Below, piece after piece: positions 1 to 64,000 of a stretch of 64,000 bases of DNA. Source of the DNA: Planctomycetota bacterium (lineage in GTDB: Bacteria > Planctomycetota > JAJSAM01 > JAJVHW01); assembly GCA_965248445.1 (NCBI GenBank), contig CBDFJG010000004.1, positions 1,024,001 through 1,088,000 of the forward strand. Direction: 5' to 3'. Position 1 is the first letter of the stretch. Each line of letters opens with the position of its first letter. The notes under the pieces were generated by a model. That model was not told the DNA's origin and searched no databases. It was given only the letters and a program-made list of their open reading frames with translations. A program made the translations under genes and the position numbers.

Positions 1-2592
1 GTGCTGGCGTGGCACGAGCCCATGCCGCTCGGCGATCGCGAAGAGTGGGGGCTCGTCGCCAAGATCGACGTCAGCGAGGCGTACGCGCCGCTCAGCAAGC
101 TGAACTGGATCCTCGTCTTCGGCGGAATCGCACTGCTCGCGTTCAGCCTCGTGGGTTCGTGGCTAGCGGCCCGTCGCTTGACACGCCCGATCGTCCACCT
201 GACCGCCACGGCGCGGACGATTGCCGGCGGCGATCTGAACGCGCGCGCCGAGGTCGAAACGGACGACGAGGTGGGTGCCCTGGCCGTCGCGTTCAACAGG
301 ATGGCCGCTCGCGTCGAACAGGATCAGCGAACGCTGGAGCGCCGGGTCGAGGAGCGTACGGCGCAGCGAGACCGTTTCTTCAACATGTCGCTCGACTATC
401 TCTGCGTCGCGACGCTGGACGGCCGGTTCAAGGCGGTGAATCCGCATTTCGCCGAGGGGATCGGATACACGGTCGATGAGATGCTCGCCACGCCGTTCGT
501 GGAGTTCATCCACACCGATGATCGCGAGAACACCGCGGAGGCGATGGGTGCGCTCGGACGAGGCGACGACGTCGTCAACTTCGAGAACCGCTATGTCTGC
601 AAGGACGGTTCGTACCGCTGGTTGTCGTGGGTCTGTCCGGCTCCGGAAGAGGGTTCGGACCTGCTCTACGCGATCGCCCGCGACGTCACCGAGCGTCGGA
701 AGTTCGAGAGCGAACTGCGATCGGCGAAGGAGGAGGCCGAAGCCGCCAGCACGGCGAAGAGCGATTTCCTCGCGAACATGAGTCATGAGATTCGCACGCC
801 GATGAACGGAATCATCGGCATGTCGGACCTGCTCGGCAGCACCCCGCTCACGACGGAGCAGGACGAATACCTGGGCATCGTGAAGAGCTCGGCGACGTCG
901 CTCCTGCATCTGCTGAACGACATCCTCGACTTCTCGAAGATCGAGGCCGGGCGGCTCGATCTCGAGTCGATCGAGTTCGACCTGCGCGACACCGTGGGGC
1001 GCACCGTCCGGACGCTGTCGCAGCGCGCTTCCGAGAAGGACCTGGAACTGAACTGCCGCATCGCCCCCGATGCGCCGAGAGCGCTGATCGGCGATCCCGG
1101 CCGCCTGCGTCAGATTCTCGTGAATCTGGTGGGCAACGCGATCAAGTTCACCTCACGGGGCGAGGTTCTGGTGGACGTCGTCGAATTGACGCGCACGGGT
1201 GAAGACGTCGTGCTCGAGTTCACGGTCTCCGACACGGGAATCGGCGTTCCCGTCGACAAGCAATCACTGATCTTCGGCGCATTCACCCAATCGGACGCGT
1301 CCACGACCCGCCGCTTCGGGGGCACGGGGCTTGGGCTCGCAATCTCGTCGCAACTCGTCTCGATGATGGGTGGGACCCTCGGACTGGACAGCGAAGAGGG
1401 CGTCGGCTCGACCTTTCGGTTCACGGCACAACTTCGTCTCGGCGATTCGCGAGCGTCCGCGACCCTGGAGGGATCCGTGGAGGGCTTGCGCGTGCTCGTC
1501 GTCGACGACAACGACACGAACCGGCGCATCCTCGCGGAGATCCTTACGAACTGGCGTCTCCTGCCGACCGTCGTCGGTGACGCTCCCTCGGCCCTGGCCG
1601 AGATGTCGCGCGCCGCGCGCGCGAAGGAGCCGTATCCACTCGTCCTGCTGGACTGCATGATGCCGGAGATGGACGGATTCGATCTCGCGGGCCGCATCCG
1701 AGACGACCCAGCGATCTCGGATACGGTGATGATCATGCTTTCGTCGGCCGCTCGTGCCGCGGACTCCGAGCGCTGTCGCGAGATGGGGATCGCGCGCTAC
1801 ATGACGAAGCCCGTGCTGCCGTCCGAGTTGTTCGAGACGATCCAGGCGACCTTCGCGCCGCGCAGCGAACCGTACGAAGCCGTCGCCGCAGCGGCACCCA
1901 CACCTGCCGCCCAGCCGTCGGGAGACGGCCTGCGGGTGCTCCTCGCCGAGGACAGCGCGATCAACCAGCGCGTGATGCAGGGGTTCATGGGCCGGTTCGG
2001 GCACGCAATGGACATTGCCGAGAACGGACTCGCCGCGGTCGAGATGTTCGAGGCATCGCACTACGACGTCGTGCTGATGGACGTGCAGATGCCACTGATG
2101 GACGGATACGCGGCGACCGCGCGCATTCGCCAAATCGAGGTGGCTCGTGGAACGCGGACGCCGATCGTCGCGGTGACGGCCGCCGCGATGCGCGGTGATC
2201 GCGAGAAGTGCACCGCGGCGGGGATGGACGACTACGTCGTGAAGCCGATCGATCCCTTCGCGCTCAACGAGACACTTCTGAGGGTCACAGGGCGCGAACC
2301 CGATGCGGCCGAGAAGCCCGACGCGCCGGCCGCTCCCGGCACGGGCGACGACGTTCTCGACTTCGAGGCGGCTCTCGGGCGCGCGTCCGGGAATCTCCCT
2401 GGATTGCGCGAGATGGCCGGTCTGTTCGGCGAGGAGAGCGCCGGAGTTCTCGACGAGATTCGCGCCGCCGTGGTGGCCGACGACGCGGATGCCGTTCGTC
2501 GCGGCGCCCACACGCTGAAGGGCTCCGTGGCGCCTCCTCAGCGGCGATCCGCGCCTCCGCGATCTTCTCGAGGGCCTCGGCGTCCCGCATGA
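1..2592 (+). CDS. Hybrid sensor histidine kinase/response regulator (TM-HAMP-PAS-HisKA-HATPase-REC-REC-partial HPt); 5'-partial, C-terminal HPt apparently truncated
   Basis: H-box FLANMSHEIRTPMNG, N-box NLVGNAIKFT, G-boxes DTGIG/GGTGLGL, two receivers (VLLDCMMP, VLMDVQMP). The HPt motif AHTLKGS is followed by sequence that is not family-like. Confidence 0.93.
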   Translation: MLAWHEPMPLGDREEWGLVAKIDVSEAYAPLSKLNWILVFGGIALLAFSLVGSWLAARRLTRPIVHLTATARTIAGGDLNARAEVETDDEVGALAVAFNRMAARVEQDQRTLERRVEERTAQRDRFFNMSLDYLCVATLDGRFKAVNPHFAEGIGYTVDEMLATPFVEFIHTDDRENTAEAMGALGRGDDVVNFENRYVCKDGSYRWLSWVCPAPEEGSDLLYAIARDVTERRKFESELRSAKEEAEAASTAKSDFLANMSHEIRTPMNGIIGMSDLLGSTPLTTEQDEYLGIVKSSATSLLHLLNDILDFSKIEAGRLDLESIEFDLRDTVGRTVRTLSQRASEKDLELNCRIAPDAPRALIGDPGRLRQILVNLVGNAIKFTSRGEVLVDVVELTRTGEDVVLEFTVSDTGIGVPVDKQSLIFGAFTQSDASTTRRFGGTGLGLAISSQLVSMMGGTLGLDSEEGVGSTFRFTAQLRLGDSRASATLEGSVEGLRVLVVDDNDTNRRILAEILTNWRLLPTVVGDAPSALAEMSRAARAKEPYPLVLLDCMMPEMDGFDLAGRIRDDPAISDTVMIMLSSAARAADSERCREMGIARYMTKPVLPSELFETIQATFAPRSEPYEAVAAAAPTPAAQPSGDGLRVLLAEDSAINQRVMQGFMGRFGHAMDIAENGLAAVEMFEASHYDVVLMDVQMPLMDGYAATARIRQIEVARGTRTPIVAVTAAAMRGDREKCTAAGMDDYVVKPIDPFALNETLLRVTGREPDAAEKPDAPAAPGTGDDVLDFEAALGRASGNLPGLREMAGLFGEESAGVLDEIRAAVVADDADAVRRGAHTLKGSVAPPQRRSAPPRSSRGPRRPA

Positions 2593-3781
2593 GCACGCGC
2601 TCGAGCTGACCCATCGCGAGCGGCGGCAGCTCGTGGTCCGACTCCCGCTCGACCGTCTCGGCGAGCAGCGTGCGCGCGTCGTCGTAGCGTCCGGCTTCGA
2701 ACAGCAGCGTGCCGAGCTCGACGTCGACGAACATCGTCTCGGGCCACTGCTCGCGTGCGGCGCGCAGAAGTGTCTCCGACTCCTTGGCGGCGCCGCGAAG
2801 ACCGGCAGCCGCTGCCAGTCCGATGAACGGAGCGACGTGTGGCGGCGACGCCTCTGCGGCCGCCGTGAACGACTCCTCGGCCGCGGCCGCGTCGCCCACT
2901 GCAAGCTGGAAGGCACCGAGCAGGCAGAGAGCACGCGCGTGTCCGGGGTCCCGCTTGAAGCACTTCTTCAGCTCCACCTCGACTGCTCGCCCTTCCAGAA
3001 CGCGTGCGAGGAGGTATACGTCGTCGGCGCCCGCGCCATCCTGTTGCGCCCGCGTGCGATACGTGCGGCGCACCTGCGTCTCGTCGCCTGCCGCGAGCGC
3101 CGCGTCCTGGTACAACTCGTGGGCGTCGAGGTTCCCGGGCTGCTCCTCCACGAGCACGGCGGCTGCATCGAGGGCTGCCTTGACCTGCCCGTCCTCGAGT
3201 AGCGCCGCGATGTCGTCGAGGGGCGACGACGCGTTCGACCTGCGCGTTGCGCCGAAGCGACGCAGAGCGATCGTTCGGACGCGTGTAAGCTCGTCGTGGA
3301 ACACATCGTCCGCTTCGCGGTGCATCAGCTCCCAGAGCACGAAGCCCTGGTGATCGACCCACTCGTCGTTGTCCTCGAGCGGGTCGCGTCCCGTGGCCTC
3401 GGAACCCCCGACGCCTCCGCCGGTGGGGGGCGCGCCGGCCGCCCCTCCGGCGGACGCACCGGACCCGCTGCCGTCGGAGCCGCCGGCGTCAACTCCGGCG
3501 CCTGCGCCGCCGGAACTTCCCCCGCTGGTGCTGCCGCCGGTACTGCCGCCGCCGCCGCCGCCCTGGCTTCCGCCGCCACCGCCCTGAGAGCCACCCCCGC
3601 CTTGCGTGCCGCCGCCGCCCTGCGCGCCGCCGCCGCCGCCACCGCGCCCACCACCGCCGCCGCCGCCGCCGCCCCCGGCGCCTCCACCACCACCGCGGGC
3701 GAGCGCGTGAGGAGCCAGTTCGAGGCTGAATCCAGTGGCGAGGAGCAGGGTCACGAAGACGAACAGAGAGCGGTGGCGCAT
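2285..3781 (-). CDS. Secreted Gly-rich linker + TPR-repeat protein; native sequence probably ends at a junction near 2530
   Basis: Signal peptide MRHRSLFVFVTLLLATGFSLELAPHALA, poly-Gly tract, TPR-like helices (PGHARALCLLGAFQLAVGDAAAAEESFTAA). After EARIAAEEA the frame is just the antisense of the kinase gene. Confidence 0.65.
   Translation of the reverse strand: MRHRSLFVFVTLLLATGFSLELAPHALARGGGGGAGGGGGGGGGGRGGGGGGAQGGGGTQGGGGSQGGGGGSQGGGGGGSTGGSTSGGSSGGAGAGVDAGGSDGSGSGASAGGAAGAPPTGGGVGGSEATGRDPLEDNDEWVDHQGFVLWELMHREADDVFHDELTRVRTIALRRFGATRRSNASSPLDDIAALLEDGQVKAALDAAAVLVEEQPGNLDAHELYQDAALAAGDETQVRRTYRTRAQQDGAGADDVYLLARVLEGRAVEVELKKCFKRDPGHARALCLLGAFQLAVGDAAAAEESFTAAAEASPPHVAPFIGLAAAAGLRGAAKESETLLRAAREQWPETMFVDVELGTLLFEAGRYDDARTLLAETVERESDHELPPLAMGQLERVLMRDAEALEKIAEARIAAEEAPRSPSACGRRDERHPRRRPPRRRESRRELRRSPRRTDRPSRAIQGDSRTRAREPPRSRERRRPCRERPARRASRPHRVRAL
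3520..3697 (-). repeat. Low-complexity GGN-codon tract encoding a poly-Gly/GGGGSQ linker
   Basis: Runs of (gcc/ccg/cca) triplets; translation GGGGGAGGGGGGGGGGRGGGGGGAQGGGGTQGGGGSQGGGGGSQ. Confidence 0.85.
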
Positions 3782-3842
3782 GGGGATCTCCTGTGAAGCG
3801 GGCGTTTGAACCCGGCGACGTCCCCTCGAACCGCGCTTCGGG

Positions 3843-3864
3843 TCGGAGACGTGTCCGTCTCCGA
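3843..3864. promoter_or_regulatory. Perfect 9-bp inverted repeat (possible operator) in a divergent intergenic region
   Basis: TCGGAGACG-tgtc-CGTCTCCGA between the divergent TPR and GyrI-like genes. Confidence 0.35.
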
Positions 3865-3930
3865 ATTGAAGGAACCCGGCAGGTGGCGGCGGGTTTCGGA
3901 GGTCCCCCCGCGGGGCGGTAATCTCCCCGC

Positions 3931-4377
3931 ATGGCAGACGTCAACATCGAGCAACTCTCGGCCCGCTCCGTGGTGGGGAAGCGGACCAACACCACCATGG
4001 CAACGATCGGGGACGACATCGGCCGCCTGGCCGGGGAGTCGGCCGGCGCACTCGGTCCGGCGATTCGCGGCCCCTGCGTGACGCGCTACGTGACCTGGGA
4101 AGAGACCAGCGGCGAGATCCTCGTCGGCTTCCCCGTCGATTCCGGGTCCGCAGCGCCGCCGGAGTGTGAATTGGACGAACTCCCCGCCGGGCGCGCGGCA
4201 GTGCTCGTCCACGCCGGGCCGTACCAGAACCTGGCCGGCTCCTGGGCCGCCATCAAGGAGCACATGGAGTCGAACGGACTCACCGGCACCGATGCGCCGT
4301 GGGAGGAGTACCTCGACGACTGCAGCGTCACGCCGCCGGAGGATCTCCGCACACGCATCGTCTGGCCGATCGCGTAG
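3931..4377 (+). CDS. GyrI-like small-molecule/effector-binding domain protein
   Basis: 148 aa; ELPAGRAAVLVHAGPYQNL...W and PWEEYLDD...LRTRIVWPI are typical of GyrI/AraC_E_bind domains. Confidence 0.85.
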   Translation: MADVNIEQLSARSVVGKRTNTTMATIGDDIGRLAGESAGALGPAIRGPCVTRYVTWEETSGEILVGFPVDSGSAAPPECELDELPAGRAAVLVHAGPYQNLAGSWAAIKEHMESNGLTGTDAPWEEYLDDCSVTPPEDLRTRIVWPIA

Positions 4378-4387
4378 CAGTAGTACT

Positions 4388-4483
4388 GGCTCGTCAGCGT
4401 TCTCGGCTCGTCAGTGTTCCGGCTCGTCAGCTGACGCTGACGATGCAGGGACGCTGACGATGCACTTGACTTGGCCCGTCAGC
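4388..4483. repeat. Short tandem/inverted repeat cluster (TCGTCAG/CTGACGA units, ~17-bp period) forming a nested hairpin between convergent genes
   Basis: GGCTCGTCAG at 4388, 4405, 4421; GACGCTGACGATGCA at 4433 and 4450; GGCCCGTCAGC at 4473. Confidence 0.8.
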
Positions 4484-4507
4484 CGGCTGGGCGGCGCGCG
4501 CGACGGC

Positions 4508-5140
4508 TCAGCGGACGCGGCGGGCGGGGACGCCGACGTAGAGGCCGGCTTCGGTCAGATCCTCGGTGACCACTGCGCCGCCACCGGTCTGCACGCCGTC
4601 GGCGAGTGCACGGTTGTCGATCACCGTCGTGCGAATGCCGAGGAAGCAGCTTTCGCCGATCGTCACGAACCCGGCGAGTGCCACGGCCGGTCCGAGGAAC
4701 GAGTGAGCGCCGATCTTCGTGTCGTGCGCGATGACGCAGCCCGTGTTCAGCAGCACGTTCAGCCCCACGGTCGAACCCGCGTCGATGACGCAGCCGGGGA
4801 ACAGAACCGCGCCGGGTGCGATCGTCGCGGACGGGTCCACGTAGCAGGACTCGTGCACGAGAGATGCCGACTCGAACCGGGCCGACAGATGCTCGAAGCA
4901 ACGGCGCCGGAACTCCGGGTGCTTGTACCCGACGGCCACGATCACGGCGTCGATCCGCGCCTTCCACGCGTCGTCGTCGAGGGCGCTGACGGGACCGAGG
5001 ACCCGCCCGCCCGGGGTCTCGCTGAGCGGCTCGCGCGTGTCGTCGAAGAACCCGGCGACTTCGTACTCGCCCGATCGCGGCGCGTGCCGGGCGAGAGTCT
5101 GGCCGAGATCCCCGGCGCCGATGATCCCGAGCCGCTTCAC
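4508..5140 (-). CDS. Sugar O/N-acetyltransferase, NeuD/PglD/VioB family (left-handed beta-helix)
   Basis: GTG start overlaps the upstream stop (GTGA); IIGAGDLG Rossmann-like N-terminus; NTGCVIAHDTKIG hexapeptide repeats; C-terminal YVGVPAR. Confidence 0.9.
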   Translation of the reverse strand: MKRLGIIGAGDLGQTLARHAPRSGEYEVAGFFDDTREPLSETPGGRVLGPVSALDDDAWKARIDAVIVAVGYKHPEFRRRCFEHLSARFESASLVHESCYVDPSATIAPGAVLFPGCVIDAGSTVGLNVLLNTGCVIAHDTKIGAHSFLGPAVALAGFVTIGESCFLGIRTTVIDNRALADGVQTGGGAVVTEDLTEAGLYVGVPARRVR

Positions 5141-6123
5141 GAGCGAGGCTCCGGCACGTTGTGCAGCGCCCGCACGGCGTAGAGCGGCCTGCGCTTCACT
5201 TCGCGGTACGTGTTCCCGACGTACTTCCCGATCACGCCGAGGAAGAACAGGTTCACCCCGAATCCGACGGTCAGGATCGAGAACAGCGACGGCCAGCCGA
5301 CCTCGAACTCCATTACGAAGGTCCGCGCGACCACCACGCCGATCACGGCGACGATGCCGATGAGTGTCAGCACGAGCCCCGCGCGGGTGGCGAGACGCAG
5401 CGGGATGTCCGAGAAGTCGCAGATCGCGTCGAAGGCGAGCGCCATCTTGCGGCGTAGGTTGAACTTGGTCTTCCCCGCGAAGCGGTCGCGGTGCGGGACG
5501 TCGATCTGCGTCCGTCGCATCCCGACGTGCATGAAGAGGCCCTCGAGGAACCGGTTGGACTCGGGGTAACTCAGATATTGATCTGCGAAGCCGCGGTTGA
5601 ACGACCGCATCGTCGCGAGCCCGACAGGCAGATCCAGCCGCGTGAGCCGCCTCAGAACGAACCAGAAGATCTTGGAGAAGATCACGTTCAGGATCGTGTC
5701 GCGCTTCTCCTCCCGCACGCCGAAGACGAGGTCGAACCCCTTGTCCAACTCGTCCACGAAGCGTGGGATGTACTCGATGGGATCCTGCAGGTCCGGATCC
5801 ATGCACACGATGTGCGTCCCCGACGCGTGCCGGATGCCGGCAGTCAGCGCGAACGCCTTCCCGTGGTTGTATGCCAGTTCCACCAGGCGCAGCCGCGGCT
5901 GCTTCCCGATCGCGGCGACGATCATCTCGACCGTGCGATCGGTGCTGCCGTCGTCGACGAACACGATCTCCCAGTCGTACGCCGCCTTGTCGAGTTCCGC
6001 CGACGCCTGCGTGATGAACTCGTCGATGCACTCCTGCTCGTAGTACACGGCGACCACGACGCTGACGCGCCGGGGCCCGCGACTGACTGCGGGGGGGCTG
6101 CTGAGGGGTGCGCTGTCGGTCAT
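5137..6123 (-). CDS. GT2 polyprenyl-phosphate glycosyltransferase (ArnC/GtrB/DPM1-like)
   Basis: VFVDDGSTD, MDPDLQDP, two C-terminal TM helices, IGKYVGNTYREVKRRPLY. Confidence 0.92.
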   Translation of the reverse strand: MTDSAPLSSPPAVSRGPRRVSVVVAVYYEQECIDEFITQASAELDKAAYDWEIVFVDDGSTDRTVEMIVAAIGKQPRLRLVELAYNHGKAFALTAGIRHASGTHIVCMDPDLQDPIEYIPRFVDELDKGFDLVFGVREEKRDTILNVIFSKIFWFVLRRLTRLDLPVGLATMRSFNRGFADQYLSYPESNRFLEGLFMHVGMRRTQIDVPHRDRFAGKTKFNLRRKMALAFDAICDFSDIPLRLATRAGLVLTLIGIVAVIGVVVARTFVMEFEVGWPSLFSILTVGFGVNLFFLGVIGKYVGNTYREVKRRPLYAVRALHNVPEPRS

Positions 6124-6287
6124 GCGAGGGCCGCGCCGGAAGGCTCCGACCGGGCCGCCCAAGCATACGTCGGGAGCCTCGCGACCGCTCCGACCGCCCG
6201 GGCGTTTCCTTGTGCCCGTGTGAGCGGCCCATCGAGACTCCTGCTCGGGCGGTGGCATAGGCGGCGCCGCACACGAGGGAGTACCCG

Positions 6288-7136
6288 GTGACGCACGTCG
6301 TGGTCGGCGCGAATGGCTTTCTGGGCAGCGCACTGGCGCGCCGGCTGGCAGCGGCCGGCGGGCAGGTCGTGGCCGTCGTGCGGCGCGGTCGCGACCGCGT
6401 GCCGAAGGGGGTAGAGCACATCGTCTCCTCGGACGACCTCGGCGCGGTGGCGGCCTCGTGCACCGGAGACGTCACCGTCTTCGTGGCGGCGGCCTACATC
6501 CCGGCGCCAGGCGGCGAGCCGGATGACGCTCGCCTGCGGACCTCGAACGTCGTCCTGCCGCACCGCGTGGCGGAGGCGTTTCCCGAAGCGCGCATCGTGC
6601 TCGCATCCAGCGTCGCCGTCTACGGTGCGGGCGGGCGGACGATCCGCGAGGACTCGGAGGTTCGCGACGCCGGCGCGTACGGCCGGTCGAAACTCGCCGG
6701 CGAGGTCTCCGTGGCACTCCACCGGGACGCAATCGTGCTCCGGTACGGCTCGCTTTACGGCACCGGCATGCGGCATGAGACGTTCCTCCCAGCGATCGTT
6801 CGGCGCGCCGTGGAGGAACGGCGCATCGTCTTGTTCGGAGACGGCGCGAGGGAGCAGGACTACCTGCACGTCGATGACGCGGTCGCGCTTGCCGTGTCCG
6901 CGGCGGAATCGGGGCGCCGAGGCGTCTACCTCGGCGTCTCCGGGCGATCCTCCTCGAACCGCGAGGTCGCGGAGATCGTGGCCTCCAAGTTGGCAGACTG
7001 CCGCGTCGAGTTCGCGGGAACGGACGTATCGGAGTCGTACCGTTACGATCCAACGCGCACACGCGATGAGATTTCGTTCACGCCCTCGATCAGCCTCGAG
7101 ACCGGCCTCGCCGAGATGGTGAACCGTGCCGCATAG
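6288..7136 (+). CDS. NAD-dependent epimerase/dehydratase (extended SDR)
   Basis: GANGFLG, ASSVAVYG, YGRSK catalytic motif, FGDGAREQDYLHVDD. Confidence 0.9.
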   Translation: MTHVVVGANGFLGSALARRLAAAGGQVVAVVRRGRDRVPKGVEHIVSSDDLGAVAASCTGDVTVFVAAAYIPAPGGEPDDARLRTSNVVLPHRVAEAFPEARIVLASSVAVYGAGGRTIREDSEVRDAGAYGRSKLAGEVSVALHRDAIVLRYGSLYGTGMRHETFLPAIVRRAVEERRIVLFGDGAREQDYLHVDDAVALAVSAAESGRRGVYLGVSGRSSSNREVAEIVASKLADCRVEFAGTDVSESYRYDPTRTRDEISFTPSISLETGLAEMVNRAA

Positions 7137-8100
7137 CGTCCTCGTCACCGGTATCGGCGGGAACGTCGCCCAGGGGGTGCTGAGGATCCTGCGGGACATC
7201 GATCTCGATCTCACCGTGATCGGGACGAACACGCGCGAGTTGTCGGCCGGCAACCACCTGTGCGACGCCGTTTACCGCGTGCCGCTGGCCGTCGACGCCG
7301 CGTATCCCGACGCACTTCGTCGCATCTGCGAAAAGCATGGCGTGGCGCTGATCGTGCCCTGCACGGACGACGAGAGCGTGCACGCGCACCGCGCGGTGGG
7401 AGCCGACTTCAAGGTGGCGGGCACCGCTCCGGACACCAGCGCTGTCTTCTTCGACAAGCTCGAGACCGTCCGCGTGCTGTCGGCTGCGGGTGTGCCGTTC
7501 GCTCCGGGCTGTCTGCCGTCGGAGTACGACGGGCGCTTCGAGCAGGTGATCGTGAAGCCGCGAACCGGCCGCGGCTCGCGCGGCATCGTGCGCAATCCGC
7601 CCGACCCGCGCGCGTTCGACGACCGTCACCTCGTGCAGCGTCTGGTCTCGGGCACGGAAATCACGTCGGGCATCTACGTGCGCGCGAATGGAGAATTGCA
7701 CGGTGTGATCACGTTCGAGCGCGAACTGGACGCCACGGGCACGACGGTGCGGTGCCACGTTGCGCATCAACATGACGACGCGGTGCTCGGCGTGGTGCGC
7801 TCTCTCGTCGATGCCTTCCCGATCCGCGGCTGCTGCAACGTGCAGTCGATCGCGTCACCCGATGGATCGATCTGGCCGTTCGAGGTGAACTGCCGCGTTT
7901 CGGGAACGGCGTCGATCCGTCACTCGCTCGGGTTCCGCGATGTGGAGTGGCTGGTGCGCGAACTGCTGCTCGGAGAGGACCCGCCACGTGCACCGACGAA
8001 CGTCGAGGGCACGGCTCTACGGATGCTCCTCGACGTGGTCTACCCCGGGATACGGCCGGAGGATGTCGGCGGACGCGAGACCCCGCACGACATGTTCTGA
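7126..8100 (+). CDS. ATP-grasp domain protein (carbamoyl-phosphate-synthase/PylC-like)
   Basis: VLVTGIGG N-terminus, IVKPRTGRGSRG, FEVNCRVSGT. Confidence 0.85.
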   Translation: MPHSVLVTGIGGNVAQGVLRILRDIDLDLTVIGTNTRELSAGNHLCDAVYRVPLAVDAAYPDALRRICEKHGVALIVPCTDDESVHAHRAVGADFKVAGTAPDTSAVFFDKLETVRVLSAAGVPFAPGCLPSEYDGRFEQVIVKPRTGRGSRGIVRNPPDPRAFDDRHLVQRLVSGTEITSGIYVRANGELHGVITFERELDATGTTVRCHVAHQHDDAVLGVVRSLVDAFPIRGCCNVQSIASPDGSIWPFEVNCRVSGTASIRHSLGFRDVEWLVRELLLGEDPPRAPTNVEGTALRMLLDVVYPGIRPEDVGGRETPHDMF

Positions 8101-8744
8101 TGCGCATCCGTTACGCCTTCCTGGATGTCGCCGGCACGCTGCTTCACAAGCCCGGCGTGGCCGTCGCGTTCCAGGCCGCGCTCGCCGCGCGCGGTGTGGA
8201 GGTCGAGGTCGCCACGATCGAGCGAGCGCACAAGCTCACTTCGGAGGAACGCGATTTTCCGGCCAAGACGACGCTGGAGTTCTATCGCGGTTTCAATGCC
8301 GCGGTGCTGCGCGCCCTCGGGACAGATGCGGATGACGCACTGACCGAAGACGTCGCTGCACGCTGCGCCGGGATCGCATGGGAGCCGTTCGAGGACGTCG
8401 GCTCGCTGGCGGACCTCGGGGTTCCGCTGGGCATCGTCTCCAACTGGGATCGCCGTCTGACGGACCGGCTCGCGGAGTTTGTCGCGCTCCCGCTGGATCG
8501 GGTTCTCGGGTCTGCCGACGAGGGCGTGGCCAAGCCGGACGTGCGTCTCTACGAGCGCGCTGCCGCCGGACTCGAATTGGCGCCGGACGAGATTCTGTAC
8601 GTGGGCGACTCGATCCGTCTCGATATCGAGCCGGCGGCGTCACTCGGCTGGCGCGCGGTGCTCATCGACAGGCTGGGACTCTACGACGCGCACGAAGGGC
8701 CCCGCGTGACCACGCTGCGCGATCTGCCGGCCCTCATGGGCTGA
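8100..8744 (+). CDS. HAD-superfamily hydrolase (subfamily IA)
   Basis: ATG overlaps the upstream TGA; motifs DVAGTL, VSNWD, KPD, YVGDSIRLD. Confidence 0.9.
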   Translation: MRIRYAFLDVAGTLLHKPGVAVAFQAALAARGVEVEVATIERAHKLTSEERDFPAKTTLEFYRGFNAAVLRALGTDADDALTEDVAARCAGIAWEPFEDVGSLADLGVPLGIVSNWDRRLTDRLAEFVALPLDRVLGSADEGVAKPDVRLYERAAAGLELAPDEILYVGDSIRLDIEPAASLGWRAVLIDRLGLYDAHEGPRVTTLRDLPALMG

Positions 8745-8746
8745 GG

Positions 8747-9910
8747 TCAGAACGCGTCGAACGACAGCGTCGCGTCCACGACGCGCTGCATCTGAATGTC
8801 GGTCATGCCGCCGAAGAGCGGGAGGCGGACGAGGCGGTCGGCCACGTCTTCGGTGACCGGGCACTGGCCCGTGCGTCCGCCGAACCGCTGTCCCATCGGA
8901 GACTCGTGCAGCGGCTGATAGTGGAACACCGCGTGTACCGCCTGCTCGCGCAGGTGCGTGATGAAGCGTGTACGGACGGCGAGCGAGGGCAGCAGCACAT
9001 AGAACAGGTGGAACGGCTGCTCGCAACCCTCCGGAATGCTCGGCAGCGTGACGTCGTGTGCCGCGGCCCAGTCGGGCAGGTCCCGCGCGTACTTCTCCCA
9101 AGTGGCGCGGCGGGTGCTCTGGACGCGCTCGCGTGAGAGCAGCTGCCCGTACAGATAGGCGGCAAGCATGTCCGACGGCAGGAAGCTCGATCCGAAGTCC
9201 TGCCACGTGTACTTGTCGACCTGCCCTCGGAAGAACCGGGCACGGTCCGTGCCCTTCTCTCGCAGGACCTCCGCACGCTCCACGTGAGCCGGGTCGTTCA
9301 GGATCAGTGCGCCGCCCTCGCCGCAACTGAAGTTCTTCGTCTCGTGGAAGCTCTGGGTCGCGAGCGTACCGATCGACCCGAGCGGCCGGCCGCGATAGCT
9401 CCCGTAGAGGCCGTGTGCGTTGTCCTCGACGACCGCGACACTATGCTTGTCTGCGACCTTGTTGATCGCATCCATGTCGCAGGCGATCCCGGCGTAGTGC
9501 ACGACGACGATCGCTCGTGTCCGCGGCGTGATGAGGTCCTCGATCAGCCGTTCGTCGATGTTGAGCGTGTCCGGCCGGACGTCGGCGAACACTGGCGTTG
9601 CACCCCGCGTCGCATACGCGTTGGCTGTGGACACGAACGTGAACGACGGCAGGATCACCTCGTCGCCCGTGCCGATGTCCAGCAGGAGCGCGGTCATCTC
9701 CAGGGCATCGGTGCATGACGTCGTCAGGAGGGCCGCGCGGGAGCCCGTGGCCTCGCGCAGGATCTCCTCGCAGAGTCTCGTGTATTTGCCGTTGCCCGCC
9801 GTGTGCATGGAGCGGACCGAGTCCTCTACGAACTCCATCTCGCGGCCGGTGATCCAGGGCCGGTTGAACGTGATCAATTCAGGCGTCAAGTGGTCCGTCT
9901 CGCCAGTCAT
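8747..9910 (-). CDS. wecE: dTDP-4-amino-4,6-dideoxygalactose transaminase (DegT/DnrJ family)
   Basis: LLTTSCTDALEM, PSFTFVSTANA, VEDNAHG, SFHETKN (PLP lysine), EKGTDRARFFRGQVDKYTW, AVFHY. Confidence 0.92.
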   Translation of the reverse strand: MTGETDHLTPELITFNRPWITGREMEFVEDSVRSMHTAGNGKYTRLCEEILREATGSRAALLTTSCTDALEMTALLLDIGTGDEVILPSFTFVSTANAYATRGATPVFADVRPDTLNIDERLIEDLITPRTRAIVVVHYAGIACDMDAINKVADKHSVAVVEDNAHGLYGSYRGRPLGSIGTLATQSFHETKNFSCGEGGALILNDPAHVERAEVLREKGTDRARFFRGQVDKYTWQDFGSSFLPSDMLAAYLYGQLLSRERVQSTRRATWEKYARDLPDWAAAHDVTLPSIPEGCEQPFHLFYVLLPSLAVRTRFITHLREQAVHAVFHYQPLHESPMGQRFGGRTGQCPVTEDVADRLVRLPLFGGMTDIQMQRVVDATLSFDAF

Positions 9911-10060
9911 CCATCTTCTCAGTGGTCCGTCTTCTCGGGCCGTCCCCGACCGGGGGGCCGCAGAGTCTATCCGCCTCTCGAACGGGATGAGCGGGCTTTG
10001 GGACAGCCCGCAGACGCAGAGGATGCGGAGACCCGCAGCGGGCGGTAGCGTCCCGGCGGC

Positions 10061-11395
10061 GTGGGGACGACGAACCGAACCGACGGGGCTGCTGGGTGGA
10101 GATTCCGCCACGTGCTGCTCGCCCTGTTCGTCGCCGCAGTGCTCGCGCGCATCGCGATCGCGGCGGAATGGAACATCCTCACGAATCGGCGCGGTGAGCA
10201 GATCCTCCGGGGGTACGCGTTCTACGTCGAGATGGCACAGGGCATCCTGGCCGGTGAGGGCTTTCACTGGGACATGTACATGGGTCTCGGAGACCGGCTC
10301 GCCAGCCGGCCGCCGCTGTTCATGTACCTGCATGCCGGTCTGATCGCTCTGTTCGGGACGTCTCCCTGGCCGGTCGTCGTCGTCCAGTCGCTCCTCGGCG
10401 GCGCGCGTGCGGTCTTCGTCGGGCTGGCGGGACGCGAGATCGCGGGGCACCGCGTCGGGTTGATCGCGGCAGCATTGGCGGCGTTCTACCCGTACTGGCT
10501 CGGCAATGACGCGACGCTGCTCGAGAACACGCTGTTCGGCGCCCTCGTGGCGGGGGGTGTTTGGCTCGCCGTCCGCGTGCGGCTGCAGCGTGGCGGCGTG
10601 AAGACGATCGTCGTGTGCGGCCTGCTGTTCGGTCTGGCGACGCTGACCCGCGAGATGGTGGGCCTGCTGCTCCCCTTCGTGGCGTTCATGCTCTTGTTCG
10701 CGCCGCGCGAGCGTTCGTTCCAGTCGCGCTTCGTGCTGGTGACGATCCTCACCGCGACCGTGATCGTCACCACGTCGCCGTGGCTGGTTCGCAACCATCG
10801 CGAGGTCGGGAAGGTGGCGCTCTCGACGTCGACGGGACGGGCACTCTGGCTCGGCAACAACGAGCACACGTTCGCCGTGTATCCGGCTACCAGCATCGAC
10901 CAGTCCGAACTCGTCGCGTGGGACGCGATGCCCATCGAGCAGAAGCAGCGTCTGTGGGATGCGAAGCACGACGAGGTCGAGCAGGACCGGATCTTCGGTG
11001 AGATGGCAGGGAAGTGGATCCGCGCCAACCGAGGCGAAGCGCTCGGACGCGGCTTTCGCAAGGTCGGGGCGCTGTTCTCACCGTTCATCAGCGGCGCCTA
11101 TCAACGCACGAGCCTGCTGAGAGAGATTGGCTACACCGGAGGCTACGGCAGCCTCCTGGTGCTGGGACTCCTGGGCTTCGTCTTGGGGTGGCGTCGGCTC
11201 GGCCCGTGGCGACTGCTGACCCTGGGCGCCTTCGGTTCGATCGCGGCCATGGCATTCGTGTTCTGGGGCCAGGCCAGGCTGCGCGCGATCTACGACTTCT
11301 TCCTGATCGTGCCCGCCGCCCTCTGCGTCGATCTGCTGGTGCTTCGCTTCCGGACCCGCCCGCCTGGTCCGCCGGACCCCGCGGCTGTACCCTGA
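10061..11395 (+). CDS. GT-C fold membrane glycosyltransferase (ArnT/PMT_2-like)
   Basis: Multiple TM helices; RPPL, LLENTLF, GLATLTR and PWLVRN motifs; start uncertain. Confidence 0.8.
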   Translation: MGTTNRTDGAAGWRFRHVLLALFVAAVLARIAIAAEWNILTNRRGEQILRGYAFYVEMAQGILAGEGFHWDMYMGLGDRLASRPPLFMYLHAGLIALFGTSPWPVVVVQSLLGGARAVFVGLAGREIAGHRVGLIAAALAAFYPYWLGNDATLLENTLFGALVAGGVWLAVRVRLQRGGVKTIVVCGLLFGLATLTREMVGLLLPFVAFMLLFAPRERSFQSRFVLVTILTATVIVTTSPWLVRNHREVGKVALSTSTGRALWLGNNEHTFAVYPATSIDQSELVAWDAMPIEQKQRLWDAKHDEVEQDRIFGEMAGKWIRANRGEALGRGFRKVGALFSPFISGAYQRTSLLREIGYTGGYGSLLVLGLLGFVLGWRRLGPWRLLTLGAFGSIAAMAFVFWGQARLRAIYDFFLIVPAALCVDLLVLRFRTRPPGPPDPAAVP

Positions 11396-11417
11396 CGTCC
11401 TCGAACGGAGGCCCGTC

Positions 11418-12485
11418 ATGCGTCAGTTCTCCCTGTTCCTGCTCGGCTTTGCGCTGGTGGCCCCTGGGGCGTCGTTCGCGGGCGCGGACGCGCCGAAGCT
11501 CGCCGCCCAAGAAGTCGTGCTTACGCATCGCACGTTCCGCCGCTTCAAGCTGAAGTTGCCGAACGAACAGTGGCGCCGCGTCGGCGACGGCATCCCGGTC
11601 GCGCACGCGGGCGGCGAGCGCTTCGCCGTCAAGGCGGAGGGCAACGCGCTGCTCGTCGACACCGACGGTGACGGGACGACCGACACGCGCGTCGCGAAGC
11701 GCTCAGAGGGACAGGTCGCGCCGCTTGTAGTGAAGCTTCGCGGCAAGCGCGAGGGCGGCGCCGAGTTCGTATACGCCGTGCGGTTGCAACAGGGGGGCAG
11801 CGGCTGGGAGTACGCGCCCGGCGGTGCCGTCCGCGGCAAGCTCGGTGAGACGCTCGTCCAAGTGATCGACCGCAACGGCAACGGCCGCTACGACGACGTG
11901 GGCGAGGACGCGGTGGTCGTCGGACGGGGTCGACACGCCGCCTACCTGTCCGAGTCTTTGCTGGTCAACGGCGAGCTTCACGCGCTCGACGTCGCGGCCG
12001 ATGGCACGCGCCTCGGGCTGCGGCCGTACGAGGGGCCGACCGGCACGCTCGACATGACGTCCGAGTTCGCGTCGGAGGCCAAGCTCCAGACGGCGCTGCT
12101 TCGGAACGCCGACGGGACACACACGTTCGATGCGGCGCAGATGGACGGTCCGACGCGCGTTCCGGTCGGCGAGTACACCCTGGGAGCCGGAATGCTGGCG
12201 CTGGGCGACGGCTCTCTGCGCGTACGCGGCGACTCCGAGCGCGTGATCGCCGTCGAGAAGGATCGTCCGGCGGTGCACGTGTGGGGCGGCCCGGTTCGCG
12301 CCGAGTTCAGCTTCAACGTCGTCGGCGACGAGTTGCAGTTCGACCCGCGCGACGTCTGGTACACGGGCCGCGGCGGTGAGGAGTACCTCGACATGCTACC
12401 GCTCGGTGCGTCTCCCGAGTTCGTGGTCAAGTCGCGTGAGACCGCCGAGGAAATCCTCCGGGTCGCGTTCCCGGGGAGCACGTGA
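11418..12485 (+). CDS. Secreted hypothetical protein; probably extends through a recoded TGA to 12617 (399 aa, candidate selenoprotein)
   Basis: RBS GGAGG, signal peptide, Ca-binding-like DTDGDG and DRNGNGRYDD motifs; the frame stays open with coding-like codons for 43 codons past the TGA. Confidence 0.85.
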   Translation: MRQFSLFLLGFALVAPGASFAGADAPKLAAQEVVLTHRTFRRFKLKLPNEQWRRVGDGIPVAHAGGERFAVKAEGNALLVDTDGDGTTDTRVAKRSEGQVAPLVVKLRGKREGGAEFVYAVRLQQGGSGWEYAPGGAVRGKLGETLVQVIDRNGNGRYDDVGEDAVVVGRGRHAAYLSESLLVNGELHALDVAADGTRLGLRPYEGPTGTLDMTSEFASEAKLQTALLRNADGTHTFDAAQMDGPTRVPVGEYTLGAGMLALGDGSLRVRGDSERVIAVEKDRPAVHVWGGPVRAEFSFNVVGDELQFDPRDVWYTGRGGEEYLDMLPLGASPEFVVKSRETAEEILRVAFPGST

Positions 12486-12514
12486 GGGAGCGGCTTCGTA
12501 CCGGTCGCCGTGCG
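12483..12514 (+). promoter_or_regulatory. Candidate bacterial SECIS element directly after the in-frame UGA
   Basis: Stem CGUAC/GUGCG starts after an 11-nt spacer from UGA; GGUC lies at +18 to +21, similar in placement to the E. coli fdhF SECIS. Confidence 0.5.
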
Positions 12515-12727
12515 CGTGCCGACATCCGATCCCATCGACGTCAGTCTGGTCCTGGACAACTGGGCCCTCGGCAAGGTCGAGGGACGTCCCGTCGACGAGA
12601 CGCAGGACGCCCAGTAGCCACGTCCGCGACGAGCCTCTTCGATGAGGCGTTGGGCGTCCTCGTTGCAGGTGTCCCGAGTTCTACTGGTCCGGGTTCCCCG
12701 ACTCTTGCACTGCGCTACCATGCGCGT

Positions 12728-14338
12728 GTGAAGCTCCCGTGGCTGCTCGGCTCGCTCCTCGTCCTGATGAGCACCTCGACGTTCGCCCAGGACGCCGCCG
12801 GGGACCCTGGCCAGCAGTGGCGCGAGCTGCAGCCCGAGTACGACCGCGCGTTCACGATGGTTCCGATCAGGCGGCTGTTCGGCAACCCCGACAAGGAGTT
12901 GAAGTTGAGCCGCCGGGCGCCCTACACGGCGGCAGCCAAGGCAGAGCTCGCGGCGCGGCGCACGAAGGATCGCCTGTCTCGATCGCAGGCGCTCGCGGAG
13001 CGGAATCTGCGCGATGACATCGTCAAGCGCGTCGCCGCGCTAGGCGACGACCGCGCGGCGAAGCTGCTCATGCGGACGTGGCAGGACCAACTCGAGAACA
13101 TCGAGCTCGCGCAGCGCAACTTCGACCGCTTCGTCGACGCGAACAGCGTCAACATCAACCCCGGCGTCGATCCCGGCGGCGTCTACTGGCAGCGCTGGAT
13201 GGGCAAGCACGAGCTGCCCGCCGCGCGCGGAGTGCTGACCGCGGAGCAGCGTGTGAAGGACCTCGCGCTGGCGGGGTGCGTCAAGCTGATGACGCCGGAC
13301 GTGAAGGACTGGCTCGCGAAGCACGCCGAGTCGCACGAGCAGATCTGGGTCCGCGAGGAGATGGTCGCGGCGCTCGCCAAGAGCAGCGACGTCGGGAACG
13401 TCACGTCACTCGGCCGCATCCTGGACGCGGAGCCGGAGGTGTGGGCGCGTGTGATGATCGTCCTGGCACTCGGCGAGGCGAAGGCGCCAGGAAGCGACGT
13501 CTTCGTTTTGCGCGCGCTAGCCGACGAAGCGTGGCCCGTGCGCTCGGCGGCGATCTCGTCCGTGCGCATGCTGGGGCTACGGGACACCGGCGCGATCGAT
13601 GCGCTCGTGGCGCGGCTCGAGGCCGACGACGGCAAGCTGCGGCTCGAGGCGCGCAACGCACTGGCCGTTGCGACCGGCAAGGGCTTCGGACTCGAGCCCG
13701 AGGAGTGGAGGGACTGGTGGGAGAACGCGCGTCCCGAGTGGAAGGAGCGGGCTGCGCCGACGAAGATCGAGGAGTACACAGAGGGGCTCCCGCGCTTCTG
13801 CGGCAGCGCCACGGCGTCGAAGCGCGTCGTTTTCCTCGTGAGCCGAGGCGCGCACATGGCGGAGCCGACCAAGCGGCGCTCGAACGGCAACGCCGGGCAG
13901 ACTTCGTCGGCGCCCACCGTGGACACGACCCTGCGCATCGCTGCGTGGGAACTCGAGCAGACACTCCAGCGCCTGCCGGAGGATGCGCTCTTCACGGTGA
14001 TCCTGTACGGCGCGGAGCCGAAGCTCTGGTCGAAGAAGCTCAAGGCACCGACGAGGGACTCACGCGCGAAGGCGGTGCGCTTCGTGCGCAAGGCCGCGCC
14101 CGAGGGCCGGAGCGTGCTGGCGACTGCGATGGACGCGACCCTGCGCATCGGTGTCGCAAAAAGGGTAGACGACCTCGCGCTCGCCGGCGTCGGCGACGTC
14201 GACACGATCTTCGTCGTGGGCGGCACGCTCAACGCCGTCGGCTCACTCGGCGGACCGCTCTCCGGCAAGGCAGTCGTACCGCGCGTGCGGCGGCTGCGAC
14301 GCGTGGACATCCGGGTCGTGCGTCCCGGGGTGAAGTAG
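12728..14338 (+). CDS. Secreted HEAT-repeat protein with a C-terminal degenerate vWA-like domain
   Basis: GTG start with signal peptide; HEAT repeats (DEAWPVRSAAI, LRLEARNAL..TGKGFG..WRDWW); SKRVVFLV and FTVILY vWA-like strands without a DxSxS motif. Confidence 0.8.
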   Translation: MKLPWLLGSLLVLMSTSTFAQDAAGDPGQQWRELQPEYDRAFTMVPIRRLFGNPDKELKLSRRAPYTAAAKAELAARRTKDRLSRSQALAERNLRDDIVKRVAALGDDRAAKLLMRTWQDQLENIELAQRNFDRFVDANSVNINPGVDPGGVYWQRWMGKHELPAARGVLTAEQRVKDLALAGCVKLMTPDVKDWLAKHAESHEQIWVREEMVAALAKSSDVGNVTSLGRILDAEPEVWARVMIVLALGEAKAPGSDVFVLRALADEAWPVRSAAISSVRMLGLRDTGAIDALVARLEADDGKLRLEARNALAVATGKGFGLEPEEWRDWWENARPEWKERAAPTKIEEYTEGLPRFCGSATASKRVVFLVSRGAHMAEPTKRRSNGNAGQTSSAPTVDTTLRIAAWELEQTLQRLPEDALFTVILYGAEPKLWSKKLKAPTRDSRAKAVRFVRKAAPEGRSVLATAMDATLRIGVAKRVDDLALAGVGDVDTIFVVGGTLNAVGSLGGPLSGKAVVPRVRRLRRVDIRVVRPGVK

Positions 14339-14509
14339 CGCGCCGGGCGACTCCCGGAAGGCGATGGAGCCTGGGCGGCCGGTAGCTTGCGGCGGCGCCT
14401 GAGCCCGGCAGCGCCGAGCGATCGCAATAGCAACGCTGTCGCTCGTGCGCGCACGCGTGCGTGAGGGGGCTGGACACCGGGCGCTCCGCTCCGCTAAGAC
14501 GGACGGTTG

Positions 14510-16840
14510 ATGCGCACTTCCGCTGCGATCGCCCTCGTTCTGCTCGCGTCGCTCGCGGGGGGGCACGGGGTCGTGAAAGCCCAAGATGCCGAGGCTCCGG
14601 CGGAGTCCGGCCGCTACGGGCGCATCCCGGTGCAGGTCGTCGGAGGGCGGCTGGTCGCGTCGTGCGACCTGTCGACCGAGCGCCGCCGCATCCCCGCGAA
14701 CCTGTTCATCGACCTCGAGGGACCGAGCGGATTGCAGCTGCACAACCGGGCGGTTGGCCGCGGCGCCTTGGAGGCCGAGCTGGGTGGCAACCGGCTCCCC
14801 ATCACCGTGCACTTCCCCGGACTGAACATCACGGTTCCCGGTCGCGAACACGGTGATCAGGAGGCGTGGGAGGACTTCACGAAGTACTACTCCGACGAGA
14901 TCGGTGAGAACGCGGTCGTCGGCGCGATCGCAGGCCGGTTGCTCTCGAAGTACCACCTCGTGCTCGACGTCGGGAACGGCTACCTCGAACTCGCCGAACA
15001 GAAGTCGCCGGGCGCCGCGCTCGAACTCGCGGAGCGCGGCGTGGAGCCGGTTGCGATCGCGGTGAAGAACGACGTGGCTTGGCTTCCTGTGCGCCTGCCC
15101 GACGGTCGCCTCGCGTCGATGGGCCTCGGCACCGCGCGTTTCGACACCCGTATCGATGCGCGGCTTTGTGATGGCCTGGGCCACGCGGCCGGCGACGTCG
15201 GTGCCGTGACCGTCGGCTCGATCGATCTGGCGAGCTACGTCGCGCTGCGACCCGATGACGTGCTCTACGACGGTCCGGACGGCACGGCCGGATTCGTCGG
15301 GCTGAACCTGCTGAAGCACCTGCGCGTGGAGATCGATCTCGTCAATCGGCGGGCGACGGTGCAGGAATCCGTGGCGCCCGACTACCCGCACGCGGACCTC
15401 GCGTTCTTCAAGGCGCTCGTGCAGGACGAGTCGGCCCCGCTGCTCACTTACCTCGACGCGCATCCGGAGTCGCGATGCGCTCAGGAGGCGTCCGTCAGAC
15501 TCCTCGACCTCTGCATCGAGGAAGACGCGCCGGAGGAGGCCGTCCGGGCCGCCGTCGGGTGGGTCCAGAGGACACAACGGGAGAACCTGCGTGCCACCGC
15601 CGCCCTCGATCTCTGCGAGGAACTCGCTTCCGCAGGCAACGTCGCGGAGGCGGTCCTCGTCGCAGAGGCCGGCATCCCCGACGGCCGCAAGGACCGCTAC
15701 CCGGAGTCGGTGCACAAGCTGCACGCGAGGATCGGCGCGTTGCTGCTCGACGCGGGCGAGGGCAAGCGTGCTTGGAAGCACCTGCTGTCCGCGGCGTTCG
15801 GCGAACCCGAAGACGGTCTCGTCAACTTGCACCTCGGCCGGTACTACGAGGAGGCTGGACGCCTGAAGCGCGCGTTCTCACGCTACGTGCAGGCGTCCAT
15901 CAAGCCGGAGAGCGGCGCGCGCGCGCTCGAGGGGCTGGCCCGCGTGCAAGACCAGCTCGGCGGCGCGACTCTCGACGTGGACGAGATCGAGCGGCTGATC
16001 GAGGGGAAGGTCCAGAACTACACAGCGGCCACGAAGTTCGAGCAGACCGACGAGAACAGCACGAATCGGATCAGTCTCGTCGAGTTCTTCACGTCGCCGC
16101 ACATCCTGCCCGTGCAGGGCGGGCTCGGCGGCGCGCTCGGCAACGAGGGCGTGATCACGCACTTCGGTCGAGAGCACGTTGCAGCGCTCGCGTATCACCT
16201 GCCGTCGCCGCAGCTGTCGCCGCTGTCGAACGCGCTCGGCTCCGCGCAGGCGCGTTTCTACGGTCTCGGCGGCCCGGCGCACGTCGTCGACGGCCAGCCG
16301 AAGGCCGCGGGCCTCGCGCGGTCCGACGAGGGCGAGAAGCTGTACCGCGAGGTGCGGCAGTCCGTCCGCGAGGCGATGCTCACGTTCTCGGACTTCGACC
16401 TCTCGATCGAAGGCGAGGTCGCCGACGGCCACGTGCGCGGAACGGTCACGGTGGACGGGCCCGAGGCACCGGGCGTCCAACTGCTCGTGATCCTCGTCGA
16501 GCGCGGTGTCCTGTACCCCGGGAAGAGCACGGTGGTGGTCCACCGTCTGGTCGCTCGCGGTCCGCTCACGCCCTCGCTAGAAGGCGAGCCCTACGAACCC
16601 GTGGACGGCAAGATGAAGTACGAGTTCGACCGGCCTCTGGCAGAGATCGACCAGGCGAACGAGGCGTACCTCGACTCGCTCCAGCGCAGCGGCGCCGGAT
16701 CCGTCGAGCGGGTCTCGATGCAGATCGACCCGAAGCAGGTCTCGATCGTCGCGTACCTCCGCGCAACCGAGTCGAAGAAGGTCCTTCAGGCGGTGCAGTT
16801 GAACCCGCGCGGCGCAGAGCCCGACGAGGCCGACGAGTGA
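14510..16840 (+). CDS. Secreted multidomain protein: tandem retropepsin-like domains, TPR region, thioredoxin/Omp28-like C-terminus (catalytic motifs degenerate)
   Basis: Signal peptide; GAIAGRLLSKYHLVLD and GFVGLNLLKHLRVEID; TPR DGLVNLHLGRYYEEAGRLKRAFSRY; SLVEFFTS...LAYH. Confidence 0.7.
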   Translation: MRTSAAIALVLLASLAGGHGVVKAQDAEAPAESGRYGRIPVQVVGGRLVASCDLSTERRRIPANLFIDLEGPSGLQLHNRAVGRGALEAELGGNRLPITVHFPGLNITVPGREHGDQEAWEDFTKYYSDEIGENAVVGAIAGRLLSKYHLVLDVGNGYLELAEQKSPGAALELAERGVEPVAIAVKNDVAWLPVRLPDGRLASMGLGTARFDTRIDARLCDGLGHAAGDVGAVTVGSIDLASYVALRPDDVLYDGPDGTAGFVGLNLLKHLRVEIDLVNRRATVQESVAPDYPHADLAFFKALVQDESAPLLTYLDAHPESRCAQEASVRLLDLCIEEDAPEEAVRAAVGWVQRTQRENLRATAALDLCEELASAGNVAEAVLVAEAGIPDGRKDRYPESVHKLHARIGALLLDAGEGKRAWKHLLSAAFGEPEDGLVNLHLGRYYEEAGRLKRAFSRYVQASIKPESGARALEGLARVQDQLGGATLDVDEIERLIEGKVQNYTAATKFEQTDENSTNRISLVEFFTSPHILPVQGGLGGALGNEGVITHFGREHVAALAYHLPSPQLSPLSNALGSAQARFYGLGGPAHVVDGQPKAAGLARSDEGEKLYREVRQSVREAMLTFSDFDLSIEGEVADGHVRGTVTVDGPEAPGVQLLVILVERGVLYPGKSTVVVHRLVARGPLTPSLEGEPYEPVDGKMKYEFDRPLAEIDQANEAYLDSLQRSGAGSVERVSMQIDPKQVSIVAYLRATESKKVLQAVQLNPRGAEPDEADE

Positions 16841-18321
16841 CAACGCTCACCGATCTTCGCGCGCGCCTCGAGCGTGCGGCCGAGGCGCCGCGTGCTGCGC
16901 TCCGTGATGCACGCGGCACAGGCGCCCGCCGCGCCGCTCTGGAGACGGCCCTTCCGTACGTCGAGGTGGTGCCTGCTCTGGCGCTCGTCATCGCGTTCCT
17001 GTCCACGCTGGGGCTCCCGGTCCCCCTGCCGCCTTGGTGGGTGTTGCTCGCGCTGACCGTCGTCCCCGTGGCCGCGTTCGTCTGGCATGGATGGTGGAGC
17101 GCCCGCTCCGCGCCCGCAGGCGTCATGGACGGCCTGGCACTGCTCGACCGCGAACTCGACATCGACGACCAGTTGCAGTCCGCGTACTCGCTCTCGCGCG
17201 TCGCCGCGCCGTCATCGTTCGTCGTCGCGGCGATCGAGGATGCCGAGCCGCACGTCGAGCGCGCCGCAGCAACCACGGTGTCGCCGTCAGCGTCGTCGTC
17301 CCCGCTCTCTGCGCGGGCCCTCTGGGCCCCGCTGCTCGCGGCTGCGATGTTGTTGATCGCAGTTCTCGTGGGCGGCGGTACCTGGGACGTGGGCGATGAC
17401 GCCGGACAGGACGTCGCGGACGCGCCCGCGCCGTCCGCGGGACCGCTCGATGCCCCCGAAGAGGGCGGCGGCGATGCGGAGGACTCCGCCGAGCGTGCGG
17501 CGCGCAGAGCGTCGCGCCTGAGCGCCGTCGAGACGGAGGCCGAGGAGTCCGACGCGCACGCGCTGCCCGATGAGGCGCGCTCTTCCAAGGGCACCGGCGG
17601 GGCCGGGGAGTCTGCCGCGGCGTCCGACGCGCAGGGCGCGAGCCAGGCGCGCGGTATGCCTTCGGGACAGGCCGAGTCCTCGACTCCGCCCGAACGGCGC
17701 GCCGCGCGGCGTCCCCCGAAGAAGAAACGGGACCGCGACGACGAGCCGCCACCGCCTCCCAAGGAGGACAAGGAGGGTGACTCCGGCGCGACCGCCGGCA
17801 GCGGTGCCTCCACGGGATCCAATCGAAACCCTGCAGTGTCCGACTGGTCGAGCAAGGACCACGTTCCCGAGACAGAGGACGACCCGCTCGAGGACGACGA
17901 GGACGTCGACGACGAAGATGATGAGCAGGACAACCGGGGCGGCGCGCAACCGATGCTGCGAGACCGCAAACCGCCGGTGAACCGCGACCTCACGATCGGA
18001 TTTGGAAACCGTCCGAGTCCTGATGCGAACGGCCGTGGCGGCCCGTCACAGATGAAGAAGTCCCGCGGCGTGGCGTCGCTGATCCTCGGCGTTCCGATTC
18101 CCGATCACGTCAAGGGGCAGCAGAGTCCCGGCCGCACGAAGGTAACCCAGGAGCGGGTAGAGCCGCGCGAGGACGATGCTCCGCGCGTGACGGCCGAACA
18201 GCGTACACCGCGCGCAGGTCCGGCCGGCGCCGTCGTCCATCCGGAGCTGGGGTGGACGCTGCGCGATCTCGTACGGACCTACTTCCTCACATTGCGTGAG
18301 CAGGAGAACACGAAGCCATGA
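16837..18321 (+). CDS. Membrane-anchored protein with an acidic/disordered C-terminal half (MoxR-operon partner)
   Basis: GTGA overlap; N-terminal TM helices, LDRELDIDDQLQSA motif, D/E/G/S-rich tail ending LVRTYFLTL. Confidence 0.75.
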   Translation: MTTLTDLRARLERAAEAPRAALRDARGTGARRAALETALPYVEVVPALALVIAFLSTLGLPVPLPPWWVLLALTVVPVAAFVWHGWWSARSAPAGVMDGLALLDRELDIDDQLQSAYSLSRVAAPSSFVVAAIEDAEPHVERAAATTVSPSASSSPLSARALWAPLLAAAMLLIAVLVGGGTWDVGDDAGQDVADAPAPSAGPLDAPEEGGGDAEDSAERAARRASRLSAVETEAEESDAHALPDEARSSKGTGGAGESAAASDAQGASQARGMPSGQAESSTPPERRAARRPPKKKRDRDDEPPPPPKEDKEGDSGATAGSGASTGSNRNPAVSDWSSKDHVPETEDDPLEDDEDVDDEDDEQDNRGGAQPMLRDRKPPVNRDLTIGFGNRPSPDANGRGGPSQMKKSRGVASLILGVPIPDHVKGQQSPGRTKVTQERVEPREDDAPRVTAEQRTPRAGPAGAVVHPELGWTLRDLVRTYFLTLREQENTKP

Positions 18322-19343
18322 GCAGTTCAGAGACAGCGGTGTCGGCCGAGGCCGCCCGCGAAGCGGCCTCGCGCTTCCGCGAAGTGCATGAACGCATCCG
18401 CGAGCAGGTCGCACGGATGATGGTCGGGCAGGTCGACGTCGTCGACGGCGTGCTGGCCGCGTTGTTCGCCGGTGGCCACGTGTTGCTCGAGGGTGTGCCG
18501 GGACTCGGCAAGACGATGCTCGTGCGGTGCCTCGGCAAGGCACTGGATCTGCGCTTCTCACGCATCCAGTTCACCCCCGACATGATGCCCGCGGATGTCG
18601 TCGGCACGTCGGTGCTCGTCCCAGACGAGGACGGCGGGCACCGCCTCGAGTTCCAGGAAGGGCCGATCGTGGCGAACCTGATCTTGGCCGACGAGATCAA
18701 CCGCGCGACGCCGAAGACGCAGTCCGCGATGCTCGAGGCGATGCAGGAGCGGCAGCTCTCCATCGGCCGCCGCACGCTGAAGCTCGAGGAGCCGTTCTGC
18801 GTCATGGCGACGCAGAATCCGATCGAGCAGGAGGGCACGTATCCGCTGCCCGAGGCGCAGCTCGACCGGTTCCTCTTCAAGCTGGTTGTCGGCTACCCCG
18901 CGGAACGCGAGTACGTCGAGATCCTGGACCGGACGACCAGCGATACCGAAGTCGAGATTCAGGCGGTCTCGAGCGCGAACGAGATCGTCGAGTTGCGCGA
19001 CGTAGTCCGCGCAGTGCCGGTGCCCGATCACGTCAAGTCGTATGCCGTTCGCCTCGTGATGGGCACGCAGCCGGGCAGCGACTACTCGCCGGAACTCGTC
19101 AACGAGAACGTGGCGCTCGGTTCGAGCCCGCGCGGCGCGCAGGGGTTGCTCCTCGGCGCGAAAGTGCGGGCGCTGCTCGGTAGTAGGCATGCGGCCGGCA
19201 CGGACGACGTGAAGGACGTGGCGCTGTCCGTGCTGCGTCACCGGGTTCTCGTCAACTTCCAGGGGCAGGCCGACGGTGTGACGCCGGACAAGATCGTGCG
19301 CGCGGTGCTCGATCACGTCCCGCCGCCGCACGGCAACGTCTGA
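18318..19343 (+). CDS. moxR: MoxR family AAA+ ATPase
   Basis: GHVLLEGVPGLGKT, RIQFTPDMMPAD, ADEINRATPKTQSAMLEAMQE, ATQNPIEQEGTYPLPEAQLDRF. Confidence 0.97.
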   Translation: MSSSETAVSAEAAREAASRFREVHERIREQVARMMVGQVDVVDGVLAALFAGGHVLLEGVPGLGKTMLVRCLGKALDLRFSRIQFTPDMMPADVVGTSVLVPDEDGGHRLEFQEGPIVANLILADEINRATPKTQSAMLEAMQERQLSIGRRTLKLEEPFCVMATQNPIEQEGTYPLPEAQLDRFLFKLVVGYPAEREYVEILDRTTSDTEVEIQAVSSANEIVELRDVVRAVPVPDHVKSYAVRLVMGTQPGSDYSPELVNENVALGSSPRGAQGLLLGAKVRALLGSRHAAGTDDVKDVALSVLRHRVLVNFQGQADGVTPDKIVRAVLDHVPPPHGNV

Positions 19344-20242
19344 TGGCCGACGCGCCGCTGACCGTCTCGGACCTCGTCGACGCGGAGTTCCTCTCGTCGA
19401 TCGACCGGTTGCGCATCGTCGCCAACCGAGTCGATCCGGGCGGCCGCTTCGCCGACCAGCGTTCGCGCGAGTCCGGCAGCGGCATCGAGTTCCGCGACTA
19501 CCGCCCGTACTCATCGGGCGACGATTTGCGCGCCGTCGATTGGAACATCTACCGCCGGCTCGGGCGGGTGTTCGTGCGGCTCTTCGAGGAGATGGAGGAC
19601 CTGCCGCTCTACTTGCTGCCCGACGCGTCGCGGAGCATGTTCGTCGAAACGCCGCCCCGCGCGATTGCCGCCTATCGCACGGCGTTGGCACTCGCGTCGA
19701 TCAGCGTCAACCACCACGACACAGTCACGCTCATGCCGTTCGCGGAGGGGCTGCAGCCCGTCTCGCGGCCATCGTCCGGTCCCGGCGCGGTGCTGCGTCT
19801 GGCCCGCCGGCTGGCGGACGTGCGACCCGGGAACGGCTCCGAGCTCTCGGCGGCGATCGACAAGATCGGTCACATGCGCCTGCGCCGCGGAGTGCTGGTC
19901 GTGGTGTCCGACTTCTTCGACCCCGCGGGCATCGACGACGTCGTGAAGACCCTGCGCCGGGTTCGGCACCGCCTGCTCTTGATCCAGGTGACGCGTACCG
20001 CGGACCGGGAGCCGGACCTCTCCGGCGACGTGCGCGTGCGCGACTGTGAGAGCGGCTCCGCGGAGGACGTGTCGGTCACCCCCCACGTGATGGAGCGCTA
20101 CCGCGCGGCGTACGACCGGTTCGAGAGTGTAATCGCTGACGTCGCGCGTTCGCGCTCGGCGGGCCTCCTGCGGCTTGACGCCGACGCGCCGGTCGTGCCG
20201 CAACTCGTCGAACTGTTTCGCAGCGGGAGCTACGTCGCGTGA
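19343..20242 (+). CDS. DUF58 domain protein
   Basis: GSGIEFRDYRPYSSGDDLRAVDWN, DASRSM, VVVSDF; follows moxR. Confidence 0.93.
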   Translation: MADAPLTVSDLVDAEFLSSIDRLRIVANRVDPGGRFADQRSRESGSGIEFRDYRPYSSGDDLRAVDWNIYRRLGRVFVRLFEEMEDLPLYLLPDASRSMFVETPPRAIAAYRTALALASISVNHHDTVTLMPFAEGLQPVSRPSSGPGAVLRLARRLADVRPGNGSELSAAIDKIGHMRLRRGVLVVVSDFFDPAGIDDVVKTLRRVRHRLLLIQVTRTADREPDLSGDVRVRDCESGSAEDVSVTPHVMERYRAAYDRFESVIADVARSRSAGLLRLDADAPVVPQLVELFRSGSYVA

Positions 20243-21906
20243 GCTTCGCGCGCTTCGGACCGCTGGGGGTGCTCCTCGGTCTGGCCGGCCTGGCCGGTGT
20301 GCTCTACCTGCTGCATCGCCTGCGGGTTCGGCACCGCGAGCACGAGGTCGTGACGACACTCTTCTGGCGGGAGGCAGTCGAGGACGTGCGCGCCCGTGTG
20401 CTGGTGAGGCGGTTCCGCCAGCCGCTGGCATATGCGCTGATGTGCGCGATCGCCGCAGCGCTGTGGCTGGGAGTTTCGGGACCGAGCATCGAGCCGGGCG
20501 ACGTTCGCGACCATGTCATCCTGCTCGACGCGTCCGCGGGCATGATCCGCGGCGGTCGCCTCGCCGACGCGGTCGACGCGGCGCAGGCACGTGTTCGGGC
20601 GCTGCCCCGGGCCCGCACTCGCGTGGTGGTCTGTGGCGCGCGTCCTGAGACAGCGCTCCTGCCGGGCGAGGACGAGGTGTTGCTCGCGGCCCGGCTCCAC
20701 GATCTCCAGCCAGCCTCCTGTCCCCCGACCACTGGCGACGCTGTGCGGAGCATCCTCCGCGCACCACATGAGAACCCGGTGACCGTGCATGTCATCGGCG
20801 ATCTGCCGGAGACGGTGCCCGGCGGGGCGAACGTCGTCGTCGAGGTCACGCCGATCGCGGCGCAGGACGCGCCGAACGCCGGTATCACTTCGATCGGTGT
20901 CACGCCTGCACGTTCGGGGCGCCGCGGCGTCGTGGACGTCTTCGTCGAGACACGCAGCGACGCGGGCGCTGCGCCCGAGGCAGTGTTGTCAGTCGCGGGT
21001 CGGGAGACGGTCCTGCTGTCGGGCGATGACGCTGTTCGGCAGGCGCTGCACCTGGATGTCCCGGCCGGCGCCGGCACAGTGGAGGCGCGGATCGCGGGCA
21101 GTGACGCCATCGTGGCCGATGACACCGCGTCGATCCGTCTGCCGTCGGACACGCCGATCCGTGTGCGCGTGGACGATGCGCTGCGGCCGGTGATCGAGGC
21201 GGTGACTGCGGCCGCGCCCGACCTTGTTCTCGTGGACGCCGCGGCTGACGTGACGGTCACGCGCGACCGGCGACAGGTCGATCAGCCCACGCTGACAGTG
21301 GCGGATCCGGATGCCGGACACGCCATTCACGTGACACACCCGGGAGGCCGCTCGGCCGCGGCGGTGCTCGACGAGATCGTCGCCGCGCTGTCTCTCGATG
21401 CCATCGACGCAACCGGACTCGCGCGGCGAGCGGGCCGAGCTGTCTCGGTCGGAGTCGAGCCCGGCGACACGCGGCAGCTGCGCGTCTGGCCGGCGTTTCT
21501 GGGGGACGACAGCGCTCTGCACGCGGCCCGCACGCACCCGGTGTTCATCGCCGGCGCGCTCCGATGGCTGGCTGGTCGCGCCGACACGCCGTCGTTCGCC
21601 GCTGCCGGTGAGCGCGTTCCCCAGCTGCGAGGCACACTCGTCGCCGCCGACGGTGCGCGCCAGGACGCGCTCGGCGCGGCGTTGACGCTCCCTCGTGCCG
21701 GCGACTACAGCGACGAGCGCGGCGAGACCGTGTCCGTCAGTCTCTCGTCTCCGTTCGTTACGACGGGTAACAGAGGCGAGAGCGCCGCGCCTACCGCGGC
21801 GCCGTCCGGCGGTGGCAGCACCGGCCTTGTCACCCTTCTCGGTGTCGTGGCTTTGGTGCTCCTTCTCGTCGAGTGGATGGCACATCGCACGGGGCGGATG
21901 GCGTGA
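20239..21906 (+). CDS. BatA N-terminal + vWA domain membrane protein
   Basis: LYLLHRLR..REHEVVTTLFW (BatA-like), ILLDASAGM, C-terminal TM LLLVEW. Confidence 0.85.
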   Translation: MSFARFGPLGVLLGLAGLAGVLYLLHRLRVRHREHEVVTTLFWREAVEDVRARVLVRRFRQPLAYALMCAIAAALWLGVSGPSIEPGDVRDHVILLDASAGMIRGGRLADAVDAAQARVRALPRARTRVVVCGARPETALLPGEDEVLLAARLHDLQPASCPPTTGDAVRSILRAPHENPVTVHVIGDLPETVPGGANVVVEVTPIAAQDAPNAGITSIGVTPARSGRRGVVDVFVETRSDAGAAPEAVLSVAGRETVLLSGDDAVRQALHLDVPAGAGTVEARIAGSDAIVADDTASIRLPSDTPIRVRVDDALRPVIEAVTAAAPDLVLVDAAADVTVTRDRRQVDQPTLTVADPDAGHAIHVTHPGGRSAAAVLDEIVAALSLDAIDATGLARRAGRAVSVGVEPGDTRQLRVWPAFLGDDSALHAARTHPVFIAGALRWLAGRADTPSFAAAGERVPQLRGTLVAADGARQDALGAALTLPRAGDYSDERGETVSVSLSSPFVTTGNRGESAAPTAAPSGGGSTGLVTLLGVVALVLLLVEWMAHRTGRMA

Positions 21907-24341
21907 GTCTCGTCTTCCAATCGCCCGCATGGCTTTGGCTGCTCGCGCTCGTTCCGCTGGTGTGGTTCATGCCGCGTCGCCTGCGCGATGTCCCACACGG
22001 CATGCTGCGCTCTCTCTGTCTCGCACTTCTCGTGCTCGGGTTGGCGCGCCCGGCGCTGCTCTCGCAAGGTGGCGCTGAGCACCACGCGATCATCGTGGAC
22101 ACCTCGGCGAGCGTCGCAGCCGATGCGCGCGCCCAGGCCGGCGCGCGTGCGACCGCGCTCGTGACCGGCGCGCGAGGAGGCGAACGCATCGTGCGGATCG
22201 ACGTCGGCGACGCCACCGCGTCGCCGCTCGGCGCCGCCCTTGCGGCTGCGCTGCGCGAGATCCCGGTCAGCGCGGCGGGCTCCGTGACGGTGTTCTCCGA
22301 CGGCCTGTCGACGGAGCGTGACATCTCGCGCGAGATCGCCGCGCTCTCGGCGCGCGGCGTGCCGGTGCACGTCGTACCGCTGCCTGCTGCCGCCGGGCCG
22401 CCACGGCCGACGGCCCTCGAGCCCACCGGACTACTGCGCGCCGGCCACACCGCGCGCTTGCGTGTGGATCTCGCCGGAACGGGCACGGCCGACGTTCGGC
22501 TCGTCGGGCCCGGTGGTGAGCTTGCGCGGGCGGACGGCGTCGTGTGCGACGGCGCGGTGTCGGTCCACCTCGAGATCGAACCGGCCGAGGCCGGCTTCCT
22601 CCCTCTCCGCGTCGTGACCGGCGACGGAGTCGGCTCCGCTCTCGCGCGCACTGTGCCTGTAGATCGCCCGCTGCGCGTGCTGCACCTCGGAGGACGCGTA
22701 GGCGATGGCGGCGCCCGGCTCGAGGACCTGCTCGGCGCGGGGTTCGACCTCGACGAGCAGGATGTCACGCCAGGCGCCGACCGGCTCGCGTCGTACGACG
22801 CCATCGTGGTAGACGACCGCCCGGTGGAGTCACTCCCCGACGACGAGCAGACTCGGCTCGCCGCGGCGGTCTCCGCCGACGGCGCCGGACTCCTGATGTG
22901 TGGAGGCGGCGGAGTGTTCGGCCCGGGCGGCTACCACGACACGCCGCTCGGCGACATCCTCCCGGTGGAGTGTGCGCAGAAAGAGGAGAAGCGCGATCCG
23001 AGCACGACGCTCGTCGTGATCATCGACACGTCCGGCTCGATGGGGGGCACGCGCGTGCAACTGGCCAAGGAGGTCGCGCGACTCGCGATCCGCCGCCTGC
23101 TGCCGCACGACAAGGTCGGCATTGTGGAGTTCTTCGGAGCGAAGCGCTGGGCCGCGCCGATCCAGCCCGCCTCGAACTCGATCGAGATCGAACGGGCGCT
23201 GAACCGCCTGGACGCCGGCGGTGGCACCGTGATCCTGCCCGCGATCGAAGAGGCGTTCTACGGTATGCAGAATGTGCAGACGCGCTTCAAGCACGTCCTC
23301 GTACTGACGGACGGCGGAGTCGAGCGGGGCGCGTTCGAACCAATGTTGCGCCGCATGGCCGACGAAGGGATGAACGTGTCGACTGTCCTCATCGGCCCCG
23401 AGGCGCACAGCGAGTTCCTCGTCAGCATGTCGAACTGGGGAAAGGGCCGCTTCTACAACGTCCCCAACCGGTTCAATCTGCCGGAGCTGATGTTGAAGCA
23501 GCCGACCACGGCGCGTCTCCCGGCGTATCGCCCGGGTGTGCAGCCGGTCACGGCGCACGGCGGCCCGTCGTGGTGGGGCGACGTGAATCCCGCATCGCTG
23601 CCTCCGATCTCCGGACACGTCGAGACGGTTGCGCGGCCAGGTGCCGAAGTGCTCGTCGAGACGGCGGCCGGCGCCCACCCCGTGTTGGCGAGCTGGGCGT
23701 ACGGACTCGGACGCGTCACCGCGCTGACGACCGAGCCCGTCGGACCCGGGACGGCGACGTGGCGCGAGTGGAAGGACTACGGTCGCGTGCTGGCACGCGT
23801 GCTGACCCGCACAGCGACGCGATCACCGCCGTTCCTGTTCGATCTGCACCGGGACGGGGGCATGGTTACGGTGCGCGCCGCCCGCGTGACGACGCGTGAC
23901 GTCCGGCCCGAGGTCCGCACGCTCGACGCGTCCGGCGAGCAGTCGGAGCCGGTCGCGATGCGACAGCGGGCCGACGGCATCTACACCGCGCGCATTCCTG
24001 CCGCCGACGGGGAGGACCTTCGGCTGGCGGCCGGCGCAGCGGGCGCGCCGGAGTCGAGGCTCGTCTCGCCCGCCGTCGCCGAGCACGCGCGCGAGTTGCA
24101 GGTCGATCCGCGCCACGCGCTCGACCTGGTCGCACTGGCGGAGGCGACGGGAGGTGAGGTCGTGGAACTCGCCGGCGCCGCCGCGTTCCGTCCGCGGGCC
24201 GCAGGCGGTCTGAACGCCCGCACCGCGACATCGCTGCTCCCGCTCGCGTGGTTGCTGGCGATCCTCGCGTACCTCGCCGATCTGCTTCATCGTCGTTTCC
24301 CGCGGCGTTTTCCCCGGCGCGCGCAAGAGGGTGTGTCGTGA
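21903..24341 (+). CDS. vWA + glutamine-amidotransferase-like domain membrane protein
   Basis: GTGA overlap; IVDTSAS and IIDTSGSM MIDAS motifs, VLTDG, GAGLLMCGG..FGPGGY..TPL..ILPV, WAYGLGRV, C-terminal TM. Confidence 0.88.
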   Translation: MSLVFQSPAWLWLLALVPLVWFMPRRLRDVPHGMLRSLCLALLVLGLARPALLSQGGAEHHAIIVDTSASVAADARAQAGARATALVTGARGGERIVRIDVGDATASPLGAALAAALREIPVSAAGSVTVFSDGLSTERDISREIAALSARGVPVHVVPLPAAAGPPRPTALEPTGLLRAGHTARLRVDLAGTGTADVRLVGPGGELARADGVVCDGAVSVHLEIEPAEAGFLPLRVVTGDGVGSALARTVPVDRPLRVLHLGGRVGDGGARLEDLLGAGFDLDEQDVTPGADRLASYDAIVVDDRPVESLPDDEQTRLAAAVSADGAGLLMCGGGGVFGPGGYHDTPLGDILPVECAQKEEKRDPSTTLVVIIDTSGSMGGTRVQLAKEVARLAIRRLLPHDKVGIVEFFGAKRWAAPIQPASNSIEIERALNRLDAGGGTVILPAIEEAFYGMQNVQTRFKHVLVLTDGGVERGAFEPMLRRMADEGMNVSTVLIGPEAHSEFLVSMSNWGKGRFYNVPNRFNLPELMLKQPTTARLPAYRPGVQPVTAHGGPSWWGDVNPASLPPISGHVETVARPGAEVLVETAAGAHPVLASWAYGLGRVTALTTEPVGPGTATWREWKDYGRVLARVLTRTATRSPPFLFDLHRDGGMVTVRAARVTTRDVRPEVRTLDASGEQSEPVAMRQRADGIYTARIPAADGEDLRLAAGAAGAPESRLVSPAVAEHARELQVDPRHALDLVALAEATGGEVVELAGAAAFRPRAAGGLNARTATSLLPLAWLLAILAYLADLLHRRFPRRFPRRAQEGVS

Positions 24342-27300
24342 GGGGCGCCCGCGCCGTTCTGCTCGCACTCGCCCTGGCGGTGCCGGCGATGGCTCGCGCC
24401 GCGGACGCGGAGAAGCCCGAGCTCGACGCGTCGGTCCACGCGGCGCTCGCCGCCGCGCGAGAGGACCCGACGTCCGCCGCCGCCATCGCCGGGCTCGTTG
24501 ACGCGTGCGTCACAGCACACGGCGACGTCGGACCTCTCGTCGACGAGCTCACGCGCTTGCTCGGCGACGAGTCGATCGCGTCCGGCGACCGGAAGAGTAC
24601 GGAGCTCGTGCAGCTCGACGTGTTGCACCGCCGCGGCGACATCCGGCAGGCGCGCAAGCTCGCCGACCAGATGATCAAGGAGGATGATGACCCGGCCCTG
24701 GCCCTCCGGCGCGCGCGGCTTCTGGACGCACTGGGGCGCGGGAAGCTCGCGAAGACGGCCTACGAGGAGGTTCTCCCGCGGCTGACGGACGACGAGCAGA
24801 TCACGACCGTGCGGCTGCGGCTCGCGCTCCTGAATCGTGAGGAGCTCGGCGGCGGCGCCAGTTCCGGCACCCGCAGGAGCGGGATGATGATCATCATGTC
24901 GTCCGGCGGGTCGGTGCGCGGCGGTGCGAACAAGCGGCTGTCCCGCCCTCCGCCGGAATCCGGTGCGGCGCTCGCGGAATTCGCCGATCGCGACGGACTC
25001 GATGTCGCGCTGCGCAACCGAGCCGCCGCCGTGCTGGGAATGCTGGGTCATCCGGACCGCGCCGCGGACCTGCTCGTGCCGACCGGCGACGCCCGGAATC
25101 GGTTCCGGCAGGCCATCCGGCGCGCCGAGTGGGCCGTCAGTGCGCGTTCGTGGGACCGCGCGAAGGAACTCGCCTGGGCTGCGCTGGATGCGGCTCGATT
25201 CCGTCGGGACCGTGTGTACGCGCTCTCGGTCTTGGTCGAAGCCCACCGCGGCGGGGGCGCGCTGCAGGAACTGGTCGATCGTTTCGCCGCGATGGAGACG
25301 GTGAAGGACGACGTCCGCCGAACGTGGATCGACGCGCTTCGCGAGATTGGCAACGTGAAGGAGGCGCTCCGGCTGTTCCGCCAGTCCACCGGAGGCTCGT
25401 TCACCGCGCCGATGCGCCGCGAACTCCTCGAACTCTGCCGCCAGTCCGGAGACGACGCCGTTCTGCGCGACGCGTACGACGAGCTCGTAGACGCCGAGCC
25501 CGCGCGCGTCGAGTGGCGCGAGGGCCTCGCACGCTTCCATCTCGAGCGCGGCGACCGCGAGGCGGCCGCGGCGGCCTTCCGCGATCGGGCGCCCGATCCG
25601 GAGGACGCGACCTACCGTCTTGCAGCAGCGGGCGCGACGTCCTCCCTGGGGCTGCATGACCTGGCGATGGAACTCCTCGAACGCTGCGTCGAAGACGGGG
25701 ACGGCCGCTACGAGGCACTGATCTTCCAGTCCGATCTGCACCGGCGCCGCGGTGACTTCAAGGAGTCCGAGGCGGCACTCGATCGCATGGACGAGATGGC
25801 TCCGCCCGACGAAGCGGCACGCATGCAGCTGTCCGATGCGTTCGAGCAACTGGGCCGGCTGGACCGCGCCGTCGAGGTGATCGAGAAGGTCGTGGAGTCG
25901 CGCGGCGCGGACAGTGCCGGCGAGGACCTCTCGATGCGCCTGGCCTGGCTGCACTCCGAACTCGGCAACGAGGAGGACGCGCTGGTCGCTTGGCGCGAGC
26001 TGTGGGAACGCGTGGACTCGATCGCCCGCCGCCGCTACGTCGAAGACCGCCTCATGACCGTGGCGTCGCGTCTCGGCACGCTTGCGGACATCGTCGTGGA
26101 ACTCGAGGAACGGCTCGCTGCGGGCGACGCCGACCCGCGCGCGAGTGGATTGCTCATACGTATCTACACGCGAGTCGCCGACGCGGTCTCCGCGGCCGAG
26201 GTCATCGACGAGTTCATGAAGCTCACGGGCGGTGACGAGATCAAGGCACTGAACGAGAAGTCGTTCGTCTACCTCGCGTGCACGGATTACCGGAACTATG
26301 AGGCGACCATCGAGGAACTCCTCGAGCGCGACCCCGAGAACACCGGCGAGTACCTGCAGCAGCTCGCGATGAGCAAGCTCGAGCGCGGCCGCCTCGACCA
26401 GGCGCGCGGCGTGCTGGAGCGCCTGCGGAAGGTCGAGGACCCGGGCGTCGGCGCCGAATTCGAGGCCGGCGTGCTCGCGATGGCGGGGCTGCGCAAGGAA
26501 GCGGCGCACGCGTACCGGCGTGCGGTCGTGGGGCGCCCCGATCACATCGACGTGTACCTGTTGCTCGGAAAGACGCTCAAGGAGCTGGGGCAACAGGAGC
26601 GCGCCGTCGGCATGTTCCAGTACTTGGTCGAGCACGCGGAACGGGACGACCTCTTCACGATCGCCGTGGACGGGCTGCTCAACCTCGAGGCGCCGCCGCA
26701 CGTCCTGAAGTGGGCACGCCGCGTGACGTACGAACGTCTCGCGTCGCGGCACGACAAGACGTACCTCTACCAGCTCGTCGCGGATCTCTCCGAAGAGCTG
26801 AACGACTTCGATTCGATGATCCGCGCCCACGCCGCGTCGCTGCCGATCGCCGGCGAGCGCCGCACTTCGCTCCTGCGCGAGTTGATGGACCTCTGCGGAC
26901 AGCAGAACTACCAGTCGCTGCGATTGCGATACGGCCGGAGGCTGCTCGGCACGGACGAGGTCGTCCCGCCTCAGGTCTACCTGGACCTCGGCGAGGCGTT
27001 CCTCGGCGCCGGGGATGCCGCGGGCGCGGCGAAGACGTTTGCCCGCGCGGCCGATCTGCCCGACCAGGGCGGATTCCAGCGCAAGGTCGCGGACTCGTTC
27101 CAGCGCCGCAGATACCTGACGCGCGCGCTCGACGTGTACCGCCGTGTCCTGGTCGGCGAGGCGGACGACGTCGCGGTACTCGTCAAGGTCGCCGAACTCT
27201 GCGAGCAACTCGGCACGGACGAGGAGGCGCACGACACCTGGGGCCGCATCGTGGACCTGCTGCTGCGCCGACGGCCGCTCTCGGTGGTGAAGGGCAAGGA

Positions 27301-30300
27301 AGAGGAGGTCGACGACCGCAACCCGTGGGCAGCGTGGTACGCAAAGAACGTCGATGCGTTCGACGAGCACTTCGATAGTGCCGCGGCGGGTCTCCTCGCG
27401 ACGCTTCCGGATGACGCTGCGGGTCTCGCACTCGCCGCCGCGGCCGCGACCGACGTGCGTGCGGACCTCGCGCGGCTGGCGGCGGAGGCGCCGGACGACG
27501 CCGAGGCGGAGATCACGCTGGACACCTACCCGCGAGTCCGCGACCGGGCTGCGTTCGTGCGCCGCGTCGCCACGGCTTGCGGTGATCCCGCCGTGGCGGA
27601 CGACCTCGACCTCGCCCTGCTCGCCGCGCTCCGGGATGACGAGAAGCTGCTCGAGACGCTTTGCCGCGGGCGCTTGGAACAGGGACTGATCGCATCTGCG
27701 CGAAGGCTCGTGAAGGAGAGCGTGCAGCCCGAGGAGCGCAAGGCGGCGCTGCGATACCTCGTCGGCCTGGGGTCTTCCGAGGCGGCGCCCGGACGCGTGC
27801 CGGTGAAGGAGGCGGTGGGCCTCCTCCTGCCGCTGCTCCGCGACGGCAAGACCGATCAGCTCGTGACGCTCCTCCGGCAGGTCGACATCGACGCAGCTGG
27901 GAAGGACGAACTCGATGCGTTCGCTCCGCTTCTCTGGACGTCCATCCTGCTGGAGGACGTCGACCTGACGCTGCGCATGGGACGCCGCTGGGTGCGCGTC
28001 GCCGCCAAGCATGCGCCGCAACACGAGGTCACGGGCATCGTCGACCTGATCCTCTCGCGCACGAGCCGCCTCCTGAACACGGCGCAGCACCGCAGCCTGG
28101 CCGATGCGCTCATCACGCATATCGCCGACGATCCCGAGAAGAACAGCGGTCTTGTGTCCGCGCTTCCGGGGATCCAGGAGCGCTTCGAGGAACCTCTGCT
28201 CACGACCGAGCAGGCACTCGAGTTCATCGCGGCGATGGCTGAGAAGCGCTCTTGGGGCATGGGCGCCGTGCTGAGTCTGATCGAGGAGAACGAGGCGCTG
28301 AGCGCACTGCGCACGGCGGTCGACAAGACTCCGGAGAACCAGCGCGCGGTGGTGATGCCGCAGCTCATCGGCGGACTGGAAATCGCCGCCGACGAAGACC
28401 TCGCCGCGTTCGCCGTCGCCACGTTCGAGAGGTCGCTCGACGACGTGCAGGACGAGTGGTACCTGCGCTACCTGCTGCAGAACTCGCCGGTACAGAACGG
28501 CGAGAACCTACCTATCTTCCTGCGGTTCGCGGAGGTGCTGGTGGAGAAGAAGCCCGAGATCGAGCAGAACTCGGTCGCGCTCGCGCAGACGCTCCACGCG
28601 CTCGGTAGGACGGACGAGGCGCTCGACATCGCGGCGGAGCAATACCGGAAGCTCGCCCGCGCCGGCACCCAGGACTGGCAGAAGAACAGCGCCCGCAGCA
28701 TGCTCACGATGACGTTCCTGCCGGATCACCGCGATCGCTTCGAAGCGGTGCTCGACGACATGGAAGAGCAGGAGGGCAAGGACGCGATCCTGGCGCTCCG
28801 CCGGATCGAGCTGTTCCAGAGCGGCGCGACCCGGCTGCAGATGCTCGATGCGCTGCGGACTGCGCACGAGAAGCACCCGAAGGACGAGCAGATCCGAACC
28901 CGCTATGTCCAGCAGCTCCGGTCGGTCGGACGGCGTCGCCACGTGATCGGTGTTCTGGGCGCGGCACTCGAGAGAGAGCCGTCCAATCGCCAGCTCGAAC
29001 AGCAGATCGTGAGTGAGTGGCGGAGCATGGATCACCCGGTCAAGGCGCTTGCCGAGCAGGAGCGTTTCGCTGCGGCGCACGCCGACGGTGACGAGGACGA
29101 GCTCGCGCCCCGCGGCCCCGACGAACGGGCTCCGCTGCCGACGATCTCCGAGATGAAGAAGGCGCTCGAGGCAGGCGACGAGGAGACCGTCCGCACGATC
29201 TACCGCCGCATGTGGCGCCAGTTCGGGACGAACTCGCGTTTCATCTCCATGTACCGGACCAACCGCATCGAGAACATGTGGTGGCCCGTGGCGCGGACGC
29301 AGGACGGCCCTCCACCGAGGGGCGGGCTGGAGGGATTCGACGACCTGCGTGAGACCGAGCCGTTCGTGCGCACATCCGCGCACGACGTGTTGGCAGAGCA
29401 CGAGTTCGGCCGCGACGAGCTGCGTCGCATCGTGCGCACGCTCGAGGGACGCGATGTCGACACGGTCCCATCGGTGCACAAGGCCCTGGTCACCTCGAGC
29501 GCAAAGGGTGACACCGCGGGCGCGGTGGCGCGGCTCGTCAACCTGGTCCGTTCGGGCAAGGGCGGACGCATCGAGAACGCGCTGCTTCTCGAGCTGCTGG
29601 CCGAGCACCCCGAGTCCGCCGGCGCGGACGCACGCGAGGTTCTCGATGAGCTGACTGCGAACGTTTCACCTGACGACGGTGCAGCGATTCGGCGCCTTGC
29701 GCGCATCCACGCCAAGCTGGGCGATGCCGGCGGCGCGAAGCGGCTCTACCGTTACTGCGCGCACCTCTCGACGGCCGGATACTCGTGGGGCGTGCAACGC
29801 TACGTCCCGATCCAGGCGCGCGAACTCGTCGACGACGTGCTGGAAAACGTCACGGGCGAGGCGCTGGCCGAGGTCCTGGACACGCTCATGCGCACGGCCG
29901 ATCCGGGACCGAAGCACTGGGGGCGCGACGGCTTCGAGATGCTCGTTCTCGACACTTGGGAGAAGGCGTTCGACGCGGACACGGCGCTGCGGCGAGGTGC
30001 CCACATCGTCGAGAACGTGCGCGACACAGAACACGCGTACAAGCGGGGCACCGCCCGTGCCGCGGCTTACCTCCTGGCGCGCGCCGGGCGCACCGACGAG
30101 GCGATGGCGTGCCTCGAATTCGCCATCTGCCGTCCGGAGGAGACCGCCGAGTCGCTGACGCTCCCGGCGTGGGAGCGTCAGCGGCGGTTCATGGGCATCA
30201 CGCTGAACACCAACGACGTCCGCCGCATGTTCCCGGCTCCCGGCGGCGACTGGCAGCCGTCACCGGCGTGGCTCTCGCGATCTGCGGACGCACTCGCCCA

Positions 30301-30763
30301 GTGGATCGGCGAAGAGCGCACGGAGAGAGACCGGATGTTCACCGGTCTGGTCGTCATGTCGGCGCGCCTGCACGCGGCCGGCGACTCGGCGCGCGCAGCG
30401 AAGCTGGCAACTCTGGCTGCCGAGACCGCGGAAGGCGACGGCAATCGCTCTCTCTGGATGGTCGATTTGCATCGTCGCCGGGGGGACGAAGCGAGTGCCC
30501 GGAAGCTCGAGGACGGATTGGTCTCCGGCGGCGGGCTCTACGTGCACCGGCTCGCTGGAATCCTCGACCGCGTGGCGCAGGAGGAAGGCGTCGATACCGC
30601 ACTCGAGCGGGCCGACTCGATTCTCGAGTGGAGCGGCAACAAGACCGTTCGCGAGGCCATCCAGGAACTCGCGCGAAAGGCCGGCCGGGACGAGCACGTC
30701 TTGCGGCTGGAGGCGCAGGCCACGGAGTACGAGAGCGCCAAGAAAGCGCTCGAAGCCAAGTAG
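24338..30763 (+). CDS. Very large secreted TPR/alpha-solenoid protein (~2140 aa)
   Basis: GTGA overlap, signal peptide VRGARAVLLALALAVPAMARA, many TPR-like helix pairs, strong GC3 bias in this frame. Confidence 0.88.
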   Translation: MRGARAVLLALALAVPAMARAADAEKPELDASVHAALAAAREDPTSAAAIAGLVDACVTAHGDVGPLVDELTRLLGDESIASGDRKSTELVQLDVLHRRGDIRQARKLADQMIKEDDDPALALRRARLLDALGRGKLAKTAYEEVLPRLTDDEQITTVRLRLALLNREELGGGASSGTRRSGMMIIMSSGGSVRGGANKRLSRPPPESGAALAEFADRDGLDVALRNRAAAVLGMLGHPDRAADLLVPTGDARNRFRQAIRRAEWAVSARSWDRAKELAWAALDAARFRRDRVYALSVLVEAHRGGGALQELVDRFAAMETVKDDVRRTWIDALREIGNVKEALRLFRQSTGGSFTAPMRRELLELCRQSGDDAVLRDAYDELVDAEPARVEWREGLARFHLERGDREAAAAAFRDRAPDPEDATYRLAAAGATSSLGLHDLAMELLERCVEDGDGRYEALIFQSDLHRRRGDFKESEAALDRMDEMAPPDEAARMQLSDAFEQLGRLDRAVEVIEKVVESRGADSAGEDLSMRLAWLHSELGNEEDALVAWRELWERVDSIARRRYVEDRLMTVASRLGTLADIVVELEERLAAGDADPRASGLLIRIYTRVADAVSAAEVIDEFMKLTGGDEIKALNEKSFVYLACTDYRNYEATIEELLERDPENTGEYLQQLAMSKLERGRLDQARGVLERLRKVEDPGVGAEFEAGVLAMAGLRKEAAHAYRRAVVGRPDHIDVYLLLGKTLKELGQQERAVGMFQYLVEHAERDDLFTIAVDGLLNLEAPPHVLKWARRVTYERLASRHDKTYLYQLVADLSEELNDFDSMIRAHAASLPIAGERRTSLLRELMDLCGQQNYQSLRLRYGRRLLGTDEVVPPQVYLDLGEAFLGAGDAAGAAKTFARAADLPDQGGFQRKVADSFQRRRYLTRALDVYRRVLVGEADDVAVLVKVAELCEQLGTDEEAHDTWGRIVDLLLRRRPLSVVKGKEEEVDDRNPWAAWYAKNVDAFDEHFDSAAAGLLATLPDDAAGLALAAAAATDVRADLARLAAEAPDDAEAEITLDTYPRVRDRAAFVRRVATACGDPAVADDLDLALLAALRDDEKLLETLCRGRLEQGLIASARRLVKESVQPEERKAALRYLVGLGSSEAAPGRVPVKEAVGLLLPLLRDGKTDQLVTLLRQVDIDAAGKDELDAFAPLLWTSILLEDVDLTLRMGRRWVRVAAKHAPQHEVTGIVDLILSRTSRLLNTAQHRSLADALITHIADDPEKNSGLVSALPGIQERFEEPLLTTEQALEFIAAMAEKRSWGMGAVLSLIEENEALSALRTAVDKTPENQRAVVMPQLIGGLEIAADEDLAAFAVATFERSLDDVQDEWYLRYLLQNSPVQNGENLPIFLRFAEVLVEKKPEIEQNSVALAQTLHALGRTDEALDIAAEQYRKLARAGTQDWQKNSARSMLTMTFLPDHRDRFEAVLDDMEEQEGKDAILALRRIELFQSGATRLQMLDALRTAHEKHPKDEQIRTRYVQQLRSVGRRRHVIGVLGAALEREPSNRQLEQQIVSEWRSMDHPVKALAEQERFAAAHADGDEDELAPRGPDERAPLPTISEMKKALEAGDEETVRTIYRRMWRQFGTNSRFISMYRTNRIENMWWPVARTQDGPPPRGGLEGFDDLRETEPFVRTSAHDVLAEHEFGRDELRRIVRTLEGRDVDTVPSVHKALVTSSAKGDTAGAVARLVNLVRSGKGGRIENALLLELLAEHPESAGADAREVLDELTANVSPDDGAAIRRLARIHAKLGDAGGAKRLYRYCAHLSTAGYSWGVQRYVPIQARELVDDVLENVTGEALAEVLDTLMRTADPGPKHWGRDGFEMLVLDTWEKAFDADTALRRGAHIVENVRDTEHAYKRGTARAAAYLLARAGRTDEAMACLEFAICRPEETAESLTLPAWERQRRFMGITLNTNDVRRMFPAPGGDWQPSPAWLSRSADALAQWIGEERTERDRMFTGLVVMSARLHAAGDSARAAKLATLAAETAEGDGNRSLWMVDLHRRRGDEASARKLEDGLVSGGGLYVHRLAGILDRVAQEEGVDTALERADSILEWSGNKTVREAIQELARKAGRDEHVLRLEAQATEYESAKKALEAK

Positions 30764-30764
30764 G

Positions 30765-30785
30765 GGCGGGGTTCCACCCCCGCCC
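30765..30785 (+). terminator. GC-rich hairpin immediately after the TPR gene stop
   Basis: GGGCGGGGT-tcc-ACCCCCGCCC; no U-tract. Confidence 0.35.
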
Positions 30786-30909
30786 GTGCATCGTGCGCGC
30801 CAGCCCACCGGTTGACAGAGCGCCCTCGACTAGCCGCTGCGCTCAACGTGAGGGCCGACCGGGTGGCGCGTGAACATGAAGATCACGTTCGTCCTCGACT
30901 AGCCCGGAC

Positions 30910-32001
30910 AGGGGATCCCCTCTTCACTCAGGTCAGGCTGCGGCGGCGAGTGGCGTGCGCGCATCGGTTCGCCCAACGATCTCCCAGTGGAAGGGAGGGC
31001 ATCGCCGCACGGCGCAGGCGAGTAGTCGTTGGAACAGCAGTCCACGTCGCTTCGATGTGCGTCGGTTGAACCGGAACTCGAACTCCGCCAGGTAGCTGGG
31101 GAGGTACTTGCGTCGCACGCCGCCCTGGAACGTGCCCAAGAGCACGCGATGGAGCAGCGAGAAGACGCGGTGGATCGCAGGTAGCACAACGTGTGCCTCG
31201 TCGTCGGACTTCGACACGTTGGTCGGTCGATGGTCGTGCTCCAAGTCGTCAGCCGGCTTTCGATAGCTACGCCAGTCGTCGGTGAACAGCACTGAGCGTG
31301 CGGCGACGTGCTGCTCGAGGAACGCCTTGACCGTGTCAGCCGAACCATCGGCGATGGATTCGAGACGGATGCGACCGATGAGGGCGTGACGCGGTGAGAT
31401 CTCGACGGCTCCCATGACCAGCGCGCTGCGGTCGCCGACCTTGGGACGCCCCGGCCGGCCATGTCGCAGTCCGCCTTCCCAGGTCTCGTCGATCTCGAGG
31501 TGTCCGCGCAGCGGCGCGGTGGATCGCATCGCGATGGCGTTTCGCAACTTGTGCAGCCATGTCCAAGCGGTCTGGTACTTGGCCAGTCCAAGCTCGCGCT
31601 GCAGCTCGAGTGCGGAGATGCCTCGCTTGCTCGACACGAACAGATACATGGCCAGGAACCACAGCCGTAGCGGCTTGCGAGACCCGTGCATGACGGTGCC
31701 GGCGGTGAGCGAAACCTGCTTGTGGCAGGCACAACACTCGTCGAGCCGGCGTGACGGCAGGAACCACGCCTCCTCGCCGCCGCACGCTGGACAGCGGAAG
31801 CCGCCCTCGCCGTACTTCCACCGGCGCAGCAGGGCTGCACACCGATCTTCGTCGGAGAACCTCACGACAAACTCGGCGAGTGTGCCCGGCAGCGAGTCGT
31901 CGCGCGCAAAGGGGATCATGGCACCGGTCATCACACCTCCTTGTAAGTGCGATGTTAGTCACCCGATCGGGCGCTCAACCTGAGCGAAGGGGGGAGCCCC
32001 T
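30910..32001 (-). mobile_element. Complete IS1595-family insertion sequence (1092 bp)
   Basis: 23-bp TIRs AGGGGATCCCCTCTTCACTCAGG / AGGGGCTCCCCCCTTCGCTCAGG (3 mismatches); 8-bp direct repeat GCCCGGAC at 30902-30909 and 32002-32009. Confidence 0.9.
30933..31931 (-). CDS. IS1595 family transposase (ISXO2-like DDE with Zn ribbon)
   Basis: CPAC..CCAC Zn ribbon, SLTAGT, EIDET, FTDDW, YLAEFEFRFNRR. Confidence 0.95.
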   Translation of the reverse strand: MTGAMIPFARDDSLPGTLAEFVVRFSDEDRCAALLRRWKYGEGGFRCPACGGEEAWFLPSRRLDECCACHKQVSLTAGTVMHGSRKPLRLWFLAMYLFVSSKRGISALELQRELGLAKYQTAWTWLHKLRNAIAMRSTAPLRGHLEIDETWEGGLRHGRPGRPKVGDRSALVMGAVEISPRHALIGRIRLESIADGSADTVKAFLEQHVAARSVLFTDDWRSYRKPADDLEHDHRPTNVSKSDDEAHVVLPAIHRVFSLLHRVLLGTFQGGVRRKYLPSYLAEFEFRFNRRTSKRRGLLFQRLLACAVRRCPPFHWEIVGRTDARTPLAAAA

Positions 32002-32020
32002 GCCCGGACTAGCGTCCGAC

Positions 32021-32812
32021 TCAGACGTGTTGCGCGCGCGCCTCGATCGTCAGGCCGTCCTTCAGGCGCATCGCGGTCAGACAACGACCCCACACGCAGC
32101 CCGTGTCCAGTCCGAGCACGCCGTTCTCCTCGTACAGGCCGAGCGCGGCCCAGTGCCCGAAGACGACAGTCACTTCGCGGCTCTTGCGCTTGCGTACGCT
32201 GAACCACGGTTGCAGTCCGCGCGGCGCTTCGTGCGGCGGTCCTGTGAACTCGTCGTCGCCGGTGCCGTCCGCGCGCACGCAGCGGACGCGCGTCGTCCAG
32301 AAAAGGGTGTCGACAGCGCGTGCGAGATCCGGATCGCGCGGCACCGGGCCTCCTGGACGGTAGTAACCGAGCAGTCGCACCGCTTCGTCTGTACGCAGGA
32401 GGTCCTCTGCGTCCCGAGCCCGCTCCTCCGCCTCGTGAACGGTCCAGCGAGGGTCGAGTCCCGCGTGGACGAGCAGTCGCTTCTTTTTCCTGTGCACGAG
32501 GGGGCGGTGGCGTAGCCACTCGATCATGTCGTTGCGCTTCTTCGAGGCGAGGACGTCGCCGAACGTCGCACGGCGGGATCGGCGGACGTCGAGCGCGCAC
32601 GCGATCAGGTGCAGATCGTGATTGCCGAGCACCGTCGTCGCTGCATCGCCGAGTCCGCGCACGATCTCGAGCACGCGCAAGGACGCGGGGCCCCGGTTGA
32701 CGAGGTCGCCGACGAACCAGAGCTTGTCCTTCGTCCTGAGCTCCAGTGCCTCGAGCAGCGTCTCCAACTCGTCGGCGCAGCCGTGCACGTCACCGATCGC
32801 GTAGATCGCCAT
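32021..32812 (-). CDS. apaH: Symmetrical bis(5'-nucleosyl)-tetraphosphatase
   Basis: YAIGDVHGC, GDLVNRGP, LGNHDLHL, VHAG, FGHWAALG, LDTGCVWG. Confidence 0.95.
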   Translation of the reverse strand: MAIYAIGDVHGCADELETLLEALELRTKDKLWFVGDLVNRGPASLRVLEIVRGLGDAATTVLGNHDLHLIACALDVRRSRRATFGDVLASKKRNDMIEWLRHRPLVHRKKKRLLVHAGLDPRWTVHEAEERARDAEDLLRTDEAVRLLGYYRPGGPVPRDPDLARAVDTLFWTTRVRCVRADGTGDDEFTGPPHEAPRGLQPWFSVRKRKSREVTVVFGHWAALGLYEENGVLGLDTGCVWGRCLTAMRLKDGLTIEARAQHV

Positions 32813-32816
32813 GGGC

Positions 32817-35030
32817 CTACTCTGCCGTGATCTCCGTGAAGTCCGGCATCCAGACCGGGAGATTGCCGATCGTCTCGTCCTTCATCAACGCGTCTCCGAG
32901 CGGCCAGCCCCACTTCCTGAAGTACGGCCGGAGGTCGTGCTTCACCGCCGCGGAGAGTCGCAGGGCGAACTGGTCGATGCGCTCGGCATCGGTCTTCGGC
33001 CACTTCGCTTCGCCGAGTGCCTCGTAGTCCGCGAACACCTTACGGATCTGCTCCCAGCCGAACGTCTTGACGAACTGCGCGTACGTGACGAGGGCGATAC
33101 CCGGACTCGACTTCCACTTCCTGAACGGTGCACCCGCCTCGACGTGCTTCGCCGCCTTCGCCTTCTGGTTCCCGAGCCACGAGTGATCCCACGAGGGGAT
33201 GCCGACCACCTTCTCGTGCGAGTACAGGCTGAACAGGTTGCACGTGACCTCGCCCGTCCCGCCAAACGTCCACGCCTTGCGCTGGCGGTTGTGTCCGAGT
33301 TCGTGGAAGAACCCCCAACCGCCCTCCTTCTGCAGGCGCTCGACGTCGATCATGTGGGGGAGCCTCTCACCCTTCGCCTCGACGACATCGAGGTGCGTCA
33401 TGATCGGGTAGCCCGAGTGCATGTAACCGGCGCTGATCTGCACGTCCGGGCAGAAGCGTTCGCGGCGCACCGGGACGGGGGTCATGCCCAGTTCGCAATG
33501 GGAGACCAGGACGGAATCCCACCACGCGAGCAGCGGCGCCGGGTCATCGAGGCGCCGCGCCACGCCACTCGGAACCGTGAGCACCATGTGCCGGCCTTCC
33601 AGCTCTGCCCACGGTGCCGGCGCCTTGCGCGCCACCTTCCATGACTTCACGTCGTCCTGGCCGAGGACGAAGCGTGGAGCGCGCACCGCGCCCGCGACGG
33701 AGACCGTGACCGGCCCCGCCTCGCCGCCGACGGCCTCGAAGTACACGGCGCCGCCGAACGGAGATGCGACGGTCGTCGTGCCCGCGAGATCCGTCGTGCG
33801 CGACACTTCCGGCCAGCGCTTCCACACGTCCTTGTTCCACAGCCGGTCGGAGTGTGCACCGATGCGCACGCGCCAGTCCCGCGCGGCGATGCGACGTGTG
33901 TTGGTTGAGGTGCGCCGGATCGTCAGCATCTCCCCAGGCGCAGCGTACAGGCCCGTGACGATGCGGCCCTTGACCGCGGGGTCCAGCGTGATCTCGACCG
34001 TCACGCGCTCGGCCTTTCTCGCCACGGCGCCGGGGAACTCCTCTGCGCCGGGCGCCGCGGGGATGTCGGCCGCGTGCGCGCGGCTCCACACGTCGAGGCG
34101 GTGCGCCACGGCGAGGCGGGCGAGCGGTCGCTTGCGTGAGAGAGGCTTCGAGGGACGCGGGAATGCGTTGTTCTTCACGCGGCGGACCGCCTTCTCGACG
34201 GCGGGGCGGAACACATCGTCGTCCGCCGGCAGGCTGCGGATCGCCTTCTCGATCAGGTGCACGCTGGCCGACGCCCCCTTGCCGCCCGAGACGACGCTTG
34301 CGAGCGCGCGCCCGGCGTGGGCGTCCTGGGGCCGGGATTTCGCAATGGCGAAGCGGCCGTTCTGGTTCGCGTCCGCGGTGCCGAGCGCGAAGACGAGGCC
34401 CATCGGACGCAAGACGTGGTTCTCGGGCAGGTCGTCGACGAGCGTCTTGCCGTCACGTCCGCGGATCTGCTCCCAGCCCCACGGACACTGCGCCGTGATC
34501 AGGCCGCCCCCCGCCGCGACGTACGCGGAGATTCGCGCTTCGTCTTTCGGCGTCGTGCCGCGGGCGCTGTGCCAGATCACGACGTGCGGGCGCTTCGGTC
34601 CGATGAGCAGATCCGGCGGCACGACGTCGTGGCCCATGGTCACGAGCGACTTCGCCAGGCGGTCGGGCGCACCGTCGAGTGCGACCCGCAACCTCTTCTC
34701 CCGGCCCGCGGCCCAGTGCAGCGCGTTGTCGAGCAGCACGCGCCAGGGATCGTCCTTGGCCGCGCCCGGCTTCACGCCGAAGTATCCCGAGTGCGCGAAC
34801 GCGACGACGCGCCCCTTCTCGTGCTCCGCCACGGCGATCACCGGCTCCGCGCGGTCGTTCGCGGTCAGTACCGCCTCCGCGTCCGTGCCGAACACGGAGA
34901 GCACTCCGGGCACACCGGGACGAGGGACGGTCTCGAGGTCCTGCAGGATGCGCTTCACCGGATCTCGCTCGGCGGCCGACGCAGTCGTGCCGAGTGCGAG
35001 GACGGCGACGAGCACGAGTGCGTAACGCAT
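32817..35030 (-). CDS. Secreted M60-like (enhancin/TCAF-type) zinc metallopeptidase
   Basis: Signal peptide MRYALVLVAVLALG; TGLYAAPGE, SPFGG, APWAEL, DVQISAGYMHSGYP, WGFFHELGHN...EVTCN. Confidence 0.92.
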   Translation of the reverse strand: MRYALVLVAVLALGTTASAAERDPVKRILQDLETVPRPGVPGVLSVFGTDAEAVLTANDRAEPVIAVAEHEKGRVVAFAHSGYFGVKPGAAKDDPWRVLLDNALHWAAGREKRLRVALDGAPDRLAKSLVTMGHDVVPPDLLIGPKRPHVVIWHSARGTTPKDEARISAYVAAGGGLITAQCPWGWEQIRGRDGKTLVDDLPENHVLRPMGLVFALGTADANQNGRFAIAKSRPQDAHAGRALASVVSGGKGASASVHLIEKAIRSLPADDDVFRPAVEKAVRRVKNNAFPRPSKPLSRKRPLARLAVAHRLDVWSRAHAADIPAAPGAEEFPGAVARKAERVTVEITLDPAVKGRIVTGLYAAPGEMLTIRRTSTNTRRIAARDWRVRIGAHSDRLWNKDVWKRWPEVSRTTDLAGTTTVASPFGGAVYFEAVGGEAGPVTVSVAGAVRAPRFVLGQDDVKSWKVARKAPAPWAELEGRHMVLTVPSGVARRLDDPAPLLAWWDSVLVSHCELGMTPVPVRRERFCPDVQISAGYMHSGYPIMTHLDVVEAKGERLPHMIDVERLQKEGGWGFFHELGHNRQRKAWTFGGTGEVTCNLFSLYSHEKVVGIPSWDHSWLGNQKAKAAKHVEAGAPFRKWKSSPGIALVTYAQFVKTFGWEQIRKVFADYEALGEAKWPKTDAERIDQFALRLSAAVKHDLRPYFRKWGWPLGDALMKDETIGNLPVWMPDFTEITAE

Positions 35031-36010
35031 CAGAAGTCGCGTCGTCGGAAGACGAGGTAGCCGAGAGCCAGAGTGACAAGCGTCCAGACGCCGCCGGTGA
35101 CGAACACCTCCCAGTCGATGAACGGCATCGTCAGCACCGAGGTGACCGCAGCGCCGTTGATCAGCGAGAAGTTGGGGATCAGCCGCCGGGCCCACGTGGC
35201 CATGGAAGCGACCGTTCCGCCGGTTTCGATCATCCCCATGTCGATCAGCGAGATCACCGTTCCGAGCGCCGTGTCGATCACCATGTAGTAGACGTATCCG
35301 AGGACCGTCGTTAGGACGGAGCTGCGCGAGAGCATCCCCAGGAACGCCAGGAACGCGTAGAGCACGGCGGCGGCGAACATCTCGAATCCGAGAGCCATGA
35401 ACAGTCGCGCGTGCCACACGCCCGTACGCGCCCCGATGCCGACGTAGATGAGGACGTGGCACGCCAGCATCGCCACGAAGAACAGAGCAAGACCGCCGAT
35501 GTACTTGCCCAGGAAGATGCTGAGCCGTGACGTCGGTTTGGACACCACGGCGTCTACGGCCCCTTCCCGCATCATCCGCGGGAAGTACCCGGCGCACGCC
35601 GCGATGAACGCGAGCATGCTGATCGTGAAGAACGCGGATACGCAGAGCTGCAGCCACGCCTGCACGCTCTGCTCGTAGGGCGTTGTGTCGATCTCGTCCT
35701 CGAGTTCGGCGCGGCGGCTCTCGGCCCAGCGCATGAAGCGCCCCGACCCCGGCTTGCCCATCTGGACGTCCTCCTCGGCGGCCAGGTTGGTCATGTAGTT
35801 CTGCCACCACATCTCGGAGAAGAAGTCGTTCGGCTCGTCGGAGAAGACGGTGCCGAAACCGGGTTCGTCGCCGATCTGGGGCTCGAACGTCTGCGGCAGC
35901 GCGACCGTGATGATGCTGAGCAAGACGAGCATCGCGATCAGCAGGATGAACACGATCTGACGCTTCGACTCGTGCCACGTGTCGTAGACGACCGCGAGGA
36001 GGGCCCTCAT
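35030..36010 (-). CDS. ABC-2 type transporter permease
   Basis: Multiple TMs, SKPTSRLSIFLGKYIG, C-terminal FRRRDF. Confidence 0.88.
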   Translation of the reverse strand: MRALLAVVYDTWHESKRQIVFILLIAMLVLLSIITVALPQTFEPQIGDEPGFGTVFSDEPNDFFSEMWWQNYMTNLAAEEDVQMGKPGSGRFMRWAESRRAELEDEIDTTPYEQSVQAWLQLCVSAFFTISMLAFIAACAGYFPRMMREGAVDAVVSKPTSRLSIFLGKYIGGLALFFVAMLACHVLIYVGIGARTGVWHARLFMALGFEMFAAAVLYAFLAFLGMLSRSSVLTTVLGYVYYMVIDTALGTVISLIDMGMIETGGTVASMATWARRLIPNFSLINGAAVTSVLTMPFIDWEVFVTGGVWTLVTLALGYLVFRRRDF

Positions 36011-36963
36011 GCGTCGCCTCCGTCCGCGCCCTCGACGATCGCGACGAATGCGTCCTCGAGGCTCACGCGGCGCGGCTCGACCGCGTGGATGGCGACACCG
36101 GCCGCTCGCAGCCGGTCGATCAGCGGCGTGACCTCTTCGGTCGCGAGGTGCAGCGTGAATCCCACCACCGGCTTGCCGTCCTTCGAGACTACTCCGAGCG
36201 AGGACGCCAACTCGGCCGGCACCGGTCCCGTGCGGAATCTCACCTCGCTCTTCGCGCGACGCGCGCTGATCAGCTCGCGCACTTCCTCGACGCTGCCGTC
36301 GTGCAGCAGCTTCCCCTCGTGCAGGATCGCCACCTCGTCGCACATCAGTTCCAGCTCGGCGAGCTGGTGCGAGTTGACGAACATCGTGACGCCGCCCTTG
36401 ACCGCGGTGCGCACGATGTCACGCACGTCCTTGCGGCCGACCGGGTCCACACCGTCGGTCGGTTCGTCGAGGAACACGAGCCGCGGACTCCCCAGTAGCG
36501 CTTGCGCGAGTCCGATGCGCTGCTTCATCCCCTTCGAGTACTTGGTGATGCGGTCGTCGGCGCGCTCGGTCATGCTGACCAGTTCAAGCTTCGCGCGGAT
36601 CTCGGACTCGAGTTCCTCGGGGTTCAACCCGGCGAGCCGTCCCATGTAGCGGCAGACGCCGCGTCCGGTCAGATGGGGCGGAAACGCGTGCCCCTCGGCC
36701 AGGTACCCGACGTCGCGGCGGGCCTCGGTGGATCGGATGTCCTGTCCGAGCAAGGTCGCGCTACCCGATGTCGGCAAGACGATCGACAGGAGCGTCTTGA
36801 CCAGCGTCGACTTTCCGGCGCCGTTCGGTCCGAGTAGCCCGAAGCAGACCCCGCGGGGGACCGAGATGTCCACGCTGTCGAGCGCCAGGATGCCTCTCCC
36901 GCGTCCGAGGAGTCCGTCGCGGTAGCGCTTGGTCAGGCCCCGGGTCTCGATCGCCAGCTCCAA
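36007..36963 (-). CDS. ABC transporter ATP-binding protein
   Basis: GPNGAGKST, YSKGMKQR, LDEPTDGVDP; TTG start chosen after GGAGG (start uncertain). Confidence 0.93.
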   Translation of the reverse strand: MELAIETRGLTKRYRDGLLGRGRGILALDSVDISVPRGVCFGLLGPNGAGKSTLVKTLLSIVLPTSGSATLLGQDIRSTEARRDVGYLAEGHAFPPHLTGRGVCRYMGRLAGLNPEELESEIRAKLELVSMTERADDRITKYSKGMKQRIGLAQALLGSPRLVFLDEPTDGVDPVGRKDVRDIVRTAVKGGVTMFVNSHQLAELELMCDEVAILHEGKLLHDGSVEEVRELISARRAKSEVRFRTGPVPAELASSLGVVSKDGKPVVGFTLHLATEEVTPLIDRLRAAGVAIHAVEPRRVSLEDAFVAIVEGADGGDA

Positions 36964-37102
36964 CGCAGCCTCCGCTTCGGCGCCTGTCTCGGTGGGCTCC
37001 CACAAGCCCGCCGAATTGTACGCAGGCGTCCAGGCTCTCATGCGCGCTGCCCGGCCGAGCCGATGCGGAATCAGGCTCGTCTTGTTGGGAGGGACCGATT
37101 CG

Positions 37103-37918
37103 ATGCAGGCAGAGCGCCCACCGTCCATATCCGGATCCACGAACACGGACGCCGCGCCGTCGGTGGCGTACTTCCGTTCTCACGGCGTCCGCATCGGGAT
37201 TGCGGCGTCGGATGACCTCACGGCGTCGTTCCTCCTCGGCGCACTGCCTCCGCGCAGCACGCCGGCCGCCCGCGGCCACGCCGACCGTCAGTACGAACTG
37301 CACCGTGATGCCCCGGACGCATTCCGTCTGCTGGCCGACGGCGAGACACTCCTGCGCGGCGCGCCGCTCGCCGAGGTCGTTCGCAAGTTCGCACGCGACG
37401 TCGATCGCGCCGTCGCCGCTCGCGCGTCGCACGTCGTTCTCTCGCTCGGGTACGCGGTCGAGTGGCAGGGTCGCGCAATCGTCATTCCCGGCGATGCGCG
37501 CACGGGCGCGCCCGAGATCGTCGCGGCGATGCTCCGCAGTGGTGCGCGGTTGCTTGCGGCGCGATGGGTACCGCTCGACGATGCCGGGATCGTGCACCAA
37601 CATGCGCGCCGGCTGCCGCTCGCCGAAGCGGACGGAACCGTCGTCATGCGCTCTGCCGAGGAACTCGGTGCCGAACGCACGACGACGCCGGTTCCGCTCG
37701 GCCGCGTGATCCTGACTTCGCAGCGAGACGGAGCTGAGTTCTCACTCCGTCCGGTCGACTCCGCCGACGCCGTTCGCACGCTCCTGGCCCGGTCGCCGCG
37801 CGCGATGCGCGAGCACGACGAGGTTGTGCACACGCTGCGCCAGGCCCTCGCGAACGCCGAGGTGTCCGGCAGCGCACACGACAAGCCGGCAGACGTCGCA
37901 GCCGCGCTACTCGGCTAG
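37103..37918 (+). CDS. HPr-kinase-related fold protein with a degenerate P-loop
   Basis: RBS GGGAGG; AVEWQGRAIVIPGDARTGAPEIVAAMLRSGA resembles the HprK-related Walker A region but lacks GK[ST]. Confidence 0.55.
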   Translation: MQAERPPSISGSTNTDAAPSVAYFRSHGVRIGIAASDDLTASFLLGALPPRSTPAARGHADRQYELHRDAPDAFRLLADGETLLRGAPLAEVVRKFARDVDRAVAARASHVVLSLGYAVEWQGRAIVIPGDARTGAPEIVAAMLRSGARLLAARWVPLDDAGIVHQHARRLPLAEADGTVVMRSAEELGAERTTTPVPLGRVILTSQRDGAEFSLRPVDSADAVRTLLARSPRAMREHDEVVHTLRQALANAEVSGSAHDKPADVAAALLG

Positions 37919-38013
37919 CCCGCATCGTTCCGGGAGTCAGCCCACCTCGCTCGAAGTCCGCCTGAGCGCTGAGATTCACTTCGATCCCGCGCAACCGTGG
38001 TGAACGAAGCGGG
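37919..38013. mobile_element. 95-bp MITE-like element with IS1380-type ends
   Basis: Ends CCCGCATCGTTC / CCCGCTTCGTTCACCA (reverse complement) resemble the IS1380 left end CCCGAATCGTTCACCA at 56759; flanked by CTAG/CTAC. Confidence 0.7.
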
Positions 38014-39822
38014 CTACGCCGCGAGAGACTCGAGCGTCGCGGTGAGTTCGAGCCACTTCGGCTCGGCATCCGCGAGTTCGCGCTCGACAGCGGAGAGTGC
38101 CGTGTAGAGCGCGGGGTCGGCCGAGTCCTTCTCGATCTTCGCGTGCAGCTCGGCCTTCTTCGCCTCGAGCCGCTCCATCTCCTGCTCGATCTTGCGCAGC
38201 TTGCGCTCTGCGGTCTTGCGGGCGTTGTTGCGGCGCTTTTCGTCAGCGCGCATCTGCTGCGGCGTCTTCGGGGCTGCATCGCCCTGTTTCGCGGTGCTGC
38301 GTCCGTTCTTCTTCGCGGGCGCCGACGCCTCGCGCGACCGGATCTGGAGCTGTTCGACGTAGTCCGCGTACGAGCCGGGAAGGCGCCGCACGTGTCCGCC
38401 GTCGACCTCGACGATCTGCGTCGCCGCCATGTTCACGAAGGTGCGGTCGTGGCTGACGAACAGCACCGCACCGTCGAAGTCGCGAAGAGCGTCGCCCAGC
38501 GCCTCGACCGTCTCGAAGTCGAGGTGGTTCGTCGGCTCATCGAGGATGAGAACGGGCTTCTTGGCAAGTAGCAGGCCGGCAAGGCACACGCGGGCGCGTT
38601 CGCCGCCCGAGAGCACTGCGATCCGCTTGTCGACATCGTCGCCGCGGAACAGCAGCGCGCCGGCCATCGCGAGAACTTGCTGCCGCGTCACGTCTCGCGG
38701 TGCGCACGACTCCATGTGCTCGAACACCGTGTAGTGGGGGTTGAGCGACTGGTAGACGTGCTGCGCGTAGTAGCTCACCTCGATGTTGTGCCCGAGCTTG
38801 ATGCGTCCGCCGAGTGCGTCCAGGTCGTCCGCCAGCGTGCGGAGCAGCGTCGTCTTGCCCTGGCCGTTGTCTCCGACGATCGCGACCTTGTCACCGCGGT
38901 CGATCGCGAGACCGACGTCCGTCGCGATCACGTGATCGGGGTAGCCGATCTCGAGCTCCTCGGTGGCAATGGCGAGCCCCGGACGACCGCCGGTCTTGGG
39001 GATGTGCACGCGTGCGGTGGCCAGCGGGTTCGCGATCGTGATCGGGCGCAGCCGCTCGATTTGCTTCCGCTTGCTGCGCGCCTGCGATGCCTTTGACGCC
39101 TTTGCGCCGAAGCGGTCCACGAACGACTGCAGGTGCTTGCGCTTCGCCTCGACGGCTGCGTTGGTGCGCCGAGCCAGGTCCATCTGCTCGGCCTTCCACA
39201 GGAAGAACTCCTCGATGTTCCCCGGGTACATGGTGAGTTCGCCGCGTTCGACGAGCAGCGTGTGGTCGCACGACGCCTTCAGGAACTCACGGTCATGGGA
39301 CACGACCAGGACTCCGCCACGGAAATCGACCAGGAAGTCCTGGAGCAGCAGCACGGTCGTCAGATCGAGGAAGTTCGTCGGCTCGTCGAGGATGAGGAAG
39401 TCCGGATCCGCGAGGAGCATCGCCGCCAGCTTGACACGCGTGCGGTACCCGCCGGACAACTCGTCCATGGTGGTGTCGAGGTTCTCCGGGGTCAGCCCGA
39501 GCTTGTGCGCGATCTGTCCGCAGCGCCACTCTTCGCTTTCGGTGTAACGCTCGAGGAACGCGCCCGCCGTCTCCTCGAGCGTGAACGCGTCATGCTGCTC
39601 GAGGTAGCCGACGCGCAGGCCGTCGGCGCAGACGATCTTCCCGTCGTCCGGTTCCTCCTGACCCAGGAGGAGCCGCATGAGTGTCGATTTGCCGGCGCCG
39701 TTCCTGCCGATGACGCCGACCTTCGTGTGCTGAAGGATCGACACGTTCGCGTTCTCGAGAACCGAAGTGGCGGCATACCGCTTCTCCACATCGGTCACGG
39801 TGAACGCCGTGGCGCCCTTCAT
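38014..39822 (-). CDS. ABC-F family ATP-binding protein
   Basis: Two NBDs (GRNGAGKST, GDNGQGKTT), LSGG, LDEPTN twice, VSHDR, linker RFGAKASKASQA, C-terminal coiled coil, no TMs. Confidence 0.95.
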   Translation of the reverse strand: MKGATAFTVTDVEKRYAATSVLENANVSILQHTKVGVIGRNGAGKSTLMRLLLGQEEPDDGKIVCADGLRVGYLEQHDAFTLEETAGAFLERYTESEEWRCGQIAHKLGLTPENLDTTMDELSGGYRTRVKLAAMLLADPDFLILDEPTNFLDLTTVLLLQDFLVDFRGGVLVVSHDREFLKASCDHTLLVERGELTMYPGNIEEFFLWKAEQMDLARRTNAAVEAKRKHLQSFVDRFGAKASKASQARSKRKQIERLRPITIANPLATARVHIPKTGGRPGLAIATEELEIGYPDHVIATDVGLAIDRGDKVAIVGDNGQGKTTLLRTLADDLDALGGRIKLGHNIEVSYYAQHVYQSLNPHYTVFEHMESCAPRDVTRQQVLAMAGALLFRGDDVDKRIAVLSGGERARVCLAGLLLAKKPVLILDEPTNHLDFETVEALGDALRDFDGAVLFVSHDRTFVNMAATQIVEVDGGHVRRLPGSYADYVEQLQIRSREASAPAKKNGRSTAKQGDAAPKTPQQMRADEKRRNNARKTAERKLRKIEQEMERLEAKKAELHAKIEKDSADPALYTALSAVERELADAEPKWLELTATLESLAA

Positions 39823-39934
39823 GACGAGGCTCCGGAGCCCCTCCGGGCGGACTTTCGGGTGGCCGTTCGGTACATACGCCGCGGAGGGTACGCATCCCCC
39901 CGCGGATCGCCTACCGATGCACAGGCTCCCTCTC

Positions 39935-40036
39935 ACACCGGGTCTAACTACTCAACGTTCAGCCTCACCTTGCGCAACGAGCTGACGTCGCCCGAGTCGT
40001 CGTCAGCCTCGCAAGTTGAGGAGTTAGACCCGGTGT
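39935..40036. repeat. 102-bp palindromic element with 22-bp terminal inverted repeats
   Basis: ACACCGGGTCTAACTACTCAAC (39935-39956) versus the reverse complement of 40015-40036 (21/22 match); inner GCTGACG/CGTCAGC stem. Confidence 0.8.
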
Positions 40037-40039
40037 TGG

Positions 40040-40711
40040 TCAGTTCGCGACCAGGCCGTCCACGATGTGCACGATCCGGTCGGCGCGTGCAGCGACGACG
40101 TCGTCGTGTGTGACAAGCACGAGCGCCACGTTGCGGTCGCGGCGGAGGCTGTCCAGGAGGTCCAGGATCGTGGCGCCGCTCGCCGAGTCGAGGTTGCCGG
40201 TCGGCTCGTCGGCCAGCACGACCCGCGGCTCGTTGACGAGCGCCCGGGCGATGGCCACTCGCTGACGCTGCCCGCCCGAGAGCTGATTCGGACGATGTCT
40301 GGCGCGGTCTGCCAGTCCGACGGCATCGAGAAGCGCGTGTGCGCGACGCCGCTGTTCCGCGGCGGGAACGCGGAGCGCCATCAGAGGGATGGCGACGTTC
40401 TCGTCGGCGGTCAGCGTCGGGATCAGGTGGTGTAGCTGGAACACGAATCCGAGCGACTGCGCGCGGACTCGGTCCAGTCGGGCGACATCGGTCAGATCCT
40501 GACCGGCGAACCGCACGCAGCCTTCGTCCGGGCGGTCCAGCGCGCCCAGAAGGTGCATCAGCGTGCTCTTGCCGCTGCCGGACGGTCCCGTGATGGCGAC
40601 GAATTCGCCTTCGCGAATAGACATCGACACGCCGGCGAGTGCGCGGATGCGCCCGCCCTCGTACGTCTTCACGACGTTCTCGGCGGCCAGCACGACGGGC
40701 GGTGAGTCCAT
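40040..40711 (-). CDS. ABC transporter ATP-binding protein (LolD/MacB-type)
   Basis: GPSGSGKST, GFVFQ, LSGGQRQRVAIARAL, ADEPTGNLD, VTHD. Confidence 0.95.
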   Translation of the reverse strand: MDSPPVVLAAENVVKTYEGGRIRALAGVSMSIREGEFVAITGPSGSGKSTLMHLLGALDRPDEGCVRFAGQDLTDVARLDRVRAQSLGFVFQLHHLIPTLTADENVAIPLMALRVPAAEQRRRAHALLDAVGLADRARHRPNQLSGGQRQRVAIARALVNEPRVVLADEPTGNLDSASGATILDLLDSLRRDRNVALVLVTHDDVVAARADRIVHIVDGLVAN

Positions 40712-41814
40712 CACTCGTACCGCAACGCCTCGATGGGCTGAATGCGCGTTGCGCGCCACGCCGGATACACGGATCCGACGACGCACATCCCGATCGCCAC
40801 GATCATCGCCGTGACGTACACGCCCATTCCGTAGTCGCCGGCGACCCAGGCGAACTGCTCGAGCCGTGCGATGCCCTCGACCACGCCGACGCCGAGGAGG
40901 ATGCCGAGCGGTCCGCCGACGATCGCGATGAGCGCCGCCTCGGCCAGGATCTCGCGGACGACCATCGACCGGCTCCAGCCGACGGCCTGCAGCACGCCGA
41001 TCTCGCGCGTGCGCTCGAACACGCTCATCAGCATCGTGTTCATGACGCTGAGGCCGCCGATCGCGATGGCGAGCAGTGTGAACACCGTCGCCGCCTGATC
41101 CGCGAGGTCGAATTCGTCGAACGAGTCCGCCCACTGGGCCGGGGGTGTCGCACTCAGGTTCTCGTGAGCCGCTTCGATTGCCTGCTCCGTGGCGGCCAGT
41201 CCCTCGCGGGAGAAGTCGGAGACCGTGACCAGCGCGGTCGTCATCTTGCCCTGCAGCCCCGCGGCCTCCTGCGCGTCGGCGTAGGAGAGCAGCGCCGACG
41301 CATTCACGAACGGTGTCGCCGACTCGTGGACCCCGACGACCGTGAACTCCTTCTTCCCGAGCCGCAGCGTGTCACCCGGCGCCTTCTTCATGTTCCGTGC
41401 TGCGAGCTTGCCGAGTGAGACGCGGTCACCGGTGCCGTCGAAGATCCCCTCGCCCTCGATGATCGAGATCTGATCCATGAACGGGCTCGCGGGCGTCGTC
41501 CCGAAGAAGATGAACACCGCGAGCGGCGGCGCCTGCATGGCTCCGATCAGGACCGGCTCCGCCTGCACCACATCCGGTCGTGCCCGGAGATCGTCGAGCA
41601 CTGCCGCGTCGACGTACGAGAGGATCGGATCCGCCGCGTCTTTCAGACTGACGATCAGGTGCGCCTTGCCTGTCGCGAACATGCCGTTCACCTGGGTCCG
41701 AAACCCGCGCGCCGTGGAAGACAGTGCGACCACGATCGACACACCGATGGCCACGCCGAGCACGGTGAGAGCCGTGCGCGTGCGGCGGCGCAGCAGGTTG
41801 CGAAGCGACAGCAT
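40711..41814 (-). CDS. ABC transporter permease (FtsX/MacB family)
   Basis: RNLLRRRTRTALTVLGVAIGV, NTMLMSVFERTREIGVL, PAWRATRIQPIEALRYE. Confidence 0.94.
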   Translation of the reverse strand: MLSLRNLLRRRTRTALTVLGVAIGVSIVVALSSTARGFRTQVNGMFATGKAHLIVSLKDAADPILSYVDAAVLDDLRARPDVVQAEPVLIGAMQAPPLAVFIFFGTTPASPFMDQISIIEGEGIFDGTGDRVSLGKLAARNMKKAPGDTLRLGKKEFTVVGVHESATPFVNASALLSYADAQEAAGLQGKMTTALVTVSDFSREGLAATEQAIEAAHENLSATPPAQWADSFDEFDLADQAATVFTLLAIAIGGLSVMNTMLMSVFERTREIGVLQAVGWSRSMVVREILAEAALIAIVGGPLGILLGVGVVEGIARLEQFAWVAGDYGMGVYVTAMIVAIGMCVVGSVYPAWRATRIQPIEALRYE

Positions 41815-41834
41815 CAGTACGGAGACTCTCAGGG

Positions 41835-43163
41835 CTACGGAGCGAGCGTTCTGCGTATTCCGGACCCAACGGCGAAACCGCTCGACCAGGCCCACTGGAA
41901 GTTGAAGCCGCCGAGACGGCCGGTCGCATCGCAGACCTCGCCGCAGAAGTGGATGCCCGCGGCGAGCCGGCTCTCGAGCGAGCGGCGGTCGAGGTCGCGC
42001 AGCGGCACGCCGCCGGACGTCACCTCGGCCTTCCTGTAGCCCTCGCTGCCGGTCACGCCGAGGTCGAGGGCGCAGACCGCCACCGCCGCGTCGCGGCGCT
42101 CGCCGCGGGTGAGCTGTGCGAGCGGCTTCTCGTGCGCGGCCACCATGGTCCGGACGAAACGCCGGGGCAGACGCCGCTCGAGGAATGAGCCGAGCGTTCC
42201 CCCTCCTCGCTTCGCCGCCTCCATCAGCGTGCGTTCCATCGCAGCCGGTTCCGTGGCCGGCGGCGGGTCCGGAAGACACGCTCCCGGTGGCTTGCCGAGT
42301 GACCGGTAGGGTGCGAACGCGCCGCCGGGGTCCGCCGCCGTCCACAGGTCAGCCAGCACGCGAAACGGGAGATCCTCGGATCGCGCGCGTTCGACCGCCA
42401 CGGAGACGTCGAGTGCCGCCGGACCGCTGACGCCCCGGTGCGTGAAGAGCAGGCCGCCCGTCGCGTGCCGTTGCACGCGACCCTGTTCGTCCACGACGCG
42501 CAGGATCGCGACGGTCGTCAACCCGGCGAGTGAGTCGGGAGTCGAACCGAGGAGCGGGGCGAGTGCAGGCACGGTCGGCACGATGGTGTGGCCGAGCCGG
42601 CGGGCCAGCGCCAGCCCGAAGCCGTCCGATCCGGTCTCGGGTACGGACAACCCGCCCGTCGAGATCACCACGCGATCCGCGATCAGGTCGTTCGTGACCT
42701 GCCACGCGTCCGCGTCTTGTTCGAGTGCGCCGACGCGGGTACCGAAGCGCGTCTTCACACCCGCGCCCTCGACCGCGCCGAGAAGAGCGGACAGGATCCC
42801 CTTCGCGCGACCCTGCCGCGGGAACAGCTTCCCGAGGGGCTCCTCCGCGAGCTGGACACCGAGGCCCGCGAACAGGTGGCGCACCGACGTCACCGGAAAA
42901 CCGCGCAGCACACCACGCACGAGATGCGGATGCTGCGAGTCGAAGTCCGTGTCCGTGACGGAGGCGTTCGTCACGTTGCATCGGCCGCCGCCGCTGATCA
43001 GGATCTTCTTCCCCGGACGTTGCTGACCATCGAGGAGGACCACCGAGGGCCCGTCGTCGGGCCCCAGCAGCGAGCCGTCCTCGGCCACCGCCCCGCGGGC
43101 CGCGAGGGCCGCTAGGAGCCCGGCGGCGCCTGCTCCGATCACGGCAACGTCCGCGTGTTCCAT
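41835..43163 (-). CDS. NAD(P)/FAD-dependent oxidoreductase, HI0933/BaiN/YhiN family
   Basis: IGAGAAG, GKKILISGGGRCNVTN, TGGLSVPETGSDG, LFTHRGVSGP, GEVCDATGRLGGFNFQWAWSSG. Confidence 0.95.
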   Translation of the reverse strand: MEHADVAVIGAGAAGLLAALAARGAVAEDGSLLGPDDGPSVVLLDGQQRPGKKILISGGGRCNVTNASVTDTDFDSQHPHLVRGVLRGFPVTSVRHLFAGLGVQLAEEPLGKLFPRQGRAKGILSALLGAVEGAGVKTRFGTRVGALEQDADAWQVTNDLIADRVVISTGGLSVPETGSDGFGLALARRLGHTIVPTVPALAPLLGSTPDSLAGLTTVAILRVVDEQGRVQRHATGGLLFTHRGVSGPAALDVSVAVERARSEDLPFRVLADLWTAADPGGAFAPYRSLGKPPGACLPDPPPATEPAAMERTLMEAAKRGGGTLGSFLERRLPRRFVRTMVAAHEKPLAQLTRGERRDAAVAVCALDLGVTGSEGYRKAEVTSGGVPLRDLDRRSLESRLAAGIHFCGEVCDATGRLGGFNFQWAWSSGFAVGSGIRRTLAP

Positions 43164-43217
43164 GCGGCGGGCACGGTAGCGCTTGGCCGTCCGGGTCGGG
43201 GCATCGAAGATCGCGCG

Positions 43218-44381
43218 ATGCTGACAGCACGTCGCACGCTCATGGCACTGGTCCTGCTTGCCGTTGCGCTACCCGCGCGAGGCGACAACGGCGCACAGCC
43301 CGCACGCGATGCCGCCCGTCGTGCCTATCAGGCATATGAGACGGTGCTCTACGACCCGCCGCGAGCCCCGCGGGAGGGCGACCGCACGGCCTACCTCGCC
43401 GCCGTGGACTCGTGGCAGTCCAAGCGCATGAAGATGCTCGACGAGTTTGTCGCGACGTTCGAGAAGACGGATTGGGAGGGATGGTCGCCGAGCGAGGACA
43501 TCAAGCTCCTCGAGACCGGTCTGCTCTCGGCGGGGGAACGCGCGTACGAGAAGGGCGAGGGCGACCGCGCGATCCGCGCGTACGAGATGCTGATCCGGAA
43601 GGTGCCCGACGCGCGGCGGCGCATGATCTTCCCGGTGCGCAAGCTGCCGCTCTCGTACTTGAAGGCCGGCCGCATCGACGAAGGGCGTCGTCGCACCGAA
43701 GAACTGATCGAGGTGGCGCCGCCCATGTACCGGCCGCGACTTCTCGTGCTGGCCGGCGACTTCGAGTGTCTGCTCGGTAACACCGACGCCGCGCGCGAGC
43801 TGTACCGCCGCTGCTGGGAGTCGGTACCGGACAAACTCAAGGAGTGCTGCGGCACCGAGGCCGACAGCGCACGCGATGCGTGGGTGAAACTGGCGGTCTT
43901 GGCACAGAAGGTCTCCCTCGACGGCGCGGCGTGGTCGATCGGCACCGTACCGGCGCCGCGACCCGGCAAGATGCGCGTGGTCTCCGTCATCGACCTCTAC
44001 CGCGGGTGGGATGTGAACCTCGCAGGCCGCGCGCACAAGCTGCTCGCCAAGTACCCGGACGTCCTCGCCGGGTCGGCGGTGGTCTCGTTCGCCGAGGACA
44101 CCGGAGATGCGAAACCGTCGACTGCGGAGGCGCGCAAGCCGCGCTACGACCAGCGCGGTCCGGTTCGCTTGCCTGCGCGGGAGCGCGCCGCCGAGGTCCA
44201 CCGCAATCTAGGCTGGAGCATGCCGGTCGTCGGTCTTCCGGCCCATCGCCTGCCCGCCGACGTCTGGACGGGCGACTACGACATCGTCGTTGCCGACGAG
44301 ACCGGCAGGGTCGCATTCGTGCGCGGGCCCGCGGAGGACCGCACCGTTCTCGATGCGATCCTCGAGCGCGCCCGGCGATGA
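43218..44381 (+). CDS. Secreted TPR protein with a possible Cys-less thioredoxin-like C-terminus
   Basis: Signal peptide; TPR-like helices; GKMRVVSVIDLYRGW and DIVVADETGRVAFV resemble TlpA-like strands. Confidence 0.65.
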   Translation: MLTARRTLMALVLLAVALPARGDNGAQPARDAARRAYQAYETVLYDPPRAPREGDRTAYLAAVDSWQSKRMKMLDEFVATFEKTDWEGWSPSEDIKLLETGLLSAGERAYEKGEGDRAIRAYEMLIRKVPDARRRMIFPVRKLPLSYLKAGRIDEGRRRTEELIEVAPPMYRPRLLVLAGDFECLLGNTDAARELYRRCWESVPDKLKECCGTEADSARDAWVKLAVLAQKVSLDGAAWSIGTVPAPRPGKMRVVSVIDLYRGWDVNLAGRAHKLLAKYPDVLAGSAVVSFAEDTGDAKPSTAEARKPRYDQRGPVRLPARERAAEVHRNLGWSMPVVGLPAHRLPADVWTGDYDIVVADETGRVAFVRGPAEDRTVLDAILERARR

Positions 44382-46165
44382 GCGTCTCCGCGGACTACGA
44401 GCAGCGGCGCACGGCGGCCCACGACGCCGCGGGGCTCGCGACGTCGCGCGGCAATCGCCTCGGCGATCTTCGTCTGCTGTCGGTGGGTGTAGCGGTGGTG
44501 CTCGGCTTCGCCGCACTCGGCGCGGACTCGGTCCCGTGGTGGACCGTTCTGCTCCCGCTCGCTGCGTTCGCCGCGCTCGTCGTTGTCGACGCGCGCCTCA
44601 TGTCACGTCGGGACGCCGACCTGCGCCGCGTGGATCTGTACGAGCACGGCGTCGCACGGCTCGACGGGACGTGGCCCGGTCGTGGAGCCGACGGCGCTCG
44701 CTTCGCTGACGCGGATCACGCGTACTCGGAGCACCTCGACGTCTTCGGCAAGGGCTCTCTGTTCCAGTTGCTGTCGCGCGCGCGCACCCCACAGGGTGAG
44801 GAGCGGCTTGCCGCGTGGCTCGGCGCTCCGGCGGACCGCGCCGAGGTCCTCGCCCGGCAGGCAGCGGTGCAGGAACTCGCGCCCGGCGTCGACCTGCGCG
44901 AAGACGTGGCGCTGCTCGGTGACGACGCCGCCACGGCCGCCGCGCTGGCCGGGCTGCCCGTGTGGGGGACTGCACCGCCGGAGCTGCCGACCGGCGGGAC
45001 GCGCCTCCTCCATCATCTGCTGCCGGTCCCGGCGGTCGTGGCGCTCGTGCTCTCGATCGCAACGCCGCTGCCGTTCTGGCCCGTCGTTGCGCTGTGGGTA
45101 CTCGCAGCGATCGTGGCCCGCGTTGCCACGCCGGCGGTCGTTCGCGTGACGGAGGCGGTCGACGGGGCCGCGCGCGATCTGCAACTCCTCTCCGGAATGC
45201 TGGAGCGGCTCGAACGCGAGTCGTTCACGGCGCCGCGGCTGCGTGATCTGCACGATCGGATCGTGGTCGACGGCGATCCCGCGTCCCATCGGATCCGCGT
45301 GCTCGAGCGCCGCGTCGGAGCGCACGATCTGACGCGAAACCAGTTCTTCGTGCCCGTTGCTCTGTTCCTGTTCTGGCCTCTGCAGACGGCACACTTCCTC
45401 GAATCTTGGCGCCGGGCCAACGGCACTCTGCTCGCCGGGTGGGTGGATGCTCTCGCGGAGATCGAGGCGCTGCTGTCGCTGGCGGGGCACGCGCACGAGA
45501 ACCCCGACGATGTGTTCCCGGTCGTGACCGAGGGAGACGGTCCCGCGCTCGCGGCGGTCGCGCTCGGCCACCCGCTGCTGACGCGCGATCGCGTCGTCCG
45601 CAACGACGTCACGATCGACGCCGAGCGCCGGGTTCACGTCGTCAGTGGCTCGAACATGTCGGGCAAGAGCACGCTGCTGCGGACGGTCGGCACGAATGTG
45701 GCCCTCGCGCTGGCCGGCGGCCCGGTGCGCGCGGAGTCGATGGAACTGACGCTCCTCGCGCTCGGGGCGTCGATCCAGGTGCATGACTCGCTGCTCGACG
45801 GCGAGTCCCGTTTCTACGCGGAGGTCACGCGAGTCGGTCAGGTGCTGGGTCTCGCGAAGAGCTCCGGTATCCCGGTGCTCTTCCTGCTCGACGAGCTGTT
45901 CCACGGCACCAACTCGGCAGACCGGCGAACGGGCGCGGCAGCCGTCGTCCGCACGCTGGTGGAACGCGGCGCGGCCGGCTTCGTCACGACGCACGATCTG
46001 GCGATCGCCGGCCTGGCCGAGGACATCGCCCAGGGCGTGGTGAACGTCCACTTCGAGGACCGCTACGAGGACGGCCGAATGACGTTCGATTACCGCATGC
46101 GCCCGGGCGTGGTCACACGTAGCAACGCGCTGGCATTGATGCGTGCCGTCGGAATCGACGTCTAG
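44378..46165 (+). CDS. Membrane-anchored MutS domain V (MutS-related) ATPase
   Basis: ATGA overlap; N-terminal TMs, HLDVFGKGSLFQ, GHPL, GSNMSGKSTLLR, SRFYAE, DELFHGTNS, TTHD. Confidence 0.92.
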   Translation: MSVSADYEQRRTAAHDAAGLATSRGNRLGDLRLLSVGVAVVLGFAALGADSVPWWTVLLPLAAFAALVVVDARLMSRRDADLRRVDLYEHGVARLDGTWPGRGADGARFADADHAYSEHLDVFGKGSLFQLLSRARTPQGEERLAAWLGAPADRAEVLARQAAVQELAPGVDLREDVALLGDDAATAAALAGLPVWGTAPPELPTGGTRLLHHLLPVPAVVALVLSIATPLPFWPVVALWVLAAIVARVATPAVVRVTEAVDGAARDLQLLSGMLERLERESFTAPRLRDLHDRIVVDGDPASHRIRVLERRVGAHDLTRNQFFVPVALFLFWPLQTAHFLESWRRANGTLLAGWVDALAEIEALLSLAGHAHENPDDVFPVVTEGDGPALAAVALGHPLLTRDRVVRNDVTIDAERRVHVVSGSNMSGKSTLLRTVGTNVALALAGGPVRAESMELTLLALGASIQVHDSLLDGESRFYAEVTRVGQVLGLAKSSGIPVLFLLDELFHGTNSADRRTGAAAVVRTLVERGAAGFVTTHDLAIAGLAEDIAQGVVNVHFEDRYEDGRMTFDYRMRPGVVTRSNALALMRAVGIDV

Positions 46166-46233
46166 CGCACATCCAGGAGGGCGCCGATCCCATCAGCGCA
46201 CCGCTGGGTGATCCCGCTCGTAGCATCCCGGGG

Positions 46234-47287
46234 GTGAGAGACCTCTGGAACCGGCTGTTCGTGTCGTTCGGAGCGCTGCTCGTCGTCCTCCTGACCGGGA
46301 CGTTCGGGTACCACGTCCTGGGTGACGGCCGCTGGTCGATGGTCGAGTCCCTGTATATGACCGTGCAGGTCATCACCACGCTCGGCATCGAGACCCTGGA
46401 CGGCTACGGCGACACGCCCACCCGCGTGTTCACCATGCTGTTGCTGCTGAGCGGCATAGGGACGTTCCTATACTTCGCCTCCTCATTGACCGCTTTCATC
46501 CTCGAGAGCGACCTTCGCGAGGTCTTTCGGAGACGGCGCATGCAGAAGCACATCGACAGCCTGAGCAACCACGTGATCGTGTGCGGGGCCGGGCGGACCG
46601 GACGGCACGTGGTCCGCGAGTTGATCGACTCGGAGACTGCGTTCGTCGTGATCGACCACGACGAGGCCCATCTCAAGGCTCTCTATGACGGGGAGGACGA
46701 GGGGAAGACCCCGCACGTCGTCGGCGACGCGACCGACGACGAGATCCTGCTGTCGGCCGGTCTCGAGCGTGCGCGAGCGCTCGTGGCGGCCCTCCACGAC
46801 GACAAGCAGAACCTGTACGTCGTGGTGACCGCCCGCGACGTCAATCCCGGCATCCGAATCGTGACGAAGGCCATCGACGCTCGCGCGGCGGACAAGCTCC
46901 GCAAGGCCGGTGCGGACTCGGTCGTGTCGACAACTCAGATCGGCGCCCACCGCCTGGCCTCCGAGGTGCTGCGGCCGCACGTGACCGAGTTCCTCGAGGA
47001 GATGCTCAACGAGCGCGACATCCGGTTGCGTATCGAGGAGGTGCACCTGCCTCCGGGCTCGCCGATGCAGGGGAAGACGTTGCGCGACGCGCACATCCGG
47101 TCGCATTCGAGCGCGCTCGTGCTCGCCATCAGGGACGGTAAGCAGGGGACGTATACATACAACCCCGGCCCTGACGAGGTGTTGCACGGGGGGGGGGGGG
47201 GGGGGGGGGGGGACTCTGATCGTCCTGCTGCCGCTCGAGGCACTGCCGCGCCTGCGCAAGGGCGTAGAGTACGGCTGGAGTGCGTAG
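46234..47287 (+). CDS. Potassium channel family protein (2-TM pore + TrkA-N/TrkA-C RCK), frameshifted at a 25-G run
   Basis: TVQVITTLG pore, HVIVCGAGRTG, GDATDD, AGADSVV, LVLAIR..YNPGPD; the C-terminus TLIVLLPL...WSA* lies in the +1 frame after the poly-G. Confidence 0.85.
47188..47212 (+). repeat. Homopolymer G25
   Basis: 25 consecutive G inside the K+ channel CDS. Confidence 0.95.
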
Positions 47288-49000
47288 CTACTCCTCGTAG
47301 ACCGGGTCTCCGCGATGCAGGCGACGAGAGATCAGGAAGGTCTGATCCATCGCTCGGCGCGTCGGGAACTGAGAAGCGATCCATCGCGCGCAGGCAGCGA
47401 GCGCAAGGTTGGCGCGCTGCCCCGGACCGTGGCGATCCAGTTGCCGCCACGCGATGTCGAGTTGCTGCAGAGGGTGGAAGCCGGCGTCCTCCCGGAGCAC
47501 CGCGGCGCCGAGAGCGCCCAGCAGCGCGACAGGGTCGCCACCGGCGGAGACGTGAGTCCACGCGAGCTGTGCCGCCTCGTCCACGTTGCTGCGCCGGTCG
47601 TACGCTGCGAGGAGCTCGTCCAAGATCCCGTCGCGACCGCTCTCGGCCACCGGCAGCCGGGCGGGTGGGACGTTCAGGAAGCGATCGAGGTACACGGACA
47701 TCGCGCCGTCGAGCACGGCGCGGAACAGCTCGCGTGACGGCGCGCGGCGCATGCCCTCGGCCACGGCGTTCGCGTAGGTGAGCGTGTGGTGCACCGTGTC
47801 CCAGTCCGGTGTCTCGTTCACCGTGCCAAATCGCAACACGCGGTGAATCGCGGCCAGGACGACCGCGTCCGCCAGCGCGACAGCAGACGTGCCCTCGCGC
47901 ACGGCTTCCATGAGCGCCGTGATCGTCGCTGCCGGATCGTCGGCGAGCATCACGGAGACGAGTGCGCCCTCGTCGTCGAGCTTGCTCCCGCTTCCGTCGA
48001 CGGCAGGGACGTCGGGCAACGCACTCGTGACGAGCGCCGCCACGTCGATCGGTGCCCGCCACGCGTTGGTCTCCTCCATGCGCTGCATCTGCGCGAGTTG
48101 CGGAACCAGCGATGTGAACAGGACTGCGGTGTCCGCGCCGTCCAGGTGCTCCGCCATCTCGGCGCACTTGAGCGCGTAGTCGAGAGTGTGCCCGACGTCC
48201 GAGTAGCGATGATCGGTGCACGAAGCCAGCACCGCGTCGAGTGCGGCGGTTGCACCGAACCTCGACACGATCGTGAAGAGCACCCTCTCAGCTCCGTCGC
48301 TGTCGCGGACCTCGATTGTCTCTCGGAACCACGCCCGCAGCCCGGCTTGGTCGCGTGTGCTCCCCGACAATTCTGGTAGCGGCCGGCGGGGTGGGCGACC
48401 CGCGCAATCGCGCGCGATGTTGCGTGCGCCGTGGAACAGAGCCCGTTGGCGGTCCACGGTTTCGAGAGCCGGCAGAACGTTGGCCATGGCGCAGAGAATC
48501 GAGAGGCCGGGCTGCCAGCCGTCCACGCGTTCCCGCGCTCCGTACGTCGCGGCTGTACGTAGCGCGACCGCGCGATCGATACCGCCCTCTTCCAGTTCGA
48601 CGATCGCCTTGGCGATCACGAGACCGAGATCGTCCATCAGACCGCGCTGCAGACGCTCGCGGCCGTGCTCACGCGCGTCTCGCGGAGGCAACCGAGGGTC
48701 CACGTACACCTGGCCGTCGCGTTCCACGATGCCATAGCAGGGCGTGTCGTCGGCCCAGGGGTCCAGCGTCGCACCGCACGTGACGTCGAACCGTGCGTGG
48801 TGCCAGTGGCACGCGAGGATGCCGTCCTTCACATCGCCCTTGTGCAGCGGAAAACCCATGTGGGGGCAGCGGTTGTCGAGTGCCCGGAACGACTCACCGT
48901 CCCACAGCACCAGGACCGGCACACCGGCCACTTGCACCACGCTGCGCTCGCGTTCGCGGAGCTCGCTCGCGGAACCCGCCGGCACGAGATCGGTCGCCAT
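47288..49000 (-). CDS. Rieske [2Fe-2S] domain protein with a large helical C-terminal region
   Basis: RBS GGAGG; CPHMG...CHWHH Rieske motif; His motifs GHTLDY, WDTVHHTLTYANA, REDAGFH. Confidence 0.88.
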   Translation of the reverse strand: MATDLVPAGSASELRERERSVVQVAGVPVLVLWDGESFRALDNRCPHMGFPLHKGDVKDGILACHWHHARFDVTCGATLDPWADDTPCYGIVERDGQVYVDPRLPPRDAREHGRERLQRGLMDDLGLVIAKAIVELEEGGIDRAVALRTAATYGARERVDGWQPGLSILCAMANVLPALETVDRQRALFHGARNIARDCAGRPPRRPLPELSGSTRDQAGLRAWFRETIEVRDSDGAERVLFTIVSRFGATAALDAVLASCTDHRYSDVGHTLDYALKCAEMAEHLDGADTAVLFTSLVPQLAQMQRMEETNAWRAPIDVAALVTSALPDVPAVDGSGSKLDDEGALVSVMLADDPAATITALMEAVREGTSAVALADAVVLAAIHRVLRFGTVNETPDWDTVHHTLTYANAVAEGMRRAPSRELFRAVLDGAMSVYLDRFLNVPPARLPVAESGRDGILDELLAAYDRRSNVDEAAQLAWTHVSAGGDPVALLGALGAAVLREDAGFHPLQQLDIAWRQLDRHGPGQRANLALAACARWIASQFPTRRAMDQTFLISRRLHRGDPVYEE

Positions 49001-49029
49001 CCCTCTACCTCCAGCGGCAGGGTAACGGA

Positions 49030-50994
49030 TCAGCCGTCGTCGCCGAGGTCGGCCGTGAGCGCGTCCCACGACTCCGTGAGCGAGCCCAGCTCGGTTTGCA
49101 CTGCGCGCAACTCGTCCGCCAGCCCGCGCGCCCTGTCGAGATCGGCTCCCGGCGCGTACGCATCTTGCAGCAGCTTTGCCAGCTCGTCCTTGCGCGACTC
49201 GAGCTGCTCGACCCGCTCCTCCGTCCGCGCGATGTCCTTCTTGAGCTTGCGGATGCGAGCCTGCCGGCCGCGTCGCTCGTCCCGCTCGCGGCGGGCGGTG
49301 TGCTTGTCCGGTGACGCTGCGCCCCTGCGGCTGCGCAGTTCGAGTGCTGCCTTGCGCACGTGTTCCCCACGTCTGCGCTTGTCTTCCCACCAGTCGCCGA
49401 AGCCGCCGCGGAACGTGTGCAGCCTGCGGTCACTCAGCTCGACGACACCGTCCACCAGTCCGTCGAGGAAGCGCTGGTCGTGACTGATCACGAGCAGTGT
49501 TCCGTCGAGAGTGCGGAGCATCGCCTCGAGCTGCTCGCAGGCCTGGATGTCCAGGTGGTTGGTCGGCTCGTCGAGGAGGAGGAGGTTCACGTCCTCGTGC
49601 ATCAGGCGCGCGAGCTGGAGGCGGCTCTTCTCGCCGCCGGAGAGAGTCCCGACTTTGCGGGTCAGGTCGTCGTAGCTGAACAGGAAGCGGTGCAGGAGTT
49701 TCGACGCCGGTGTGCGGTCGAGTCCGGTCTCGCGTTGACACCAGTCGAGTAGCGTCTCTGCGGGATCGAGCAACTCGTCTGCGATCTGTCGGTACTCGCC
49801 GGCCTTCACCGACTTGCCGAGACGCACGGTGCGGTTCTCCCAGGAACCGTGCTCGAGGATCTCGCGGAACAGTGTCGTCTTTCCGCTGCCGTTCGGCCCG
49901 ACGAGGCACGCGCGGTCGCCATGGGTGAGGAACAACTCGGCACCGTCGAAGATGACGCGGTCGCCGAACGCCACGGAGAGGCCGTCGATGGCCAGGGCGA
50001 TGTCTCCCGCGCGGCCGGAGGCCTTCAACTGCGCGCGGAACCGCTGCTCCGACAGGTCCGGCGGCGGGGCGTCGTCGCGCAGACGCTCGGCCCGCCGTCG
50101 CATGTTCTTCGCCTTCTTGGCCTGACTCGGATCGTCATACGCATTCGCCATGTCCATCTGGCGCCGTGCCTGGAACTCGAGCGCCTCGGCAGCGCGGGTC
50201 GCGACCTTGTGCCTCGTGGCGGCGAGCTCGTCCGCCTTCCTCTTCTGCTCGCGGTACGACGTGTAGTTGCCGGTCCAGCTCTTGAGGCGCCCGCCCCGCA
50301 CGTCCCAGATCTCGTCGACCGTGCGATCGAGAACGTGCCGGTCGTGACTCACCATCACGATCGCGGTCGCGGTCGCACGCACGAACTCGCAGAACCACTC
50401 GATGCCCCACGCGTCGAGGTGATTGGACGGCTCGTCGAGCAGCATCACGTCCGGCGCCGCGAGCAGCACACCGGCCAGGCCGACAGCGTTGCGTTCGCCG
50501 CCGGAGAACATCTCGACCGGCTGGTCCCACGCCTCCTCCGGCAGTCCGAGTGACGACAGCACCGTCTCGATGCGCCGCTGCACGTCCCACGTTCCGGCGG
50601 CGGTCTGTTCCGCCTGCAGGGTCTCGTACTCCCCGAGCAACCGCTCTTGCTCACGTCCGCTTGCGTCCGCGAGCAAGGCTTCGATCTCGGCGAGCCGGTC
50701 CTGCCGGAGGATGTGCGGCTCCATGACGCGCCGCATCTCGTCGCGCACCGTCGCACCCGGCGCGTACTGCGGCTCCTGCACCTGAAACGCGACTCGGACG
50801 CCGCGCTCGCGGACCACGCGCCCGTCGGTCGGCTCCAGCCTTCCGTCGAGGATGCGGAGGAGCGTGGACTTCCCGACGCCGTTCTGGCCGATGACGCCGA
50901 TCTTCCGGCCCGGCTCGATCGCGAGGGTGATGTCGTCGAGGATGGTCTCCGCGGCGTAGCGGAACGAGACGTGGGAAAGCGCGAGCAGCGGCAC
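49030..50994 (-). CDS. ABC-F family ATP-binding protein (second paralog)
   Basis: GQNGVGKST, FSGGE, LDEPSNHLD, GPNGSGKTT, LSGGEKSRL, LDEPTNHLD; start uncertain. Confidence 0.94.
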   Translation of the reverse strand: MPLLALSHVSFRYAAETILDDITLAIEPGRKIGVIGQNGVGKSTLLRILDGRLEPTDGRVVRERGVRVAFQVQEPQYAPGATVRDEMRRVMEPHILRQDRLAEIEALLADASGREQERLLGEYETLQAEQTAAGTWDVQRRIETVLSSLGLPEEAWDQPVEMFSGGERNAVGLAGVLLAAPDVMLLDEPSNHLDAWGIEWFCEFVRATATAIVMVSHDRHVLDRTVDEIWDVRGGRLKSWTGNYTSYREQKRKADELAATRHKVATRAAEALEFQARRQMDMANAYDDPSQAKKAKNMRRRAERLRDDAPPPDLSEQRFRAQLKASGRAGDIALAIDGLSVAFGDRVIFDGAELFLTHGDRACLVGPNGSGKTTLFREILEHGSWENRTVRLGKSVKAGEYRQIADELLDPAETLLDWCQRETGLDRTPASKLLHRFLFSYDDLTRKVGTLSGGEKSRLQLARLMHEDVNLLLLDEPTNHLDIQACEQLEAMLRTLDGTLLVISHDQRFLDGLVDGVVELSDRRLHTFRGGFGDWWEDKRRRGEHVRKAALELRSRRGAASPDKHTARRERDERRGRQARIRKLKKDIARTEERVEQLESRKDELAKLLQDAYAPGADLDRARGLADELRAVQTELGSLTESWDALTADLGDDG

Positions 50995-51055
50995 GACGCG
51001 TGAACCTACCAACTCCCGGGTCCGTTACGATCGGTCGGAGCGGGAGGAGCTGGCG

Positions 51056-53002
51056 ATGAGCATCGCACGCACGGTGGCTGCTGGTGTGATCGGCTTAGGG
51101 CTCGGAATCGCACTCGGCATGGTCCTGTTCGGCGGCGGTGGTGTGCCAACTGAGCCCGCCCGCGGCCCCGATCCCGTCGAGCCGGCGCCGCGCGCAGCCC
51201 CCGCTCCCGACGATCCGGCGCCGCGCCGCGAGACGCTCCGCATGCGCAAGCCCCGCGAGCGGGTCGGTCCCTCTGCCGAGGTCTCGTCGCTGCTCGAGCG
51301 CGCTGCAGCCGGCATCGCTCCACCGGAGATCCCGGAGGGCGACGGACGCATCGAGGGCACCGTGAAGACGCGCATCGGCGAAGCTGTGGCGGGCGTCGAA
51401 GTGACGGTGGTCGTGCAGGCGAAACCGGTGTCCGGCGCCCGGCCGTGGCGCGAGCGCCCGATCGCCGAGAGGTTCGAGGCGCTCGTACAGGGTGACCGCT
51501 TGCGCGAGGCGACGACGCGTACCGCTGTCTCAGGCGTGGACGGTCGCTACGTCTTCGAACGACTACCCGCCGCGGCACACACCGTCACGGGTGACGCGGA
51601 TCACTATCGCATCTCGCACTCGGGTCAGCACCGGCCTGGTGTGACGCCGGACGCGGTCGTCGACCTGGTCGCAGACCCGGTCGTCAAGGTCCCGCTCGAC
51701 GTGACACTCGAAGACGGCACCGAGCCGGACCAGGTCATGGTGAGCTTCACCTCGGGCGGCGCCAAGATGGCGATGTCGTGGTCGCCGTCCAACCGCGAGA
51801 TGGCGCTCAACCCCGGTACGTACAGGGTGTCGGCCGCGAGTGGCGACAACAAGGAGCTGACTGCGGATATCGCCAGCATCACGTTGGTGCACGGCGAGCC
51901 GGTCGAGCCGGTGGTGCTGGTGCTCGCGTCGCGGCCGGGGATCGCCGGGCGGTTGGTTCTGCCCGAGGGCTCGCCGTTCGTCTGGGCGGCCGTCAGCGCG
52001 GAACTCGTCGGTGCGGACACGACGCCGGAGTCCGTCGCCGCCGGGCAGCAGAAGGCGCAGGCGAATCAGCACGAGGAGTATCGCTTCTCGATCACGGGGC
52101 TGACGCCCGGGCGCTACCTGCTCGTCGCGTGGAACATGCACCAGGGCGGGGTTCTGGCCAGCCGCGAGGTGACCGTTGGTGAGGAGATGGCCGTCGTAGA
52201 CCTCGAGGTGGCAGAACCGGCGCGCGAGGACTACCTCGAAATCGCGGCGTCGGGACCGGACGGCGAGCAACTCTCGGGCTTCCAGGTGCAGCTGCGGTTC
52301 AAGAGCAAGCGGCGCAACTCGACCACCGGTTCGAACCCCGTGCAACGGCCCGACGGCGTCATCTGGGTGAAGCACATGCCTGCCTCACGGACAGGCGGGC
52401 AGTCCGGCACGCACTACGTGGTCGTGACCCATCCGTCGTACGGGACCACGGAGGTCGAGTATCGCCCCGGGCCGACCGCGCGTGCGGACGTCGTGTTCCA
52501 GGCTCCCGCGTTCGTCGACGTGACGGTCGTCGGTGCGCCGGCCGACCTGCTCTCCGCCGGCCTGAAGGTCAATGGCACGGACGCGAGCAACCGCTCCGTC
52601 ATGCAGGGACCGGGCAACACGGACGCCGAAGGGAAAGCGCGCGTGGGACCGTTGCAGCCGGGCGTCGCGAAGCTGAGTGCGATGACGCACACCAATCGCC
52701 GGAACATCGTCCTCGCCACTCACGACGTCACCGTCCGCAGCGGCGACAACGAGGCGCGTCTCGTTCTGCCGTCGCTCCACACGCTCCGCGTCGAGTGCGC
52801 CGATCCGACGGCGCTTGTCGGACAGAGCGTGCGCCTACGGAAGCAGGACGGTGACAAGCGCACCCGGCCGACCATCTATCAGAACGTCCCGGCCTCGGGG
52901 AAGCTGGTCTTCCGGTTCGTGCCGCAAGGCAAGTACGAGATACGGATGGGACGTGAGAAGCGTCAGATCACGCTACCGGGCAACGACCTCGTGCGGTTTT
53001 GA
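51056..53002 (+). CDS. Membrane-anchored protein with repeated carboxypeptidase-regulatory-like (Cna-B-type) beta-sandwich domains
   Basis: RBS GGAGGAG; N-terminal TM; GRIEGTV, DGRYVFERLP, FSITGLTPGRY, TDAEGKARVGPLQPG, VPQGKY. Confidence 0.82.
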   Translation: MSIARTVAAGVIGLGLGIALGMVLFGGGGVPTEPARGPDPVEPAPRAAPAPDDPAPRRETLRMRKPRERVGPSAEVSSLLERAAAGIAPPEIPEGDGRIEGTVKTRIGEAVAGVEVTVVVQAKPVSGARPWRERPIAERFEALVQGDRLREATTRTAVSGVDGRYVFERLPAAAHTVTGDADHYRISHSGQHRPGVTPDAVVDLVADPVVKVPLDVTLEDGTEPDQVMVSFTSGGAKMAMSWSPSNREMALNPGTYRVSAASGDNKELTADIASITLVHGEPVEPVVLVLASRPGIAGRLVLPEGSPFVWAAVSAELVGADTTPESVAAGQQKAQANQHEEYRFSITGLTPGRYLLVAWNMHQGGVLASREVTVGEEMAVVDLEVAEPAREDYLEIAASGPDGEQLSGFQVQLRFKSKRRNSTTGSNPVQRPDGVIWVKHMPASRTGGQSGTHYVVVTHPSYGTTEVEYRPGPTARADVVFQAPAFVDVTVVGAPADLLSAGLKVNGTDASNRSVMQGPGNTDAEGKARVGPLQPGVAKLSAMTHTNRRNIVLATHDVTVRSGDNEARLVLPSLHTLRVECADPTALVGQSVRLRKQDGDKRTRPTIYQNVPASGKLVFRFVPQGKYEIRMGREKRQITLPGNDLVRF

Positions 53003-53097
53003 TCCACGCGTCCGCGGGCGGTGAATGACCTGGACCGCGCCCACACGTTCTTGGACACTCACTCGCTGAGCGCGAGGTCATTGGAGGAGTGTTCAAC

Positions 53098-53198
53098 ATG
53101 CGTCTGTCTCTCTGTCTGTCCGTATGCGTCGCGGCGCTCGCGACACTCTCTGCGCCCGCGTTTGCCAAGTCGATCAAGGTGAGCCCGGACCTCGGAAA
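53098..53198 (+). pseudogene. 5' stub of a secreted protein interrupted by IS66
   Basis: RBS GGAGGAG, then MRLSLCLSVCVAALATLSAPAFAKSIKVSPDLG running straight into the IS66 left IR. Confidence 0.7.
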
Positions 53199-54730
53199 GT
53201 ACCCGTTCAGCCCTTGGTTCTGAGCTCGGATCCAGATCGCTTTCCGTTCGGTCGATGAATCGGATGTGGGCACCGATGAGCTGCGTGATCTGGTCGAGCG
53301 CCTGACCCGTCGTCTGGACGCTCGGGACGAGACGATTGCCGAGCAGGCGGAGGTGATCGAGCGGCAGGCGGCACGGATCGACGATCTCGAGAGCCGTCTT
53401 CGCCGGGACTCCCGCACCTCCTCGCGCCCACCGTCCTCGGATCCGTCGTGGTCCAAGAAGCGGCGGCGGCGCAAGCCGCCGTCGGACAAGCGCCAGGGTG
53501 CGCAGCCCGGCCACAAAGGGGCGACGCGCAAGCTCGTGGACGAGTCCGAGGTCGATGGCGTAGAGGACCACCGCCCGCGCGAGTGCAGCGCGTGTGGGAG
53601 CGACGTGCTCGTCCCGATCGATCGCGCCCCGACACGCCAGCAGGTCTTCGAGGTCCCGCCACGGCTGATCCAGGTGACCGAGCACCGGTTGCACCGGGCA
53701 CGGTGCACGGACTGTGGCGCCACGTCCACTGCCTCGCTGCCAAGCGGTGTGACGGCGAGTCCCTTCGGCCCGCGACTCTGTGCGCTCACCGCGGCTCTGG
53801 TCGGCGTCTTCCGCCTGTCGCGGCGCGAGACCAGTCGTCTGTTGCGTGACGTCATCGGCGTCTCGATGTCACCGGGCACGGTCAGTGCGATCGAGGAGCG
53901 GGTGTCGGGAGCCATCTCCTCAGCGCACATCGAGGCCCTCGGGGCCGTACGCACGAGCAGCGTCGCCTATGTAGACGAGACACCGTGGTCGCGTCGTGGC
54001 ACGCTGCATTGGCTGTGGAGCGCGGTCTGTGAGCACGCCACGGTCCATCGTATCGATCGGCGCAGGAGCGCCAAGGCCATGCGGCGACTCGTGGGCAAGC
54101 GCTTCAGGGGCGTCCTCGTGACCGACCGTATGGGCGCTTACGACCAGCATCCCACCGAGCGCCGCCAGATCTGCTGGGCGCATCTCGAGAGGGACTTTCG
54201 AGCGCTGGCCGAGGGCTCGCGCGGCGGCCGGCGCTTCGGCAAGCAGGCCGTGCGTCTCGCCCAGGCTGTCATGCGAGCTCAGCGTCACTTCGGCGAGCAC
54301 GGGGACCGCGACCGCATGCGGCGTGAGCTGCGTCTCACATGGGACCGACTCCTGACGCTGCTCGTGCGCGGCGCAGACAGCAAGCACCGCCGAGTACGCG
54401 GAACGACTCGGCATCTGCTCGACCGAGCGGAGGCTCTGTGGACCTTCGCCGACGTCCCTGGCGTCTCCCCGACGAACAACGCCGCTGAGCGCGCGGTGCG
54501 CAAGCCGGTCCTGTGGAGACGCGCAACGCACGGAAGTCAGAGCGAGCGCGGACTCCGCTTCGTCGAGCGCATCCTGACCGTCACCGCCACGCTCCGCCAG
54601 CGTGGCGAGAGCGTCTTCGATTACCTCGCAGACGTCAGCGCGGCACTCGCGCACAACCGCTCGCCGCCGGCTCTCGTCGCGCTCCCGATCACGCGCTGAG
54701 GCCGCGGATCGTCATACCCTGAACGGGTAC
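53199..54730 (+). mobile_element. IS66 family element, single-ORF type (1532 bp), copy 1
   Basis: 12-bp perfect TIR GTACCCGTTCAG at 53199 and 54719-54730; no matching 8-bp flanking repeat. Confidence 0.92.
53266..54699 (+). CDS. IS66 family transposase
   Basis: SSRPPSSD, GAQPGHKG, CSAC..CTDC, YVDET, LVTDR, QICWAHL, PTNNAAERAVR. Confidence 0.96.
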   Translation: MGTDELRDLVERLTRRLDARDETIAEQAEVIERQAARIDDLESRLRRDSRTSSRPPSSDPSWSKKRRRRKPPSDKRQGAQPGHKGATRKLVDESEVDGVEDHRPRECSACGSDVLVPIDRAPTRQQVFEVPPRLIQVTEHRLHRARCTDCGATSTASLPSGVTASPFGPRLCALTAALVGVFRLSRRETSRLLRDVIGVSMSPGTVSAIEERVSGAISSAHIEALGAVRTSSVAYVDETPWSRRGTLHWLWSAVCEHATVHRIDRRRSAKAMRRLVGKRFRGVLVTDRMGAYDQHPTERRQICWAHLERDFRALAEGSRGGRRFGKQAVRLAQAVMRAQRHFGEHGDRDRMRRELRLTWDRLLTLLVRGADSKHRRVRGTTRHLLDRAEALWTFADVPGVSPTNNAAERAVRKPVLWRRATHGSQSERGLRFVERILTVTATLRQRGESVFDYLADVSAALAHNRSPPALVALPITR

Positions 54731-55331
54731 GCCCAGCCTTCCGATGTTCCATGCAGCGCCTAGCGGCGGCACGATCGATATCGTGGTCGATGAGGAGTCC
54801 GGGTTCTTGGCCCGGTTCGAACTCGTCGATGCGCTCGGACGCAGTGTCGAGGTGATCGAGTACGCGGATGTGCTGCGCGACGAGAACGGAGCCCTACCAC
54901 TGCACGTGGATCGGACGACGCACTACCCCGTCGGGCGTGAGGCCGCGAGGAGTGTGGAACGGTTTCGGGGCCGGTCGCTGCCTGCCAAGGCGGCGACGCG
55001 CTTGGCGCTGCTTATCCCCCCGGGCGCGCGCGTGACCGACTTCCGCGTCACGCCGCACGTTGTCTACGAGCAGGGCCCGACACCGATGTCGGACGAGCGT
55101 CTGATGGAGATTTCCTCACGCGGGACGGAGCGCGCCGAGACCGCGCAACAGCGCACCGATCCGGGCGAGGCGGAGATCGCGTCGTTCGCTCCGCAGGACG
55201 CGACCCGAAGCGATCAGGTCGCTGATGGGAAGTGGGCGTGGGCTGTCGCGATCGGGCTCGCTGTTCTCGGTAGTCTGGCGCTAGCAATCGCGGTGATCCG
55301 GCGGCGGAAGTACCGCGCGGCCGAGTCGTGA
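54731..55331 (+). pseudogene. C-terminal fragment of a membrane-anchored protein truncated by IS66
   Basis: Frame open from the IS end; C-terminal TM plus basic tail WAWAVAIGLAVLGSLALAIAVIRRRK; stop overlaps the next gene. Confidence 0.6.
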
Positions 55332-56341
55332 TGTCGGACATCGGACATCGCCTCTCCGCAAGGACCCTGTGGACCGTGGGGCTCACCTTGCTCTGGAGCT
55401 CTGTCTGGACGGCCTTGTTGGCATGGGGAGCAGTGCATCGCGATCTTGGCGTCGCGGGGACCCTTCGCGTCGTGGGCGATCCGGCATTGCATTTCGGGGA
55501 GTTGGACCGGGACGAACCCGTGTCGTTCGAAATGAAGGTAGAGAACATCGGCGCTCAGCAGGTCGAGATCGCCCGCTACTGGACATCGTGCGGTTGCACG
55601 TTGATGGAGCTTCCTGAGGATGTCATCGCGCCCGGCGCGGTGCTCGTGATTCGCGGTCGCCTTGACACAAGTCAGTCCGGGTACAAGAGCAGCGAGATCT
55701 TCGTCCAGCCACGGGGCGGCCGGGACGTCAGCGTGGGTGTTGTGAGTTTCACCGTGCGGTCCGGTTGGACGACGGGGGCGAACCCCGTTTCACTTACTGT
55801 TCCGGAGGGCGATGGGCGCTACACGGCGTTCCCCGTATATCTCACGGCGGACTCGGCGGTCTCCGATGGGCAGTTGGAGCTGCGTTCGGACCTCGCGGGC
55901 CTTGAACTCGACTTTGATCTGAAGCGCGACCTCCTGACGATCACGCCGCAAGTAGATCGCGACCGCTTGCCGCGCGGCGAGTACCTGCACGTCGTGACGA
56001 TCCACAGCGAACTCCGCAACGCGCCCGACTTTCGCCTCGGGTTCGAAGTGAAGCACGACGCCGACGCGTTTCGCACGGAACCGCGACCGCTGCACGTCCC
56101 GCTGGACTTTGTCGGCGACCGACTCGCAGTGCCGTGTCGCATCCTCCACCGAGACATCCCGGTGAAGGTCAACGCCGTGCGGTCGCTGGATCCGGAAACC
56201 GGGATTGAGTACCACCCGGACTCGGGTCTGCGCTTGACTCTCGCCGAGGACCGATCGATGACGCGACGTGTGCGCGTCCTCTTTGACACAGATGCTGGTC
56301 CGTTCATCGCGCACGTGCTCATCCCTTCCCAGCTCCAATGA
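55328..56341 (+). CDS. DUF1573 (Ig-like, SCGC) domain protein
   Basis: N-terminal TM; HFGEL...VENIG...TSCGCT...IAPG. Confidence 0.8.
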   Translation: MMSDIGHRLSARTLWTVGLTLLWSSVWTALLAWGAVHRDLGVAGTLRVVGDPALHFGELDRDEPVSFEMKVENIGAQQVEIARYWTSCGCTLMELPEDVIAPGAVLVIRGRLDTSQSGYKSSEIFVQPRGGRDVSVGVVSFTVRSGWTTGANPVSLTVPEGDGRYTAFPVYLTADSAVSDGQLELRSDLAGLELDFDLKRDLLTITPQVDRDRLPRGEYLHVVTIHSELRNAPDFRLGFEVKHDADAFRTEPRPLHVPLDFVGDRLAVPCRILHRDIPVKVNAVRSLDPETGIEYHPDSGLRLTLAEDRSMTRRVRVLFDTDAGPFIAHVLIPSQLQ

Positions 56342-56758
56342 TGGCGCCCGCTCAACCTCGCGAACGCTCCGGTCGCCTGCTCGCCATCGGCCCGGCGTTG
56401 GTGCTTCTCGCGTCTGCGGCGGTCCAGGTCGCGGTCGGCGACACCCGCGCAGGCGACTTCGGGATCGGCCCCGAGAGGGTCCCTACCTCGATCATTGGCT
56501 CTCTGTCCGAGGTCGGCGCTGCGATCCTACTGGTGTGGAGGGTTCGCGATCGTGCCGCGGGGATCGGCCTGCTCGGCTGGGCTGGAGCGATGGGCTTGTT
56601 GCACCTCCTTTCGGGCGGCGCCCCATGTGACTGTCTTCGCGGACTGGGAGGGCATCCGTTGCTCGTAGGAGCGGTTTGGGTCGCGGTGGCCGCTTTGGGG
56701 GCGTGGCGGACGGTGAGGGGTATCTGGCAGCCCGGAGCGGCGGCTCTTGTTCAGCTAG

Positions 56759-58427
56759 CCCGAATCGTTCACCAGCCGGGAATCTGAGCGGGCCGTCGTC
56801 TGTCTAAGTGCTCGTACTCGCTAGTACTTGCACCGACAGGAGCGCCGGCCCGATGACGACAGACTGTAGCCCGCAGGGGACCCTCTTCGCGGGCATCTGT
56901 GGACGCACCGCGGTGACGCGCTTCGACGCCGGTACCGTGACGAGCGACGGGGGCGTGCTGCTGCTCGAGCGGGTCGATCGTCGCATCGATCTGCTCTCGC
57001 GGTTTGCGCGCTGCTTCGGGGACCACCGGGACCCGCGTCGGGTCGAGCACACGGTCGGCCAGATGCTGCGTCAGCGGGTCTTCGGGCTGTGCGCGGGCTA
57101 CGAGGATCTGGTGGACCACGACCATGTCGGCAAGGACCCGCTGTTTGCCGCGGCGTGCGGCAAGCGCGAGGGTGCTCTGGCCACGCACCCGACGCTCTCG
57201 CGGCTCGAGACCACGCAGCTCGGCGCCACGGCACAGACGCGCTACGCCAAGATCGAGATGGACCAGGAGCGCGTGGACAGCGTGCTCAGCGACGTCTTCT
57301 GCGAGGCCATGGGGCCGGAGGATCCGGGCCTGCTCGTGCTGGACCTGGACCACTCCGACGTGCGGCTGCACGGCCGGCAGGAGGGCCGCTTCTTCCACGG
57401 CTACTACGGGCACTACTGCTACCTGCCGCTGTACGTCTTCTGCGGCGAGCACCTCTTGCTCGCTCGGCTCCAGACCGCTGACAGAGATCCCGCGCGCGGA
57501 GTCGTGGACGAGCTCCGTGCGCTGGTCTTACGTCTGCGGCGCCGCTGGCCCCGGGCCAAGGTGCTCGTGCGCGCAGACTCGGGCTTTTGCCGCGAGGAGC
57601 TGATGGCCTGGTGCGAGGCCGCCGGCCACTTCTACCTGCTGGGCATGGCGCGCAATGAGCGCCTTGAGCGACACGTCGAAGACGCGCTCGATGAGGCCGC
57701 AGCCCGTGCCGTGCAGACCGGCCGAGCAGCCCGGGTCTTTCGCGACTTTGCCTGGACCACGCTGGGGAGCTGGAGCCAGAGGCGTCGCGTGGTCGCCAAG
57801 GCCGAGCACCTGCCGGGCGGCAAGCGCAATCCCCGCTTCGTGGTGACCAATCTGCCGCCTCGTAGCTGGAGCAGCAAGCGTCTCTACGAGCAGCTCTACT
57901 GCGCCCGGGGCGAGGCGGAGAATCGCATCAAGGAGCAGCAGCTCGAGCTCTTCGGCACCCGTCTGTCGGTGCACACGATGCAGGGCAACGCCGTGCGGAT
58001 GGCCATGTCGGCCATGGCCTACGTCCTGACCTGTGCGCTGCGACGCATCGGTCTCGCCGGCACCGAGATGGCGCGTGCGCAAGCCGGCACGATCCGCCTG
58101 CGGCTGCTCAAGATCGGCGCGCTCGTGCGGATCACGACGCGCCGGATCTGGGTCTCGATGTCCTCGTCGTGGCCCTGGCAGCACGTCTTCGAGCGCTGCG
58201 CGCAACGACTGCTGGCATCCCCGAAGCCGACCTGACGTCCCGCCGCGCCGTCCGCCACACCACCGCCCGGCCTACGGTCTGCCCACACCGCAGAATCCGC
58301 GCCGTTTCGGCCGCTCACTCGCGTTGCCCTTGTGGCAACGACGACAGCATCCGCCCTCGCCTGGCCAAGATCTGACCCTGTGGACTCCGAAAGCACCGTC
58401 ATCGCGACGTCTCGTGAACAGATGCGG
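56759..58427 (+). mobile_element. IS1380 family insertion sequence (~1669 bp)
   Basis: Imperfect TIRs CCCGAATCGTTCAC / CCGCATCTGTTCAC; CTAG(C) direct repeat at 56755 and 58428. Confidence 0.92.
56853..58235 (+). CDS. IS1380 family transposase
   Basis: TSDGGVLLL, GYEDLVDHD, LDLD, HGRQEGRFFHGYY..YCYLPLY, VRADSGF, YCARGEAENRIKEQ. Confidence 0.96.
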   Translation: MTTDCSPQGTLFAGICGRTAVTRFDAGTVTSDGGVLLLERVDRRIDLLSRFARCFGDHRDPRRVEHTVGQMLRQRVFGLCAGYEDLVDHDHVGKDPLFAAACGKREGALATHPTLSRLETTQLGATAQTRYAKIEMDQERVDSVLSDVFCEAMGPEDPGLLVLDLDHSDVRLHGRQEGRFFHGYYGHYCYLPLYVFCGEHLLLARLQTADRDPARGVVDELRALVLRLRRRWPRAKVLVRADSGFCREELMAWCEAAGHFYLLGMARNERLERHVEDALDEAAARAVQTGRAARVFRDFAWTTLGSWSQRRRVVAKAEHLPGGKRNPRFVVTNLPPRSWSSKRLYEQLYCARGEAENRIKEQQLELFGTRLSVHTMQGNAVRMAMSAMAYVLTCALRRIGLAGTEMARAQAGTIRLRLLKIGALVRITTRRIWVSMSSSWPWQHVFERCAQRLLASPKPT

Positions 58428-58891
58428 CTAGCGTTCGGCGCCACGGTGCTACTCAGTGCCGCGTTCTGGCCCCTGGTGACGGCCAGCCGCGACGCTTTGG
58501 AGTTCGACGTATCGGTCGAGGGAGTGGCCTACGATTCCGTCGATGCAGACGGCGTGCTCATCGTCACGAACCGCGTGACCGAGCCCCTGCGTCTTGTGGC
58601 CATCGAACCGAGCTGCGATTGCGTCCAGGTGACTTCACCAGCTTGGGAACGCCTTGAGCCTCTCGGCAGTCGGCGTGTTCGCTTCGCCCTGTCGGACCGA
58701 CCGGCGTGGGTGCGACCGCGGGCCACGGTCGAGTTCGAGCTGGCTGGCCAGCGGATCTCGAATTCTGTTGACTTGCTGCCCGCACCGCCGGAATGAGTGC
58801 CGCAGGCGTGAGCGCGCCTGAGTGGCCGGTGAGCGTCCGAACGCTCCCGAGGACCGCCCGCGTTCCAGCGTGACGCGGGGGCCGGTTCAGG

Positions 58892-60085
58892 TCAGGCGGA
58901 AGCGAAGTCCAGCCCCATCACCGCCTCGCGCCGCCGCTTGGACAGCGCGCTTGCGTAGATCTGCGTGGTGGCGAGCTCAGCGTGGCCGAGCTGCTGCTGC
59001 AGGTCGCTGACCGCGCCCCCGTTCTGGAGGAAGTGGGTCGCGAAGCTGTGGCGCAGGGAGTGCGGCGTGAGCCCCTTCCTTCCGTCGAGCCCGGCGGCTT
59101 TGACCGCGAGGGCCCACGAGCGACGGATCTCCCGGAAGGGCGTCCCGCGGGAGGACAAGAACACGTGGTCGTCGGGCTCGACGTTCTCGCGCGAGGCGCG
59201 AAGCCGGGTGAGTTCTACGGCGATGGCGGGGTGGAGGTCGAGGAGGTCCGCCGTCCCCGTCTTCGGGCGGTAGAGCGAGAGCTTGCCGCGCTCGAAGTCG
59301 ATGTCGGACCAGCGCAGCCGCGTGATCTCGCTCTTCCGCGCGCCGGTGTAGATCGCGGTCACGAGGAAGGACCGGAAGTGCTCGGGGCAATTGGCGATCA
59401 GCGCGCCGAGTTCCTTCTTCGTGAGGTAGCGCCGCGGGCGCCGCGTCTCGCGCAGCTTCTTGATGCCGGCGAGCGGGTTGGCGTCGAGGTGCCCGTCGAG
59501 GACCGCCTCGTTGAGGATGCGGATCACGCACTGCTGGTCGGCGTTGAGCGTCCTGGCGCTCACGGTCTTCTTCGTCCCGTGGGTGGAGTTGCGGTGCTTT
59601 GCGCGCCAGGCGCGGTAGTCGAGCCAACGGGCCGGGGTGATCTCGTCGAGCCGGACCGCTCGGTGGCCGTCGCGCTTGCCGAAGTACTCGGTCCAGGCGC
59701 GCAGCGCCGCGCGGTAGACGCCGATCGTCCCCTTGGCCAGGACCGGCTCGAAGCGGCGCTCGATCACATCGGTGGCGTAGCCGACCAGCGTGGGGACCTC
59801 GCGTGGGGCGTTCTCGACGCTGGCCTGGACGGCGCGCTCCTGCGCTTCTGACAGCGTGGGCGGGACCTCGTACGCCTCGGCCAGGATGCGGCGCTCGACC
59901 TCGTCGAGGAAGTCCTTGGCCTCCTTCTCGGTGTCGAACGCCCGTGTGATCCAGCGCCGCTCCTTGCGGCAGAAGTACTTGGCCGACCAGGTCCGGCGGC
60001 CTGAGCCCCACTTGCGCGAGTAGATGTTGCCGAAGCGGCGCTTGCGCTTGCTCCTGCGGGTCTTCCTCTTCGTCTCTCCTGCCAT
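58892..60085 (-). CDS. Tyrosine recombinase/phage-type integrase
   Basis: TGARKSE (Arg), HSLRHSFAT, LGHAELATTQIY; N-terminal arm-binding-like region FGNIYSRK. Confidence 0.93.
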   Translation of the reverse strand: MAGETKRKTRRSKRKRRFGNIYSRKWGSGRRTWSAKYFCRKERRWITRAFDTEKEAKDFLDEVERRILAEAYEVPPTLSEAQERAVQASVENAPREVPTLVGYATDVIERRFEPVLAKGTIGVYRAALRAWTEYFGKRDGHRAVRLDEITPARWLDYRAWRAKHRNSTHGTKKTVSARTLNADQQCVIRILNEAVLDGHLDANPLAGIKKLRETRRPRRYLTKKELGALIANCPEHFRSFLVTAIYTGARKSEITRLRWSDIDFERGKLSLYRPKTGTADLLDLHPAIAVELTRLRASRENVEPDDHVFLSSRGTPFREIRRSWALAVKAAGLDGRKGLTPHSLRHSFATHFLQNGGAVSDLQQQLGHAELATTQIYASALSKRRREAVMGLDFASA

Positions 60086-60182
60086 CTCGCGTTCTCCGGG
60101 CTCCGCGTGCCCCACCAGGCGGAGCGCGGCAGGTCCCGATGCACGCTCTTGCGCGGGAGAACATCCAGTAGGTTCCGCCGGG

Positions 60183-60452
60183 TCAGCCACGGCGGTCCCC
60201 GAGAAGCCGCGTGACGCGGTCAGATCGCACGGAGGTGCGCGTTCGCCGATCCAGGAAGGTGCGCACGTCATCGGGCCGGAAGCGCAGGACGCGGGGCGCG
60301 ACCTCGATGGCCGGAAGGTCGGCCTTCTTGGCGAGGCGGTAGACGGTTGCGGTGTCCACCGAGAGATAGGCAGCCACCGTGGCGGTGTCCACCAGCGGCT
60401 CGCCGAACGGCGCGACGGGAGCGCGCCCGGGCAGACCGGCGTCGTGGCTCAC
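60183..60452 (-). CDS. Excisionase-like helix-turn-helix protein
   Basis: LVDTATVAAYLSVDTATVYRLAKKADLPAIEV..LRFRPDDV; GTGA overlap; upstream of the integrase. Confidence 0.82.
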   Translation of the reverse strand: MSHDAGLPGRAPVAPFGEPLVDTATVAAYLSVDTATVYRLAKKADLPAIEVAPRVLRFRPDDVRTFLDRRTRTSVRSDRVTRLLGDRRG

Positions 60453-60746
60453 AGTCCGTCTCCGAAGTCGCCCTGGTCCGGAGCTGGGGCGTGGGCCTCG
60501 GCGGCTCGCATGGCCGGCGCAGCGACCGTCGGGACGTCGCTCGCCTCGGCGAGGCGGTAGAGGGCCGCCTTCGAGTGGGCGTCGCGACCGGCCGACTCGA
60601 TCTGCCACTCCGCAAACACGCGGTCGCGCGCGTTCTGCAGGGCGTTACCGAGGCGCGTGCTCTGCGATCGCTCGCTCCCGTCGCCGAGGACGCGCCCCAT
60701 GAGGTCGGCTGTCCCGCAGAGGGAGATGAGCTCCGCGACGCGCACG
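60449..60746 (-). pseudogene. C-terminal fragment of a mobile-element protein (possibly primase/replication type) cut by IS1595
   Basis: Frame open up to the IS end at 60747; SQSTRLGNALQNARDRVF; translationally coupled to the xis-like gene. Confidence 0.5.
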
Positions 60747-61550
60747 CATGCATATCCGGTTAATGACCGCGCCCACTACATCTTGTGCTAGAAGGGCAGC
60801 GGGCTTGCAGGCTCGTCGGCGTAGACCTGTTCGTACGTGCGCGGCGGCGTCTTCGCCGCGATGCCGAGGACCGTCTGGAACGCTGCCTGCGGCGTGCGTC
60901 TCCTGTTGAACCGGAACGTGAACTCGTCGAGATACCGCTGCAGGTGCTTCTTCGAGACCCGGCCGTGGTGCGTGCCTACGAGCCAGGTCTTGAGGTTGGA
61001 GAAGACCAGGTGCAGGTGCCTCAGGACGTCCGCCTGCGCCGCGCCCATCATCGTGGACTCGATCCCGTGCTCGTAGCCGAGTTTCTCGACTGCGTCGTAG
61101 GTCTCGTGGCCGTCGGTCACGACGAGCGCCCCACGCTCGATGCTGTCCTTGACGAACGCCAGCAGGTGCGGCTTCGATGAGGCCGGCACGTGGCGCAGCC
61201 GGATGCGTCCGGGCTGTGTGCCTCTCTTCGTCGGACGCACCTCGACCGCGCCGACCACGACGGCCTTGTCTGCCGCGGTGCGCTCCTCTCGGCCTCGAAA
61301 CGGCGCTCCGATCAGCGCCTCGTCGACCTCGACGACGCCGAACAACTGCGCGCGCTCCGGCGCGACCATCGCAGATCGCAGTTTCTGGAGCATCTGGTAC
61401 GCGGTCTCGTAGCGGGTCAGACCGAGCTGTCGCTGGAGTGCGAGCGCAGAGACGCCCCGCTTGTCCGTCGTCATCAAGTACGCGGCCCACATCCAGGACT
61501 TCAGCGGCAGCCGGCTGCGATGCAGCACTGTGCCCGCGGTGACCGACGTG
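60747..61550 (-). mobile_element. Truncated IS1595 (ISSod11-like end) with an N-terminally deleted transposase (stop at 60788)
   Basis: End CATGCATATCC fits nnnGCnTATC; TSVTAGT, VEVDE, VTDG, YLDEFTFRFNRR; Zn ribbon and second IR missing. Confidence 0.85.
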
Positions 61551-61666
61551 ATCGACTTCCTCGCCGACTCGGTCGCCGCGCACCTCACCGGCGCCGACCC
61601 GCCCGTCATGGTCCCGCTGCCCGTCGCACGCTGAGGCTCACACGCTGTCAAGGGGTGAACGGTTAC
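61545..61666 (+). mobile_element. Right-end remnant of a different IS66
   Basis: VIDFLADSVAAHLTGADPPVMVPLPVAR* resembles the IS66 copy-1 C-terminus VFDYLADVSAALAHNRSPPALVALPITR*; followed by the IR GTGAACGGTTAC. Confidence 0.8.
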
Positions 61667-61812
61667 CGCCCTCCGCCCTCCTGCCCCGAAAGCGTAGCGC
61701 GAGCGGCAGCGCGGGGCACGACTGGCCAAACTGAGGCGAAACCCGCCGCCCTCTCTCCCGCGTGCTCACTCGCATGAACACCGGCAGCAACCCTGACTGC
61801 CGACTGCCGAGC

Positions 61813-62515
61813 TCAGGCGCCAGGGCAGGGCGGGGCGTCGGTCGCCTGCGGGCCCGCCGATGGCGATCTCGCGGGCGGCGGGGTTGCGGACCGCTGCGCG
61901 CGCCAGAGGTGGATGTCGTGGTCCGCAGGCACCGCGGACACGGACAGTGCGGCCCGGGCCGCAACCGCCAGAGGTGCCGTGCTGATCCACGGAAGAAGCA
62001 GCCACCCATCGAGTCTCGAAGCAGATCCGCGAATCGCAATATCAGGAACCGCCGCCGCGACACAGCCGAGCATCGTGGTCGCGGCTAACAGCTGCAGGAA
62101 GCGAAGGCGCGATGTGACCGCGGCGTAGAACGCGAAAGGTACGATCAACACCATGGCGAGGATATCCATCAGCGCAGGAAACTCGTGCGCGTACCTCGGA
62201 TAGCGCGAGACAACTGCTGTCGTCGCGACCGCCGCGAGGACGATCGACACCCCGCGCCAGACTCCCTTGGTGCTACGACACAAGCCTAACGAGGCCAGCA
62301 CCGTCATCGCGATCAACGGCCAGAGCACGGCTAGGACAACAGGAATACCAATTCTCCGAAACACGGCCTCGTCGAATCCAGACCACGACATCTCTATCCC
62401 CGCACAGGCTACGCAGGCAACAGCGACCACTGACATCTTGCCAAGGAGGTCACGTGTTTGAGATATAAGCGCGGTTAGGAACGCGGACGCAATCCCAAAG
62501 TACGCCAGCACGCCG
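61813..62515 (-). pseudogene. Polytopic membrane protein fragment, 5' end cut by IS66 copy 2
   Basis: Several hydrophobic segments; visibly more A/T-rich codons than neighbouring genes; frame runs into the IS end. Confidence 0.5.
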
Positions 62516-64000
62516 GTACCCGTTCAGCCCTTGGTTCTGAGCTCGGATCCAGATCGCTTTCCGTTCGGTCGATGAATCGGATGTGGGCACCGATGAGCTG
62601 CGTGATCTGGTCGAGCGCCTGACCCGTCGTCTGGACGCTCGGGACGAGACGATTGCCGAGCAGGCGGAGGTGATCGAGCGGCAGGCGGCACGGATCGACG
62701 ATCTCGAGAGCCGTCTTCGCCGGGACTCCCGCACCTCCTCGCGCCCACCGTCCTCGGATCCGTCGTGGTCCAAGAAGCGGCGGCGGCGCAAGCCGCCGTC
62801 GGACAAGCGCCAGGGTGCGCAGCCCGGCCACAAAGGGGCGACGCGCAAGCTCGTGGACGAGTCCGAGGTCGATGGCGTAGAGGACCACCGCCCGCGCGAG
62901 TGCAGCGCGTGTGGGAGCGACGTGCTCGTCCCGATCGATCGCGCCCCGACACGCCAGCAGGTCTTCGAGGTCCCGCCACGGCTGATCCAGGTGACCGAGC
63001 ACCGGTTGCACCGGGCACGGTGCACGGACTGTGGCGCCACGTCCACTGCCTCGCTGCCAAGCGGTGTGACGGCGAGTCCCTTCGGCCCGCGACTCTGTGC
63101 GCTCACCGCGGCTCTGGTCGGCGTCTTCCGCCTGTCGCGGCGCGAGACCAGTCGTCTGTTGCGTGACGTCATCGGCGTCTCGATGTCACCGGGCACGGTC
63201 AGTGCGATCGAGGAGCGGGTGTCGGGAGCCATCTCCTCAGCGCACATCGAGGCCCTCGGGGCCGTACGCACGAGCAGCGTCGCCTATGTAGACGAGACAC
63301 CGTGGTCGCGTCGTGGCACGCTGCATTGGCTGTGGAGCGCGGTCTGTGAGCACGCCACGGTCCATCGTATCGATCGGCGCAGGAGCGCCAAGGCCATGCG
63401 GCGACTCGTGGGCAAGCGCTTCAGGGGCGTCCTCGTGACCGACCGTATGGGCGCTTACGACCAGCATCCCACCGAGCGCCGCCAGATCTGCTGGGCGCAT
63501 CTCGAGAGGGACTTTCGAGCGCTGGCCGAGGGCTCGCGCGGCGGCCGGCGCTTCGGCAAGCAGGCCGTGCGTCTCGCCCAGGCTGTCATGCGAGCTCAGC
63601 GTCACTTCGGCGAGCACGGGGACCGCGACCGCATGCGGCGTGAGCTGCGTCTCACATGGGACCGACTCCTGACGCTGCTCGTGCGCGGCGCAGACAGCAA
63701 GCACCGCCGAGTACGCGGAACGACTCGGCATCTGCTCGACCGAGCGGAGGCTCTGTGGACCTTCGCCGACGTCCCTGGCGTCTCCCCGACGAACAACGCC
63801 GCTGAGCGCGCGGTGCGCAAGCCGGTCCTGTGGAGACGCGCAACGCACGGAAGTCAGAGCGAGCGCGGACTCCGCTTCGTCGAGCGCATCCTGACCGTCA
63901 CCGCCACGCTCCGCCAGCGTGGCGAGAGCGTCTTCGATTACCTCGCAGACGTCAGCGCGGCACTCGCGCACAACCGCTCGCCGCCGGCTCTCGTCGCGCT
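62516..64000 (+). mobile_element. IS66 copy 2 (same orientation, offset 9317 bp, runs off the window)
   Basis: Starts GTACCCGTTCAG; no differences from copy 1 seen by eye; shadow ORFs translate identically. Confidence 0.93.
62583..64000 (+). CDS. IS66 family transposase, copy 2 (3'-partial)
   Basis: Matches 53266-54699 shifted by 9317. Confidence 0.93.
   Translation, partial: MGTDELRDLVERLTRRLDARDETIAEQAEVIERQAARIDDLESRLRRDSRTSSRPPSSDPSWSKKRRRRKPPSDKRQGAQPGHKGATRKLVDESEVDGVEDHRPRECSACGSDVLVPIDRAPTRQQVFEVPPRLIQVTEHRLHRARCTDCGATSTASLPSGVTASPFGPRLCALTAALVGVFRLSRRETSRLLRDVIGVSMSPGTVSAIEERVSGAISSAHIEALGAVRTSSVAYVDETPWSRRGTLHWLWSAVCEHATVHRIDRRRSAKAMRRLVGKRFRGVLVTDRMGAYDQHPTERRQICWAHLERDFRALAEGSRGGRRFGKQAVRLAQAVMRAQRHFGEHGDRDRMRRELRLTWDRLLTLLVRGADSKHRRVRGTTRHLLDRAEALWTFADVPGVSPTNNAAERAVRKPVLWRRATHGSQSERGLRFVERILTVTATLRQRGESVFDYLADVSAALAHNRSPPALVA

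Follow-up and report, generated by a model that had tools for sequence, protein, structure and literature searches.

The SECIS element of fdhF has an apex of the GGUC type. A broader model of the bacterial element (bSECIS), in the available part of its description, allows a loop of 3-9 nt with a G within the first two loop positions, a spacing of 16-37 nt, a stem of 4-16 bp and an energy of at most -7.5 kcal/mol (PMC13188914). For new selenoprotein families, the available part of the preprint by Haft and Gwadz calls for at least 10 homologs with TGA and for no other stop codon at the aligned site (their criteria 1 and 2), and it reports that SaoC and SaoX carry signal peptides (bioRxiv 10.1101/2022.07.06.499078). 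Bat-like gene clusters have been proposed, although not proven, to supply periplasmic reducing power (PMC5700661, available part), and chaperone-like maturation roles of MoxR are mentioned in the available text of PMC3893208.

Here we describe a putative selenoprotein gene from a Planctomycetota bacterium (assembly GCA_965248445.1, contig CBDFJG010000004.1). The window, that is, the whole stretch of DNA analysed, is 64,000 nt long, and its features are listed in Table 1.

Table 1. Features of the putative selenoprotein gene and of the genes that follow it (positions in the window)
Feature	Position	Strand	Description or basis
Shine-Dalgarno-like GGAGG upstream of ATG	11407..11411	+	sequence
Putative selenoprotein gene	11418..12617	+	399 codons, Sec356; predicted exported, all-beta, apparently three domains; Cys-free protein
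Predicted signal peptide, about residues 1-21/23	11418..11486	+	hydrophobic N-terminus; cleavage site inferred by eye
Predicted C-terminal Ig/FnIII-like beta-sandwich, about residues 286-394, with Gly-rich Sec loop	12273..12599	+	model; weak generic matches
Predicted Sec-UGA codon	12483..12485	+	TGA in 90/95 other loci, TGC in 5
43-codon extension, predicted last three beta-strands of C-terminal domain	12486..12614	+	
SECIS hairpin	12502..12521	+	upper 3-bp stem, apical loop CGUGC 12509-12513, bulged U 12517; covariation
Stable hairpin spanning TAG	12605..12659	+	no U-tract
HEAT-repeat protein gene (start inferred), between selenoprotein and usual neighbour	12728..14338	+	Pfam HEAT_2
Conserved partner, ~780 aa: pepsin-like bilobed, TPR-like helices, HBP35/Omp28-type thioredoxin-like domain	14507..16840	+	model of L031 homolog
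Membrane protein, ~494 aa, conserved in cluster	16837..18321	+	weak DUF4175 match
MoxR AAA+ ATPase	18318..19343	+	Pfam AAA_3, E 5e-62
DUF58 protein	19343..20242	+	
BatA-like/vWA protein	20239..21906	+	both matches below Pfam cut-off
vWA + GATase1-like membrane protein	21873..24341	+	

Results

The first-pass annotation had read an ORF through its TGA, and we recovered each element of that reading: the ATG at 11418, the TGA after the residues FPGST and 43 open codons up to the TAG at 12615-12617. As it had also noted, 37 of the 43 extension codons end in G or C; in the gene body 312 of 355 do so. For so GC-rich a genome an open frame of this length is not rare; 1085 of the 1976 TGA-ending long ORFs have 43 open codons past the stop. 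A coding score as high as that of this extension was reached by only 17 of the 1976. The decisive evidence for a candidate Sec codon is comparative. The public contigs X1, X2 and X4, all from one sample that is possibly the source of this DNA, span the TGA with no differences, and therefore a read error is unlikely. The predicted hairpin across the TAG was likewise found (arms 12605-12613 and 12651-12659, folding z = -3.6), and a search near the 3' end of the gene detected no sigma-70 promoter or terminator.

A first protein search gave 27 matches, nearly all of which end at the stop of this ORF, while one with Cys continues. The two protein searches together yielded 172 homologs, of which 131 stop at this position and 13 show a clear Cys and continue across the extension. 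We fetched 102 loci, of which 95 could be placed at the Sec column; L096, L099, L100, L102, L104, L105 and L106 were left out of this count since the site was not covered or not aligned, and two of these, L105 and L106, proved on later reading to have TGA there. The aligned codon was TGA in 90 of the 95 and TGC (Cys) in five, with neither TAA nor TAG and no replacement by Trp, Arg or Gly. Since the locus collections overlap, they amount to 80 distinct downstream sequences, the window included. Homology also continues past the TGA, with a column conservation of 0.56 for the 36 residues before it and 0.56 for the 34 after it, as against 0.21 for the tail in the same 50-row alignment. Thus, everything that the three criteria in the available text of Haft and Gwadz look for was found, including similarity that crosses the site and Cys homologs of matching length.

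We also searched a sample of 301 genomes of the phylum and obtained 35 matches at E 1e-100 or better in 27 genomes; 34 of them hold a TGA, and the remaining one appears to be the Cys gene L031. In the same sample the core form was present in none of seven genomes of the same family and none of eight of the same order. The named records are from Planctomycetota, with a few from Verrucomicrobiales and some from bacteria that are unclassified, and Engelhardtia mirabilis Pla133 (L016) is a cultured carrier. A search of the Atlas returned hypothetical Planctomycetota clusters, one of which, with 38% GEVED, we regard as a lead only.

Next, we analyzed the region downstream of the TGA. The earlier proposal of an fdhF-like stem, CGUAC/GUGCG with a GGUC apex, did not hold across the family: it was paired in 53.8% of cells among 80 sequences, below the shuffled controls. 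The stem does exist in the window, where it is the minimum free energy (MFE) fold of 12483-12530, but with z = +0.31 it is no better than shuffles. A different hairpin, at 12502-12521, pairs in 87.9% of cells in the 80 sequences, a level that none of 500 shuffles reached and that compares with 23-53% in slid controls. Its central pair is never broken (G-C 50, A-U 22, U-A 6, G-U 2), and its conserved loop, CG(U/G)GN, lies 23 nt past the UGA. The pattern of a 3-bp stem with this loop occurs in 89 of 90 TGA genes, a count that is partly so by construction, and in all 19 held-out loci, which were unused in deriving it. The held-out test did not include L159, which is a Cys gene, L161, whose contig is truncated, L162, where the first stop falls past the site, or L146, which probably duplicates L022. 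None of the five TGC genes, which represent about three lineages, has the pattern. Synonymous codon choice points the same way: where the loop codon specifies Val, it is GTG in 69 of 69 cases against a background of 31%, and where it specifies Gly, it is GGG in 11 of 11 against a background of 12%.

The hairpin of the window falls within the bSECIS geometry, with a loop of 5 nt, G as the second loop position, a spacing of 23 nt and seven pairs plus one bulge. Its energy is borderline, at -7.1 kcal/mol for the 20-nt hairpin alone and -8.6 with flanks, and the MFE fold of the 48-nt region contains a different stem. An unbulged register of the lower stem was rejected: it fits about a quarter of the sequences, mostly from the solo clade, and not this gene. 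A covariance model of the family SECIS convincingly matched only this gene in the genome, and therefore this SECIS is family-specific. A CGUG-type loop at a spacing of 18-24 nt is also seen in five further candidate selenoprotein genes in the genome.

The Sec machinery that the reading presupposes is in place, with selA, selB, selC and selD all found in the genome; SelB is represented by its C-terminal domain only, the tRNA-Sec has the anticodon TCA, and selD carries one in-frame TGA of its own. A SelA match was obtained in each of the 39 carrier genomes from which the GTDB loci come. This co-occurrence carries little weight, since selA is also present in 49 of 61 relatives, and the Cys-version genes likewise lie in selA-positive genomes.

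These data bear directly on the alternative that the TGA is a real stop, arose by nonsense mutation or misreading of the DNA, or has been reassigned (to Trp or Gly), with the 43 codons being a chance frame or a separate small ORF. In its favor, TGA is the commonest stop of this genome (1821 of 2981 long ORFs), the SECIS region folded as a single sequence is no better than shuffles, and the annotation of most homologs in the databases stops at this point. However, the prevalence of TGA as the main stop also means that the code is not reassigned, which rules out the genome-wide form of this alternative. Moreover, one column holds TGA and never TAA or TAG across homologs of about 30-50% identity; Cys is the sole alternative residue and occurs in single uninterrupted proteins; the frame past the TGA is conserved and supplies the rest of a predicted domain; and the SECIS covaries and decays in the Cys genes. 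We consider this alternative close to refuted and highly improbable, and on comparative grounds the TGA at 12483-12485 almost certainly encodes Sec. The original suggestion, an exported selenoprotein of 399 codons that has Sec at residue 356 and falls outside the classic families, thus has strong support from the homologs, the SECIS, the sel genes and the structural model.

We also examined the genome for other in-frame TGAs. It looks very selenoprotein-rich, with about 25 in-frame TGAs recognized by eye in UxxC, CxxU or similar contexts and with coding signal on both sides; a Cys lies within three residues of 40 of 184 such in-frame TGAs, as against 12 of 256 for TAG. Examples are C1+315009, C1-614313, C4-186851, C4-1613192, C4-548911, C4+366568, C3+1277437, C4+669339, C3-1771889, C4+1210341, C4-135754, C1-331183 and C1-424680. 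To our knowledge, several of these candidates resemble no recognized family. Three near-identical copies of one gene region occur at C1+9086, C2-872616 and C4-899877, and a near-identical region was also seen at C1+4138, C2-877564 and C4-905422, which suggests a repeated element of several kb.

Residues around the Sec codon were compared in 96 rows. The pre-site and site residues are CU in 72 rows, TU in 8, SU in 8, CC in 4, and UU, AU, GU and SC in one each. A second TGA follows in three of the SU rows, so that there are four Sec-Sec genes among the 96. The T-U-G context of the earlier note is present in the window gene, but it is a minority form in a family whose norm is Cys-Sec. Six of the eight Thr-Sec members have a Cys 1-6 residues downstream; the window protein is Thr-Sec with no Cys anywhere, and it is one of nine Sec genes that lack a Cys in the aligned stretch around Sec. 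Tandem TGA-TGA codons were seen at L022:6027-6032, L027:4519-4524, L038:3518-3523, L095:1877-1882 and in L148; a single hairpin serves both codons, and the genes lie in separate parts of the tree. The distant relatives L105, L106 and L137 carry YG-Sec-xxx-C (UxxxC), and many distant homologs, such as L123 and L126-L129, have neither Sec nor Cys at this loop. L105:3-1232, L106:1584-3179 and L137:1030-2361 form a distant subfamily with YG-TGA-G-x-x-C followed by YSWR(V/I)P; their downstream hairpin differs in sequence, they gave no NCBIfam match, and L137 adjoins selA on contig G061:C140.

The N-terminus of the protein has a hydrophobicity peak of 2.6, compared with 1.4 for the rest, and this hydrophobic segment is shared with 94 of 102 near-full-length homologs; we infer that the protein is exported to the periplasm or envelope. 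The structure of the read-through form, with Sec modelled as Cys, was predicted with high confidence (mean pLDDT 93.8, pTM 0.89) and is almost all beta. In the model, the extension is predicted to supply three strands that complete the C-terminal Ig-like domain, and Sec is placed in a Gly-rich loop before them. This C-terminal part aligns weakly with Ig/FnIII-like domains (Z 5.8 or less). No clear relative emerged from Foldseek, from VIA-align or from a sequence search of the PDB (the highest Z was 6.2, with no match reaching 8), with coverage mostly from residue 183 on; an antibody light-chain match at E 0.0009 was treated as noise. No Pfam family matched at E up to 0.1, and no NCBIfam family matched at E up to 1 for five proteins; four distant read-through homologs likewise gave no NCBIfam match. 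A thioredoxin fold with UxxC or CxxU at Sec is absent, the model being all beta with no such motif. Two DxDxDG-type loops are conserved in the family and, judging from the motif, may bind calcium, and the conserved columns contain no invariant His, Met or further Cys.

We then compared gene neighborhoods. The reported PMT_2/GT-C gene does lie 22 bp upstream, but among 57 loci with at least 1.5 kb of upstream sequence it was found only in this window; we therefore rejected a functional link, and this glycosyltransferase is an apparently incidental neighbor. The regular neighbor is the partner gene, which lies downstream in 56 of the 75 loci that offer 600 nt or more. Its offset is 1893 nt in the window, as against 48-553 nt elsewhere, and the spacing by a HEAT gene occurs only here. 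The partner protein lacks DTG and CxxC motifs, its closest fold is the hemin-binding protein HBP35, and its Cys53 is conserved in 37 of 41 rows; the partner family has no Pfam match above cut-off and was detected in 34 of the 301 phylum genomes. After the partner come the membrane protein at no fewer than 23 loci and MoxR at no fewer than 21, counts that are limited by flank length, and then, as read in this window, the DUF58, BatA-like and vWA genes in series. At 24248-30763 there is also a 2171-aa ORF with many helical repeats, which begins within the last part of the vWA gene and is probably the final gene of the cluster. Beyond it lies an ORF at 30933-31934 (- strand) that, as we take it, resembles an IS1595-type transposase.

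Of the 27 sampled genomes that carry the family, 24 also hold the partner. A strong partner match was found in 30 sampled genomes, six of them without the core family. We read seven partner loci, five of them in genomes from this set of six and two in carriers of the solo clade, and in none is the selenoprotein upstream. Moreover, a 28-row clade of selenoprotein genes (support 100/99) has no partner gene in cis. Therefore, the link to the cluster is not obligate. In one Verrucomicrobial-type clade (L023, L028, L068, L076), a TlpA/ResA-like CxxC domain is fused to the C-terminus, which represents one event because it is one clade (100/100); at L012, L013, L014 and L024 a thioredoxin gene lies upstream (Pfam-checked on L012). 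L078 and possibly L155 have a TlpA/ResA-like fusion too, and the SECIS is 3 nt closer to the UGA in the thioredoxin-fused genes.

Discussion

We propose that SelB bound to the hairpin at 12502-12521 would insert Sec at codon 356, and that the resulting selenol may act in the periplasm or envelope as a nucleophile with redox activity. Sec would, in most members, cycle with a neighboring Cys (Cys-Sec, Sec-Cys or Sec-x-Cys) or with a second Sec; the window member is Cys-free, and therefore its Sec would depend for exchange on thiols supplied by other proteins or by small molecules. TlpA/ResA-type thioredoxins may re-reduce the selenol, and the selenoprotein could serve as an accessory of the MoxR/DUF58/BatA/vWA envelope-assembly cluster. 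We give this functional reading as a whole about an even chance. It is favored by the second Cys or Sec adjacent to the site in most members (72 CU and four UU of the 96 rows), the nearby downstream Cys in six of eight Thr-Sec members, the UxxxC motif of the distant relatives, and the fused and upstream thioredoxins; the cluster role is favored by the frequency of the downstream partner and by its co-occurrence with the family. On the other hand, the fold is not an oxidoreductase fold, nine Sec genes have no nearby Cys, the thioredoxin fusion is one event only, and the thioredoxin-like domain of the partner has no CxxC. The existence of distant homologs without Sec or Cys means that the scaffold has a Sec-independent role, and the partner-less clade and the six genomes with the partner alone speak against the cluster role.

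The main rival to a redox role is metal binding, in which the Sec loop would bind or sense a soft metal, for example Cu, Hg or Zn, and pass it to MoxR/vWA for insertion into envelope proteins. MoxR/vWA pairs help to mature metal-containing complexes. The tolerance of CU, TU, SU, UU and UC would fit a ligand loop, the closest fold of the partner is a hemin-binding protein, and CU dipeptides occur in the organometal-related SaoL, SaoB and HgcA, according to the available parts of the sources (bioRxiv 10.1101/2022.07.06.499078; PMC13188914 Table 1). However, the conserved columns offer no additional invariant ligand of the His, Met or Cys type, and the fusion and neighborhood links point to CxxC thioredoxins; we regard metal binding as rather unlikely. 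Even less probable, in our estimate, is a structural role, with an Se-Se or Se-S cross-link between subunits or to the partner that would stabilize a calcium-binding surface or an envelope scaffold. Such a role would suit the all-beta fold with its weak resemblance to adhesin and Ig-like domains, the two DxDxDG-type loops with their putative calcium binding, the Sec-less homologs, and a Cys-free member that could dimerize via one Sec. Nevertheless, 90 of 95 loci retain Sec, although the gene can do with Cys even when selA is present, as the four Cys loci that come from genome assemblies show; such a preference would be costly for a simple cross-link. Returning to the redox reading, in its most specific form the family would provide, by means of Sec, the redox head of a Bat-like (MoxR/vWA) envelope machine in planctomycetes, in which Cys-free members would use a lone selenol on an Ig-like domain and exchange intermolecularly with the pseudo-protease/TPR/thioredoxin-like partner or with clients. 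This form is tentative and we consider it doubtful; if true, it would be the first named redox chemistry for MoxR/vWA (Bat-like) clusters.

Comparison with known systems

For the comparison with described families we used the papers on BSepDB (PMC13326102) and deep-Sep (PMC12013277), bioRxiv 10.1101/2022.07.06.499078, PMC4807772 and PMC5700661, each in its available part. In the 2026 catalogue of 119 families by its authors' count (PMC13188914 Table 1), none fits, as far as the descriptions set them apart, and the available text of that paper does not mention Planctomycetes. Among the literature titles and the beginnings of abstracts, none describes the family, although the candidate list of Deng et al. 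2026 could include it. The family is sizeable and routinely mis-annotated, as its core form in 27 of 301 sampled phylum genomes and the database homologs cut at the Sec codon indicate.

In its decoding, the gene resembles the SelB/bSECIS selenoprotein genes of the available text of PMC13188914, with its in-frame UGA, in-ORF hairpin, full sel machinery and Cys homologs, and it agrees with the bSECIS consensus given there in its 5-nt loop, G at position 2 followed by U, and 23-nt spacing. In contrast, its family loop CG(U/G)GN departs from the GGUC-type fdhF apex named in the first-pass annotation, and it differs from the catalogued SelB/bSECIS selenoproteins in having no Pfam or NCBIfam family match. 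The vicinal Cys-Sec of most members is shared with SaoL, SaoB, SaoC and HgcA (Haft and Gwadz) and with MbdU and KCU-star (PMC13188914 Table 1), and, as for CU-dipeptide selenoproteins in the available parts of these sources, annotation ends about 40-50 residues early. Unlike those proteins, the window member is Thr-Sec and Cys-free; the family as a whole further differs from them in the lack of a sequence match (NCBIfam), its all-beta fold, its range in Planctomycetota and Verrucomicrobiota, and its MoxR cluster in place of an SAO locus. With the thioredoxin-fold UxxC/CxxU selenoproteins (Trx, TlpA/ResA-like, Prx-like), of which the same genome has many genes, it shares predicted export and a presumed redox role, and one clade is fused to a TlpA-like domain; in contrast to them, its Sec is predicted to lie in the loop of an Ig-like sandwich with no UxxC motif. 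It would thus place Sec on a non-thioredoxin, all-beta, exported scaffold, and the Cys-Sec, Thr-Sec, Sec-Sec and Cys-Cys forms, together with the decay of the SECIS in the Cys genes, provide natural controls within the family.

The series of MoxR, DUF58, BatA-like and vWA genes recalls the Bat-like clusters of Bacteroides, Leptospira and Borrelia (PMC5700661, available part), with BatA matches below the curated cut-offs (PF07584, 22 vs 25.9 bits; NF047508, 25.1 vs 380). Unlike the known clusters, however, this one is headed by the putative selenoprotein and a pseudo-protease/TPR/thioredoxin-like protein. Because the selenoprotein usually heads a MoxR/DUF58/vWA cluster, the idea of a periplasmic redox function for such clusters becomes directly testable. 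Judging from the comparisons of sequence, this is almost certainly a real selenoprotein family, uncatalogued in the sources compared, that combines a known decoding mechanism with an unusual scaffold and a testable link to a MoxR/vWA envelope cluster.
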